Shown: one piece after another, positions 1-64,000 of the stretch
How the letters are laid out: every line of letters starts with the position of its first letter
How positions within the stretch are numbered: the stretch's first letter is position 1
DNA from: Paraspadella gotoi
Taxonomy: Eukaryota; Animalia; Chaetognatha
Assembly: GCA_051294375.1 (NCBI GenBank)
Contig: CM119267.1
Span: 7,482,683 to 7,546,682 of the forward strand
Length of the DNA stretch: 64,000 nucleotides
Reading direction: 5' to 3'
Made by a program: the position numbers and the translations under genes
Notes under the pieces: generated by a model
Seen by the model: only the letters and a program-made list of their open reading frames with translations
What the model was told of the DNA's origin: nothing
Database searches by the model: none

Positions 1-1900
1 CCATCCCTAATATAATTTTTAAGCTTCCAGTTCATAGATATAAAAATCTTTGGTGATAATTGTAATTTAATTTATTAGTAAATTATGAATCTTAACAATA
101 AAAAAATGTTTTAAACCTATTTCCAGTTATTATTGTTATTACCATCCTGCTAATCAAGCGAATTTTTACAGTGACAATCCGACTTGAAGGCTCAGTTTCC
201 CAAATTTTCTTTTTTTCTTCTCAGATGAATGAAAAATTAAAAAGTCAGCGAACAATCATCGTCTCTGTTCGTGGTTTTTTACCTGTGATAAAATTCACGG
301 TATCAAAAAACGGAAAAAAAAGAAAATCGGCGTAGTTTTTTAATACTTGAAATTCAAAACTCAAAATTCGGGTTTGGAATGAAAATGACATTTGAAATCA
401 ACGAGTTCCACTGGACAGAATTGTATAATGACAATTTTTTGTTTCACAAAAAAATTTAAAACTACTCTTTTTCGAGGGGAATTCGTCCAATACCAAAATA
501 ACCAAAATATTAAGGTTTAAAATAAAACAAGGCAAATAATCGATTAAAAATAAAAAATTAAATTAATTTTTTGCGAAAAAACCTCTAAACAAGCTTTCGA
601 ACATTCGACTAAGTATCACAGCGAAAAAAAAGTGATAACCGGTAAGTAATGAATGCATCAATTAAAAAAAACCGAACGCCTTTGTCTTATCCGAAAGAAT
701 TTGTGCAATATACGTAGACAATTACGATGACTGGCGTGAAAATATCACCAATATTTTAAAGAGAAAAGGCATTCAAAACAAAAAGCAGATTGTAATAAAA
801 AAAATAAATCAAGGTAGCAGCAACATTTTTTCTTGTTAGCGCCGGAAACTCGAGGCAAAATCACTGACTTAAAAATAAATGTCAACAAAATTCTCTTTAA
901 TGCTGAAATTTTCAAAAAGCTAAACGTGAAACTCAAAGCATAAAAAAGCTCACTGGCGTGAACCCCGGTTTTCCCGGTATCCCCGTTTCGGGACAATTAA
1001 ATCTGGATTTTCCTTGGTGGGTCGAAAACTATTAGAGTAAAGCCTGAACTAAAGCGCAAAGAAGCACGATCGGCGAGTACAAGTATTTAAAAGTTTGGCA
1101 ACAAGATTATCAGAAAGCGAATTGTACCTAAGGCTAGGAAGCGTATTAGCCAACAAGCTTGCCCGCGATCATACTTCGTCGTACTTAGCAACTGGGGATG
1201 TTGAATTACATCATATTCATATGGCAAACAGCAAATGCTATAAAAATACTGCCACGAGAACAAAAGAAACATTCCTTTTACCCTAATAACTATCGGTAAA
1301 CTCAACCAATTATATTCCTATTCTACAATGCATTTTTGGCAAATGCGATCCGATAACCAGTAATTTAATCTGACTTAGTAAACCCAATGCATGTAAATTG
1401 TGTCCAATTTCTGGTGTCATCTAAAAAGTATAAAATTTATAAAAACGAATTGGTTTTTTTTTCTTTTGTGATGAGTTATGCATATTTATCCTTTGATGCT
1501 ACGAAAATGCGAAATACTGTGGTTTCTTTCTTTCGGTGTTTTTCCATTTTCGTTTTCTCTGTGGAAAAAAAAGAAAATATTTTTTTTAAGTGCTCAATGA
1601 ACCAAAATTTACCCTGATACTTTCCTTTACAGCGTCGACAAATTTTAAAAATGAATTTTAAACATTAAAAAAAAGCTTTTTACTTTACAGGTCTTTTATT
1701 CATGTATAATTGTATATTGTAAACAAGTTATAAATTCTAATTAACGAACACATATATACGACTCTTAATGATGTTCCTATGCGTATATTCGTATTATTTT
1801 CCTGATGAAGCTTAGAACGGTGGAGAACGGGGAAAAAAAGTACCTCAATGAAAAATTGAAGAATCGAAGCTGAATCGACAACGACAACTGTATAGTTAAC

Positions 1901-4407
<2,507 letters not shown>

Positions 4408-5178
4408 CACGAATTCACGTTTTAGAAAAAAAAATGTAAAATTAATACTAGGCTCCGATTTAACTAATAAAGGCACAGGGAACTGAAGATGTCCGACGCG
4501 GGAGCGGCGGTTCAAAACCGAACCGATTTATTATTGAAATTTACTAGATCACAGGTGCGAGTGACGAAAAAATATTTGCTGAGGTTTCTATAGATGATGT
4601 GGATTTTATACTTTTCGTTGTTTTTCCGACTTTATGAAATAAATCAATAAAGATCAAAAATAAAAAAATAAAAAAATTTAAATGCTCATATAATTAATAA
4701 AATAAAACATTAAAAAATATATTTAAATACTGTCTAAACTGGTTTTTAATCTTAAAACGTTTCATTTTCTCTAAAATTGAATAAAATAATTCTTATTTTC
4801 AGTTATGAAATAATAAAATGTTTTGGAGTTCATGAAAAAAAGAATACCGGCTCTTTCTCTTTTACCGTATACAAAAATTATAACGAAAAATAAAAATTCC
4901 ACCACTCAAGAAGAAAACTGTTTTATGCCATGGCAAAGACCGAAGCGACTACCAAGAATCAGCAGCCCGCTCGTAGCCCTGTAAAGAGAAACGTATGACA
5001 TATTGAACGAAAATTTAAAATATATACGTATATAATCGTGAAAAGATTGTCGATACAAAGGGAAGAAAACAAGAGCGATGAAAAATCATCGAAAACAATG
5101 AAAATAGAATGTTGACTAGAGCCACTTCCCCCCTTCTCCATTTTCCGCTGGAATTTATTTTTCTTGCCAGGAATGAGT

Positions 5179-7785
5179 TTATTTCAATGAGAACGTGCTG
5201 CGACGCAGGGCGTCAGAGAGATGAGGGTCTGGATCCGGCTCCTGGGATACAACCCGAACTTTGACCCACTTTCGGGAAGAATTAGAAAGCCTAAAAATAT
5301 ACAAATACAATAATCTACCTAATAATTCTAATTCAGTATCGTAAAGTATCTCCCTTTTGTGACCTAACCTAATAGCGTCTAAAACGCTTTCAACATATAG
5401 CGCGTCCTCGAAATCAGCGGCGTTGGCCAGAGGTTCTGGCGTCCACTTTAGACGATCTTCGTCCAGTTTGAAGGCTTCCTTTAAAGCCTCAACCAACCTC
5501 ATTAGGCCTTTAAGGTAAGGAGTAGGAAGATCCGCCTTAATCGCGTCCAAAGCGCCGCATTTACTTTCGTCTGAAATAATTGAGTTGCCCATCAATGTAG
5601 TTTATGAGTTTATGTCCAACACCTTATCCTACAAATCCCAATTATGCCCAGAATTATTTGTATGCAAAGTCTAACCTAAAATGTTAGGAGCCTCGTGGTA
5701 GAGCAACTCTTCCTTGACGGCGTCGCTCTTTTGACCATAAAGACTTGTGCCCCTGGCCACGAGATGGCCCTTGGCCCCAACGACAAGTACCTCTTGCAGG
5801 AAGGGCCCGTTTAGGAGGTTATTGACGGTGGAGCTGACGAAAACGCCGTCCTCTAACTCCAGCTGAAACGTGCAGAAGTCGTCGCTGGTGATGCGACGAA
5901 TACCGTCCACCTTCTCGGTCTTCTGGACGACCGTCTTCAAGCAGCCGGTAGCGCGGACAGCTCGGCGCTCCACGAGAAAACACACGAGATCGACGATGGA
6001 GGCACCGAGATTAGCTAGCATTCCCCCACCCATATGATCGTCGCAAGTCCAACCGTACGATTCCCTTTGCGTCGCCGAAGAATGAATGCGCACTTCGACG
6101 AGTTGAACGGCGCCGACGTATCCGTCTTCGATGAAGTGCTAAGCGAAGCAGAAATGACAAATTACTAACCGCGTCGATTTTTAACTCCCGAGATCAACTT
6201 CATCACCCCAGGTATCACCCGTCATCCCCACTCTTTCCACTTCTCCCCTTCCCCAACGAGCCTTGAGCTTGGTGTAGAGCGGCAAAAATCTTAATGTGTG
6301 TGAAACCAGGGACATAAGACTCGGGTAATACTTGGCCGCGCTGACCATCCGCAACGCCTCCAGGGGCCCGAGCGCTGTCGGAGTACCGCAGAGCACGTGC
6401 TTGCCGATTCCCAAGGCCTTGACGGCGATTTGAGAGTGGAGGTGGGGAGGGCAAAGGATGCAGACGAGATCGACGTCCTTCCGGAGAAGAACTTCGTCCA
6501 CGCCTAATACGACGCCAAATATGCCAAGTTTCATTTTAATTCATTCACAACACAGCAAATATCATAATTTCCATAATTTAATTTTTGCGAAAGCTACTGC
6601 AACGGGGTAAACAAATGGGATCAGGCATGACTTCAGCCTCGGGGAAGGACTGGAAAATATGGGTAAAAGATTAGATTAGACTATCTACCTTCAAAGCGAC
6701 CGGTGTAAAACGGGATGGCGAGATCTTCAGCAAGCTCCTCGGCCGCCTCCGAGGTTCTGCCCCACAAAGCAGCAACACGAAACCCGCTGCTCTTCAAGAT
6801 CGGGACCAACACTCGAACAACTGACCAGGAATGATTACGACAATTGGAGCAAATTTAAGCTTCATCATTTAAGAAAAAGGGTCATTCAATTCAACTTCAA
6901 AATAGGCCTGAAATGGAGTACAAATTCAGAAAGCTGAGCTCCTGGCGATTCGAAAATGTATTCACTTTATAGCATTTGATGCATTCTACCCCATTTTATA
7001 TCGGTTTTAATTATAATATAAAATAAAAGAAACCTATCTGAAGAGTTGCAGGTCAAACGAAAAGGCCAATCCATCTGATATTTTTTATGAATTTTTAATT
7101 ACTGAATTAGAAAAATGTAATGGAGAGATATTTTTAAATTTCAACTTGTATCCTTGAAAATGAAACGTTTTTAAACTTTACCCTGAATTCTTTCTAACTG
7201 GAACGCGTTTATCAAAATGTCTCTCTATTACATTTTACAAATGTTTTTTAAGATTGCTAATCAAATTTTTAATTCAATATTATTGCAGTCGTTTAGGCTG
7301 CAACTCTTCAAATTCAGTGTAGATTCATTGTAGCTCGAATTTCTTTACCATCTATTTAACTTAAGATTTTGTTCATGACTGGAAAACCAACAGAGTAACG
7401 AGATTAATTGTTTAATTCTCCCCTTCTAAACTATCCCATACCGTGTTTTAACTTCTTACCTAGAACTTTTTAACAACCAGATTGAAAAACAAATCTTTAA
7501 AAAATGTGCTTACCCATTTAACTTAACAATTTTGTTATTTAACCATTTAAAAAAAATTATTGAAAACAGAATGAACACATATAAATAAGAACTTATTTCT
7601 TTGTGATTACTGATGACTATAATGTATTTCTCGATATATTAGCTCTAACAATAAATGATTTACGTATTGTTATGCTGAATGACCTTTCCTCTTAAAGACT
7701 AGTTTGCACCTCAAGTTAGCAAACCTGTTCCGGTGCCAAAAATGCCAATGCCCGGCAGAGCAGGATGAAATTTTTCATTTGACAT
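5179..7785 (-). CDS. GFOD1: Glucose-fructose oxidoreductase domain-containing protein (GFOD1/2 family)
   Basis: Exons give LPGIGIFGTG, ALWGRT, DEVLLRKDVDLVCILCPP, YGWTCDDHMGGG, GIRRITSDDFCTFQL and the C-terminal ALRRSTFSL, collinear with vertebrate GFOD1/2. One intron needs a GC donor. Confidence 0.9.
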
Positions 7786-8422
7786 TCTAAGTCGAAAAGT
7801 TAAACAAATTTAAGCTTAGAGTTAGAGCGCATGGTTAGTTTTATTATGCTACTGCTGTAAAAAAAAAACAAGAGTGGTAAAATTATTTTTTTAACAAAAA
7901 TTATATTAACAAAATTTTAAAATGGAGACAACAAAAGATAAAAACATCAAAAAAAGTAACCACTATATCAACTTAGTAATGGGTACTCTCCTGTGCGTCC
8001 TATCAGCGACAACCACTTTACTACGTTCAACAGAGTATATTAGCCATTATGTACAACAAGTAGGAGGAGTAGTAGGAGAAGTTTAATACCTAAATTATTT
8101 AAATACTTATTATCATTATAACTGTCATTTAAACTATCATTTAAACTTACATCTTAGGCTTCCCATAGACTAAGTGACATAATTTCGCATAAATTAAAGA
8201 AAAGAAAAATAATTCAAATCCCGGTCTGCTCCGTGTCCTCGGCACCGCGTCTCTAATCTCTAAGCGCCGAATCTTAGCGCCGGTTCGCTTAATCATCGTC
8301 CCGACACTAAGCGTCCGCCACGCCCAGTGCTATGCCAGCGGCGCCGTATCGTGCCGTCTTATTATACACACTACACTAGCGTGGGGATGTTGGTGGGCGG
8401 ATTCATTTGGAAACGGTCAATT

Positions 8423-11400
8423 TTAAAGCAAAACTTGTTGATTTTCCTTGTTTCCTTGTTGAGAATAAAGGGTTTTTTGTAATTTTTTGTTTTCCTGAGT
8501 CAAATTTCGTATTTCCGTCTTGGCGTAGGAAAGGCCGGAAGTTATGAAAATAGAGAAAAAGAGACCAGGATAAGATGAGTTAAATGAATTCCACCTTAGT
8601 TTTAAAAGTTATCCAAATACCTGAGCTGCTATGAGTTTTTCCTTGAGCTGGATCAGGTGGGCAATTCTTTGCTTGTGATTCTGGTGACCCATGAGTCGAC
8701 CATTTTCCAGTTGGGCCGCTTCGTACTGCTCCTTCCATCTGTCCCTTTCTTGCTTTAATGTCGACTGTGGAAAAAGGCATTTTGAGCAAACAACACCGGA
8801 TATGAACGCGGGCATATAGCGTTAAGCAGCGAATCAGATGAAAAATTATGAGTAACCTTGCAATTTCTTTTTTATTTAATACAATTTACCTACAATTTTT
8901 ATATATTTTTATATTTAATGTGATATTTGTTTTGATTCTGGAGATAAAGCAGGTTATGGTTGTTATATAAGGAAGGAACTTTTGATACAACCAAGAATGA
9001 GATTGAGTTCATCAATCTCATTTGCATATTGTCGTATTGACATTGACTTGTCATAAATTATGGTTTTTATGGTGGTTGTTGTGGTTGTGGCGTAGTTATA
9101 GTGTTTGTTATAATTGTAGTTGTTGTAACATGCATTGACATTTCATATAAAAGAAAAACATGTAAAATTAAATAAAGCATAATTTTTGTTTTTTCCACTT
9201 GGACGATTCAGACAAAACTTTATTTTCAGCTTTATCCATGCTTCTATCCATTTTTCTACATATGAGTAATTGGCGCTCAAAGTTAAGGGGGGACGGACGG
9301 ACAGAAGGACGGACAGTTTTTTTTTGGTGCTAATTTATAATAATTTGATGTTCTGAATATGTTCTAAATGATTTACCGACAAGATTTAAGGGACGGACCG
9401 ACAAAGTGAATTTTCTTAAAGTATATATATTTAAGGAGAATCTTTAAGCAAGTCTAGACTTTAGAGATGTATGCGTATTGAGAAATCACCACTAGGGAAA
9501 GCGTCTCCTCCTTGTCGCAAATCGCCGCCGTCCTCTGACTGTCCCATTCGATCCTTTCACGACGTCGCTCAGCCTCAGCCTCTTCGTTCTTCTTTCTCTC
9601 TAAACTCAATTCGGATTTCAACGAGTCGAGCTTCGATTGAACACCGTTGCGGCGGATGTTTTCTGTAGACCGAGGCAAAGGTTGGATACGTGGAAAAATT
9701 GATTAACAAGTTTCAAGTCAAACATAATTTTTATTCTGATCCCTCATATTTCTTCTTTCTCACCAGCTTCTCGCTCACCATCGACGAGCTCGAGGTGACG
9801 CATAAGCTCCGTCAGTCGATTGCGCAAAGCTTCGTTTTCCTGTATTAAATTACAATAATAAAACTGAATGAAAAAAAAAGGAAACTTTCAAACTTTGCTA
9901 TGAAGCCTGCCTTGAGAACGTCGTCGTCTTGTCGCTCCTCTTTTGGTCGCAACCAGCGACGGTTTTCCTCGAGTTCCGCTTTAAGTCGCGCCAGGTCCGC
10001 CTCCGCCTTCCGCAGCGCATCCCTAGCAGTTTTGGATTCCGCGAGGGAAACGTTGAGCTCTTCTTTCAGTTTGAGGAACATCTCATTGAGGTAGGAGTTG
10101 TCGTCGTTTAAATTTTCCAACCGCCAATCGTAAGTCTGTCTCTCGGCATCAGCTGATTTTTTGGCCTGGATAAGAAGGGATAGAGAGATTTTGATTAGAA
10201 TTGCTTGGTTGGTTTTATTTTTTCTTTCTTTTTTCTGCGCTTCCGCACGCAAGGAAAATACAAACCTCATTAAGCTTTTCACGCAAAGTTTCAACGGTGA
10301 TCTTAGCCTCCTCGGTCTCCACGCAGTAAGATTGGCTTTTCGCCGTTAAAGTCTCCACGACCTCCTCGAGCTTCTTTAACTCTTTCTCTGCAGCTTCTTT
10401 ATCTTCCAACAGCTTGTCGCGTTTGCTTTCTACATCACGAAGGACGAGGAGAATGTCTTCTCTCCGTCTTTCCGTGTCGGCGCGGCCACTCTCGGCCTCG
10501 TTGCCGACTCGAACAGCTTCACTCAGTCGGTCGCGCAGGGTCGAGGCTTCCGCCGCCGCCTCCGCCAAACGCGACTGGAGGAGGCGCTTCTCCTCCTCGA
10601 CCTCGACCAATCGGCGGCCGGATTCCTCTCCGCGTCGCAGGGCGTCTTCGGTTAGTGCGACGCACCGTTCGCTCTCACGGGCGAGCAGAGCGGATAGGCG
10701 GGTCTCGGATTGCCGGGCAGCATCTTCGCTCGTTTGAAGGGAAACGATGAGTGCCTCATTTTTTTCCTCGGTTGCGAGGGCGACGTCGAGATGATCACGT
10801 AATCTGAAAGTAAAATTAGCCACATATGTTTTTTAAGAAATGTATAAAAAAATAAAGACTAGTTACAATACAGTATATATCTAACATATACGGAAATATG
10901 ATAAGAAATAAGACGGAAAAGGTAGCAAACTAACAGTAGTCCGCTATAAATATTGTTAAAGTGTTCAATCAAAATAAAAAATATTTCAAGATTTATTTAT
11001 AATTGTAGTATTTCCTTTGATTTCGTTGCGTTTGGATATTTGTTTGCAAAGTAAAAGATTTTTATAGAGTTCAACAATGATTATTATTTGAAATCGTTTT
11101 AGTTCTAGTGCGAACCGAAACATGAAAAGATTTATTTAATGTGGAATCCATTTTATATAATATTACTTAATAAAATCGAAAATTTTTTTTTTAAATGTTA
11201 ACTTTTTTCATCTTATTTTGATAAAGTTTAATAAGTGATGGTTATTATTAGAATTTTAAAAAAATTATAATGATTTGTCAGTTATAATGAACAAAAACTC
11301 ATATTTTCTAAATAATGATAATGATGATTTTTGGATTTTTTAAAATTTTTACCCCATTTCTAATTATTTTTTTAAAAATTGTAATCCTAACCTTTATCTA

Positions 11401-14400
11401 ACTTTTTGACATTTAAAAATTCAAAAGTAAAAAAAAAATTGAATAAATTTTGATATATTAGTATTTTACCTTTGCACTTCGCTTCTTAGTTCGGAGGAGA
11501 CCGTCCTTTCGCGATCCAGTTCTTCAGACAAAGCTTTCATCTCATCCTCGATTCGTAACATCTTCTCTTCCAGATAAACCATCTGTGACTCCTTGGCGTG
11601 AATTTCGGTGTCGTGCTCCGTCGATATCTCGGCCTCAAGTTTATAATTAAAAAAAACTATATGCACCGACGCCATGAGCTCGGAATCTCGCCAACAATCG
11701 CCGAAAAAAACTCACCACGCGTCTTAGCGCCTGCGCTTCCATTATTTTTATGTCATTTAGTTCGCTGACGGCGAATTGGAGTTCGTCCTCTTTTAACTTT
11801 AATTTTTTCGTCATCGAGTCGATGCCATTCATCATGTCAATTCGTAATCGCTGAAACGATTACAAAAAAAGGCTTAATTTCATTAAGGAAGGCCAGATTA
11901 ACAAAATACGGTTACAAAAGAGGTTTTAATTTGGCCATAATTTCATAAAAGTAAATAAATCCCTTACTTCGTTCTCAGTCTCCATATTTTTTTTCTCCTC
12001 GAGCAGGTTTTCTTTTGATTCGACCAAGCGGCTCCGCTCGATCAGCCATGAATTTTCCTTTTCAACCATTTCAGACCGTTTATCGTCTAAGTCCTGAACC
12101 ATGTGAAAATATTGGAAAATAATTTTTTGGCTGCTTGGGGGGGGGGAAGCATTTTGTTTTTTACCTGAATCTGCTTCGTCAATTCCTCAATGCGTTTTCC
12201 CTGAGTTTGCAGCAATTCCTCTTGCTCCGCAGAATTGGAAATGTTTTCTTTCGTCAATCTGGTCGCAGAATTGGATTCCCCGACATCAACTTCTACGTCG
12301 CCTTCCGCGGCGACGCGAGAAAAGGAGGCGTCGAGGTTACTACAAATGCCATCGGGCTTGAAAACGCGCCGCACCCTGACGCTGGGCGGCGTCATGGATT
12401 GAATAGTGAGGACGTGCTCTTTCTCGCGCGTCTCCATCTGGATCTTCGCCCGGAGCTTGGTTCGGTCGACGGCGTTTCGAAGATCCTCGCATTCAATTCT
12501 CTTTTGTTCGAGAAGGTCTTCCAGGTCTCGTTTTTTTTCTCGCCATTCGCGGTCCGACTCTTCCGATTGAGACAAGCGTTCCCGTAATTTTTCAATCGCT
12601 TCTTTTAACTCTCGGTTTTCCTGCGTTAAATTGGAATCTTCGCTGGTCAAAATCTCCTCCGTCTGCCGCAATTTGTGGAACGCCGATTCCAACTCCTTTA
12701 ACAGGGGGGAAGAATGCTTATGACACATGGCACCAAGGCGGATCAACAAATAACTTTCAACCGACCTTGAACGCCCTGGCATTAAGGGCAAATTTTTCTT
12801 GCATTTTTGGTTCATTCAATCGATGACGCAAATCTCTGATAATTCCGCTTTCAATATTATTGGCATCCTCCAGCTCTTTATTAAGCAACTTTAAACAAAT
12901 TAATGACAAATTTACAAAATTAGTTGCAAAACAAAAATAGTAATGAAACAAAGCAACGATTGAATTATCTCACTTTGATTTCCTGGAGGCGCATTTCCAA
13001 CAGTTCTTGAGCATCCTCGGAGCCGCCAGTAGAAACCAACTTTGCTATTCGGTCGTCACGAAACCTTAGAATCATTTTGTGCGTGAACTTCATATTTTCT
13101 TGCCGTTTCAAGTCCTGCTTGTAAGCATTAATCTGTTTTTAAAAAGAAATGAAGAATGTGAGAAATTAAAAATTTTCTAGTTCCTCGTCTTTCAAAACAA
13201 TCAACCTGATCCAACAGTTCTCTATTTCTATCGCTCAGTCTCTCCCTGAAAGTCATGGCTTCGATAAACTCGCGCTTCCAATCCTTGGCTTTAGCCATCG
13301 AATCGGCCGTAGCATCGTTGTTCGGTTGTCGGGGCATTATAGGTGGAACGATCGAACCCGACTGGCGTATAGATATAATCGAATAAAAAAATAGGATTAT
13401 TCACCATCATGAAATAATAGCTAAAATTGTCTCACTTCCCCCCCCCCAAAAAAAAATGCTAAGATCACGTTTTACCTCGTGCTTTCGTATTTTTTCCTTG
13501 AGAGTTCGAATTTCTGCTCTCAGTGATTCGAGATCACCTTCGACATCTTCGTTGATCGTCGCCCGATTTTTTATTTGTTTCGCATTCGAGAGAAACCTGA
13601 AGCGCCTCTTGAATTATAAAATTTTCCACGGATGCTAAAGCCGATTTCCCACAACCTGAGCGTGGACAAAGATTCTCCCGCACACTTGAACCCCGGGTGA
13701 ACGCAGCCAACGATGAAGGTCTTGGTGTTTCCGCCGAGGGAGTCGCGGAGAAGAAAGGAAAGCTTCGAGTCTCGATAGGGAACGTGTCGACGGGGCTTTC
13801 CTCGGCTGATGTCGACGAGAGCATTGATGACGTTCCCGATGGTCGAAAGCGACCGGTTTATGGAGCTGGCCTCTTTAATACGCTGCCCTGCGGCGTTGGT
13901 ATCCTTCTGCCTTTCGCTCCCGGCCAAGTCTATGAGGTTCAACTTGGAAGTTCTCACGTTGACCACTCCGTCTTCGCGCAACTTTTTTGTCTCGAGATAC
14001 AAAACGAAGAGAGAGTGAGATCGCGAGGAATCCCGGTTCATGTCGGTTGATGCGACGCGCCGGTTCGACCATCCTTTTGTCAAAGCGTTATGCGCGGCGT
14101 CAGGACTAAAAAAAGGGCTCGATGATGAATAGTCAATTTGTAAATTAAAACAAATCACAATCCTACAGTAAAACTAAAATGCAAGGGACTCCTAATACCT
14201 GTCGATCTCGTCTCTCTTAAGCCCTTCCACGTAAACGGTCTCGCCGCGTTCCCTGACTTCAAGTTTCCTATTGGAATTCCAATCCAGGAGGTCGAACACC
14301 TCCTCGTTGTAGATCTCAAGAAAACTGCATTCAACTTTGAACTGAACGTTGGAACCTTCATTAGCCGAGACGAACGCTATCTGGTCATAGAGATATTCGA

Positions 14401-14913
14401 TGAGGCGGGGAATTAGGCCGCGCGTCGCCGAGTCGAGAGCTTCATCGGCCGCTCCTTGGAAGAGTATAAGAGGGCAATTGCACTTAATGCGAAGCATTGC
14501 CTCTTTGGATTGGCCAAAAAGAGTCAGACCCCACCTTGCATCGTATAAGTTTTTCCGGCACCAGTTTGGCCATAGGCGAACACCGTAGCGTTGTAGCCCT
14601 CTAGGAACACGTCAACGATTGGGCGTCCGACGATGTCAAAAACCTCAGATTGCGTGGCGCTTTTTGTAACCACGTGATCGAAAGTGAATTTGTTATTGTT
14701 TTTGGTCTCGTTCGCGGTGAGAGTCTTGTCGTCCACGAGAAAATAATCTGCTTCGCGGGAAGAGGGAAGAGGGACTTTGAAAGGAGTGGCGGGTTGGAAC
14801 GGACCCTTGGCGGCTTGTTCGCGAGCAGGTGTGACAGGACAAAAAGGATGTGTGATGGAGACATCGTAGGGGCGAATTCGCACCACTACTTTAATAGCAT
14901 CATCGTTGGACAT
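8423..14913 (-). CDS. KIF15: Kinesin-12 family motor KIF15, multi-exon
   Basis: N-terminal motor with FAYGQTGAGKTYT, SSRSH, LIDLAGSER and HVPYRDSKL, then a long coiled coil and a C-terminal GHQNHKQRIAHLIQLKE (HMMR_C-type motif typical of KIF15). ATG at 14913, TAA at 8423-8425. Confidence 0.9.
9290..9415. repeat. Degenerate GGAC/GACA micro-repeat patches in a KIF15 intron, possible Helentron/DINE-like remnant
   Basis: GGACGGACGGACAGAAGGACGGACAG and GGACGGACCGACA patches resemble the internal microsatellite of the element at 44553-44867. Termini are not recognisable. Confidence 0.3.
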
Positions 14914-15528
14914 GTTTCTCACGAATGTAAAGGCACTTTAGGCGCAGTGAGTTTCTAAGTAAAATTCTGTATAAATCAGAAAAAACCGACTTATTTCGAC
15001 CTGACAGAAAACTAAGGGTTCAAGCGACTACTTCTTCACCAGTCTGGCTGGATTAACAAAATATAATACAAAAATACGAGCTAACTACCAATTTAAAAGA
15101 AAAATGGAAATCAAGCGGCAGTGAAAAGGCCAAGAAAATGTGAATAAAAAATATATTCACGCCTTAAGATAAACAAAATTACGAGGAATGGAGTACCGAA
15201 ATGTAACATCGATTAACGTACGTAGGTTTAAAGTTGGCGCTCTCTTGATACTAGTTAAAAATAAATAACTTGTGAACCTAAAGCTGTAAAAACTAAAACC
15301 CTAAGCTAACTGATACGTTGAGAGCCTAAATGTGACGACGTCGAAATCTGGTAACAAATTATTTTGGTTGTACAAATATTGTATGTAGTTTTTGCTCGTG
15401 TGTCAAGTTTTGTTGCGTTTTGTTTTTTGTTTGTTTTTTTCCCCTTTTTTTAAAAACAAAAAACAAAAAACGTCCGATCAACAAGACGTTTTCTTAACGG
15501 CGAGATATATCCTCTCTGGGTCTCGCCC

Positions 15529-17730
<2,202 letters not shown>

Positions 17731-18044
17731 TCACACGGGGGGAGGGAATTTAAGTGGAAACACGACCAATCAAAAACCGGATTTGGGTTACTTGTTTGTT
17801 TTTTTGTTTTTTTTTCGTCTGTTTTTGTGTTTGGTTCAGCGGAACAGTTTCTAATGTCATACGAATGAAATCTAAAAATCTAGGACGAAATTACATACGA
17901 AATATAGAACAAGAAAAAATGCGTAAGGTAAATGAAAAAAAGAAGTACGACTGGACGGTGAATGCATAGATACAAGAAAAATCATATGTTAAGCTAGCAA
18001 ACACGTATATTCGAGGTTTTTTTTTTTTTATAAGTTTCAGACGT

Positions 18045-20445
18045 TCATCGGGGCATCCGTCCGTAACGAGAAGAATGCATCGAAGCTCCGCCGTAACCTG
18101 CAAATATGAAACATTAAAGATTAATCAGATCGAAATAAGCCCCGGCCTATCCGAGATTGCTTTTCGTGTATGATATATATATGATATATATATTAAATGA
18201 GATTCCCACGAAAAAAAATGAAGAGAACTTTATTACAAACTTGAGACCAATTCTCCCCACCAGTAAAAAAAAAGTTGGTAAGTTCCGCCTCACCTATTTC
18301 GTATCCCGCACCATAAGGAGACCGACGACGCGAGTGACCCATGGGACTCCGACTGCGAGGTCGTCCGTTCGACTGTCCTGCAATTTTGTTTAAGGGATAA
18401 TCATAGATAACTAGGGTGAAAGAGGCTCATTCTCTCTGATGGGACAACAAAGGAAAATCAAAATGTGCGTGTCTCTGTCTGTCTGTGTCTGTCTTTCTCC
18501 ATCTATCACACACACACACATGATGGAGACAATATCATGGACAATCTCAAAGACTCTAAACTTACCGATGCATGTTATTATTAAACATTGTCTATTTGAT
18601 TCATGTCTCTTTATATTATTGTTTTCCCTTTCAGCCCTGTGAGCATCAACAATCACCCTCTAACACACACACACGGATATACATATATTTACATATATAC
18701 ATATGATATGTGTACGTGACTGTGTAACTCTTTACCTGAGCATTCCTTTGCCCAGTGACCGTAGCCTCCGCACTTATGACAAGCGTCCTTCCTGTCATTC
18801 GGACAAAATTTGGCGATGTGACCGGGGGCTCCACAAGAATGACATCCGTCGGGATCGTTGTGTCTCTCCGAAGTCGAGTATTGAACTTTAATCTTGGAAT
18901 CGCCGAGGTTGCTGCGATCGAGAGCGGACACCGCGCGGCTCGCGGAGTCTGCGACAGAGACGAAGGGAAATAAGAGTTCGATCCACGCATCGTAATTCTT
19001 TCAGTCAGCGGCAAATATAAAATATCCCCATCCACATCTCACTAGGATCGTCGTAAGTGATGAAAGCAAATTTCCTGACGGACTTAAACTCGACGATGTT
19101 TCCGAATCGAGCGAAGGTGGTGAGTAGTTCTTCCGGATCTTGATCTTCCTGTAAGTTTCCCACGAAAATCTTTCCACCTAGGTGGGGAAAAAAAGATTAG
19201 TAAATAATCGCTTTGCTTCCTTTCTATTCTTCTTCGTCGCCTCACCCTTTTTAATCTCCGCCAATTGCACGCGGAGTGTTTTCCCTTCGACCTGCTTCTT
19301 GGCGAGACCAGTCAGAGCTGCTTTGCACGATTCCGCGTCCATAAAATGGGCAAACGCAAAGTTTCCCTAAATTTTTTTCCACAAAGCATATTTGTATTAG
19401 GATCAATCAACTGTGATCTTCACAAAACTATTTTTTTTCACAAACGTTCCGCCGCTTATCGAAATCTTCATTACCTTGACGTCGATTTTCTTCACTTCGC
19501 CAAAAGGTTCGCAGATCTGACGAACTTCATCCTCGCTGGTGCCGTCGGTCAAGTTACCAATGAAGAGGCGAACGTGGCCCACCTTTGGGTGGTCGAATCC
19601 ATCCACCGCTGGAGATCAAGGGAAAATTACAAATCTCAATTGCTCTTACTTCCGATTCTCGGACAAAGTTCATGTCGGGATGAGCTCACCACCGTCGCCG
19701 ACTGAACCCTCGCTCTTGATCTGTATGCCGCTCGATCGAGCGCCTTTCTTCCTGACCACTTCACCGTTGGGACCCTGCACCTCCAGCTGAATTTTCCTGC
19801 CGTCGATCTCGTAGCCCTTCATCTCGGCGATTGCGGAGTCGACCGAGGATTCTTGTTTGAACTGAAGGAGGCCAAAGCGTCAAGGATTTAGCCGCTTTTG
19901 GTTTAACTTTTAACTTACCTTGATGAAACCGTAGCCCCACATGTAGACGCACTCGATTATGGCGCCGAAGGAATCGAAGAGCTCACGGAGTTTATCTTCA
20001 GAGTAATCAGTCTGTAAATTATAAAACCTCTTCTGATTAGAACTTTAAGACGAAGATAAAGAAAGCCAATATATCCAACTCACGGGCGGTAAATTCTTGA
20101 CGACGAGCCTTGAGACGGGCTCTTTCCTCCCGGGAAAGTCGATCTTGATCGTCTTGCCCTTTTCCACTTCGTGGGCGGACATCTTGCGAAAAGCCGCCTC
20201 CGCCTCTTCGGAGTCACTGAATTCCACGAATCCGATTCCCCATTTGCAGTCGCACTCTTGGATGTTGCCGAAAGAGCCGAATAGGTCGTACAGCTCGTCC
20301 GACGAATATTCGGACTGTCGGGGGAGGAGGGAAAAAAATATGAGTATGATACGAAGCAGGTTGTCTTAGTTTCGAAATAGTATAATTTTAGTATACTTAC
20401 CGGCAGGTTAGATATGATTAGCTTGGCTGAGTCTTCTTCGCCCAT
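18045..20445 (-). CDS. RNA-binding protein with 4 RRMs, 2 CCHC zinc knuckles and a short RS tail (RBM4/Lark-like)
   Basis: Four RNP2/RNP1 pairs (LIISNL/GIGFVEF, LVVKNL/GYGFIKF, LFIGNL/NFAFAHF, IFVGNL/KFAFITY), knuckles CHSCGAPGHIAKFC and CHKCGGYGHWAKEC, then RPRSRSPMGHSRRRSP. TGA at 18045-18047. Confidence 0.8.
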
Positions 20446-21263
20446 TGCTTTCTCGGAGTTTTATCGAGGACAGAAGATAGGGAAATAGAGAGCGGAAAAA
20501 AAAGGAGATCGAGCGAGGGAGAGTGAGAAAGCGGAAGTCGCTTGAATGCGGCAGAGATATTCCTGTGGTCGTCGACTCAAAAGCTAAAAATCGCAGTGAA
20601 AAGAAAGCAAAGGGTCAAAAGGCTTTACCTCGACAGCTTCCTCCCGCAGTTATCTAGGTAAGTTTAGACTTCACACAACTCGCGTCTAGTACAAGATGTT
20701 AATCGTGTAAAGATCTATTGGTTGCCGGAAGAGTCCCACAAAGACAGGTCTAACAGGAGAATAGTTTGCCCAAAAAGATGGCGAGACTTACCGACTTTGG
20801 CATCAAGGTTTACTTTAAGGTTTAATTTTAAACTGTAGAAACGGCGAGCATAACCGAGAGATCAACCAAATGTGACGTTTTAAAAGCCAGATTAACAGAT
20901 TGTCGATACTACCTAGGCTTAATATTCCTGGTAAAGGGGCGCATCAGCACAAAGCAAGACAGTTTTAAGGGATTTTTTTTTGCAACAGGATGAAGTATAA
21001 TTTTTTAATAAAATATAAACTTAATTTTTATCGGAGCAGTTGCCGAGTATGACTCTGATTTCGTTTTGGGTTCATTGATTCAAGGGTAATAAAAGATATT
21101 TTCACACAGTAAGATCAAATCGTATAGGCCGCGGACGTCAGTGAGTGGGAACAGAGGTCCAAAGAAATTCCAAGACGTCGGGGGTAAGGAGACTCTGAAA
21201 GCTTTAAGATCCGTCCTGACGAGACAGAGCGAGAGAGAGAAAAAACATCGAGAGAACGTTTTT

Positions 21264-22365
21264 TCATCTGACGTGGATGGATCGGTTGAAAGAGATGGCG
21301 TCGATGTGCGAATATAGTTTGGTTACGGCCGATTTGGTAGCCGTGTCCTCGTCGTGGAGGGTTTCCACGTGGTCAAAGTTAAAGAGGAGAGTGCCCTTTC
21401 TGACCCCGAGAATCCGTTCGACTTTTCGTCGCGAAGATCCTGATAGAACGACGAGGCCCAAGCCTGTTACGTCTTTTGGGCGGAAGACGAATGAGCGCTT
21501 GGGTCCCAAAAGGGGCGCGCTCACGGCCTATTTCAAAAGCGGGGAAAGAAAGAAAAAGTATATTTTTAATGAGATATTTAATCATATCATATTTCCTATC
21601 AATCGTTTTAAATTTTCATACCTTTTAACTGATAACACAAATTAGAAAAAATAAAAAATAAAAAAGCCCCTAAAAAAATTGCTTCACCAAGAAATCCTGG
21701 GTGTCGCGGCGAAGATAGAGGTCCGTGATCGGTCTGTAGAGGACACTTGGCGCCAACCTTAAATAGGCCAGAGTCCGACGAAATCCGAGGCCGATAAAGA
21801 CCGAGATCAACGTAATCGCAGCGATTGTCAACGGAAATGCTATCAGACATTCGAGATAAGTTTGGAAACTTATAGCACCTGAATCAAGAAGGCTTTTGGT
21901 GATATGTCGGATGTGTGATATGTGCGATATGATATGTGTGATATATGTGTGATATGTCCACAACCTAAAGATAAACCTGTGATCCAAGTAGTTGGTAAAA
22001 CGATTAACGACCACATCACGCACTTTGCTCCGGTATTGGTGAATGCGGCGGCTCTTCTGGTGATGGCGTTGGGACACGAGTAAAGAAGCAAATGTCGCGA
22101 TCCCGAAGCAGCGTTTGCGGGCGCTGCACCGCTGCCGTCAAGCACAGGATAATTTTCATGTTTACTTTGTTCGTCGACGACGCGAAATTATTTAATCGGC
22201 TTCCTACCTAATGCCTCTGATTTCGAGGCGTCTCCCGTCGACGCGATTCGATAAACGATTGAGTTTTTTCGACGTCGATGTTTGATTTTTCACGACTCGT
22301 TTAGCTTCGCGCTGCACCGTCGCCGCGTATCGGTGCAGCGCGTTAGTTAAAAACAATATTTTCAT
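21264..22365 (-). CDS. Two-transmembrane protein with a basic N-terminus, possibly mitochondrial (TMEM70/TMEM186/TMEM223-like)
   Basis: Four exons join in frame through GT-AG introns (the first is 43 nt): MKILFLTNALHRYAATVQREAKRVV...LLLYSCPN, hydrophobic VMWSLIVLPTTWITGLSLG and LIAFPLTIAAITLISVFIGLGF, then RRTLAYLRL...RSFVFRPKDV. The family call rests on topology only. Confidence 0.6.
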
Positions 22366-22461
22366 TTTAAACTATACCTAGAAAAAAATTGGTGGAAAAA
22401 AAAAATTCAAATTTCAACTTTAAGAAAAAAGTTTCATGGAAGCTTCTTAAAATTCTTTCAT

Positions 22462-22942
22462 TTAAACTTTGACGGCGAATTTTCTCTTGGGCCAAATCCT
22501 CGATTTGCGCTGATCCTTGTGGCTTTTAATGTTGAGCTCGGACTTCGTAAGGGCGCGCCGTTTAGCCCGCGTCAGCTTCTTTCGCAGATCCAACGGTTTG
22601 TTCTTCTTGTTCTTGTAAAACTTGCGCAGCTCGGCTTTCTGCTTCTGGTTGGTGACGGTCAACACGCGGGCGATCGACTTGCGAACGACGCGGATCTTGG
22701 AGAGTTTGCTCGGGGCGCCGCCTGAGAAAGTAAAAAAGATTTTAATATTATACAGATGAAAAAATTTTAATTAACACCATAGTTAACTAGTTTTGTTTCA
22801 AATATGACGTTAAGAATAAAATTTGGTTACCCGTGACTTTCGCGACCCTCAACGACGCAAGTTCTTGCTTCAATTCGTCCAACTGCTTCAACAAATCCTC
22901 CTTCTTCTTTCCCCTCAATTCGTGAGCTTTGACCTTCGCCAT
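22462..22942 (-). CDS. RPL35: 60S ribosomal protein L35 (uL29)
   Basis: [38 protein letters not shown]|[22 protein letters not shown]...[18 protein letters not shown]; one intron. Confidence 0.98.
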
Positions 22943-23065
22943 TTGTATGTTAAAATTTGTATCTTAAACTGGTAAAAAAACAACAGTTTTTTTTTAAAAA
23001 ATTCGTAAACAAACAACAAATAAAAGGTGTATAGCGTTTTATAAGGCAACCATTGTAAAATTATT

Positions 23066-26000
23066 TTAAGAATCGAGGACGGAAAGAATTTTTCTCAAGT
23101 ATTCCTCGTGTCTAACGACATCAAAATCCTCTTCCTCTTCCTCATCTCCCGACGTCCTTCTCATTTTGTAAAGCGTCTCTCGCGCCCTCTCTCGAAAGTC
23201 TGTGCCCTTGACGAGTACGGCGTTCTTGTGCGAGCCCGTGGCCAGCGTCCATAGCACGGCGCAGAAAATGAGCGACGTCTTTCTGGCGACGGGATCGAGT
23301 TCGAGTCTCGTGGCGGCGGCGACGGCGATAGGCAGCAGCCGGCGCGGCAGTGTCAGCAGGGTGGCATTTTTCGAAGAAAAGGAGAGATTGTGAATCACGA
23401 GCGCCGCCTTTTGACGCAATGACCGCGAGGCCGGCGTGGATTCGGGAAGTGAAAAAAACTCGAAGAGAGAGTCGACGCACGCCGTCTGTTGGAGCACCAT
23501 CGCTTGACCCTCAGGATCCAAGGTCAGGTTACAAATAAAGTCCAGCCAAGATGAATTGACTCGGAATCGGCTCGTTGCCTTCTTCGAGGTCAACCGCGCA
23601 AAGTGAGAAACAAAATTTGTCTTTTTGATGACCCCGCGAAACTCGGGAGAGACGGAGGCCATTTTACCTAAAACGACAAAGCAAAGTCGATGATCGGCGG
23701 AATTAGAATCTAATTCCTTTAGTCTAGATGCGTAAGTGAGCAAGGACTGAGCCAAAGAAGTAGTCGGCGGAAACGACACGCGGTTGGAGTCGTTCGAACA
23801 AAGAGATGCTCCGACCAACGTGCTGCGATTGTTGACGATGCAGCGAGCGATCCCTGCCGGATTGTCCGACGCGAAGGCACCGAGAATTCCGAAAAATGCT
23901 TCGTTTAGCCCCGAGTCGATCGACCGCCACGACCAAAGAGACTGTAACATGGCAGACATCTCCGACGACTGTCCGACGTTCTTCGCTTCGGCGCACTCGA
24001 TAAAAAGGTTTTGCAATATGCGCGAGTTTGACAAGAGTTGACACTTGACGCAATCTGAATCTGGCACGGAGCCGTCGGTCGAATGAGCGCCGTTCAAGCT
24101 GTCGACGACCAGGGCGTCGAGGAGACGGTTGGAGTTGTGGATGAGGGATTCGACAAGGCCGAAGTCGATCGCCGCGGATTTGGCGGTGGAGCTGACGGCA
24201 ACGAGGGTTTTGAGGAGATGGCCGGAAAAAGTTTGCAAAGGATTCGCTTTGAGAGGATGATCGAGGAGAGTAGGAATATAGTAAGCATACGTGACCTTTA
24301 GCATCTCGGCGCCGAAAGCTTCCTCAGTCTCCGAACCATAGGGAAGGTCCAACAAGCTGTCGAGTACTTCCAAGCATCTATTGTCTTTACCCATGCAAGT
24401 AAGGAGAGTAGCCCAGAAAGAGAAAAATTGAGTCTGGCGACCACGATCGAGTTTCGCTAAATTCGCAACGAAAAAGTGACACATTGAGTCTCTACTTTTG
24501 AGCAAATCCACAGCGACGACGTAAACTCCGAACATTTGGGAGCGAGAGAGAACGACAATTAACTTCGAGAGAAACGTTAGTAGAGAATCTAAAGTATCGA
24601 GCATGGATGGATGAAATAGGGAGAAACTTTTCTCCAAAAATCCCGAGTTTATCAATTCGCCAAGAAAATTTTTCAGTTCATCGTCCTCCGTAGATGATAG
24701 AAGGCAGTTCAAACAGTTAACGATAGAGTCATACAATTTAGGTAACTCTGTCAATGCTGATCGAAAGAGGCTTTCATCCACGAAAGTCCTTAGAAGACAA
24801 CCTAAAAAGATCTTTTTATCTGATTGATCTAAGGTCAAAAGCTTTTCTTCGTAAATGAAATAGAAGAGGTGACATTTGTATCGATATATGTCCAAGGTTT
24901 TCCTGAGACGTCGGGTCGTTAACAGTTGAAAACTTCTTTCGAAAGATTGAGAAAATAAAGAGCCATCCATGAGGCTGCGGATAGAGCCTCCCGTCAACAA
25001 CGGCATCATAAGCATCAAGCTTTTTAAATTTTCGACGACGACGGTCTCGTCGACTTCCCAGTCGTCCAGCGCAAGATGAAGGACGATTGGGACAAAGTCG
25101 GGACTTTTATGCAGAAGAACAGAAGCCGAGGGTCGAAAGGATAAAATTTGACGAAGAAAGAAGGACATTTTCTCCAGAATCGTTGTCTGACCAGAAAATA
25201 AGATAAGTATCCATCGCCAGTGACTGTCGTCGTCAAAAATGATCTCCGTCCAGAATTCATGGGCTTCTTCCTCTTGAAGATGGTGGTTTAACCAGCAAGC
25301 GGCGACAGAAAGGGCACGAAGGCAGCTTCCGGCAAAGAATAGTCCCGAACGAGAATCTTTGGACTCCTGCGAGTTCGTTGCGCGGCAAAGTATATTTCTT
25401 AGATAGAGACAGAGACGCTTGAGAGCTTCAGCCCTTTCGGGTTCAAAGTCGAAAAAACGTTTCACGATCGTCTGTGCGGCAAACTCCGTTGTCGCTGTCA
25501 ATAGAGGTATCAGGGAAGAGTCGTTGGTGTCCAAACCTGACCCCAACCAATTGACAACGCCCAACAATAGGTCGAAGGAAGGCGTGAAAATGATAAACTC
25601 CAGTAGACAACGGAGAAATCGAGGGGAGACTCGACTTTTCAAACTATTACAGACGAACTGGCAAAACGTCGTAGAAGAAATCGCGGTCGTGACCCAAGGA
25701 ATCTCATCCACATCCTGTAGTCGTAGGCTCAGCGACTCGAGAATAGAAATGGCAAGAATTTCATCCGCTTCGGAGCAAGGAACTGCGCGGAAAAATCTCT
25801 CCAAATCTTCTCCCGCTCGCTCAATCGCTCCAGAATATCGCAGGCGGGGAAGGGCGAGAAAGGTGACGGTTAGAGCCACATCCTCGTGACAAGAAGCGTC
25901 TTTGAGCCGACGCAATAGGGCCGAAATGAATTTATCGACGTCCATCTTCTGAGCGATCAGCTTTTCCGCTTCGGTGTAACTAAGAGGACCAACCTCTTCG

Positions 26001-29000
26001 CTAATTGACGACAAAACGTTCCAACTATGCTTGACTAAGGTCACGGTTCCGTCCTCGTCGAGTCGCCTATTGACGTCTTCCAAATCCAATCTTCGATAAA
26101 TGCTTTTTGCAACGAAGCGCGCCTCAAAGGGCAAATGGAATACGAAACTGAGTTGCACGGGATACTTGGGCCAAAGATCGATGGAAGAAGTCTCAGCTTG
26201 TGAATCATTCTCTAAATCAGAAAAGGCGTAACAAGCTAAGACAACGGAAATGCTGGCAACGACCGAGGAGTTTTCCCTGTATTTGACAGCCAATCTGCAG
26301 AGAGTTTCAACCAATTCCCAGGCTGATTGACTTTTTGAAGTCTTCGTTGGCCATCGTGCGCCATCGCGAAGTCGCATTCGCATCGACTTCCTGGACATCG
26401 TGAGCGCGAAGAGACGCAGAGCGTTGGGAATAACGTCGTCGATGGAAAGTGGCGGAGCGGCGGCGTTATCTACTGCGGCGACATCAGCGAGAACCGAAGC
26501 AAGGATGGCATCATCGGTGATGAGCGAGTCAGAAACTGGTCCTCCCGAAATAATTGCTTGGCAAATCGCCGCGGCAGCTGTGGCGCGAACGTCTGGCGCA
26601 GCCGCAGTGTTAAGGAAAATAGTCTTCACTCTACCGAGGGAGTCTTTGTCGCCGCCAAAAGTTTCGCTTCTCGCAGCAGCGATATCGAAATCCCCGAGTT
26701 GAACGAAGGCGTCGGCAAACGTCTCCAGCTCCACAACCGTCGCAATCCTTAAAAACGACTTCCCGATCTCTGTGACGGATAAAAATCTCCGAATTCCTTC
26801 ATTGCGAAGAGTTTTGTTCTTGGAAAACAAAAGAGCGATAGTCGACTTTAATGCCGAAACGACGGAACAATGCCTAAAATCTAGGAGAGAAACCATCGTC
26901 CTCGAGAATAAGTGCCGGCTGCTTGAAATTCCGATGGCGAAAGGAAGAAGAGAAATCAACTTGTCACGAATCAAATCGTTGAGAAACTGAGACTCGTAGA
27001 GATCTCGACGATCGACGATGAGCGTCAGGATCGTTTCTGCAGCGACGCTGGTGATTGAGTCCGTCATTCCGCCGACAATGATTTCCCGAAGAACGTCTTC
27101 GTCGTCGAGGAGTTTTAACTTTTCCGCGGGATCGAAAGAAGGATTTTCGGCGGCAACGCGAGCGTTTAAAGCTTCTGCAACGACTTGAGAAAGAGCTTCG
27201 TACATCGCCGTCCTAACTGATGTAATCGGATGCGCTAAAAGGCCAAGAAAATCCAGACGATGACGGGAAAACGAAGAGGAAAATATATCCAAAAGACAAG
27301 GCAAAACTTTAACGCGATGCGTGTAGGCTAAATACAGAACAAAGTCGACGGTTTCATCGTCTGCATCCGAATCTTTCAATCGATGATGAGTATTTTCCAA
27401 CTTCGCGCAAACGTCCAAAGCGTGAACGACGTTCCGAAATTCAATCGGCGACGAACGAGACAAAAGCGGAAGCATCATGGTTGAACGGACATTGGCAAAT
27501 GAGTCGTTAAAAAAGGGATCGCGGGCGAGGAGGCAGAGAGCGTTAACGCAGGAAAGCGGAAGTTCGTCTGGAGAGACGGCGAGATCCGTCTCCACTGGCT
27601 TGACGAACAAGTTGAGGAGAGAAGTAAAGAAGAATCCGACATGAACGAAACTCCACAATCGCGAGGCAGAAGGCGGCGTTGTGGTCGTTATATCGCTGAC
27701 CCAAGATAATCGAAGCACCGCGTCGGCTAGTGGAGTCAAGCATCGCGAACCGACGAATGCCAACTCTTCGCGGGTTAATTCGAGAGGCACAGCCGTGCGG
27801 AGGACAGTCGCTGCTTTTTCGAGGATGTGGAAGAGGTCGCGAGCGATGCGAAGAAGTGAAAGATCTTCGCTGTCGTCTTTGCTTAAAAGCGCTGTGGAAC
27901 AAAAATCGTCTTCTCGGGGTCGAAGCGAGTTCGCCAGGCAATGGGAGGCAAATTCAATCAATATGGCGGCGGCGAGAGAAGCGTTGTAGTTTGTACGGGT
28001 TTCTTTGACAACGTTGTATTCATTCCTCTCTGCTATAAGATCGTAAGTCCTGGCTTCCATCTCAACAAGGTCGTCTACCCGGACCATTAGACATTTGGCT
28101 AACTCTTCCACAACGCCAAGAATCCGTTCCATGACGGCCAGATCGCGGCGAGGACTTCCGGTGAGAGAGTTCAACGCACCGAAAATGTCGCAGGATTCCC
28201 TCAGCAAATATTCGATTGGAAAGTCTTTCAGCAAGACATCATTGACGATGTTCAACGCGTCCATCATCCCATCGTTGTTATCGCTCTTGAACAAAGCAAA
28301 CGAGGACCGCAACAACTCTTCATCAACGGGGGATATCCTCTTGGCCGGAGGCAAAATCGAAAACGAGACCAGGATCGGTGCGGGATCATCGATGCTCCCG
28401 TCAACCAGCGAAGAAATTGCAGAACACCGCTGCGGCGAAGCGTCTTTCACTCCGGAGACGAAGACTCCGTCTGAGGAAGAAAGAGTCGCTTCTTTGCCTA
28501 AATTTGGGTCGGTTTCGTGAGGAAGGTAGAGACAAGCTGATGAGCCTCGACATTGAGGGACTTTCATGATGATATTTTGCAGGATTAAGTCGACAGTTTG
28601 AGAACTGGAGGCATCGATATCCATCCGAAGTTCTGAAAAAAAATAGCTCATGGTAACACAGATAAAGAAGCCTTTTCAAAATTCAGATCTGATCTAAACT
28701 CACCGGTTAAGAAATCGATGGCCCCGATTGAAGCCAGAGTCTCACACCCCTGGTCTTCTTTGGACAAACGGAACAATAGATTCAAGGCTTGAGAACGCAT
28801 TCCGGTGGGTGGAAAGTTGAACCACTGGATGGTAAAGTTTAAAATATTTTTTTTATCTACATTAAGAAAATTCGTTAATTTCCTTAATCTTTATTATCAA
28901 TAACAACCTCGTTCGTGGACTATTTATATTTTTGGCGCAGCGTTTCTGAGATTTTATAAGTAATCAATTTATCATTTGAAATTCCAAAATTGCGAAAAAG

Positions 29001-29193
29001 ATACCCCAATTCCATCCACGTTACGTCCAAACGTACATACTTGTAGTAAAGCCTTCCCGAGCTCCACCTTGGTGCTCAGTTCCGCGACGGTAAGAAAGCC
29101 CAAGTCAAGTTTTTGCAATAACGTGGTCAAAGCTCTCTCTCGAATTTCAACCACAGGATGAGAGAGTTTTTTCCAAAGGTTCCCAGTCGACAT
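23066..29193 (-). CDS. RTTN: Rotatin (centriolar ARM/HEAT-repeat protein)
   Basis: N-terminus LWKKLSHPVVEIRERAL...LLQWFNFP (RTTN_N-like), DVLLKDFPIEYLL, and ARM-like helical repeats. Two short 5' exons plus a terminal exon of about 5.57 kb (28633-23066). Confidence 0.85.
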
Positions 29194-29623
29194 TTTCGAT
29201 TCCCGGATCCTTCGGCCACTGAAAAGCAGAGTAGTAAATGTAGTCAAGCAGAAACAGTTTCTCAAGACTATTATATTATATAATTTTTCTATAAACTACG
29301 TAGACGTAATACAACGCCGCAATATATAACGATAAAAAACCCAAACAAATTTAAAAACGATTAGGATGAGGCACGGAAATGAATCACACGGCTTTGAATT
29401 TTTTTTAGCGAAAACGTTTTATAAAACCACATCGATGGTGGGTAAAAAGCGAAAACCCCATTACGTTTCTTTAAATTTCAATTGAAATTTTGTTAACACA
29501 GTATAAATGTTAAAAAGATTAATCGGACAGAGAATTAGCACATAAATACGTTAGCAGAAATTAAATTCACGTTAAAACATTAAAAAAGGAATGAAATTTT
29601 TTTTTAAAAAAAGGAAGTGAGCT

Positions 29624-30124
29624 TCAACATTTTTCCGCGAAATGCGGGGGCTGCTGCTTTTTTCCAAAAGTAAGGGCGACCCTGGCGAAAGGCCTCGCCG
29701 TTTTGTCATCCTTGGGTTTTTTTTCTTTCTCTAATCTTTTTCTCTCCTTTTTCTCCCTCTTCCTCGCAGCCTTCTCCTCCTTTTCTTTCCTCTTCTGCTC
29801 CTTTTTCTCGGTTTTACCGAGCACGGTGCCGCCGACCGCTCCGACAGCGGCGGCACCCGCAACCGACGAGCCCGGCGCCATGGTTAGTCCGCGCCGTTCC
29901 ATCATGAGCTGGATGCTGTGATCCTCGGCGCGCTGGCGTCGACGATCCTGCTCCACGGCGTCGACGACACGGTTGCGGTCGTTGACGATGGAGACGAGCT
30001 GCTCGATGAGGCGCGCCTCGCGGACGCGGTCGCGCGCCGTTTTTTTAGCGTCCGGGATGTTACCGAGGACGCGGATCTCTCGCTCCACCTCGCTGTGCTT
30101 ATCTTCTAATTCCTGTGTTAGAGA

Positions 30125-30222
<98 letters not shown>

Positions 30223-33200
30223 TAAACTCAAATGAAAACGTGCGAAAGGTAAATTTCACCAACCTGCATTCTCCTCGTGTGATAGAGCTCCATCTCCCTC
30301 CGGAAGAGTTCATTCTTGCGGTTGACGAGGTCGAACCACTGACTCCAGGCCGCCTCCATGGCTTCGCCATCGGCGTCGTCGTCGGAGCCGCGGAGGCGTT
30401 GCTCCAGCGCCACGCCCCGCTCCTCCAATTCTTGCTGCTCGACGTCGATGCGCGCTAGTTCGGCCTCTAACGCGTCCAGTGCCACCGTCTGCGACGCCGA
30501 CCGAATAACGCGCCGCTCGAATTCGGCGGGAGGAGGTGGCGCCTGCCGTTTGGACTTTCGGCGAGCGGGAGAGGGAACGGAGCCTAAGTAGGGACAAGAA
30601 GGCGTTGCCATCAAGTTGATACGATATTCTGATTTTCCAACTCACTTAACGCGAACGACGAGGACGGGGACGAAGTTCGCGAAGAGGAACCCGCGAGGGA
30701 ATGCTGAGAAACGCTCAAATCGCGATCGGCAAGCGACACTGGGACCTGATAAGAAACCATGGTTTACTAATAAAAAAAAAATTATTATCGCAGGCATCAG
30801 ACGCATTGTTTCCCACCTTCAAATCCGCCACCAAGCTTTCGTCTACTGTAAGTTTTTTCTTAACGACGGGCGATGCTTTCAACGCCACAGGGTCGTCGTC
30901 GTCGTTGTTGTTGTTGCTCCCCGACCCGTCGTTCGTCCCGCCCGATTCGCTGGGCAACCGTCGTGGCGGCTTCGACGGCGGCCGCTGACGAGACGGCGGC
31001 GGTTCGGCCGTTTCGATTTCGTCGTCGACAAAGTCGTCGCTGAACGGATTAGAGGGAGAGAAAATGTCTTCGTCGTCGTCCTCTTTGTCCTTCGTTCGAT
31101 CGGGTTTGTCCTCTTTATCTTTGTCGCTTTTGAGAACAACGCCGACCGGCTCGTTTTCTTCGAAGAACGGGTTGGAGGGCGAGAGTTCACCGTCAGATGT
31201 CGGCTCGGGGGGAATCTTGAGAGCGAGAAATTTGAGGGGGGGTTTTTCGGTGGCGGCATCGTCGATGAGCGGTGATAACGCCACGGAATCGTTCGTCGGT
31301 GTCGAGGAATGCGTTTGATCCTGAATTGCTTCGCCTGGAATGACTTTTTTCGATAAAATAGCGGAAGACGTGGATTCGCCCACATTGGGATCGTCGCTCG
31401 GAGCCTTGTCATGAGTCGGCTCGATTGAGATCGACCCACTGGTTTCGTCTTGAGTTGAGGATGTTGAGTCAGTCGCGATCGGTCCAGTGACTTCTCGGGG
31501 CGCATCGTCACCCGTCTCGACACTCACGTTACCTTCAATGTCGAAATGGGCAAGATAAACACGCTTTCGCTGAATCACCTGGGGAGCAGAAGGAAAAAAA
31601 CGTTATCGTGCGAATATTTTCTTCAATTCAACGAGTATTTTCCAACCTGCGGCTTGACAATAGGTTTGACGCAAAGCGTAGGTTTTTTATTCTTTTCCAA
31701 AGTTCCCTTTCTGACTAATTTTGACGTCGGTAGGCTCGTTTTAAGTGATTTCGCGTCGAATTCCGACGAATCAGAAGTCGAAATTCGAATCGAGTTTTCT
31801 GGTAGAATGGCACCGCTTTTATTATCAAGATCGCGAGATTGCTCATCCGTCTCTTTGGTTTCGTTCGGCGATGATCCTTCGGGTCGGTTGACATCTTTTT
31901 TAAAATCAAGCAAGGTCGCCCTAAACTTGGATCTTTTTTCTCCATCCTTTTCGAGAGAATCGCGGGAAAAGGAGTGTTTTCGCGGAGGCGGAGAGGGAGA
32001 AGGCGATGGCTGTTTCGACAATCGAACGCGCGGGACGGGCGAGGGGAGGCGACGTTCTTTGGAGGAAAGACGGCTTTGTCTTTGAGCAACGGGAGAAGGA
32101 GCTCTCTTCGAACTCCCCTTCTCATCGCTCATTCTTGGCCCTTTTGTCTCGGCAATAACGATTTTTTTAGTTAAATCAGATTTATTTATTTTTTCATCGC
32201 TAGATGAAGAAATGAGATGCTCACCGCCCGGTTGTATTTTTAGTTTCCGCTCTCTCTCTCCCTCAACGGACGGCTCGGTGGTTAATCGAGCCAAGGGGGA
32301 AGGCACTCGCCCCTCGTCATTGGGCAAGCGACTAATTCTTTGCACGGGAGTCGGGGGCTTCTTCGATTCCTTATCCGGCTCAGGCGTGAGTCTCGTTCTC
32401 GGAACCGGAAGTGGTTTCAACGCCGACATCGCATCCGCCCTTTCGTCACGAGGAAGAGGCGGAATCGGAACTGAATCCGTTTGTTCGATCTCTTTCATCT
32501 CCAAGACGACGTCCTTTGACACTAAACCTTCTTTCCCCCTATCGCCTTTGACGAAGGATGCCTCCTCCTCCTCCGCTGCTTCTTTAGCGTCGACCGGTTC
32601 ATCATCCTTCGCTTCCGCATCTTTTTTCAACGATTCCTTGTAGCAAACCCTGTGGTAGAGCTTTCCTTCGACGAGATGTCTTTCCATTATGTAGACTTTT
32701 TTGCGACAGAAGCAGCACATGTCCTCCAAAGTGCCGCGTTTTTTCATTGCGCGTGGCAGCGGAAAGTAGGGAACCGCCGCTGGACGCTTTAGCCCTGAAG
32801 AACAAGTTTTGTTTTTGGAAAGCGTAGCATTTCATCTCATTCAACAACAAAAGGGGGGACACAGAAAAATAAAATCTCACCGGCTTTGTCGCGCCAGTTC
32901 TTCCCGACGGCGTCGTTCCTTGCGTTGCTGCCCCCACCGCCTCGATCCTCGTTCTTGAAGGCGACGTAAAACTGAGAGACGTAAGTTATGACGCAGAGCT
33001 TGTCGGGGACGGCCATCTCCACCATGTCCTCGGGGTCGAGCAGGGCGGGAATTCCGAGGTGCTCTTCCGCCACTGAAAAAGCCAGCCGGTTGTTCTCCAG
33101 TACATCTTCGCTCTTGAGGTCGGAAAATCTAAACAAAGAAAAAGATATTATTAAAAGGGAAATGATATATGTTATGTACTTATAAGCTTAGAAAAATATA

Positions 33201-33377
33201 CCTTATCAACTCAGGCCGGAAGTGATGAATGATGGCGCAAAAGGCCAAGCCGTCGCGCCAAGACGACGTCATGTTTGTAACGTTGACGCTGTCGTAGTCA
33301 CGCGTACATTCCTTGCACCACTTGAGAAGTCCTTTGATCTTGGCCGCCCCCTCCGTCCTCGATTGAAACCCCGACAT
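29624..33377 (-). CDS. MICALL: MICAL-like protein (CH, partial LIM, Pro-rich/NPF region, C-terminal bMERB coiled coil)
   Basis: CH domain ([56 protein letters not shown]), LIM-like [25 protein letters not shown], two NPF motifs, [15 protein letters not shown]; no monooxygenase domain. Confidence 0.88.
30121..30219. repeat. (GA)n microsatellite; forms the (TC)n pyrimidine tract of the last MICAL-like intron
   Basis: About 98 bp of GA repeat directly upstream (minus strand) of acceptor ...ctctaacacAG|GAATTAGAAG. Confidence 0.95.
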
Positions 33378-34169
33378 CGCGACCACAAAAGTTTTCCGAC
33401 GGCCGGCCGAAGTATTTTTTTTTCTCGGATCTACATTATTTTCTTCTTGTGCGCTTCTATATTGAGAGTTTAGAAATACCACAGAAAAAATGTAAATTAA
33501 AGCAAACAATGCCTTTTAATAATGTTAATTTTATTTGCGTTCCGATTTAGATATTTATGGAATGAACGGTCGATGTTTTTTTTAAATAAAAAGTAATAAA
33601 AACATAAAAAATATAGTGTGACACAATTACTTTTTTAAACAACGTCGTATCGAGTCAACCAATTTTACTAACCCCTATAAGATGACTGTTGGGCGTTGTG
33701 GGGTGATGGGGGGGTACGTCTCGACTCGACGAATATAGCACAAGTTTCTACGTGAAAAATCACAGAATTACACGAAACATATACCATTCGCTACTATGGT
33801 AGCTAGCTACGGCGAACTAACCCAATATGTGAAACAAATGCTGATAACCAAGGCGAGAGCAAAAAGAAGGTTAGGGGGGTACGACGCGAAAGCCCAGGGA
33901 CAGAGGAAAATCAATACCCATATAAGGATACTTATAATTAGATAGTTATAGTTGTAACTTAACTTTTATCTCCCTTCTTTTATACTATTAAAACAAAAGA
34001 GCTGAGAAAACGTAAATGTCGATCTGGAAAAGGTGTGGGGGGGGGGAATGATGGCGAAAAAGTAAAGAGACGATTGATTAAATGTTATGAGGGGAGGCAG
34101 GGAGCATAACGTAACCGTTGCGCAATTCTGCACTCTGGAGGGAAGAACGTGGTCGAAGAAGTTTTTTCC

Positions 34170-36920
34170 TCATGATTTTATTGGTCTGTAGTGTAGCAAA
34201 AGATCCCCGCCGCTTTTCCAAATGAAGTGCTTGACAGTCCTCAGGTCCATGTTGGGATCCAAGACTTGATCTTGGCACAAGAGTTCCACTCGCTCTTCGG
34301 CGATGGAAGCCAGGTCGTCGTCTCCGTTGGCAGCACCGTTAGCACCTGATTCAACACGACGTATTGGTTATAATATTGAAACAAATCGAAACCTGGTCTG
34401 GACCGACCGTTTTCGGCGGCGGTGTTTACGTGACCGTTGGCGCCGGCACCTCCGGCGTCGGACCCACGGTCAGAACCGTTGCCCATGACCTTCTCGTAGA
34501 CGTGCTCCAACACTTTGCGGACTTGCAACATGTCCGATGCGGAGAGGCGATCCTTTTTTAGGCACTTGATGCCCGAACTTTCGAAGTAAAAGTGAAAAGT
34601 GAAAGGATGAAAATGAGGAAGAAGCGAAGAGGAAACGAGTCGGTTTTCGAAAATAAGTTTAAAAAAATATCCTAAATGACGCACCTGGCGTGCGGTTGGA
34701 GAAAGAAGGGAATCTTATTGAACTTGGGCATGTTCTTATCAACGACGATCTCCGTGACCCAGGGAGGTACAGTCTCATTGAGCAGCGCCTGCTCCGTCTC
34801 CCCGCCCGCGTCGCGGCAGAGCAGCCGAAAAAGCGTCCGTCCGCCGACTTCGCTGAAAATGACCGGAGTGTGACCGGGAACGCGAAAGTAGTTATTGCCG
34901 GGGACGCGTCCGCGATCGACGTTGCCGGAGTGGTTCTCGCCATTCTCAGGGTTGTTGGAACCGTCAAATGCGTCACGGTCGTCGTCGGGGGAGTGCGTTC
35001 GGGGCCAGTATTCTAACAACGCCTAAAATTTTTTATTTTTTACTTTACCAACCAGGACCCATCTAAAAATATTATCTAAATTTCTTGACTTGCTTTTAAA
35101 TGACCTGTAGCAAAAGACCTCCCAAATTGACTTTTGGGTCAGATCCATCGGCCGATCCGATGCCAATCTCACGAGCCGAGACCCACGCGGCGAAGCAGTC
35201 GGTCTCCTCCAAATGGATCGTCAACATCCCTGTCTTCAAATCGACAGAAAACCAATTGGGGAGATACAACATCTTGAACCTGAAGAAAAAGAAAGATAAA
35301 ATATAGGAACTAACTGTCAATTGTCTTCTACTATGTAAAATGTGACTACACGAAAATCTCACCTGGATTTGACAACTTGATCAAAGTCGACGAGTCCCAG
35401 GTCCTCCACCTTCTTCGACTTAAGAACGTCCCATATGGCGACCTTGTTTTCCGTGTCTTTAGTGACGATGTGGCGCTTGTCATTAAGCACGGTGAGGTGT
35501 CGGATGGAGGCCCCTCCGGGTATCACCACTTCTGGTTCATTCGCTGTCGCCGGAGCGTTTTCGTTGGCATCCATATCGCCGCTGCCGGCGGGTCGTGGGC
35601 GTATCGGCCACCGGTGGATAGCGGAATCGGTCGTTGCCACCTGGAAAGACGAGAGATCGTTTTGGAAAACAGAAGTTAATAAACTAAATGGTTTCTACGC
35701 AAATGACGCACCCAAAGCGAACGAGATTCGTGATGCAGCAAAAGTCGAAGCACGGGGGCCTTCTCCGTGATCAGCAACGTGCGTTCCTCGGGATCATGGA
35801 CGTTCGTCATCCAGACGTGACGGTCGCGTCCCGCCGAGAAAACGGTTCGAAACGCGTCGTCTGCTTGGAGCGCCCAAACGCCCTCGTTGTGGGCTCTGAT
35901 CGTGGTTATGCATCTTTGTTGTCCCAAACTCCAGAGTCGAATGGTACCGTCGGAGGAACCGGATAAGCACTGCGTCCCGTCGTAATTGATGAGCAAAGCC
36001 TTGACGTTGTCGGCGTGACCTCGAAGTTTCATGAGTTTGGCGCAGGTTCGCGGGTCCCAAACGCGGAGCACTTTTTCAGTGGATCCACTCACCTGGAAAA
36101 GGAACGGAAGGAAGATAATTAAAAATAAAACAAATGATGTCGAATGTGATCTCCTACATTGCAACTCACCACGACTGTTCCAAAGGGATTCATAGCTAAA
36201 CTATAGATAGAATCTTTGTTGCCGTTCAGGGAGGAAGTAGTCACAGTGTTGTTTGACGCCGTCAAAGCTAAAAAAAAGGACAGTCGTGGAACAATAACAA
36301 TAACAAAAAGGAGCAGAACTTTCGGCGAGTGGGACTGACCCGTGAGCGTATTTACATCCCACAGGAAAATCTGGCGGTCGAGACCGGCAGAGGCGACTTG
36401 CTCCTTCTCGCGTGCGTAGGCCAAAGCCTTCACGTAGTCTTTGTGAGTTCGGAGAGTCGACATGCAGAACCCCTGAAGACCCAAAAATTTATACAAAAAA
36501 ATATTTTTTCGTAAAACTATACGAGACTAACTAACCTTGTGGGCGTTCCAAACTTTGACGGTAGTGTCGCTAGAGGCCGAGATCAAAGTGCGACCGCCGC
36601 AGCAAATGACGATATCGTTGACCCAATCGGTGTGATGTTCCATCGATTGAATGTACGAATCCTTGGTGCTTCTCGCGTTCCAAATGCGAATGATGCCATC
36701 GCGACCTTGACCCAAAAGGAAGGATTTTTAATTACAATGGCATTCACTACGAAAACTCGCAAAACTCACCCGCAGAAAAGAGACGCTGTGTGTTGACGTC
36801 GAGTTGCAAGGAGTTGATGCCCGACCTGTGGCATCGCTCCACCTCTTCGCGGATGACGAAGGACACCTGACACTTTTTGCGGGGCGTGGCCGCCGTCTGA
36901 CGATGCTGATGCACCGCCAT
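34170..36920 (-). CDS. WDR48: WD repeat protein 48 (USP1-associated factor 1)
   Basis: [122 protein letters not shown]. Confidence 0.96.
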
Positions 36921-37221
36921 CGTCGGATAAGCTCTTCGCTTACGTCATCGCAGAGTCTGGTGCTTCGCACAGAGAAATTTTAGTTGGTCTTTCGAAGAAA
37001 AGATAAGGCGGAGACATTTCGCGACGCTTAGTTTAAACGTGCGTCGGGGCCTAGTTTCCTTAACGCTATTCTATAAAGACGTCATCCAATATACGTAGTT
37101 TAAAAGTGGACAAACTAAAATGTTCAAAACAAACAATGAAGTACAATAATTATTGCAGAATAATTTTAAAATTAACTGAAAACTTAATAGCTCAACGGGC
37201 CGAGCATCATAATAAAGGTAA

Positions 37222-37798
37222 TTAGTCACGGCTCTTTCTCAAAACCAAGAATTCGATATCCTTTCTCGTGAGACTCCACTCGGGCAGTCGGGCAACGACG
37301 GGCAAAGTACCGACAACGACATAGCCCCGCCGTCGGTACATCGGCAGAACGTCGGTTCTGCAAGAGAGAACCTCCATCTCGCTGATCGGCGCCAGGGACT
37401 CCGCGCGATCGAGCAGCGCACGAGCCAAGCCCTGGCCCTGGCACCGCGGGTCAACCGCTAGGGTACCGATCGAAGTGACTCCATTCTCGACGTATGCCCT
37501 AAGAAAGGTTTAGACAAATAAACAAATATTCGTTTGAATGCAGACTCTGCATTGCAGAGTAAAAACTAAAATTAACTCACTTAACGCATCCCACAATATC
37601 GCCACCACCATCTCTCGCGACTAACATGTGAGGGATGTGCTCTTGAGCTTCTCGTCTTCCTTCCGGGCCGTCGTAACGTTGAGTAGACTTGAAAGCGATC
37701 CCGCAGTCGCCGATTTCAATCTCGTATGCAGCGTTGGCCATTTCGATGATGCGGTCGAAATCCGCATCAGGGTCGGCCCTTTCAATTTTGAAGGACAT
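37222..37798 (-). CDS. GNAT-family N-acetyltransferase, paralog A (2 exons)
   Basis: Acetyl-CoA motif A LAVDPRCQGQGLARALL and motif B MYRRRGY; GT-AG intron after VGCVK. Confidence 0.85.
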
Positions 37799-37965
37799 CT
37801 CCGGTTGAGTCAACGAAAAAACTAAAATAGACATGGCGTGTAAAAATCAAGACAACCATTGACATAAATTATAATGAGTATTATTCCCAAATCCGCATAG
37901 ATGATAAAAGTTCGAAGATAATAAAAGTTAATTAGCTGGCGTTTTCGCATAATGCCAATGGTATA

Positions 37966-38533
37966 CAGGGAGGTCCAGCTCTTTAGGGACCGAATTAAAA
38001 AAATCGTTTGGATGGGTAAATAAACGAATTATGATATGTAAATTTTAGTACACATATAATGAATTGTAATGACAATAGATTTCTATTAAAAAAAATTATC
38101 TTCGGCAGCCATGACCTTTTGTGACCACTCCCGTTAGGAATACAGACATTCCTACAACTATTTCCGATGTCAGAATGTCGACAGTTCTTGAGGGGATGCG
38201 TGGGGCATTCTGCTTTTCTATTTTACATTTTCATTAATCAGGGGAATCGCAGTTAAAAAACTGCGCGGTCAAAAATCAGAAGTCAACATCGTTCATCTTT
38301 ATTTTTTTAAAAATTTCCCAAAATTTTTTAAGGAAGCGGCGCGTAAAAATATGACATGTTATGCAAAAAGCACCAATTACAAGAGTTGCCGCAACATTTT
38401 TTAAACAATTTTAATATCAAAATAAGAATCAGAATCCGCCCACCAACAAATCAAAAGAAAAATTTAAAAATATAATTTTTTTTCTTCTATCGTTAACCGT
38501 TTTTGTTAGTCCCAAAAGAGCTGAACCTCCCTG
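37966..38533. mobile_element. Tc1/mariner-type MITE (568 bp, TA target duplication)
   Basis: TIRs CAGGGAGGTCCAGCTCTTTAGGGAC and GTCCCAAAAGAGCTGAACCTCCCTG (2 mismatches in 25 bp), flanked by TA on both sides; no ORF. Confidence 0.88.
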
Positions 38534-38736
38534 TATTTGGAAACTCAAAAAATCATAAACCGTGGGTCAAAAACAATACAAAAATATTTAGAAAATAATT
38601 TTATTATCATTATAGAATATTGGATAATTACCATGCGTTATGATTAATTGATTATTTGTTTAAGCGTTATGATTTTTGACGATGATAAACCGATTAATGA
38701 TTATAAATTACTTATGCATATTCGAAGAGTGTCTGA

Positions 38737-39320
38737 TTATTTCCTAGTTTTCCTCATGGTCAGAATCCGTATGTCGTTCCCAAAAGATCTTCCTTCATCG
38801 ATGTCGACGGCAGGAACAGCCTCGACGCAGGTGTAGCCTCTCCTTTCATACATCCGCAGAATATCGACGACGCAAGAGACGACTTTGATCTCGCTCGTGG
38901 GCGCCAAATCCTCGGCGCGATCGAGGAGCAAACGACCGGCTCCCCGACGTTGCCAGCGAGGATCCACGGCGAGGGGACCGATGAAGGCGACATCGTCCTT
39001 TACCGAGACCCTGAAAACCTTGTTCATGAATAAATGACTAAATTATAACTAACTACTATATAACGTTTTCATCGTCTTACTACGCCATCTAACCTAACGC
39101 AACCAACGATCTCGCCGCCGTCGGCGCCCTCTCTCGCGACGAGCATGTGATGCAGGTCTTCCTCCGCCTCGAGTCTTCCCTCTTTGCCGTGGTATCGATT
39201 CGGCCTCTTGAAGACGACGCCGAACTTGCGGTTTTGGGCGGCATAAGCGGAATTGACCATTTCAATGATGCGGTTGAGATCAGATTCGAGGTCGGGTTTA
39301 TTTATCACGAAGGTCGTCAT
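38737..39320 (-). CDS. GNAT-family N-acetyltransferase, paralog B (2 exons)
   Basis: RIIEMVNSAY, MLVARE...IVGCVR, LAVDPRWQRRGAGRLLLDRAE, MYERRGY; same intron position as paralog A. Confidence 0.85.
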
Positions 39321-39531
39321 CACATCTCTTTCACTAAATAAAATGTTTAGAAAAATACATTTGTATATAAATAGTTGGGAGTTTGAAAAAATGTATCAAC
39401 CATTGAAATGTATAATAATGAAATTCTTAAACCAAAAAGCTATTGTTAACAAAAAAAAATGTGAGCTTGGAACGGGTTAAAAGAGATAGAAGTATGTTAT
39501 CGCATTAATAATAGAGATCACAGGTCAGAGT

Positions 39532-41875
39532 CTAGAGTTCCTCCTTGGTCGGGGAGAAGTTCTCTTTAACCCGAACAAATTCCTCGTGAGATTTGACATG
39601 GTCCACCGCTTTTCGGACGAGACGCAGAAACTCGCGGGGGTCGAACCCGTAGTCCGTGAATTTCTTGTGGGGGCCGAGGGTAGGGTGATGGCCCTCGTCT
39701 CTCGGGTACAAATATTCCTCCTTTTCCCACCTGTTGAAATAAGCAAACTTTGAGTAAAGAAAAACGAAAAGCTAATGCGAGGATATTTGAGGAAATCAAC
39801 GCAGCTTACGTTACGTAATGGACTCCTCTCAGCCGAGCAAGATTAGCGTAGCAATCTTCATCGTCGCACGAGTAGAGTTCAAAGACGACGCCCCAGTCGG
39901 GGAGAAAGAGAAGGTGGGTGAGGCCCGCACCGTGCAGCCCGATGAAAATGTCCGACTCGTAGGTCATTCGAAGTTGATCCAAAAATGGCACCTGGAGAGC
40001 GTACGTATAAAAATATTTACATCGATCAAAGAGCCAATCGTCCCCCAGTCCCCAACCCGCTAACTCAGGACCTGAAAATTGTAGTAAACGACTCTGACTT
40101 CGAGGTCGGGCTGCCGGCGAAGAAGCTCGACGAGTTCCACCTGATTGACGATATTCCGAAATTTGGTTCTTCTCTCGAGGATCGTGACGACGATTTTTCC
40201 GTCGGGTCGAGGCACGCGAGAGGGTATACCCAGGCGATGGAGGACGTGATGAGAAAAGGCTTTGTAAAGGCCTATCGGAGAAATAAAGACGTTTTTAGTC
40301 TAGCGTTTAGAATTTTGACAGCCGTATGTCGGTACTCGCCAGTTCCGCTGCATCCCGGTACCAAAGGCATGTTGTAAAAATGGCCATATCTCATCCTGAA
40401 AATACATGAAAATTGAAACAGGAACAGAGATAATCTATTGTTGATACAATGAAAATTTAGGTTTACTTTCCTGAAAAAATGTTTTAAAATACAGAGAAAA
40501 TATTTTTAAAACAAAGATTCATCGTTTTAGCAGTTGAAATTAAAAAGCTAGAGGCAACCGCACTGATGACCAAATACGAGTTAATGACTACGAATCAATT
40601 TTACCTTGGCAATAGACCCATAACAAAATCAGAGAAGCAAACTCTTTTCCCGGCGAAGTCGGAAAGTCGCAAAAGGGGATTTTTTGAGAAGGCTTTCCAC
40701 GTTACTTCAAAGGGGTCCAAGTATCGCATTTGACTCGTGTCCCACATCAAAATGTTTATGTCCAGGTCGAACGTTCCTTTAAAAGGAAAAGGGGAAAACA
40801 ACTGCTGGGGGGACGAAATGAGATTTTTCTTAGTCAATACTGAGCCTACCGTTGAGGTGCTGCGTCATATAGAGGTTGACAAAATCACAAAAGTGATGAA
40901 ACATGTTGACGGCTGCGTCGAGTTTGACGAAGAAAGTGGGTTTGTCGATCCGGACGTCGCATCGCTTCGACTTGGACGGCTTGAAGGGTAGAGAAGTGAA
41001 TGACTCCAACTCGGCATACCATGATTGCAATGCTGACTTGTGGGCACTGTTGGTACGATGGGTGGACGAGTCAAAATCACAGAATCCACCTAGGAAACCC
41101 GTCGTTATAAGAATTATAGAACGATAAAACAAAAACAATCCAACAACATAAGAGAAATCAGTATGCGTTTTACCGATTTGCCCGGGAGAGAAGAGATTTT
41201 CGCGAAATCTATCGTTTTCGTAGACGAATTCCACTTTTCGCAGATCAATATAAAGATGGCGACCGCGGCAAAAGCGCGTGTACTGCGAACAAATCAGCGA
41301 AGAGTCCGACCATTTCTTTCCAGCGCAGATGGTGGCAAGCTCTTTTAGTCTTTTTCGTAGGTAACCAAAATCTCCCTGGAAATTAAAATCTCGTATAATT
41401 CTATATTTTTTCACCCGAAACTTTTTTAATGACTAAAACTAGGCTTCCTTCTTCCTCGTTTAATATAAACTGCTATTGAGCTGAAAAACAGTCGGACCTG
41501 TTCGAAAAACTGCGTTTCTTGATCGATCTTGTCACTCGCCCATCCACGAGAATCTCCGGCGCACCCACGAGGCGACAAATATCTGTTTTGAGGTAGGCAG
41601 TCGTCCTCGTGACCCCAACAGGCGTCATCGCCAGGGAGATTGCACGGCGCCGAGGCGTTGACGCAATAAGCCTTAAGACGCGGGTGAGAGTTTAAAAAGT
41701 AAGGCACGTGGTCGGAAGGAAGATGTAAAGATGATATGTCGAACGTGGTTGGCGTCGGTTTGCTGGCGTTGGTGGCGGGGACAATTTCAGGTTTCACACC
41801 CAGGTAAAGGAGGAACAAAAGGGAAAGGCTAGGCAGTTTCAGCGCCAGAACCCAAACTAATTTGGATGTCTTCAT
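39532..41875 (-). CDS. EOGT: EGF domain-specific O-GlcNAc transferase (GT61)
   Basis: Hydrophobic N-terminus, [69 protein letters not shown], and a C-terminal KEEL ER-retention-like motif (TAG 39532-39534). Confidence 0.94.
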
Positions 41876-42749
41876 ATCGTCGACATCACCAGTTACGACT
41901 AAGAGGACGAAAAGTCAACTGGCCAAAAGTTAGTGGCATATTTTCCCCCAAAAAAATATGAAAGCTGGATTAATAACACTACATAAAAATAATACCCAAA
42001 AAATAAATTAAAAAACGAGAGAATAGTCGCCATTTCATACATCTTATATTTTGTCAGAAGTGTATTAGTTTACAAAAGTTGACAGCAGTAAAATTAAAAC
42101 AAGTCTGAGATCTTTATAACCAGCACCAACTCCATGACGAAGCAGAATATCATTCGATTTGTTAAAAAGCAAGAGCCTTAGGTTTAAAAATCAATGACAT
42201 TTACGTTAAAACAATTATAAAAATATTAATACCTACAGTGAATATGTGAGGTAAAAAAATTAAAAATTAAAACAATAAATATTTCACTAACGATTCTATA
42301 AGTCGTCACTGATGAGTACAAATAATCCAGATAAGTAAAAATGCTTGACTCGTGAGCCGCAAAAAGTTATCGACGAGCAACCGTTCAGACCCATTTATTT
42401 CTTCATCTCAATTTAACATAACGCCAAGGACCTCGGTCTGTTCTTTGAAATTCTCAACGAAGTAAATTAAGTAATTTAACCCCACCTTATAGTGAGAGAA
42501 AAACTAGTGAGACCAAAAAGCACGAACTTTGCATTCACACCCATCAGTCTTCAATTAAAAAAAAAGCACGGTGGACAATTACGTGGATCATTTTAGGCGA
42601 AATAATACCTAAACATGATTATTAAGGCTAATTTTGTGAAACTGATTTGTGTTTGTGACTTTCCTGCTCTACTCCGACGATCTAACGGCAATCGTCACAT
42701 ACGCGAAAGTAAAGTAAACGTCAGTAAATTCGTCGAATACTTGAGTTTA

Positions 42750-45700
42750 TTAAAATATTAACCCAAGGTCGACAAAAGACGCCATATCGCCGACACTTCC
42801 CACGTCGGGTGAAGTCACATGGAAGCCGGCGCCGGGTTGCGCCATATAAGATTTACAAGGCAGCGGAATCGCGGATGCATTATGGCGCCGAGTCAAAATC
42901 CATTTGAAACAGTCCTGGTTCAAATATTTTGACACTCGTATAAAATTATAATGCATTGTAATCTGATTGATATTACGACAATAAATCAAAGAAGCGCGAC
43001 TAACCTCTGCGAGCCAACGCCTCAAGTCTACGTCTAGAACATTCTCTAAGAAACGACGCAAGGGTTGAACATGAGTGAAATCCCCATCGAAGGCCGTATT
43101 GAAGTCTTCCACGATAAAGTGGAGCATCTCAGCTTCAGGCATTGGTATATGACCTGTAAGAAACATTTGGATAGTTATTGCAGAGGTTTCTCAGTAATTC
43201 AAATGGAGTACTAATGTAGGTCAAGACCTTTTTTGTTGCGGGGCATTTGAACTTTCGGTATAGAAGAATAATAGTAAAACGCCGGATGGAGGAAATTGGA
43301 TCGATGGGCGTCTGATGGAATCCCAACGGCGCGTCCTAAGAAGAAAATTTAGTTGACAAAAATCTTTGTAAACAGGAATACAGTTCAAGGACTATATTAC
43401 ATTCATAATATAATATGGCAACAGCCGGGTGGGTTGCCGTGATGCCCATTGAGACATCTCACTGTTGGCTTGAGGGGCTACCGACCCTCAGTGACGCCTC
43501 CTGCCACTGGCACGGTTAACCTAGGACGGTCTCGCTTTGCCCACACAGAGGGAAGCTGTTAGGACAGTGGATGGAACACAACGCTTGGGATGATGCGTTC
43601 CCCCTGTGAGCCTCTCATTTATCAATTACTTATGCCATTTTTCAAAAAGTTCCAGTTCTCAACCTGATCGGAAAACGTCAGCACCCGGCGCGGAGAAATC
43701 CTCGCCATATTCCATGACATTCACAACAAGCCGCTGGAAGGAGCATCCCGTCATGTTAACGAAGTCATGCAGCATTCTCACGGGAAATTCTTCATACAAG
43801 GAGAAAGTCGATCCATCCGGCGAGATGGCGTATATATCGCCGAGAACATAAAACATTTGGTACGTTCCTTAAGAGTAAGAATTATGTAAAAAATTAAATT
43901 ATACACTATTCAATGTGATGTGACCGTCATCAATAAAAATTTTGTTGTTGTATTGAATCGTGCAACATATTGAACTTAGTGGAGCTAACCCTAACCCTCC
44001 TTTTAAATCTCTCCTATCCGGACGTAATTAGTACGTAACACTATATACGTAGGCTAACTTATCTTACCGGAGGCTTCGTTTATTCTCTTGACAATGGTAG
44101 AAATGATTTCAGTTATTGGCAGAGTTACATGAGGCCATTCGATCCCGTGATTTTGATATTCGAGCATCCGATGAACTGCGCGCGTGGTATAACGATACCC
44201 GTGAATGAACCCACCTAAAATTTGACTTATAATCATTTCCGTCGAACTGAGAATAAAAATTAACTGATACTTGAAAATTTGTGGATAAGGCGCTATGACG
44301 ACTCTCCGCTACTTCTTTAACCCCCTCTAGCAACCATGGAACGGGTCCTGGGCTTGGAACTAGGCTTGAGGGTTTTCCACGTCCCCAAGGCGGTTTACGG
44401 CCGTCCTCACGCTTCCCGCAGGGTAGATACCGGGTTGGAATTGAACTCGGTACCTAGTGGTCATAAGCTCATGGCTTTACTCATTGAGCCACCGGGTCAA
44501 TACTATCAAGCTTATAGGCGGAGTGAACTTATGTAATGCCCGACTACAAATTAAACAAGAACGGCAATTCCATTGTGTTGCGCCGCAGTTACTTTCTTAT
44601 CGTAAGTATTTTCGGGTGATCACAAGAGCGTTAAACATTCACTGTCGTCTGTACAATAGAATGTACATCGGAATTCAATCTTTTATTATTTATAAGTTTC
44701 CTTTAACAACAAAACTGATCGCGAGCAGTCTCCGAGTTACGAGGTCTTATATGTAACATGAACATTTAAAACATAGGATAAACCAACAGACCGACGGACA
44801 GAACACCAGATCGACCGAAGAGTGACTTATTGAGTTGCTCCGCACGTTCTCGCGGCGCAACTAAAAATACAAATTATGAATTCAATCATTCTACCATACA
44901 AATCCTCTAATTTCTTTCTTACCCGCGCTCTCACGCCAATCTAATCCGTGGGAAATAACCCCTATGAAATACAACCCAGATACGTTTACAGCGCGGTGAT
45001 CGGCACGAATGTTCGGGTACTTTTTTCTTTTGCCAAGAAGACTTCCAGGATCCACAGCGGTGGCCTTAGGCCCTGGCGCTCGTGAAAAAATAGAGTTGTC
45101 ATAACGAAAGCCTAAGCAGCGGATTACTGTGTCAAACCCGGCACGAAAGGGGTAGTTGTCGCCAATTTGCATCGAGCTGTAAATTCCATCATTTCCTGGT
45201 AAGACTTGGATCTTGCCAAGCTCGTCCTTGATCATCTTGATGCCAGTAACATCAACCTGAAATAGCAAATAACTTGACATTCACGATAGATTTCTTTGAG
45301 GAACCCCAACTAGTTGACAATTACGAGTTTCCCTTCCAAAATTGCACCTCGGCCAAAGCATCAAGGGATTTAAGCTGATAAGTGTCAAGGAGGCCATTGT
45401 TGACACCACGGAGGTCACCGACGTAGTGAGTAGACCAGGAGAGTCGAACGCGGGAACGGGCAACGATGTGGATGAAGTTGGTGTTGCCGTAGATGGCGTC
45501 GGCCGTCTCAAATGCCGCATTGCCACGACCCAGGATCATCACCGATTGACCCTCGAAAGACTCACCGTCGGTGGGTATTTCTTCGTATCCAACAGCCAAT
45601 TCCGAGCTGCAGAAAGCGGATTAACACCCAATTGGTTACTGCTGTTGTCTTCATATTAGAAAATGCTCTTTTTCTAACCGAGAATCGGTTCTGAACAAAT

Positions 45701-48700
45701 CACTGAACCAAATTCTATATGATTTTGCATACAGTATCCCAATGGTCATATTAATGGGACTATAGAGGAAATTTTCAAGATTTCGTGTGAACAATTGCAT
45801 TTATGTCTTAACTTTGTAGAAAAACCATTTTATAATATTCATGAATTAAAATTTATTTTTATTCCTTTGCACTGCAGCGCAAAAAAAAGTAGCCACTTGT
45901 TTCACACCAAGAAAAACTATATTGGATGGCTGAATTTAAAAAAACAAAAAAGTATTGAAAGCTGAAGCGATTGGTCCAAGTCCCAATAAAATCGAGCGAA
46001 GCGTTTAAAAGTTATAGTATGGCAACGGAGGGACATGTGTGATGCCTGGGGTGTGAGGCATCTCCCGACAGCTGGCGCTCAGGGCTTTGGACCTGCAGTG
46101 ACCACCCCATGTCACTGGCGTATTTATGCCGACATTATCACTCTTTAACCAGCGTGACCGTGAGGGGATGGAACCCGGAACTCACGGTTGGTGAATAAGT
46201 ACTTAGCTTTTTCAAGCCAATGGGACGAGTTGAGTTTCACCAAGCTTTGCGGGAGGCGAATTTAGGATTCGCCACAATAAGACAAATTCAGCATCAAATA
46301 TCTGTAGGGATAGGTGTCAACTATTTTTTTACCAAAATAAAATTAAAATAAGTAGGGAAACTATACGGAAAAACAATCTTTTAAAAGTAAGGAAAAAGCA
46401 GTTGAGTTACCCAAGATTACTTTCAAAGCTTTTTCATATCTAAATATTTATTCTTATAGCATTTCGTGTTGAAGCAAACTTTTATATTAACATTTAATTA
46501 TATTAAAACTATTTTTTTCATTTTTGTTATAAAATTACTTTTTGATTTTGTAAAAACTTTAAAAAAATTACTTCTTTTTAATATTTATTATTAGATATCA
46601 TATTTAGTATAAATTAAAAAGCTATTTTATAGAAAAAAATTTATTGCTAACCCTTTTATATGTTTAATTTCATTATGATTTTGTCATTTCTATATTATAA
46701 ATAACAGTCAGAAAAAGAAATGTTATCAATACTAACCTTTGGAAATAACTTTTTCCCAATTCCATTTTGAGACTCTGACTTTAAAGTCTTGCTGTATTAT
46801 ACTGCCTGATTTGGTTCTTTTTTTTTTCACCAATCGATAGCTCTTTAAAAAAGCTATACTTTTTAGATATATTTTTTTCAAAATTAAAAAAGAAATAGTG
46901 GTGTATTTAAAGCTAACTAGGGGCTACTTTTTTTTGCGCCGCAGTGAAAACTTGCTTCGTCCACCATTTTAGATCTAATTTTTGCTCTCCACTCGAAAGT
47001 TCTTATGTTTATGAATGATCCTGGAAATAGAGTGAAAATTGTTTTTTGTCATAATAAATATACTTTTCTGAATAAGTAAACGTTTCTGCAACTGATTAAG
47101 ATAAAAAGTTCAAAAAATTTGTCCGCCGGGGCTGACCCCTGGGGGGCCCATATCTCAGGTCATAGGCCAAATTTTAAAAATCTCCTCAATAGTCCCATTT
47201 CTATTGCCCTAAAATAAATTCATGCAAAATTTCAAGTAGTTTGATCGGAACTGATTCTCGGTTCGAAAAAACAGGAGAGCATTTTTTAAAATGAAGGCTT
47301 CTGTATGGTATCCTCATAAAGACTCCTCATTAAAAAAATTAAAGTTAAAAATATTTTTATAATACACACTCCTCATGCCTCACCCTTCAAACTTGGGTTT
47401 GACTGGGGTGTCGGCACCAGTGGCTACAAGCAATGTCTTGCAAAGGTAAGCCTGTCCGCGTTGATCTTTCATGGTGAACATTCCCTCATTAGTTTTGGAT
47501 TCCACCAGTTGCATGATGCCCCTAATTGTTGTATTAAATTGAACCTGACAGTGAGGAATGAGAAACAATTAATAATTACTACCTTAAGTTATTCTTAATA
47601 TTCTCAATTCAAAAAACCTTAATTCCAAGCTTTTTTTGGTAATCTGCTAAATAATCAACCAGTCTGTCAGCGTGAGGGAACATCTTTCTGGAGTAATGCC
47701 GCATGAGTAGAGAGTCATCATCACTCAGTAAAGAGTTCCAATCATGGCGCAGGTTAAATTCCTGTCATTAAAATTTAAACCTATCTCTAACTCGAATTAA
47801 GACATTTTTTTTTGAGGGATTTACAAGTGCAGTATTTAATTGCTGTACTTGTAAATCCCATAAAAAAATGTCTTAATTCAATTTACCTTACCTGTGCATA
47901 TGATGTCCCTTCAAAAATTATCTCTAACTTATTTAGTAATTTATATTCTAATTGATTGATATAGATTACTAATTATAAATTATATTAATTGATAAATTAA
48001 TATATTCTAAATTAAGATCCTCATGGCCGCCCATACGTTCTCTGCATTATAATAGAACTGTCTTTAACCCACTGATATTTAATCAAGTCGATAGATGCAG
48101 TATTAAGGTAAGCCATAACTCAATAAATACCACTCATCCGCAAAGCTGAAGTAACTCACATTGTTTGTTTTCCCCGTGTTGCGCTTATTAATGGATATGA
48201 GTGTTCGGTGCCGCGGGTACTTGAGATAAAAACTCCCTGGAACATTTGCTCGTTCAAAGATGACGTAATCACGGTTAGCTCTAAATAAATTGGGTATTAA
48301 TTTATAGTAAAAATATATTCAGATGGATAACAAAAAAAATTAAACTTTAGATGGAAATTGTCATACCATCTACACTTCTACAGTTTAATCATTCCACACC
48401 ACACAGCATACATATAATTTTAACAAGTGGCGAATCTTAAATTCGCCTCCCGTATAGCTTTGGTGAAACTCGGCTCGTCCCATTGGCTTGGACAGCTAAG
48501 TACTCGTTCACCAACCGTGAGTTCCGGGTTCAATCCCCTCCCGGTCACGCTGGTTAAAGTATGATGGTGTCGGCAGGCATAAACACGCCAGTGACATGGG
48601 GTGGTCACTGCAGGTCTAAAGCCCTGAGCGCCAGCTGTCGGGAGATGCCTTACACCCCGGGCATCACACATGTCTCCCTGTTGCCATAAACTCTCAGTAA

Positions 48701-48928
48701 ACACATTTTGTTAATAGAAATAAAACCATTCATCTTTAGAACCATCTGAGTTTCAATTATTACCAATGCTTCTTACCTTTCCAGAAAAAAGCCCATCTGC
48801 AAACCGGCAGGCCCCGCGCCTATGACGCAATAGTCATGATACACTGATTCAGGAGACGCCGATGAGGGAATCTGAATCAATGTGGACCAAACTATGACAA
48901 AAAAGAGCACAAATTTTGCAGTGCTCAT
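42750..48928 (-). CDS. FOXRED2: FAD-dependent oxidoreductase domain-containing protein 2 (ERFAD)
   Basis: Signal peptide, [91 protein letters not shown]...LRRFLE. The 3' end is less certain. Confidence 0.92.
43414..43605 (-). mobile_element. SINE-like repeat related to the 46018/48427 family
   Basis: Shares the terminal TATGGCAAC...GTGATGCC and internal CAGTGAC...CACTGGC motifs with those copies but is divergent elsewhere; GC-rich island in an AT-rich intron. Confidence 0.5.
44335..44496 (-). mobile_element. tRNA-derived SINE
   Basis: Minus strand begins CCCGGTGGCTCAATGAG (A-box-like) and has GAGTTCAATTCC (B-box-like) at tRNA spacing, followed by a non-tRNA body; no clean acceptor stem. Confidence 0.65.
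44553..44867 (-). mobile_element. Helentron-associated non-autonomous element (HINE/DINE-1-like)
   Basis: Minus strand: TTTTAGTTGCGCCGC (subTIR) with adjacent partial inverted copy GCGGAGCAACT, an internal GTCC/GTCT micro-repeat, a second subTIR GCGGCGCAAC near the far end, ending CTTGTTT. Confidence 0.65.
45870..46946. mobile_element. Non-autonomous TIR element with CACTG termini (CMC/Transib-like ends)
   Basis: CACTGCAGCGCAAAAAAAAGTAGCC versus GGCTACTTTTTTTTGCGCCGCAGTG (1 mismatch in 25 bp); no clear TSD; AT-rich interior without ORF. Confidence 0.75.
46018..46275 (-). mobile_element. SINE-like repeat of about 260 bp, copy 1
   Basis: Close reverse-complement match to 48427-48688 along its whole length. 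Confidence 0.85.
47794..47879. repeat. 86-bp near-perfect inverted repeat (hairpin) in a FOXRED2 intron
   Basis: GAATTAAGACATTTTTTT..GGGATTTACAAGTGCAGTA / TGCTGTACTTGTAAATCCC..AAAAAAATGTCTTAATTC. Confidence 0.9.
48427..48688 (+). mobile_element. SINE-like repeat of about 260 bp, copy 2
   Basis: Terminal hairpin GGCGAAT-CTTAA-ATTCGCC, B-box-like GGGTTCAATCCC at 48526-48537, ends TGTTGCCATA; inverted relative to copy 1. Confidence 0.85.
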
Positions 48929-49668
48929 TTTTCGTCAAATCTAGTTGTAAACTAAACAAAAAAAAAATTATCTTAGACTGAGTTAAGTGACCTAGCGAAC
49001 TATCAATCCATTCTAACAACGCGTTTCAATGACTTTGGCCAAAAATGTACTTTGAAGATCAATGATTTGGTTGCCTGTTTAGTGTTTAATGCTAATGATG
49101 TAACTAAAAAAAACCAGCTAATTAAAACAATAATAAACTATAAAAAATAAATAAAAGAATAAATATAAAAACTATAAAATAATCACAGCAACAAATTTTA
49201 TCAAAAAAAAAAAAACCAAAAAAAAATTCGATTCATTAACGCAAAAATCACATACAATTCTAAATCTGTTGTAAAATATGTATAATAACAAATTTAATAT
49301 TACGATTAGATTGCTGGTCGTTCAAAAAATATGTCATTTTATGAGATATACCATTGTCTAGTTATTTAATGCAAATGGTACAAGCAACATAAAAATTATC
49401 AATTTATTTAATACATAAGGCTTAAGCTATCTTCCTTTATACTTCCCTCTTACAAGATAAAATCAAAGGAGGATCCAGTAAGCTTTCAATCAGGACTTTT
49501 TAGTTTGGCTTCCGTATCTACGAATTTGTATAACATTTAAAAAACGTTTAAATTGTATAAAATGAACTCTCCCTTAAGTATTAGAACGAGGAATAAAATA
49601 CATACTACCCTCAAAAAACAAGAAGCTGACTGTTACGAAATTGGTACAAAAAATATAAAAATTGTCCG

Positions 49669-49739
49669 ATCAAGCTGATCCTTAGACTTAGGCTTAGTCA
49701 GAATCAAGCTGATCCTTAGACTTAGGCTTAGTCAGAATC
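49669..49739. repeat. Perfect 34-bp tandem duplication
   Basis: ATCAAGCTGATCCTTAGACTTAGGCTTAGTCAGA x2. Confidence 0.9.
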
Positions 49740-51042
49740 CATTGAAAACAGTCCTAGGATTAAAAATTTGGTTTGAATAAACTGTAATATAAAATAGAAA
49801 TTTTCAAAGAAACTACACAAGGGTTTAATATGAGATAAATCTCCATAAAACTACATGAAACTTCAATATAGATACATAAAATATACATAATATTATACAT
49901 ACATTAATACATATGTACAAATATGGAAGTGGCAGAGTTATACTTCCAACTATTTAAAATATTATAATAAATAAGTGTGAATCAATACAATTTTCGTGCA
50001 TATTTATACAGTGTGAACAGATCGGATGTAAGAGTAAAAATCACCGGCGGATGGAAGCCCTTCAGCTCATTGACCGGTGCCATTTGTCTCTTGACCAATA
50101 GGAAAGTTCCATTCTGGTTTCAGCGGATTTTACCCGCGTCGCCGATCCGATTTCGATTTTTGATTCCCTGCGATGGGACACAACCTTTATCTAAAAAAAA
50201 AACAAACAAAAACAAACAAACCGATGCATCAGAAATTGTTTAATGAAATATTTTTTATGAATGTAACTGCTCTTTAATTTTCATAAATGCTCCTTATCAA
50301 TTGATATTAATTTATGTTGAAATTCAGATCAGATAATATGACAGAGATAATTTTTTTCAGTTCCCAGTTTTAGAGATTAGCTGCTCTTTGGTGTGGCAGT
50401 ATGACGTAAAACTGCCTTACCACTCTGTTTCAGCCTAATTGAAATGGCTGAATTGGCTTATGAGGCGGGCCAAAATTTATCGCTTTCCATCATTATGATT
50501 TGTTAATACTAAGTTATTTTGTCCTTTAGATACTTAAATCCTTAAAAATCATCATCATCATTCCATAATTTTTATAGTATCCTTTTTATTAGAAAAAACT
50601 CCGTCTGCAATCCGGATGGGCCAGTGCCAATGACACAGGAGTAGTAAAACAAAGACTTGCTTGAGTCGGATGACAGCGTCTTAATCAAAATGAATTAGAC
50701 GATGACTGACGTTCAGGATCCTCATTTTTTTTTCGAGTTCTTATAGAAGATCAATTTAAAAAAACAAAAAATCTAAAGTTGAAAAAAAAATGCGAGGTTA
50801 GAAAATATAGGTAATTATAAAGTTAGTCTACATCCTCTTCAAGCACATCTCTCCTGACAATCACTAATTACTAATTACGTCATGCAAAAGACAACCACCG
50901 CGAGGCTTGTTTTATTTTGTTTTGTTTTATTATTACTACACAACTGTAAAAAAATATATATTTGAAGACGCAGAACAAATTTCTAATTAAAAAAACAAAA
51001 ACAAATTGTCAGAATCATGATAAATCTTACAAAAAAAGGTAT

Positions 51043-52611
51043 TTAGCTACAGGAAGAGTTGCGAGAAACTGCATCCTCCATTAAATGTTGGGTAAAGTGT
51101 TTTCGAGAGGGATAAAAAGAATCACAATTTTGACAAAAATGAATAAATTTCTCGGGACAATGACGATCGTAAATATGTATCTGCAAAGATCCTTCGTTGT
51201 CTCTCAACAATCCGCAATAGTGACAGACACAAAGCCTTTTGTCCAAAACCGTATTGCGAAGAATTTTGACTTTTTCAACGCTGGTGTCTATTTCCGGAAG
51301 CGGTCCTGTTATACGTAAGGCCGTTTCAATAAAAGGTTCAAAGTCATGAACTTGTTTGAAATGGCTTAGTTGATCGGAATCTGCAACTGTATGGTTACAA
51401 ATCCTACATGTCCCCTGTTCGATAGTTATATCATGGATCTTTTTCATATGTTTTATAAATTTATTGTATACATAAGTTCTAAAACAAATGTGACATTTGT
51501 GTCGTAGCACAACTTGGATATTCGAATTGACAGTCATGTTTTCTATCACTGATTCATTGGAAACATTTAATTGATTCGGCTCTAACGTTTGATCTTGCTG
51601 AGCGACAGTGCGAACCACTGATTGAAATTTATGCTTTTTCATCAAATGTTTATTTTCTGACGTTGTGACTAAACCGCAAATTCTACAAGTTTTACCGTCT
51701 ATTATTTTTTGGTGAATGTTGAGGTAATGAGATGCGATTTGGTCGCCTGAAAAGACGTCAAAACACAAGTGACAGCGATACTGCAGATGTTTTGCAAAAC
51801 GAAAGCTGGGGGAATCGATTTGGGATATTTTCGCTAAATGAATCTCAGATGTTTTTGAGTTTTCATCCGATAGCTTGTCGCTTAAAATATCGTTTGAAGC
51901 ATCATTTTCGATCAAAGGTTCTTCAGTGGCTTCGATTTCTTCGAAGTCGTCATAGCTTTCTTCAGCATGGTCATCGGGCATATTAATGTCTAAAAAATCT
52001 AGAGGTTCCTCTTCCTTGGGCGTAACAGAATCGATCAAATCCACAACAGTAGTTTTTTCCTTTGAAGCGGCGGGCCCCTCGAGTTTTAGTCTTTTTGTGG
52101 GACGGTTAACTTCCCCTTCGTTAAAGCTCAACATCGAGGCTCTGTCAATGTTGTTGCACGCGTTTCTAACGGTTTCTTCGTCAAAACGAGGCAAGCCCTC
52201 GTTTGAAGCGGCGTCATTAAAACTATTCTCAACATGCTTGTTTAGCGTTTTTTCATTATTATCGATAGATCGATGGAAATGGCTGGGGAGGCCTAGTTGG
52301 TCCGAAGTATAATTATTGCTAACCGTAGGACTAGGACCTTCATTGGTCGTAAACCCTGAAGAATTAGCGTAAAACTGTGTCTGTGAAACACTATGATAAA
52401 GATGCACCGGGAGGCTTGGGCGAGCAATACCATAATAAGAGGCATTGCTGTTTGATTTTTCTCCTCCATTTTGAAATGGCTCGAATGGTAAAGTTGATCG
52501 TTCCAAAAGAATGTGTTTTTCAGTCTTGAACAAGCTCCAGAGCCCACAGCTTATTTGTCTATGTAGAAGAGCATGAACAGCATTCATAACTTGATCTACT
52601 GAATCCACCAT
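51043..52611 (-). CDS. C2H2-type zinc finger protein, paralog 1 (intronless CDS)
   Basis: 522-aa ORF with six CxxC...H...(H) fingers and an N-terminal motif shared with paralogs 2 and 3. Confidence 0.88.
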   Translation of the reverse strand: MVDSVDQVMNAVHALLHRQISCGLWSLFKTEKHILLERSTLPFEPFQNGGEKSNSNASYYGIARPSLPVHLYHSVSQTQFYANSSGFTTNEGPSPTVSNNYTSDQLGLPSHFHRSIDNNEKTLNKHVENSFNDAASNEGLPRFDEETVRNACNNIDRASMLSFNEGEVNRPTKRLKLEGPAASKEKTTVVDLIDSVTPKEEEPLDFLDINMPDDHAEESYDDFEEIEATEEPLIENDASNDILSDKLSDENSKTSEIHLAKISQIDSPSFRFAKHLQYRCHLCFDVFSGDQIASHYLNIHQKIIDGKTCRICGLVTTSENKHLMKKHKFQSVVRTVAQQDQTLEPNQLNVSNESVIENMTVNSNIQVVLRHKCHICFRTYVYNKFIKHMKKIHDITIEQGTCRICNHTVADSDQLSHFKQVHDFEPFIETALRITGPLPEIDTSVEKVKILRNTVLDKRLCVCHYCGLLRDNEGSLQIHIYDRHCPEKFIHFCQNCDSFYPSRKHFTQHLMEDAVSRNSSCS

Positions 52612-53371
52612 TTTTTATTCTGAAAGTCTCGTTAATTCCTGAAAAAAACATCACGAGGCAAATAAATTCAACGTTTAAATTTCAGGACAACAATTTCTTT
52701 TAAACGAAAAATTACAAATAGTTTTTTATTACATATTTTTGTCAACAGCTTTTTTTTTCGTTCTCCCTTCGGCTTTAACTTTTTCAATTTTTATTTCACT
52801 TCAAGTCAACGTTTATTGAACGAAAAAAATTTTAAAGGCGTGTTTAAAAGAATGTTGGATATATTTGTATAACAATGCCCAATAGAAATAATTGATAATA
52901 ATAATTAATAAACACTACTATATCAGAATTCAGAAAGACAACGAAATTGACTAAGAAAACGAAAACAACAATCATGACGAGAGTGTTCAAATTTTTTAAA
53001 GTTCAAATTTTTTAAAGTTATATGAACCCTCGCATTATTCAATAAAAATTGGATACAATTAAAACTCGATAGCAAAATGGAAACATGCCCGGCCTACCAG
53101 CCCAAGGTCATAGGTTGGATTCCAACAAAAAGGAAAGAGGGAACGAAAGAAAAAGATCAAGATGGAACAAAAGAGTGAGACGGAACGAAAGAGAAAGAGA
53201 TAGAATGAGAAATGTCGGACTCAAATTCTTGAAGAATAACTGAAACTGTCAACATCTCCTAAAAATTACCGCACATCAGAAAAAAAAATTAATGACTGGA
53301 AGAGGTAAACAATTAACCAGACCGTTGCTTATAATGATGGAATTTTATTTCTCTATGGAATTGAATGTTAT

Positions 53372-55381
53372 TCAGTTTTTGGCAATTAAATGGTCAGAAA
53401 AGTGCTTTCTTGATGGATAAAAAGCATCACAATTACGACAGAAATGAATGAATTTTTCAGGACAGTGATTATCGTAAATGTGCATCTGCAAAGAAGCTTC
53501 GCTGTCTAGAAATAATCCGCAATAGTGACAAACGAAAAGAATAACGTCAAACTGTTTTTGGCGCAAGATTTTAATGTTTTGAGCATTGGGGTCGACAGCG
53601 GGAAGCGGTTCTGCCATCCTTAATGGCGTTTTGACAAAAGGTACGAAATCATGAACCTCTGAATAGTGCTTATTCCTCTGAGAATCGGCGATTGGTTCAT
53701 TACAAATTCGGCAAGTGCCTCGAACCACCGTTGAATTATGAGTTTCTCTTAAGTGGTTTATCAATTTTGGGTATGAAAAAGTTTTCAAACAAATATGACA
53801 CTTGTGTCTCACAAAAGTCTTGGATTCGTGCTGTGTTGTTAGATCTTTAATATTTCGATATTTCTGATGTAGGCACGTAGTGTTATGATCATCTGGAAGC
53901 TTAGTTTGATCGAGATTATCGGGTATAGTCGGATAATTATCTGGCGGCTTTTTTAGATCCTGATTATTGGGTATTGTTGTCTGATCCTGATTATCTGGTA
54001 CCGATGTCTGATCCTGATTATCTGGAACCGTTGTCTGATCCTGATTATCTGGAACCATTGTCTGTTCCTGATTATCTGGAACCGTTGTCTGATCCTGATT
54101 GTCAAGCATCGTTGATTGCTCATCTGACATGTTTGCATAATTATGATTTTCTGGTAGTGTTGATTGCTCATGATAATCGAGAAGCGTCGTTAGTTCATCA
54201 TTATCCGTGACCGTTGATAGATCGATATGTTGCATCGTTGCTTGATCATGATTGTCTGACAAAGTTGTTAGTTGGAGATTATCTGCCTTTTGGGTACTTT
54301 CAGTTACGTGGGTTTCTGCTGTTGCCTTCTTACTACTGTTTTTATATTTTTTTATATTCTGATTGGTTGGTAACTTACTGCGAGAAACAACATGAAATTT
54401 ATGACGTCTCATCATATGTTGATACTCTTTCTTGGTGGCTACACCACAAATTCGACAGGTCTTACCATCTATAACTTTCTGATGAATATTCAGGTAGTGT
54501 GTAACTATTTGATCCCCATTACAGATTTCAGAACACAAGTGACACCGATATTGCAGATATCTTGCATGTCTGTACATTGGAGATTGGCTTCTATTTTCTG
54601 GAGGTGAAACTTTCTTACTGCTATTACTTTGCTCATGGATATCGTTTTTATCAATAACCGATTCATCTTTATTTCTAGCATTGGGATTGTGCTCTTCTTC
54701 AGTTTCGTCGTCTGACAAAATTTCAAAGTCTACAAAATCTAGAGACTCCTCTTGCTTTGGCACCACAAATTCAGTCGATTGAACAGTCGTTCTTTTTTTA
54801 GCTGAATCTGAGGAACAAGAACTAGAACTCTGACGTTTACGAGTTTTTGAAATATTTTTTAATTCATTACTAAAGCGCTGTATCGATGATTTATTACTAT
54901 CAGTGTTGGTTTTTGATACATTGTTGATCGAAGGCAAACTACGAGCGGAAGAGCTAATCATCTTCACTTGATTATAACATGTACGAATAAGAGGCTTAAC
55001 AAAACTTTGTTTGGTGAAGCCTTTAAACGAAGTCGCCTCGCTGCTGATTGAAACTGGAAAAGGATTAATTTGGTTAGTCGACGCAGAAAAAGTGCCCCTG
55101 GTTTTGATACCGAGGGGATTGGGATAATTTAGTCGCGAGACATTTAAATAAGGTTGGGCCTGGTTATTCAAAAGTGGAAGATTAAAATTGGGATAGCCAA
55201 CAGGCACAGTTTTCTCCGCAGTTATAAGAGACACAGGTTGTTCCGTCGAACGCTCTAAAAGAACATGTTTTTCAGTCTTAAACACAGTCCAGAGTCCTGA
55301 GGTTATCTGTTGATGCAGAAGTACTCGTACAGCATCCAAAACATGCTCTACAGATTCTGCCATCGTGTCTTTTTGGGCCAT
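53372..55381 (-). CDS. C2H2-type zinc finger protein, paralog 2 (intronless CDS)
   Basis: 669-aa ORF; finger array nearly collinear with paralog 1 (QYRCHLC, DGKTCRICG, CHYCGL, HCPEKFIHFC, FYPSRKHF); internal 9-aa repeats. Confidence 0.88.
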   Translation of the reverse strand: MAQKDTMAESVEHVLDAVRVLLHQQITSGLWTVFKTEKHVLLERSTEQPVSLITAEKTVPVGYPNFNLPLLNNQAQPYLNVSRLNYPNPLGIKTRGTFSASTNQINPFPVSISSEATSFKGFTKQSFVKPLIRTCYNQVKMISSSARSLPSINNVSKTNTDSNKSSIQRFSNELKNISKTRKRQSSSSCSSDSAKKRTTVQSTEFVVPKQEESLDFVDFEILSDDETEEEHNPNARNKDESVIDKNDIHEQSNSSKKVSPPENRSQSPMYRHARYLQYRCHLCSEICNGDQIVTHYLNIHQKVIDGKTCRICGVATKKEYQHMMRRHKFHVVSRSKLPTNQNIKKYKNSSKKATAETHVTESTQKADNLQLTTLSDNHDQATMQHIDLSTVTDNDELTTLLDYHEQSTLPENHNYANMSDEQSTMLDNQDQTTVPDNQEQTMVPDNQDQTTVPDNQDQTSVPDNQDQTTIPNNQDLKKPPDNYPTIPDNLDQTKLPDDHNTTCLHQKYRNIKDLTTQHESKTFVRHKCHICLKTFSYPKLINHLRETHNSTVVRGTCRICNEPIADSQRNKHYSEVHDFVPFVKTPLRMAEPLPAVDPNAQNIKILRQKQFDVILFVCHYCGLFLDSEASLQMHIYDNHCPEKFIHFCRNCDAFYPSRKHFSDHLIAKN
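53945..54105 (-). repeat. Coding 27-bp tandem repeat (PDNQDQTTV)
   Basis: Repeated GTCTGATCCTGATTATCTGGAACCGTT units, in frame in paralog 2, with more degenerate units on either side. Confidence 0.9.
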
Positions 55382-55459
55382 TTTTGTAAGTAATTAATCA
55401 CTATAAAAATGATCAAAATAAGAGGCAATATAAGGCAAAAACAAAAAGTCTGTTATGAT

Positions 55460-56896
55460 TTAATTAAAGGTAACGGAAACATGGCTTTTCAAAGATGTGA
55501 CTGAGGAAAAAAAATTGTTGCAGTGAAGGCAAAGTTGAGTGAATCTTTTATCGGTGTGGAATTTCACGACGTGATTTTGAATCGAATTTCTGCAGCTAAA
55601 GATACGGGAGCAGTAGTGGCACTTGTATCGCGTTTTGCCGGCCACATGACATCTTAGCATGCATTTAGAAAGAAATTTTGGCGCGGTCCCACGCGCACGG
55701 AGCGAGGAACTCTCCGGAAATTCTGTTTTTATTTCCACGGCCCGCTGTATCAATCTTCGACGACGACCGTAAGAAGTTGGCTCGGCTTTGGCTTTTGAGG
55801 TTCGGGGCCGAAGGTCGAGCTTGGAGAGAAACTCGTCCTGTTCTGGATCCACTATTGCGCTAACTGTATCGTTGTTAGAAAGCCGCGAAAGTCGGCTCTT
55901 TTCCGTCGGAGCAGTTTTGTTTTTAGATTCAGTGTTTGGCCGAGAATTGACGTCATTTGTTGCCTGCTGAGTTTTTTCGCTTTTTGTCAGCATTTGCTCG
56001 GGAAAAAAATTGACTGTGGAGGCCGACGAGTGTTTTTTTACGTTTTGAAATTCAGTGCCCACGTTATCGAGTATATCGTTGAGGTCTTTCTCGAGACAAG
56101 AAGTCGTTTTGTGTTCTGTCAGAGCCGTATTAGAGCCGAACTTTGCGTTGCAGAAGAGGCACATTATATTTTTCCTGACCACGCACTTGTCACGTTGTGA
56201 GCGACGACAAGGATGGGACTTCTTCGCTAAGATACGACTGCGCCGAATTTCTCGCGGACGAACCGATATCATAGATCGACTTTTACGCTGAGAAGCCGAA
56301 GCGAAAGACCTCGTTGGCGAAAGGTTCACATCCTTAGGATTCAAACGGATCAAAGAGACTCGTAGAAAAGGTGTCGGGTCGCTCACAGGAGGGACGGAAA
56401 TTTCGGGAAATGAATCTGCAATAAGCGTTTCGGAGTTGCCAGAGGTAGCAGCATCTGCATTTTGGGCAATCGGTGCGTGGTCGTCGTCAGAGTCATTTTC
56501 TTCCCTGGATTGAAGGCCGAACGAAGCCCGCGCAGTTTCAGAATCTAAATAAGGATCATTAAGGTTCGCTTCGTCCGAGAATTCCGAGCCGTGAATTTCG
56601 AACTCTGCGAAGGGAGCGGTGCCTTTGTAGTCCCGTCCGTCGATCATATATTCAGAACTCAGACTGACGCGCGGACTGTTCGGAGATCCCACGCGATATT
56701 CGTTGATGAGAAGACGTTCCTCCTTTGTCGTTTTACTCGAGTCGTCGACAGAGTCGAAAGAGCGTTCGTATCGCTCGAGGATGATATGCTTCTCGGTTTT
56801 GAAAAGACTCCAGGTCCCGCTTTTGATTTTCTCTTCAAGGAAAGTTTCGATGGCGGCGAGTACTTGATCAAAGGAGTCGGTCAACGACTCATTCAT
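55460..56896 (-). CDS. C2H2-type zinc finger protein, paralog 3 (intronless CDS)
   Basis: ATG at 56896 (the ORF track starts at an upstream non-ATG codon); same N-terminal motif; fingers CLFC..H...C, CHYC..HVVKFH and CLHC..H. Confidence 0.85.
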   Translation of the reverse strand: MNESLTDSFDQVLAAIETFLEEKIKSGTWSLFKTEKHIILERYERSFDSVDDSSKTTKEERLLINEYRVGSPNSPRVSLSSEYMIDGRDYKGTAPFAEFEIHGSEFSDEANLNDPYLDSETARASFGLQSREENDSDDDHAPIAQNADAATSGNSETLIADSFPEISVPPVSDPTPFLRVSLIRLNPKDVNLSPTRSFASASQRKSRSMISVRPREIRRSRILAKKSHPCRRSQRDKCVVRKNIMCLFCNAKFGSNTALTEHKTTSCLEKDLNDILDNVGTEFQNVKKHSSASTVNFFPEQMLTKSEKTQQATNDVNSRPNTESKNKTAPTEKSRLSRLSNNDTVSAIVDPEQDEFLSKLDLRPRTSKAKAEPTSYGRRRRLIQRAVEIKTEFPESSSLRARGTAPKFLSKCMLRCHVAGKTRYKCHYCSRIFSCRNSIQNHVVKFHTDKRFTQLCLHCNNFFSSVTSLKSHVSVTFN

Positions 56897-56999
56897 TTTT
56901 ATCAATAAATTAGTAGTATCTCTAAAAAGAAACAACGATCAACAAAAATCCTATCAACAATTATCAACTCTAAATAAAGTCCACTAACTAGTAACTTCT

Positions 57000-59027
57000 T
57001 TAAAATTCCATATATTGAATGAAATATTCGTCCGAATTGACGGAAACATCCTCCATTTCCCCAGTGTTCTTAAGAAAAGTCTCCAAGGATTCCGCCGCCT
57101 CCAGGTATGCCTCCAAATCGGCCACGACGACAGCAAGATCTTTGAGAGTCTCCAGCCTCTGGTCGTCATCCTCGAGAGCGAGTCGAACGAAGTGAGCGTC
57201 GACCACTGAAGACGCCCACGAAAGAATTTTGTCGTAAACTCCTGGAGCGAATCTCGACGAATCGAAAGCGTTCAACATCTGCAAAAGTTGACGAAGGAGC
57301 ACACCCACTTCGTCCTTTGATAAGGTCTTCAAGCTTTTAGTCAAGTCATCCTGGCTCATAGCATAGGAAACGATCTTTTCCAAAATACGCTTCATCAGAC
57401 CCTGGTCGTCGTCCCCAGCCACGCTCATCACACCGCGCCATATACGACACAAATCCGCGGCGCCTGCGCCTTCCTGTTCCAGCGCCAGCAGGATATCGTC
57501 CCAGCGGCGACGCTCGAGCAAAACTTCGATGAGGCGGGTCCAGTCGGAGACGACGGCGACGGAGAGTAAATGCTGAAGGACGGCCGGGGGACAGAAGCCC
57601 TCGACGTCAGCGAATCCATCGACGACGACTCTCAGCATTTCCGATCTCTCCACGTCATTCAAGTTTCTTAACATTGCCACATCGAAAGCGGAAGGGTCCG
57701 ACCGTAAAGCTTTTACGCAATCGTCGAAAAAAGAGGGTCTTTTTTTGCCCCAAAAAGCGGAGGTGGAATGTTGTCGTTGAGAAGATTTTCCAAAGTTGAA
57801 GGAGAGAGTAGAGGCATGTTCTTTGACGGTATAAGGGAAGGATAGAAGTTTTCGACCTAAAAAAAAGCAAATACAAAACGAAATTTGTAACTCGATATTC
57901 GCCAACCGAAGTGGATTTTAAAAATCCTTAATTAGTTTTATTTTTATGTAATAAGAAAGAAGTGTGGGTTTTATATTTTGTTCCATAAAATTTTTTTTGT
58001 TTTACTCGGTCAGACGTAAAATGTTATAAAAGATAACCTCGCAGTCCCCACTTTACTACATCGTCCACGTTTAAATCTTACCATCGACAACGAGTAAAAA
58101 ACTCGTCCCCAAATCGCAACTAATTCCGTCGCCCGCGTCGCCAACGAATTCCCGCGAGGCCAGGATGGTGCCGAACTTCAGTCCGACAACGACGAGGCAG
58201 TTGGCGGCGGGTTGGAGGGCGAAGGCCACGTCGCGGGCGGAGTCGACGTGAAGAAGATGAAGACCCGCGGGGATTTGAACGTCATTGGCAGCGGGGAAGA
58301 CGTTCGGAGCGTGCGGCGCAGAGTCGTCGGCGACCGGAAGGAGGAATTCGATGAGGCGTCCGTCCGCACCAAAGACGCAGACTGATTCTTCTCTCATAAA
58401 AACTCGGGAAAGTGGCGAATCAAAGGATTGCGGCGCCGAAAGTCGAAAGATCGCGGATTTCCCGGATTCGAAGTGAAAAATTCGGCAAGTGAGACGGCTA
58501 GGGTCGGCATCGTCGTCACGGCTGACGACGGCCATTTTTTTCCCATAAAAATCCGACGCAACCGCTCTCGAACTCACTTCAAATTCCATCGCTTCCCGGC
58601 CCCAAAGTTTCCTGATTCTACCCGCCGAGTCTTTGATGGCGACGCCGCCATCGCCAAGAGCAGTCAATGACGGCTTTCCGTCACGGCGTATATGGGGTGT
58701 CCACAAAAGAGTCTTTTCGACCCCATCGCTCAAAGCGGACGCCTCTCGACTCCATTTCCACAGTTCGGCGTCGTCGACGACGGCGAGGAAAGTGGAGACA
58801 AAAGGGGAATCTTTCGAAGAATCAGTTACGCCTGTCGCCGAGCAAGAAAATCGACGAGGTTCGGTAAGAGGGTAATTCCGCGTGATCCTTTGCGACCCTG
58901 TGTCGAATACGGAGACGACGCCGACACAAGTGACGAGTATGTCGCATCCGTAGACGGTGACGCCGAGAATGGTCGGCCGGGAGCCAGAGGTTTCCAACAG
59001 CGCGAAGCTTGGTTCCAGTTCTGCCAT
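57000..59027 (-). CDS. NOL11: Nucleolar protein 11-like (Utp8 counterpart), 2 exons
   Basis: N-terminus MAELEPSFALL...ILGVT...ILVT...LWKW and C-terminal ILSWASSVVDAHF...YFIQYMEF resemble NOL11 termini; divergent in between. Confidence 0.7.
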
Positions 59028-59881
59028 TGCTGGATACAAATCTGAAAATTAGCTATGGTGTGGAATCAAACGGATTTCACTGGGAATGATGATAAAAAGA
59101 AATTCGTACGTAACCCAATTTCGCATTTTACCGGTGACATTGCGAAAAATTACAGGGGATAACTATATAGGTCACGACTAAACAAGTGAATTTCTTTTAT
59201 TTGGCAATTCGCAATTAGTGGTTTCCACAGTTAATGTACTTTTGACGGTTCGCTTGAAATATATATTCATATATACCAAAGCATTACGTGGTATACAGTC
59301 AAAAAATGTATACCCGATTATCTACAAAAAAATAATTTTCTTAGCTTATATTACATAATTAAATGTAATTAAATGCCAATCGTGTGTTTATCTATGTGTT
59401 GGTGAGACTTAAGAAAAATGTACACAATAGACCTAGATCAAATCAGAGATGGCAAACGACTATGAAAACTTAAACGATAAAAATGAATACCATTAAAAAG
59501 TACAACTCAATTTCCTAGAAAGGCGAAAACGAAAAATACAATTGTCATCCGCTAACCTAGAACCGAATTAGTTACAAAAATTAATACGGTAGAAATTAAA
59601 AAAAAGAAAAAAACAAATTCATTTTTGTTTTCAATCGATTCCTTCAGCCAAAAAAAATATACTGATTTTAAAGCGAATAACAAAAGTGAAAAAAAAATCG
59701 AGGGGCGAGCAAGAGGGAGGGAAAAGGGAATGACGAGATAGCGGGACGTAGGCGCGACGTTGTCAATGTACAAAAACAAATATCAGATCAAAATTGCGCC
59801 AATTCGAAGCTCTTGTCTCTTCGATTTCTTGAAACATATCAGGGGAAAAACAAAATGTGGGTGAAGCAAAGCACCCGCAGG

Positions 59882-59885
<4 letters not shown>

Positions 59886-59935
<50 letters not shown>
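59886..59935. repeat. (GA)n microsatellite in the presumed MORF4L1 3' UTR
   Basis: Direct observation. Confidence 0.95.
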
Positions 59936-59938
<3 letters not shown>

Positions 59939-59983
59939 TGCGAGAGGTTGGTTAAAAAAGGAAGCAAAGTGTGTCAGAGCAAT

Positions 59984-62712
59984 TTAGTTCCCCAAGGCGC
60001 GTCGATTGTAATCCGGGGACGCGACTTGATATTGGGAGGAGCCTTTGAAGTATTTCGTCTTTCGTTCGACGAGGAAATCGAGAAAGTCGTGGATGACCCC
60101 GAGAAGCATCTCCGTCTCTTCCGGTTCCAGGGGTGTGTAGGAAAGAACGGAACCGAGCTGTGTGCGAAAGGCGAGAAATTAGAAATGGAGAAAAAAAACA
60201 AAAAACAAGGAAGCAGCGATAGGCGATGATTAAAGGGAGACTCACCTTTACGAAGAGTCTGAGCAGATGAATGGATCCGTAGACGGAGCTGAGGCCGGAT
60301 GCCTCGTCCGCGTCGGACGCCGTTGCCTCGTGGGTCTTCTTGATCTCAGCGTACTGAGGGCGTTCGAACTTGTAGAGGAGCTGGGCGCCGAGCATAAGGT
60401 TGAAGTATTCGCGCATACCTAAAGGCGAAAACTTTTAATTTAAATTTGACTAGTCCTAATTTAACAAGCTAAAACGAGGCATTGTAGCTTGTACAGAAGC
60501 AAAGGTAAATTAAAAAGCGATGAACTGTAAATCTTAACCACAGGAGTTCGAATAACCTTGCACGAACTCAGTCCTGACGAATGGGTCCGGCAAAGTCTCT
60601 CGCGACCCGACGTACTCGTCGAGGATTTGTTCGACCGTTGGAGTCGCCGGTAACGTCACCAAGTGCTTTTGTCTGAAACGAAAAAAAAATGAGTTGAAGC
60701 GTTTCAAACAAAGACGTCGGTTTTCTTTCTCGTGTACACTTGCCTAGAGATGGCGTCCCAATCATCCACTAAAATAGGTTTCAAGATTTCGGGAATCTTG
60801 ACTTTAATCTCCTGTTTGGATTTTTTGGAGGGAGGTTCGGCGGCGCCGGCGGCGTCTTGAGCGGCACCGATCGCCGGCGCCGCCTCCGACTCAGAATCCT
60901 GTTGATCGGCGGTAGCGGAGGAGGCGCGGGCGCCGCGTCCGGATTTTGTCGGCGGCACCGAGGGAGTGGCCGGTTTGGGGGAAGCAGGGGTTTCCGATTT
61001 CATCTTTTTTGCTGTTAGAGAAGAGAGAAGAGGGAAAGTCAAAGGGTTATGAGTTGCATAAAGTTAGGGGTAGCCGCACTCAATGGGGTGAGTCAAAAAT
61101 TTAGAGTGAGTACAAGCTCAAACGAAAATTTATACATTTTTAAGTATACTTTCAATGGACAAAAAATTTCTTATATGGCTCTATACCCTAGTAATTAATT
61201 TTTTAATATTTATTTATAGATAGGAAAGGTCAAAAATTTTTTTTAGAAATTTTAACTTTTAAGACCAGATTCAGATAGCTCATAAAAAGTTGTCTACACA
61301 AAGTATAATTCTTTTTTAAATATTTTTATGATAAGTTGGTCAAAAATAAGAAACACCATAAAAAATCTTCACGAAAGTTTCTTCCCGACATTTTTACTAA
61401 GAAAACGTAAGAATTTTTAAAAGCTGTAATTATATTTCTTGTTTAACTTTTTATGCTCTATCAGAATCCATTAAAAAATTTTAAGATTTCAAAAAAAAAA
61501 AAAAAATTGCTTTATATAGTAATATAATTTTTTATTTAGGCTAGTACCCTCCGAAAAAATATTTTTTGACAAAAAATATTTTAATACTATAATCTATGCT
61601 CATGATAGATTATTTTAACGTTGTATTCATTAACATTTAAATTTCATCGGCTATGGCTAATAAAGTAGTTGAAAATTTAAATGAGAAGGCGAAGCCTTAC
61701 CCGAGGTCGGAGTGTCCGCCTTGGGGGTCGCACCACTCGCTTTACTCTGCGTCGTGCCCGCACCACCTAAAAACAACGCACATAGTCTCATAGCTTAGAC
61801 AATTAGACGATTTCAAAAAGCCTGTCCTAATAGTTTTCGTACCGTGGGACTTCCGCTTTCCTCCCGACGAATGTTCTTTTGCCTCTTCGAAGATCTGCTT
61901 CTGTTTGTTAATGTTCTCCGCCGTCGGCTTCAGGATGTTCGACTCAGAAACCCATTCGTCCCATTTTTTGTTCCACGCCGGATAGTGGATGAAATATCTA
62001 GAAAAGAAAACAATGATGTTAAGGTGACACTCCGCAAGCCAACGCTGAAAAAAAAAAACGTCATTAGCAAACCTTTGAAGATTTTTTTTCGTAGATAAAA
62101 TTAAAGTCATTGTCCTACACATTTATATTATAACTTCATATTGATTGGTTATGATTTGACTTGGCAATGAGCGGAGAAAATTTGCCTTATTTTCATTTTC
62201 AATTTGTCTAATTTTTATAACTTTTATATAAAAAGCTATCATTATTAATATCTTTTGAAAGCTCTTGGAAATTTGAAGAGAATGAGAGCTTAATTTAATT
62301 TAATCAAAAAAAATCAAAAGGATGAAAGACGATTTTTAAAGCAACTTTTCTCTACTCATTGCCAAGTCAAATCATAAGCAATAAATACGAAATTAATATA
62401 TATAAATAAATTTGGTTTTTACTACACAAAAAAATGTTTCAGATTTACAAACGACTTTTTTTATAGCGGCGGGTTGTGGCGAGTCACCTTGTACATAAAT
62501 ACCAAAAAGAGAAAAAGAAGAGCAGATTCAGGAAAGCAAAAAGCAACAAACTTGACCCACCTGACGTTCTTGGGTCCCTTGGAGGCGTCGATCTTGACGA
62601 TCTTGGCGTCGTAAAGAACGCCGACGTGATAGCAAAGGACGAGTTCATTAATGATGAATCTCGTGGGAAACGACGGCGGCTCCACTTCCTGATTCTTGGG
62701 CTTCGCAGGCAT
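59984..62712 (-). CDS. MORF4L1: MRG15 / mortality factor 4-like 1 (chromodomain + MRG domain)
   Basis: VLCYHVGVLYDAK, YFIHYPAWNKKWDEWV, IPEILKPILVDDWD, GMREYFNLMLGAQLLYKFERPQY, VYGSIHLLRLFVKLG, YQVASPDY. Confidence 0.95.
61067..61660 (+). mobile_element. Probable MITE in a MORF4L1 intron; left end also found in the RAB7 intron
   Basis: 61067-61172 matches the reverse complement of 16279-16377. The right end is tentative (CGGCTATGGC, weak inverted match to GGGGTAGCCG). Confidence 0.5.
62124..62401. mobile_element. MITE with long TIRs in MORF4L1 intron 1
   Basis: TTATGATTTGACTTGGCAATGAG (62148) is the perfect inverse of CTCATTGCCAAGTCAAATCATAA (ending 62378), and the match extends imperfectly on both sides. 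Confidence 0.8.
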
Positions 62713-62891
62713 CGTAAGGGAGGGCGAGGTTCTCGGCTAGGGGAATGAGGCTATATTTATCGTCCGTTTATGTCCAGTTTGTGGTTGTAGCGCATCGAAG
62801 GAACTTAAAACTTGATCGTTAAAACTGTAAAATAAAAAATTTAATAAACAATTGTGAAAGGCTCAGAACGCCCATGCGAGCGCACTGTGGA

Positions 62892-63639
62892 TCAATTCTT
62901 GATCTCCAGATAACGAGGCTGGGGTTTGGCCACTTTGCGGAACTGTTTCATCAAAGAAACGGGACACTGAACCTCGCACCACGAGTACGGAACCATGACA
63001 TGGCCGTCGGGGGAGTAAGCGACGACGACACCAAGTTCGTTTTCGGCCGTTGACAAGAGGTAAGCGTGAGCGTCGCCCAGAGACAAGACGCGGGCCACGA
63101 TCAGATCAGTCGGCTGGAAACATTTGTGGATCTCCACCTTGTCCTTCTCCGTGGCTCGAACATCCTCTTTCCGTACGAGGGCCCTGAAAGAGTCCGTTGC
63201 CGAAGCGCCGTCTACGCTAACGATCGAGCATTTGGCAAAGCGGGAGTTGATGGAAGTGACGCGAGCGATCACGATCGAGCCGACGAAAGGCACGACCGCT
63301 CGTTTTTCCCTGTTAAGAATGCAACTGAATTGGTTTCCTAATTTAAGGAAGCGATTTCTTGATTAAAAGAAACGGTTGGAAGCAAAACTGCACCCTCCAC
63401 ATCTTTCACCTCTCTACTGTTATCTCAAGAACGTGACTTCCGTTCCGCCTCGGGGTCGATCGATCCTCGGGGGCTTCCAGCCGCGGCTCAAGCCGTTTGA
63501 CGGCGAGTCGACCCCCCAAACTCGAGTAAATATAGCCTTGATGCTCATAACTTCCTTGTCCTGACGAATAGGGTTCAGTCGACCGACAAAGACGTTGTCC
63601 CGGCAACACGACCCTATTTACCAACAGATTGTCATTCAT
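62892..63639 (-). CDS. EXOSC1: Exosome complex component CSL4
   Basis: VLPGQRL...GQGSYEHQGYIYSSLGG, VPFVGSIVIARVT, RKEDVRATEKDKV, FQPTDLIVARVLSLGD, LSTAENELGVV, RKVAKP; 2 exons. Confidence 0.95.
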
Positions 63640-63711
63640 AGCGAGAAGCGGTTAACTTGAAACAAAACAAAAAATTGGTTTTATCACAGCAACATGGGAA
63701 CATCAGAAACG

Positions 63712-63989
63712 TTAGCTGTTAACGTCAGAAGATTCTTCTTCCTCTCCCTCCTTTTCTCCGTTCAACTCTCTGAACACAAAGCTAATCTCGAAAAAATCCC
63801 CGGGCGCCGTAGCGTTCACGTATTTCGTGAATCTTTCTGTGTCTCTCTCGCGAAAGACCAACACCAATGCGTTGTGACGCGGTTTCATCGTCAACAGCGG
63901 CTCCTCGTCGTCGGCGGCTGCGTAGACGGTGGCGCCGCCGTGGCGTTCCGTGTCCCACGCGGCGTCGCCACCGACAAAGAGAGTCAAGT
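63712..63989 (-). CDS. OGFOD1: Last exon of prolyl 3-hydroxylase OGFOD1 (gene continues beyond the window)
   Basis: GGATVYAAADDEEPLLTMKPRHNALVLVFRERDTERFTKYVN matches the OGFOD1/Tpa1 C-terminal domain; acceptor ttttAG at 63990-63991. Confidence 0.8.
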
Positions 63990-64000
63990 CTAAAACGCTA

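Follow-up and report, generated by a model that had tools for sequence, protein, structure and literature searches.

A conserved N-terminal module, predicted to form a helix and hairpin, in a small C2H2 zinc-finger protein family

Effector and dimerisation domains have arisen independently at the N termini of C2H2 zinc-finger proteins in several lineages; to our knowledge only a handful have been described, and nearly all of these are helical or zinc-bound. The ZAD is marked by four conserved zinc-binding cysteines, the BTB/POZ domain comprises about 120 aa, and KRAB represses through KAP-1/TRIM28. C2H2 proteins with N-terminal dimerisation domains, which serve as a precedent here, have been described, and KRAB is a tetrapod-only domain of ~75 aa, with two predicted helices encoded on separate exons, whose DV and MLE residues serve KAP-1 (PMC5509000). 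FiNZ is a Glu-rich sequence of 28 aa, carried on its own exon in cyprinid fish and found in ~700 zebrafish genes that lie in tandem arrays (PMC10547256).

We describe here three zinc-finger genes that resemble those encoding ZAD, SCAN and BTB proteins (PMC5509000) in having a conserved N-terminal module, a variable linker, C-terminal C2H2 fingers and clustered paralogs. Self-association, a property of these 3 domains, is proposed for the present module. The module differs from these domains in being only 36 aa long, in lacking any sequence match to them and in having no conserved cysteines; also, it is predicted to form a helix and a hairpin, whereas SCAN is all-helical with multiple helices, and the 3–6 fingers that its genes encode are dispersed, not clustered in tandem. 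KRAB resembles it in being short and N-terminal, in having an amphipathic helix and in occurring on C2H2 genes that form a tandem cluster (PMC5509000). Yet a KRAB domain occupies its own exon or exons 5' of the finger exon, whereas module and fingers lie within one uninterrupted ORF in 3 of 3 genes described here, and a hairpin is predicted in addition. FiNZ is likewise a short, lineage-restricted, N-terminal ZNF-associated sequence without similarity to known domains (PMC10547256); the present module is set apart from it by description, being longer and neither acidic overall nor located on its own exon, and neither such a number of genes nor such arrays were seen here.

The 3 genes lie on the minus strand of the window, by which we mean the whole 64,000-nt stretch of DNA that was analysed. 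An earlier note, made from the DNA sequence, had reported 3 similar N-terminal peptides, and these proved to be real, standing at the N termini of 3 stop-free ORFs. Paralog 1 (P0001; 51043–52611, minus strand) encodes 522 aa, with the module followed by an acidic low-complexity linker and then by six CxxC finger sites arranged as three pairs. Paralog 2 (P0002; 53372–55381, minus strand) encodes 669 aa counted from its first ATG, a second ATG being present at 55360; it has the same six CxxC sites as paralog 1, and its second linker contains a 9-aa tandem repeat. Paralog 3 (P0003; 55460–56896, minus strand) encodes 478 aa with three CxxC sites, one C2HC-like, one canonical C2H2 and one without the last His. 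Fingers of the form C-x2-C-x12-H-x3-5-H were recognized by Pfam in paralog 3 (zf-C2H2_4, E 2.5e-6, above cut-off) and by pattern matching in paralogs 1 and 2, where the Pfam finger scores nevertheless fell below cut-off (for paralog 1, zf-Di19 at E 8e-4). With 6, 6 and 3 CxxC sites that are dispersed and partly atypical, none of the 3 proteins has a tandem Kruppel array, and DNA binding by their paired fingers is assumed here and must be regarded as putative. Identity over the whole proteins is 41% between paralogs 1 and 2 and 22% between paralogs 1 and 3. As read from the sequence, an in-frame TAA occurs a few codons 5' of the ATG in paralogs 1 and 2, so that the module is truly N-terminal in both. 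The frame of paralog 3 stays open upstream to 56938, and because of this the gene may have a further exon in that direction.

The module occupies 52498–52605 in paralog 1 (aa 3–38), 55250–55357 in paralog 2 (aa 9–44) and 56771–56878 in paralog 3 (aa 7–42), in each case on the minus strand. The shared N-terminal unit of about 40 aa that the earlier note had proposed is thus real, but its conserved part is about 36 aa: the block ends at residue 38 and gives way to low-complexity sequence. Alignment of the 3 copies revealed 16 invariant columns, and paralog-to-paralog identity was 50–64% in the module as against 12–21% in the first linkers. Also upheld was the claim that the motif is kept in paralog 3 despite the divergence of the rest of that protein; relative to paralog 1, identity was 61% in the module, 29% in the C-terminal pair of fingers and 14% in the linker, and the best BLASTP segment between the two (E 3e-12 for the pair) was the module region. 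For 35 module codons compared by the Nei-Gojobori method, a number of sites that makes the estimates rough, dN was 0.18 and dS 1.15 between paralogs 1 and 2; in both comparisons with paralog 3, synonymous sites were saturated (pS ~1.0) and dN was 0.35–0.42. Judged by its codons, the module is under purifying selection, since amino acids have been kept while synonymous sites are near or at saturation. The low dN beside high or saturated dS also argues that the likeness of the modules is due neither to chance nor to recent conversion. One could suppose that the genes are alike simply because they were duplicated in tandem not long ago or have undergone gene conversion, the module having no function of its own. 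The adjacency of the genes and the grouping of the 3 modules in one clade (support 96/96, from 35 columns only) speak for this view; it is already contradicted by the synonymous sites and by retention of the module in other organisms, described below, and we give it next to no weight.

The spacers, all on the minus strand, are 103 nt from the stop of a NOL11-like ORF to the ATG of paralog 3 (56897–56999), 78 nt from the stop of paralog 3 to the ATG of paralog 2 (55382–55459) and 760 nt between paralogs 2 and 1 (52612–53371). The two short spacers are T-rich, with an acceptor-like AG ~25 nt and ~20 nt before the ATG, respectively, and in the long one acceptor-like TTTCAG sequences stand ~27 and 9 nt 5' of the start codon. 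All three start codons have an acceptor-like AG no more than ~35 nt ahead of them. The NOL11 assignment of the upstream ORF derives from a weak match to the C-terminal Pfam family (E 0.011). Ten further neighbours identified by Pfam, MRG, EXOSC1, kinesin, bMERB and WD40 exons among them, are all on the minus strand, but this comes from a biased sample, 19 of the 20 ORFs scanned having been chosen from that strand, with the NOL11 match extra to the count. The short T-rich gaps and acceptor-like sites resemble an operon resolved by trans-splicing, such as is reported for nematodes (PMC2749850). We infer that the three genes go back to a local triplication where an operon-like series of housekeeping genes has its downstream end, and the clade formed by their modules is consistent with triplication.

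A profile HMM built from the 3 segments, the check that the earlier note had proposed, detected no fourth module in six frames of the window (next E 0.075) but did detect copies elsewhere. Searched against 1.84 billion representatives, the profile gave four matches at E ≤ 0.001, of which P0004 and P0005 carry the module; the other two, P0006 and P0007, consist of repetitive sequence, lack the motif and were set aside. A single-sequence search with residues 1–45 yielded no copy among its 2 candidates. P0008, a cluster mate of P0004, and the near-identical P0009 have two tandem modules, 20 residues apart, with net charges of +2 and -4; the called ORF contains no fingers and may be a first exon only. 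The second profile round scored 3 of 7628 candidates, namely P0009 and the newly detected P0010 and P0011 (E 2e-6 and 1e-5). P0011 is a protein of 506 aa with an N-terminal module and four C2H2 fingers that Pfam recognizes above cut-off. The sequences clustered with P0010 and P0011 agree fully as far as residue 144 and differ from there on, and some further ones begin to match only beyond it. The gene therefore appears to have an intron after that residue, not adjoining the module, and P0011 would be the spliced product. In the third round five of 7992 scored candidates came in at E ≤ 10, and all five have the module; two were new (P0023, E 2e-11; P0024, E 6e-10), each with an N-terminal module followed by two finger pairs. 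Among the matches listed, 3 of the 5 clusters combine C2H2 Pfam matches with an N-terminal module.

Three divergent C2H2 proteins from environmental assemblies (P0011, P0023 and P0024) thus begin with the module. They are 34–44% identical to one another overall, and 75–83% in the module, 56–59% in the C-terminal finger pair and 15–27% in the linker, from which they would seem to be orthologues from different species; the outside members look like a conserved low-copy gene. The window-only profile gave the outside copies 27–36 bits and the outside-only profile gave the window copies 24–35 bits. With single scores as modest as these, the proposed link between the two groups rests jointly on the invariant motif, its position and the C2H2 context. 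The C-terminal finger pair was also considered as proof of orthology with P0011-type proteins and failed its control: window and outside fingers scored 7.7–14.4 bits, no better than finger pairs generally (14.8–23.6 bits). When public contigs were matched to window positions 50000–58000 (8 kb), the sole match on a contig of one organism, B, was 35 nt of the module core (52505–52539, 3 differences), in frame; its flanks, translated by hand, continued in frame and kept F16, E19, I20, G23, L36 and E37. Contigs of another organism, C, gave no match over the same 50000–58000 interval. Taken with the profile matches, these observations indicate that the module is present beyond one genome, in other organisms. 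At least 2 different finger sets accompany it, and one protein has two copies of it in tandem.

Several other searches yielded no copies. The three window proteins are themselves absent from the protein collection searched. The module was found in 0 of 17 stretches of viral contigs, and the ESM Atlas returned no usable match to it, whole P0024 retrieving only generic C2H2 clusters. Short matches at seven other loci, in metagenome contigs and prokaryote genomes, have no helix and were attributed to chance: those at L001–L003 are of 10 residues in alternative frames of integrase-bearing elements, and those at L004–L007, in prokaryote genomes, are of 9 residues inside unrelated ORFs, at 13–23 bits. 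As to the expanded, lineage-specific ZNF family that the earlier note had envisaged, a family reaching into other organisms stands, but expansion on the scale of KRAB or ZAD is conjectural, the window having three copies. When contigs of two DNA runs from the same organism were matched at 80% DNA likeness, a level that diverged paralogs would escape, the modules showed no excess coverage. Run X4, presumed to be RNA, has contigs that extend across intergenic DNA and behaves as DNA.

Alignment of 9 non-redundant copies defined the module further. Every one of the 9 has V8, G23, W25, F28, K32 and H33, positions 5, 9, 12, 16, 20, 27 and 34–36 are hydrophobic, and the hydrophobic moment peaks at 90–100 degrees. 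Cysteine occurs once, in 1 of the 9, and net charge is near neutral (-4 to +2). From ten alignment rows, AlphaFold2 predicted a helix at 2–21 and strands at 25–29 and 34–38 (mean pLDDT 83.6, pTM 0.48); from three sequences only the helix was confident (pLDDT 64), and the residues of the hairpin were modelled as helix at pLDDT ~57–60. The module is thus predicted to fold as an amphipathic helix and a two-strand hairpin, which agrees with the earlier description of an amphipathic helix followed by a motif of the GxW and FKTEKH type.

The earlier note had also held that the module is not KRAB, SCAN, ZAD or BTB, and the profile searches bear this out. Pfam gave no significant family for the 3 window copies or the seven members and recognized nothing in the N termini of the window proteins. 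KRAB had no match at E ≤ 10 in the same 3 and 7 sequences; zf-AD and SCAN had no Pfam match in them, the model being of one helix and two strands; and BTB profiles matched neither the modules nor the whole proteins, the conserved block being of 36 aa. DUF3622 (the best, E 0.013), RuBisCO_large_N and G_path_suppress matched weakly, each in a single one of the seven members, and were rejected. Nothing significant was found among PDB sequences (best E 0.52), and Foldseek gave no match at E ≤ 0.001 to PDB folds (best E 1.9) or to a viral fold library.

The module could in principle be a divergent piece of a known fold, such as the helix and wing of a winged helix, the start of SRP14 or a shrunken form of the BTB N terminus, which it may resemble. 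The weak fold matches are indeed mostly to helix-and-wing pieces of winged-helix domains (Foldseek E ≥ 1.9; VIA, over 48,161 chains, best Z 3.9, rmsd 5.5, 45 aligned). Fragments of MarR, ESCRT-II VPS36 and RPC34 share with the module a helix followed by a beta-hairpin, but no score is significant (Z ≤ 3.9, E ≥ 1.9). A winged-helix domain consists of a three-helix HTH and a wing, and nothing in the module corresponds to the first two of those helices, since it begins at the N terminus. Fold scores of this size would signify neither kinship nor a new fold. The SRP9/SRP14 fold is alpha-beta-beta-beta-alpha, and one of the seven members, but only one, matches positions 7–52 of the 106 in the SRP14 profile, far below cut-off (E 0.096). 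Since conservation ends at residue 38, with low-complexity sequence next, there is no room for the remainder of such a fold; this and the lack of any match at E ≤ 0.001 among PDB folds, PDB sequences or Pfam make derivation from a known fold improbable.

We assign a still lower likelihood to the idea that the core is not a folded domain at all but a short linear motif, such as one that accepts SUMO. The SUMO acceptor pattern is hydrophobic-K-x-E, which FKTE fits, and FKTE is present in 6 of the 9 copies, each of the six belonging to a finger-bearing protein. However, K29 is replaced by T in 2 of 9 and E31 by A or D in 2 of 9, the 20 upstream residues of the helix are conserved as well, as are G23, W25 and H33, and K29 would lie at the end of a predicted strand.

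The explanation that we favour, tentatively and at somewhat less than an even chance, is that in the module a small C2H2 family has an N-terminal domain, conserved and under selection, that acts as a self-association unit through which members pair. The amphipathic helix, with hydrophobic residues at 5, 8, 9, 12, 16 and 20, would extend beyond the hairpin, and the hairpin would be hydrophobic on both faces, with W25, 27, 34 and 36 on one and F28 and 35 on the other, as inferred from strand alternation. A single copy would need a partner because of this overhang and the two hydrophobic faces. We suppose that it would pack against another module of the same kind, pairing family members. Their few, widely spaced finger pairs might then attach to DNA or chromatin more avidly, as happens in ZAD, SCAN and BTB proteins. 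A second copy is favoured as the partner because of the oppositely charged tandem modules in P0008 and P0009, which are as expected of an internal pseudo-dimer, and because of the precedent of ZAD, SCAN and BTB (PMC5509000). A homodimer prediction run without an alignment scored 0.02 and speaks neither for nor against pairing.

Several features argue against self-association. The tandem copies and two-faced hydrophobicity suit a cofactor dock equally well, the near-invariant polar loop (T30, K32, H33 and E37), kept in members that have otherwise diverged, would be more usual if all bound a common partner than if each paralog formed dimers of its own, and the fold model is limited by its pTM of 0.48 and by the helix that replaces the hairpin in the three-sequence version. 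Possibly, then, the module is a KRAB-like effector that docks a conserved co-repressor or chromatin complex through the invariant W..F.T.KH hairpin, a reading that we consider rather less likely than self-association. It is a close rival because the hairpin loop is nearly invariant where the fingers have diverged: across all 9 copies no part is better conserved than the hairpin, exposed polar residues included, and the fingers are less conserved than the module. The N-terminal location is also that of KRAB and FiNZ (PMC5509000, PMC10547256). However, the near-neutral charge is unlike that of Glu-rich FiNZ and KRAB (PMC10547256), and neither a tandem finger array nor an expansion such as accompanies transposon silencing was observed.

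Among the freely accessible papers searched, the six-letter core motif was found in none, and no description of the module was seen. We conclude that the module is real, undescribed as far as searched and conserved beyond one species, and that its function is putative; with further copies and selection found, and no Pfam match, the earlier view of it as a distinct domain stands. It is conceivable, though we would not count on it, that this is a new domain for dimerisation or cofactor docking, made up of a helix and a hairpin and marking a family of zinc-finger transcription factors in a poorly sequenced invertebrate lineage, mobile between finger sets, duplicable within a protein, that lineage's independent counterpart of ZAD and KRAB, and belonging to a larger genome-wide family. 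The significance would be smaller should each genome prove to have no more than a few of these genes. The module is small enough for direct expression, sizing and structure solution, and a 36-residue helix-hairpin module more conserved than its fingers would add a structurally different type, from an unsampled animal group, to the N-terminal domains of C2H2 proteins.

The canonical second histidine after C-x2-C-x12-H was absent from the last finger of all 3 C2H2 zinc-finger paralogs, each on the minus strand (paralog 1, 51135-51043; paralog 2, 53440-53372; paralog 3, 55531-55460), and in paralogs 1 and 2 an earlier-placed histidine was found in lieu of it. In contrast, P0011, P0023 and P0024, which are C2H2 proteins from environmental assemblies that carry the same conserved N-terminal module, have a canonical last finger. 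Two further outside proteins, the near-identical P0008 and P0009, contain within one ORF 2 tandem modules (residues ~92-194), whose net charges are opposite in sign.

Because finger pairs 1-2 and 3-4 are alike in paralogs 1 and 2, with CHxC followed by CRIC (51774-51340 and 54544-53650, respectively), their sequences suggest an internal duplication in these 2 paralogs and not in paralog 3. The second linker of paralog 2 contains 5-6 copies of a 9-residue repeat (~53950-54110, minus strand), and public contigs were broken at 54041-54071, within this repeat region. A 5-residue repeat was observed in the linker of P0024.

High-copy dispersed repeats are located at 50020-50158 and 53212-53258, and over both segments divergent contigs stacked in number in the 2 public DNA runs of the organism. 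Also, we noticed by eye 2 inverted copies of a ~250-nt element (~48430-48690 and 46010-46290), both in introns of a flavoprotein-like gene on the minus strand. The segment from 23066 to 28675 is a single ORF of 1869 aa, possibly rotatin-like, for which no Pfam match was obtained at E<=0.001.

Recognised genes between 3000 and 64000 point the same way, on the minus strand, and some of the intergenic gaps are very short (78, 103 and ~180 nt); this co-orientation, together with the short gaps, constitutes an operon-like layout.

Follow-up and report, generated by a model that had tools for sequence, protein, structure and literature searches.

At the tight gene junctions of this 64-kb stretch of DNA (the window, by which we mean the whole stretch analyzed), we favor with moderate confidence a reading in which the upstream mRNA, cut by trans-splicing or along with it, has its end on the downstream gene's acceptor AG or a few bases before it and is polyadenylated without a hexamer, and in which the other genes use AAUAAA. 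The short AATAAA-free gaps between co-oriented genes are likely operon junctions. The window holds 21 protein-coding genes, every one on the minus strand, and same-orientation neighbors lie close together: 8 of the 20 junctions measure ≤301 nt from stop to ATG, four of them <105 nt. The names EOGT, FOXRED2, WDR48, RAB7, KIF15, SPTLC2, and GFOD1 are presumed from Pfam domains or recognition of the sequence, not from orthology tests. All trans-splice acceptors given below are predictions made with a matrix from 20 RNA-supported introns, and some of them score poorly.

Judged by its sequence, the window is chaetognath (arrow worm) DNA. The best named matches of RPL35 exon 2 were from Spadella cephaloptera (85 and 82%; other named animals ≤74%), and an RPL35 tree grouped the window with the two named Spadella proteins in a clade of 18 rows, supported at 100/99. 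Of 122 available rows the tree used 38 (the window and L109, the 17 best hits, and another 19 named animals) and set 84 hits aside. Spliced-leader trans-splicing and operons are both reported from chaetognaths (PMC2481426; PMC2566580; PMC12460157). Nearly half of the Paraspadella gotoi genes are described as trans-spliced and 18% as located in operons, which were defined by gaps <250 bp (PMC12460157). The initial annotation took trans-splicing and operons as its premise, and this premise held up on the chaetognath lineage, on the presence of both in the phylum, and on a leader found on a relative's RPL35.

Contigs of run X1, which join across GT-AG introns, were taken as RNA by a guess; the matches from runs X2 and X3 to the window were short only. 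The focal region consists of the following features:

57000..59027, minus strand: NOL11-like gene (weak name) with two exons, intron 57857-58081 and stop TAA 57002-57000, from open reading frames and an intron-joining X1 contig
56922..56999, minus strand: U-rich stop-to-acceptor stretch of 78 nt after the NOL11-like gene, from the sequence and from spliced RNA contig cover down to 56926
56922..56923, minus strand: predicted ZF-A trans-splice acceptor AG (TTTCTTTTTAG), 25 nt before the ATG, acceptor score 3.8
55460..56896, minus strand: ZF-A, an intronless C2H2 zinc-finger gene (Pfam zf-C2H2_4), with unspliced cover by X1 record 3
55459..55464, minus strand: ATTAAA variant over the ZF-A stop; the next predicted acceptor G follows 58 nt downstream
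55382..55459, minus strand: ZF-A to ZF-B spacer of 78 nt with predicted acceptor AG 55402-55401, bridged by X1 record 3
53372..55381, minus strand: ZF-B, an intronless zinc-finger paralogue, with AATAAA 25 nt past the stop (53349)

The NOL11-like name comes from an Atlas lead, Nol11_C (score 0.90, 15-27% of members); the gene had no Pfam match, its N-terminal exon got no name, and a homologue search with the NOL11-like exon as query returned nothing. Three intronless zinc-finger paralogues (ZF-A, ZF-B, and ZF-C) follow downstream. The stretch 56922-56999 probably belongs to the NOL11-like gene as its 3′ UTR. It has no hexamer within one mismatch of AATAAA (the best has two mismatches), and no GTRAG donor lies between the NOL11-like stop and the predicted ZF-A acceptor AG. 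TTGAT branch-like motifs are located 17, 32, and 42 nt upstream of this AG.

The other short junctions are as follows:

63640..63711, minus strand: OGFOD1-like to EXOSC1 spacer, GATAAA (63685-63680) 24 nt upstream of predicted acceptor G 63656
62713..62891, minus strand: EXOSC1 to MRG-domain gene spacer, ATTAAA (62845-62840) 15 nt upstream of predicted acceptor G 62825
39321..39531, minus strand: EOGT-like to GNAT1 spacer, no one-mismatch hexamer upstream of predicted acceptor G 39334
36921..37221, minus strand: GNAT2 to WD40 gene spacer, ACTAAA at 36984, 22 nt before the predicted AG
22943..23065, minus strand: rotatin-like to RPL35 spacer, TATAAA (23043-23038), an A9 run in the genomic sequence, and two predicted acceptors (G 22969 and G 22963)
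22366..22461, minus strand: RPL35 to gene X spacer, AATGAA (22462-22457) over the RPL35 stop, with G 22378 as predicted acceptor; X1 record 1, which is spliced, spans the gap

A hexamer one mismatch away from AATAAA precedes the predicted acceptor in six of the eight short junctions, inside the spacer in four and overlapping the stop codon in two; between stop and predicted acceptor there is none in the remaining two (NOL11-like to ZF-A and EOGT to GNAT1). These variants are what an ordinary 3′-end pathway would use, with CPSF cleavage directed by variant hexamers plus U-rich elements and trans-splicing following on the cut precursor or competing with cleavage, as in nematode operons. Three of them stand 15-24 nt before the AG (ATTAAA at 15, ACTAAA at 22, and GATAAA at 24 nt), which suits this explanation; however, the other three (ATTAAA, AATGAA, and TATAAA) lie 58-79 nt away, the variant differs from junction to junction with distances to the AG of 15-79 nt, and the NOL11-like and EOGT spacers offer no such variant. 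The acceptor-coincident reading fits these two junctions best. Where a variant hexamer is present, either mode may operate.

The initial annotation had reported seven spacers as devoid of AATAAA, and none of the seven intervals (72-301 nt, U-rich) contains it on the sense strand. The three variants that it listed (TATAAA, GATAAA, and the ATTAAA of the EXOSC1 to MRG-domain gene spacer) are located where it put them; it missed the ATTAAA over the ZF-A stop, the AATGAA over the RPL35 stop, and the ACTAAA at 36984. Its control AATAAA copies were found after SPTLC2 (1700-1695) and GFOD1 (5159-5154). SPTLC2, which it called the most downstream gene, is the last gene in the window and may or may not be the last of its transcription unit. 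Also overlooked were the AATAAA copies of the long same-strand spacers, 8 of 12 of which have the hexamer.

With the seven intervals shuffled by dinucleotides, 0.74 AATAAA copies were expected, and P was 0.46 for all seven being free of it; the absence is thus within chance because the spacers are short and U-rich. With AATAAA as frequent as in the long spacers, the eight short ones would be expected to contain 2.07 copies (P = 0.13 for zero). Under an assumed 40-60% usage of AATAAA among genes, zero of eight short junctions with the hexamer gave P = 0.017-0.0007. The absence is informative only against the idea that the hexamer is required in every 3′ UTR. From stop to predicted acceptor, AATAAA occurs in none of the eight short (≤301 nt) vs. 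8 of the 12 long junctions (Fisher P = 0.005), a contrast for much of which length accounts, as the matched-rate P of 0.13 indicates. The 12 long same-strand spacers carry 18 copies vs. 11.1 from shuffles (P = 0.036), and in five of them AATAAA lies 44-116 nt before the predicted acceptor, a post hoc observation in line with CPSF cleavage. Within 40 nt upstream of the predicted acceptor AATAAA was found at none of the 20 junctions (nearest at 44 nt), which carries little information because the chance expectation is small.

X1 contigs cover these gaps. Record 4 joins across the NOL11-like intron (56926-57854 plus 58080-59850), record 3 covers 54071-56921 and spans the 55382-55459 gap, and the spliced record 1 bridges RPL35, gene X, and an RRM gene, including 22366-22461. 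The gaps therefore occur in spliced RNA, as UTR or as precursor. X1 contigs also cross spacers that contain AATAAA (ZF-B to ZF-C; FOXRED2-like to EOGT), so bridging picks no mechanism. Neither a spliced leader nor a poly(A) tail was present on the window X1 contigs among the matches listed (6 of 7; 14 of 392).

Bridging is what would be expected if some gaps made no 3′ end at all, the RNA running into the next gene and using a signal there or staying dicistronic, and if the missing hexamer merely reflected short U-rich sequence. The contigs across ZF-A/ZF-B and RPL35/gene X/RRM gene, AATAAA inside the downstream genes ZF-A (55733) and ZF-B (54895, 54673), the chance probability of 0.46, and two-gene contigs of relatives (L006, L049, and L071, without AATAAA before the likely acceptor) all agree with such read-through. 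A contig across two genes is not equal to one transcript, however; a poly(A) site has been mapped at the junction of a published chaetognath operon (PMC2481426), and read-through leaves the ends on AG described below unexplained. We consider it decidedly unlikely as the account of these gaps. A fourth contig of the relatives, with a tandem paralogue pair (L052), has AATAAA 89 nt before the likely acceptor.

The stops of X1 contigs were noted as well. Record 4 ends at 56926, whereas record 3 begins at 56921, the base right after the predicted ZF-A AG; going by bin depths, no bridging contig fits there. For the rotatin-like contig the stop is at 22997, ahead of the genomic A9 run and 34 nt from the next predicted acceptor, and for the MICAL-like contig at 29400 within an A8 run, 181 nt from the next predicted acceptor; if real ends, these two would contradict a fixed end at the junction. 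The ZF-C contig stops at 50107, beyond two AATAAA. We did not count contig stops as evidence because one study's contigs cannot show an RNA end.

Leader-bearing contigs of other chaetognath species were collected by a scan of marine metagenome records with the published SL2.0 motif, which gave at least 120 loci. Among them is the leader-bearing RPL35 of a relative, identical to window RPL35 in 87 of 92 residues; another leader-motif locus has two leader-gene copies. The end analysis used 74 contigs, that is 79 full contigs minus 5 (a genomic contig, a contig carrying a leader at either end, and three that end in an open frame), and 41 loci known as 300 nt only were left out. With the terminal A removed, 19 of the 74 contigs end on AG vs. 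5.2 expected if the same UTRs were cut at random, although contig ends are assembly ends rather than RNA ends, and priming bias at read ends could inflate AG ends in this count. G is also over-represented at contig ends in general (35 of 74). Ends on YAG numbered 11 (2.2 expected), and those on a pyrimidine tract plus YAG 6 (0.85 expected). In the 35 G-ending contigs A precedes G in 19, vs. 25.5% background (P = 0.0003); the 74 contigs show no such A excess at C or T ends. Seven of the 19 AG ends score as acceptors, vs. 13.5% of internal AGs (P = 0.009), and 12 do not; all AG ends together score marginally above background (rank test P = 0.056; P = 0.10 without the six nearest bases). Acceptor-like AGs 1-35 nt inside the contig ends were not enriched (16 vs. 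15.5). Two RPL7A transcripts from different samples, with 84% protein identity and different UTRs, both end in a pyrimidine-rich CAG. L029 ends in CAG plus five A; since 3 of 120 leader-bearing contigs start with five or more A, this end may be read-through, and we did not count it as a poly(A) tail.

The same contigs carry the ordinary signal as well. AATAAA occurs seven times in their last 40 nt vs. 1.45 expected (P = 0.0008), a result that favors CPSF cleavage. At positions -45 to -8 it is found in none of the 19 AG-enders and in 5 of the 55 others, a contrast that is not significant (P = 0.32), and the five exceed background (P = 0.003). One AG-ender (L077) has AATAAA 5 nt from its end. 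Pfam recognized no CPSF subunit among the open reading frames of the 74 contigs. The contig ends of the relatives suggest two kinds of 3′ end. Ordinary CPSF cleavage with variant hexamers would leave the excess of ends exactly on AG unexplained, and with the evidence on both sides we hold it to be somewhat unlikely.

Hexamer-free junctions could also be accounted for by coupling of the trypanosome type, with no signal anywhere and poly(A) added ~100 nt upstream of the downstream pyrimidine tract. AATAAA is, however, still enriched near transcript ends of the relatives and in long spacers. At five junctions the stop-to-predicted-acceptor distances are only 56, 59, 67, 78, and 84 nt, so that the ~100-nt offset would fall in coding sequence. 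This type of processing is very improbable here, and the trypanosome analogy drawn by the initial annotation gives way to the tunicate operon, not named there, as the closer precedent. Its broader proposal, 3′-end formation coupled to downstream trans-splicing, gains from the AG-end excess in relatives and from a published chaetognath operon with 3 nt between poly(A) site and acceptor; the absence of AATAAA on which it was built says little in itself, and for the window genes we infer the coupling.

The favored reading can be put as four steps. Neighboring genes would be transcribed as one precursor, as the spliced RNA contigs that bridge or cover the gaps suggest. Next, at the AG, the spliceosome would attach the spliced leader by way of a branch point in the upstream 3′ UTR. 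By analogy with the Ciona model, the cut at the AG would free the upstream RNA for debranching, sometimes trimming of a few bases, and hexamer-free polyadenylation. Other genes, mostly those with long spacers, would keep ordinary AAUAAA-directed cleavage. Since the upstream end would lie at the acceptor, most of what looks like a "spacer" at a tight junction would be 3′ UTR, leaving hardly any true intercistronic DNA; for annotation, the 3′ UTR may extend across these spacers as far as the next gene.

The arrangement is already described in tunicates; what the window adds is a probable chaetognath case. A bolder proposal, that arrow worms, independently of tunicates, evolved routine hexamer-free polyadenylation at the trans-splicing cut and switch gene by gene between it and AAUAAA cleavage, even inside one tandem zinc-finger cluster, we regard as possible and quite tentative. 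The Ciona work of 2006 left open how an upstream mRNA that abuts the next trans-splice site gets its 3′ end. If our reading is true, a protostome with the same geometry would mean that the arrangement arose more than once, and would provide another system, one in which the two modes coexist, for testing whether the spliceosome can make a polyadenylation substrate.

In trypanosomes poly(A) is reported ~100 nt upstream of the pyrimidine tract, with no signal (PMC9639853). The window reading shares with that system a 3′ end set by downstream trans-splicing without a UTR signal; neither the fixed ~100-nt offset nor the genome-wide loss of the signal fits the window. Two operon types are restated in PMC12582326, which places Schistosoma operons in the spaced type. 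Caenorhabditis elegans SL2-type operons have a median intercistronic distance of 129 nt, and their dedicated leader, SL2, is linked to CstF (PMC7668243). Some long window spacers resemble them in having AATAAA 44-173 nt before the acceptor, and an SL2-type layout is possible there. That layout (a hexamer followed by the poly(A) site, with the acceptor 50-200 nt further on) is not found at the NOL11-like to ZF-A junction, with 78 nt in total and no one-mismatch hexamer; the tight junctions are too short for it, and an operon-specific leader is reported absent from both P. gotoi (PMC12460157) and S. cephaloptera (PMC2481426). SL1-type operons of C. elegans, like the window, leave little intercistronic sequence or none, but the three characterized cases are described as keeping AATAAA (PMC1488885), whereas no short junction here has it.

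Within the phylum, the RPS14-PCNA operon of S. cephaloptera and the operons of P. gotoi share with the window the lineage and, on our reading, trans-splicing and operon organization; in the former, 3 nt separate the mapped poly(A) site from the acceptor, in one case (PMC2481426). The polyadenylation signal is not discussed in the available text of PMC2481426 or PMC12460157 (the main text of the latter lacks "polyadenyl" and "polyA"), and a literature search that covered few subscription papers showed no study of chaetognath polyadenylation signals among the papers listed. In Ciona intestinalis, 41 of 55 cDNAs were reported to have poly(A) on the G of the acceptor AG, with 2-6 nt heterogeneity, and 16 of 18 operons were without AATAAA, with trans-splicing proposed to make the 3′ end; the same lack of AATAAA is cited there for Oikopleura operons (PMC1488885). 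Dicistronic transcripts that are unresolved and intron-free are a further mark of the Ciona type; the contigs bridging window junctions are spliced and do not represent single molecules. The intercistron-less operon of Ciona has, like the window, close co-oriented genes, acceptors free of AATAAA over the 40 nt upstream, other genes that still use AATAAA, and a proposed 3′-end formation by the trans-splicing cut; Ciona and chaetognaths are also alike in having no operon-specific leader. The window differs in its protostome lineage, in several junctions with a variant hexamer or with a longer gap and AATAAA, such that the mix of modes may be broader, and in its evidence, which is gene layout and contigs where Ciona has mapped poly(A) sites. 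By this analogy, the window junctions may work like an operon of the Ciona type.

Contigs of X1, a sequencing run that we take to be RNA, join across GT-AG introns, and in the EOGT-like gene this RNA also joins across a 68-nt GC-AG intron at window positions 40272-40339 on the minus strand. The rotatin-like gene (23066-29193, minus strand) is interrupted by just two introns, and its last exon spans about 5.6 kb. The gene directly downstream of RPL35 (21264-22365, minus strand) encodes 255 aa in four exons with RNA support; a Pfam scan of two pieces of it gave no match. Within introns of the FOXRED2-like gene two repeat copies of about 270 nt, inverted relative to each other, were spotted by eye at 46030-46300 and 48430-48700, and many divergent X1 contigs match this region. 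Directly before GNAT1, an ATG-TGA start-stop overlaps the GNAT1 start codon (39320-39325, minus strand).

Downstream of the NOL11-like gene lies a zinc-finger cluster:

51043-56896, minus strand, three tandem, intronless C2H2 zinc-finger paralogues (ZF-A, ZF-B and ZF-C)

A 40-residue N-terminal motif, for which Pfam returned no match, is conserved across all three paralogues, and the C-terminal 156 aa of ZF-B and ZF-C are 54% identical. ZF-B also carries a 27-nt tandem repeat near 53980-54100.

Leader-bearing contigs of other chaetognath species were found among marine metagenome records. Contig L061 holds two spliced-leader gene copies in tandem (228-249 and 923-944; spacing 695 nt), and in each of them a GTATGT donor follows the leader. 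In two samples, ribosomal protein L4 transcripts with the spliced leader (L064 and L076) have open frames of about 1100-1180 aa, with a long, low-complexity C-terminal extension. Three contigs hold two genes each, the second being identified by Pfam as RPS16 (L049), RPS8 (L071) or kinesin (L006). The respective upstream genes are presumably RPL10-like, RPL10A-like and a small glutaredoxin-like ORF.

Among the 12 long spacers of the window, five (59201, 52730, 33535, 7845 and 4532) were found post hoc to have AATAAA 44-116 nt 5' of the predicted trans-splice acceptor, a spacing that resembles that of nematode operons.
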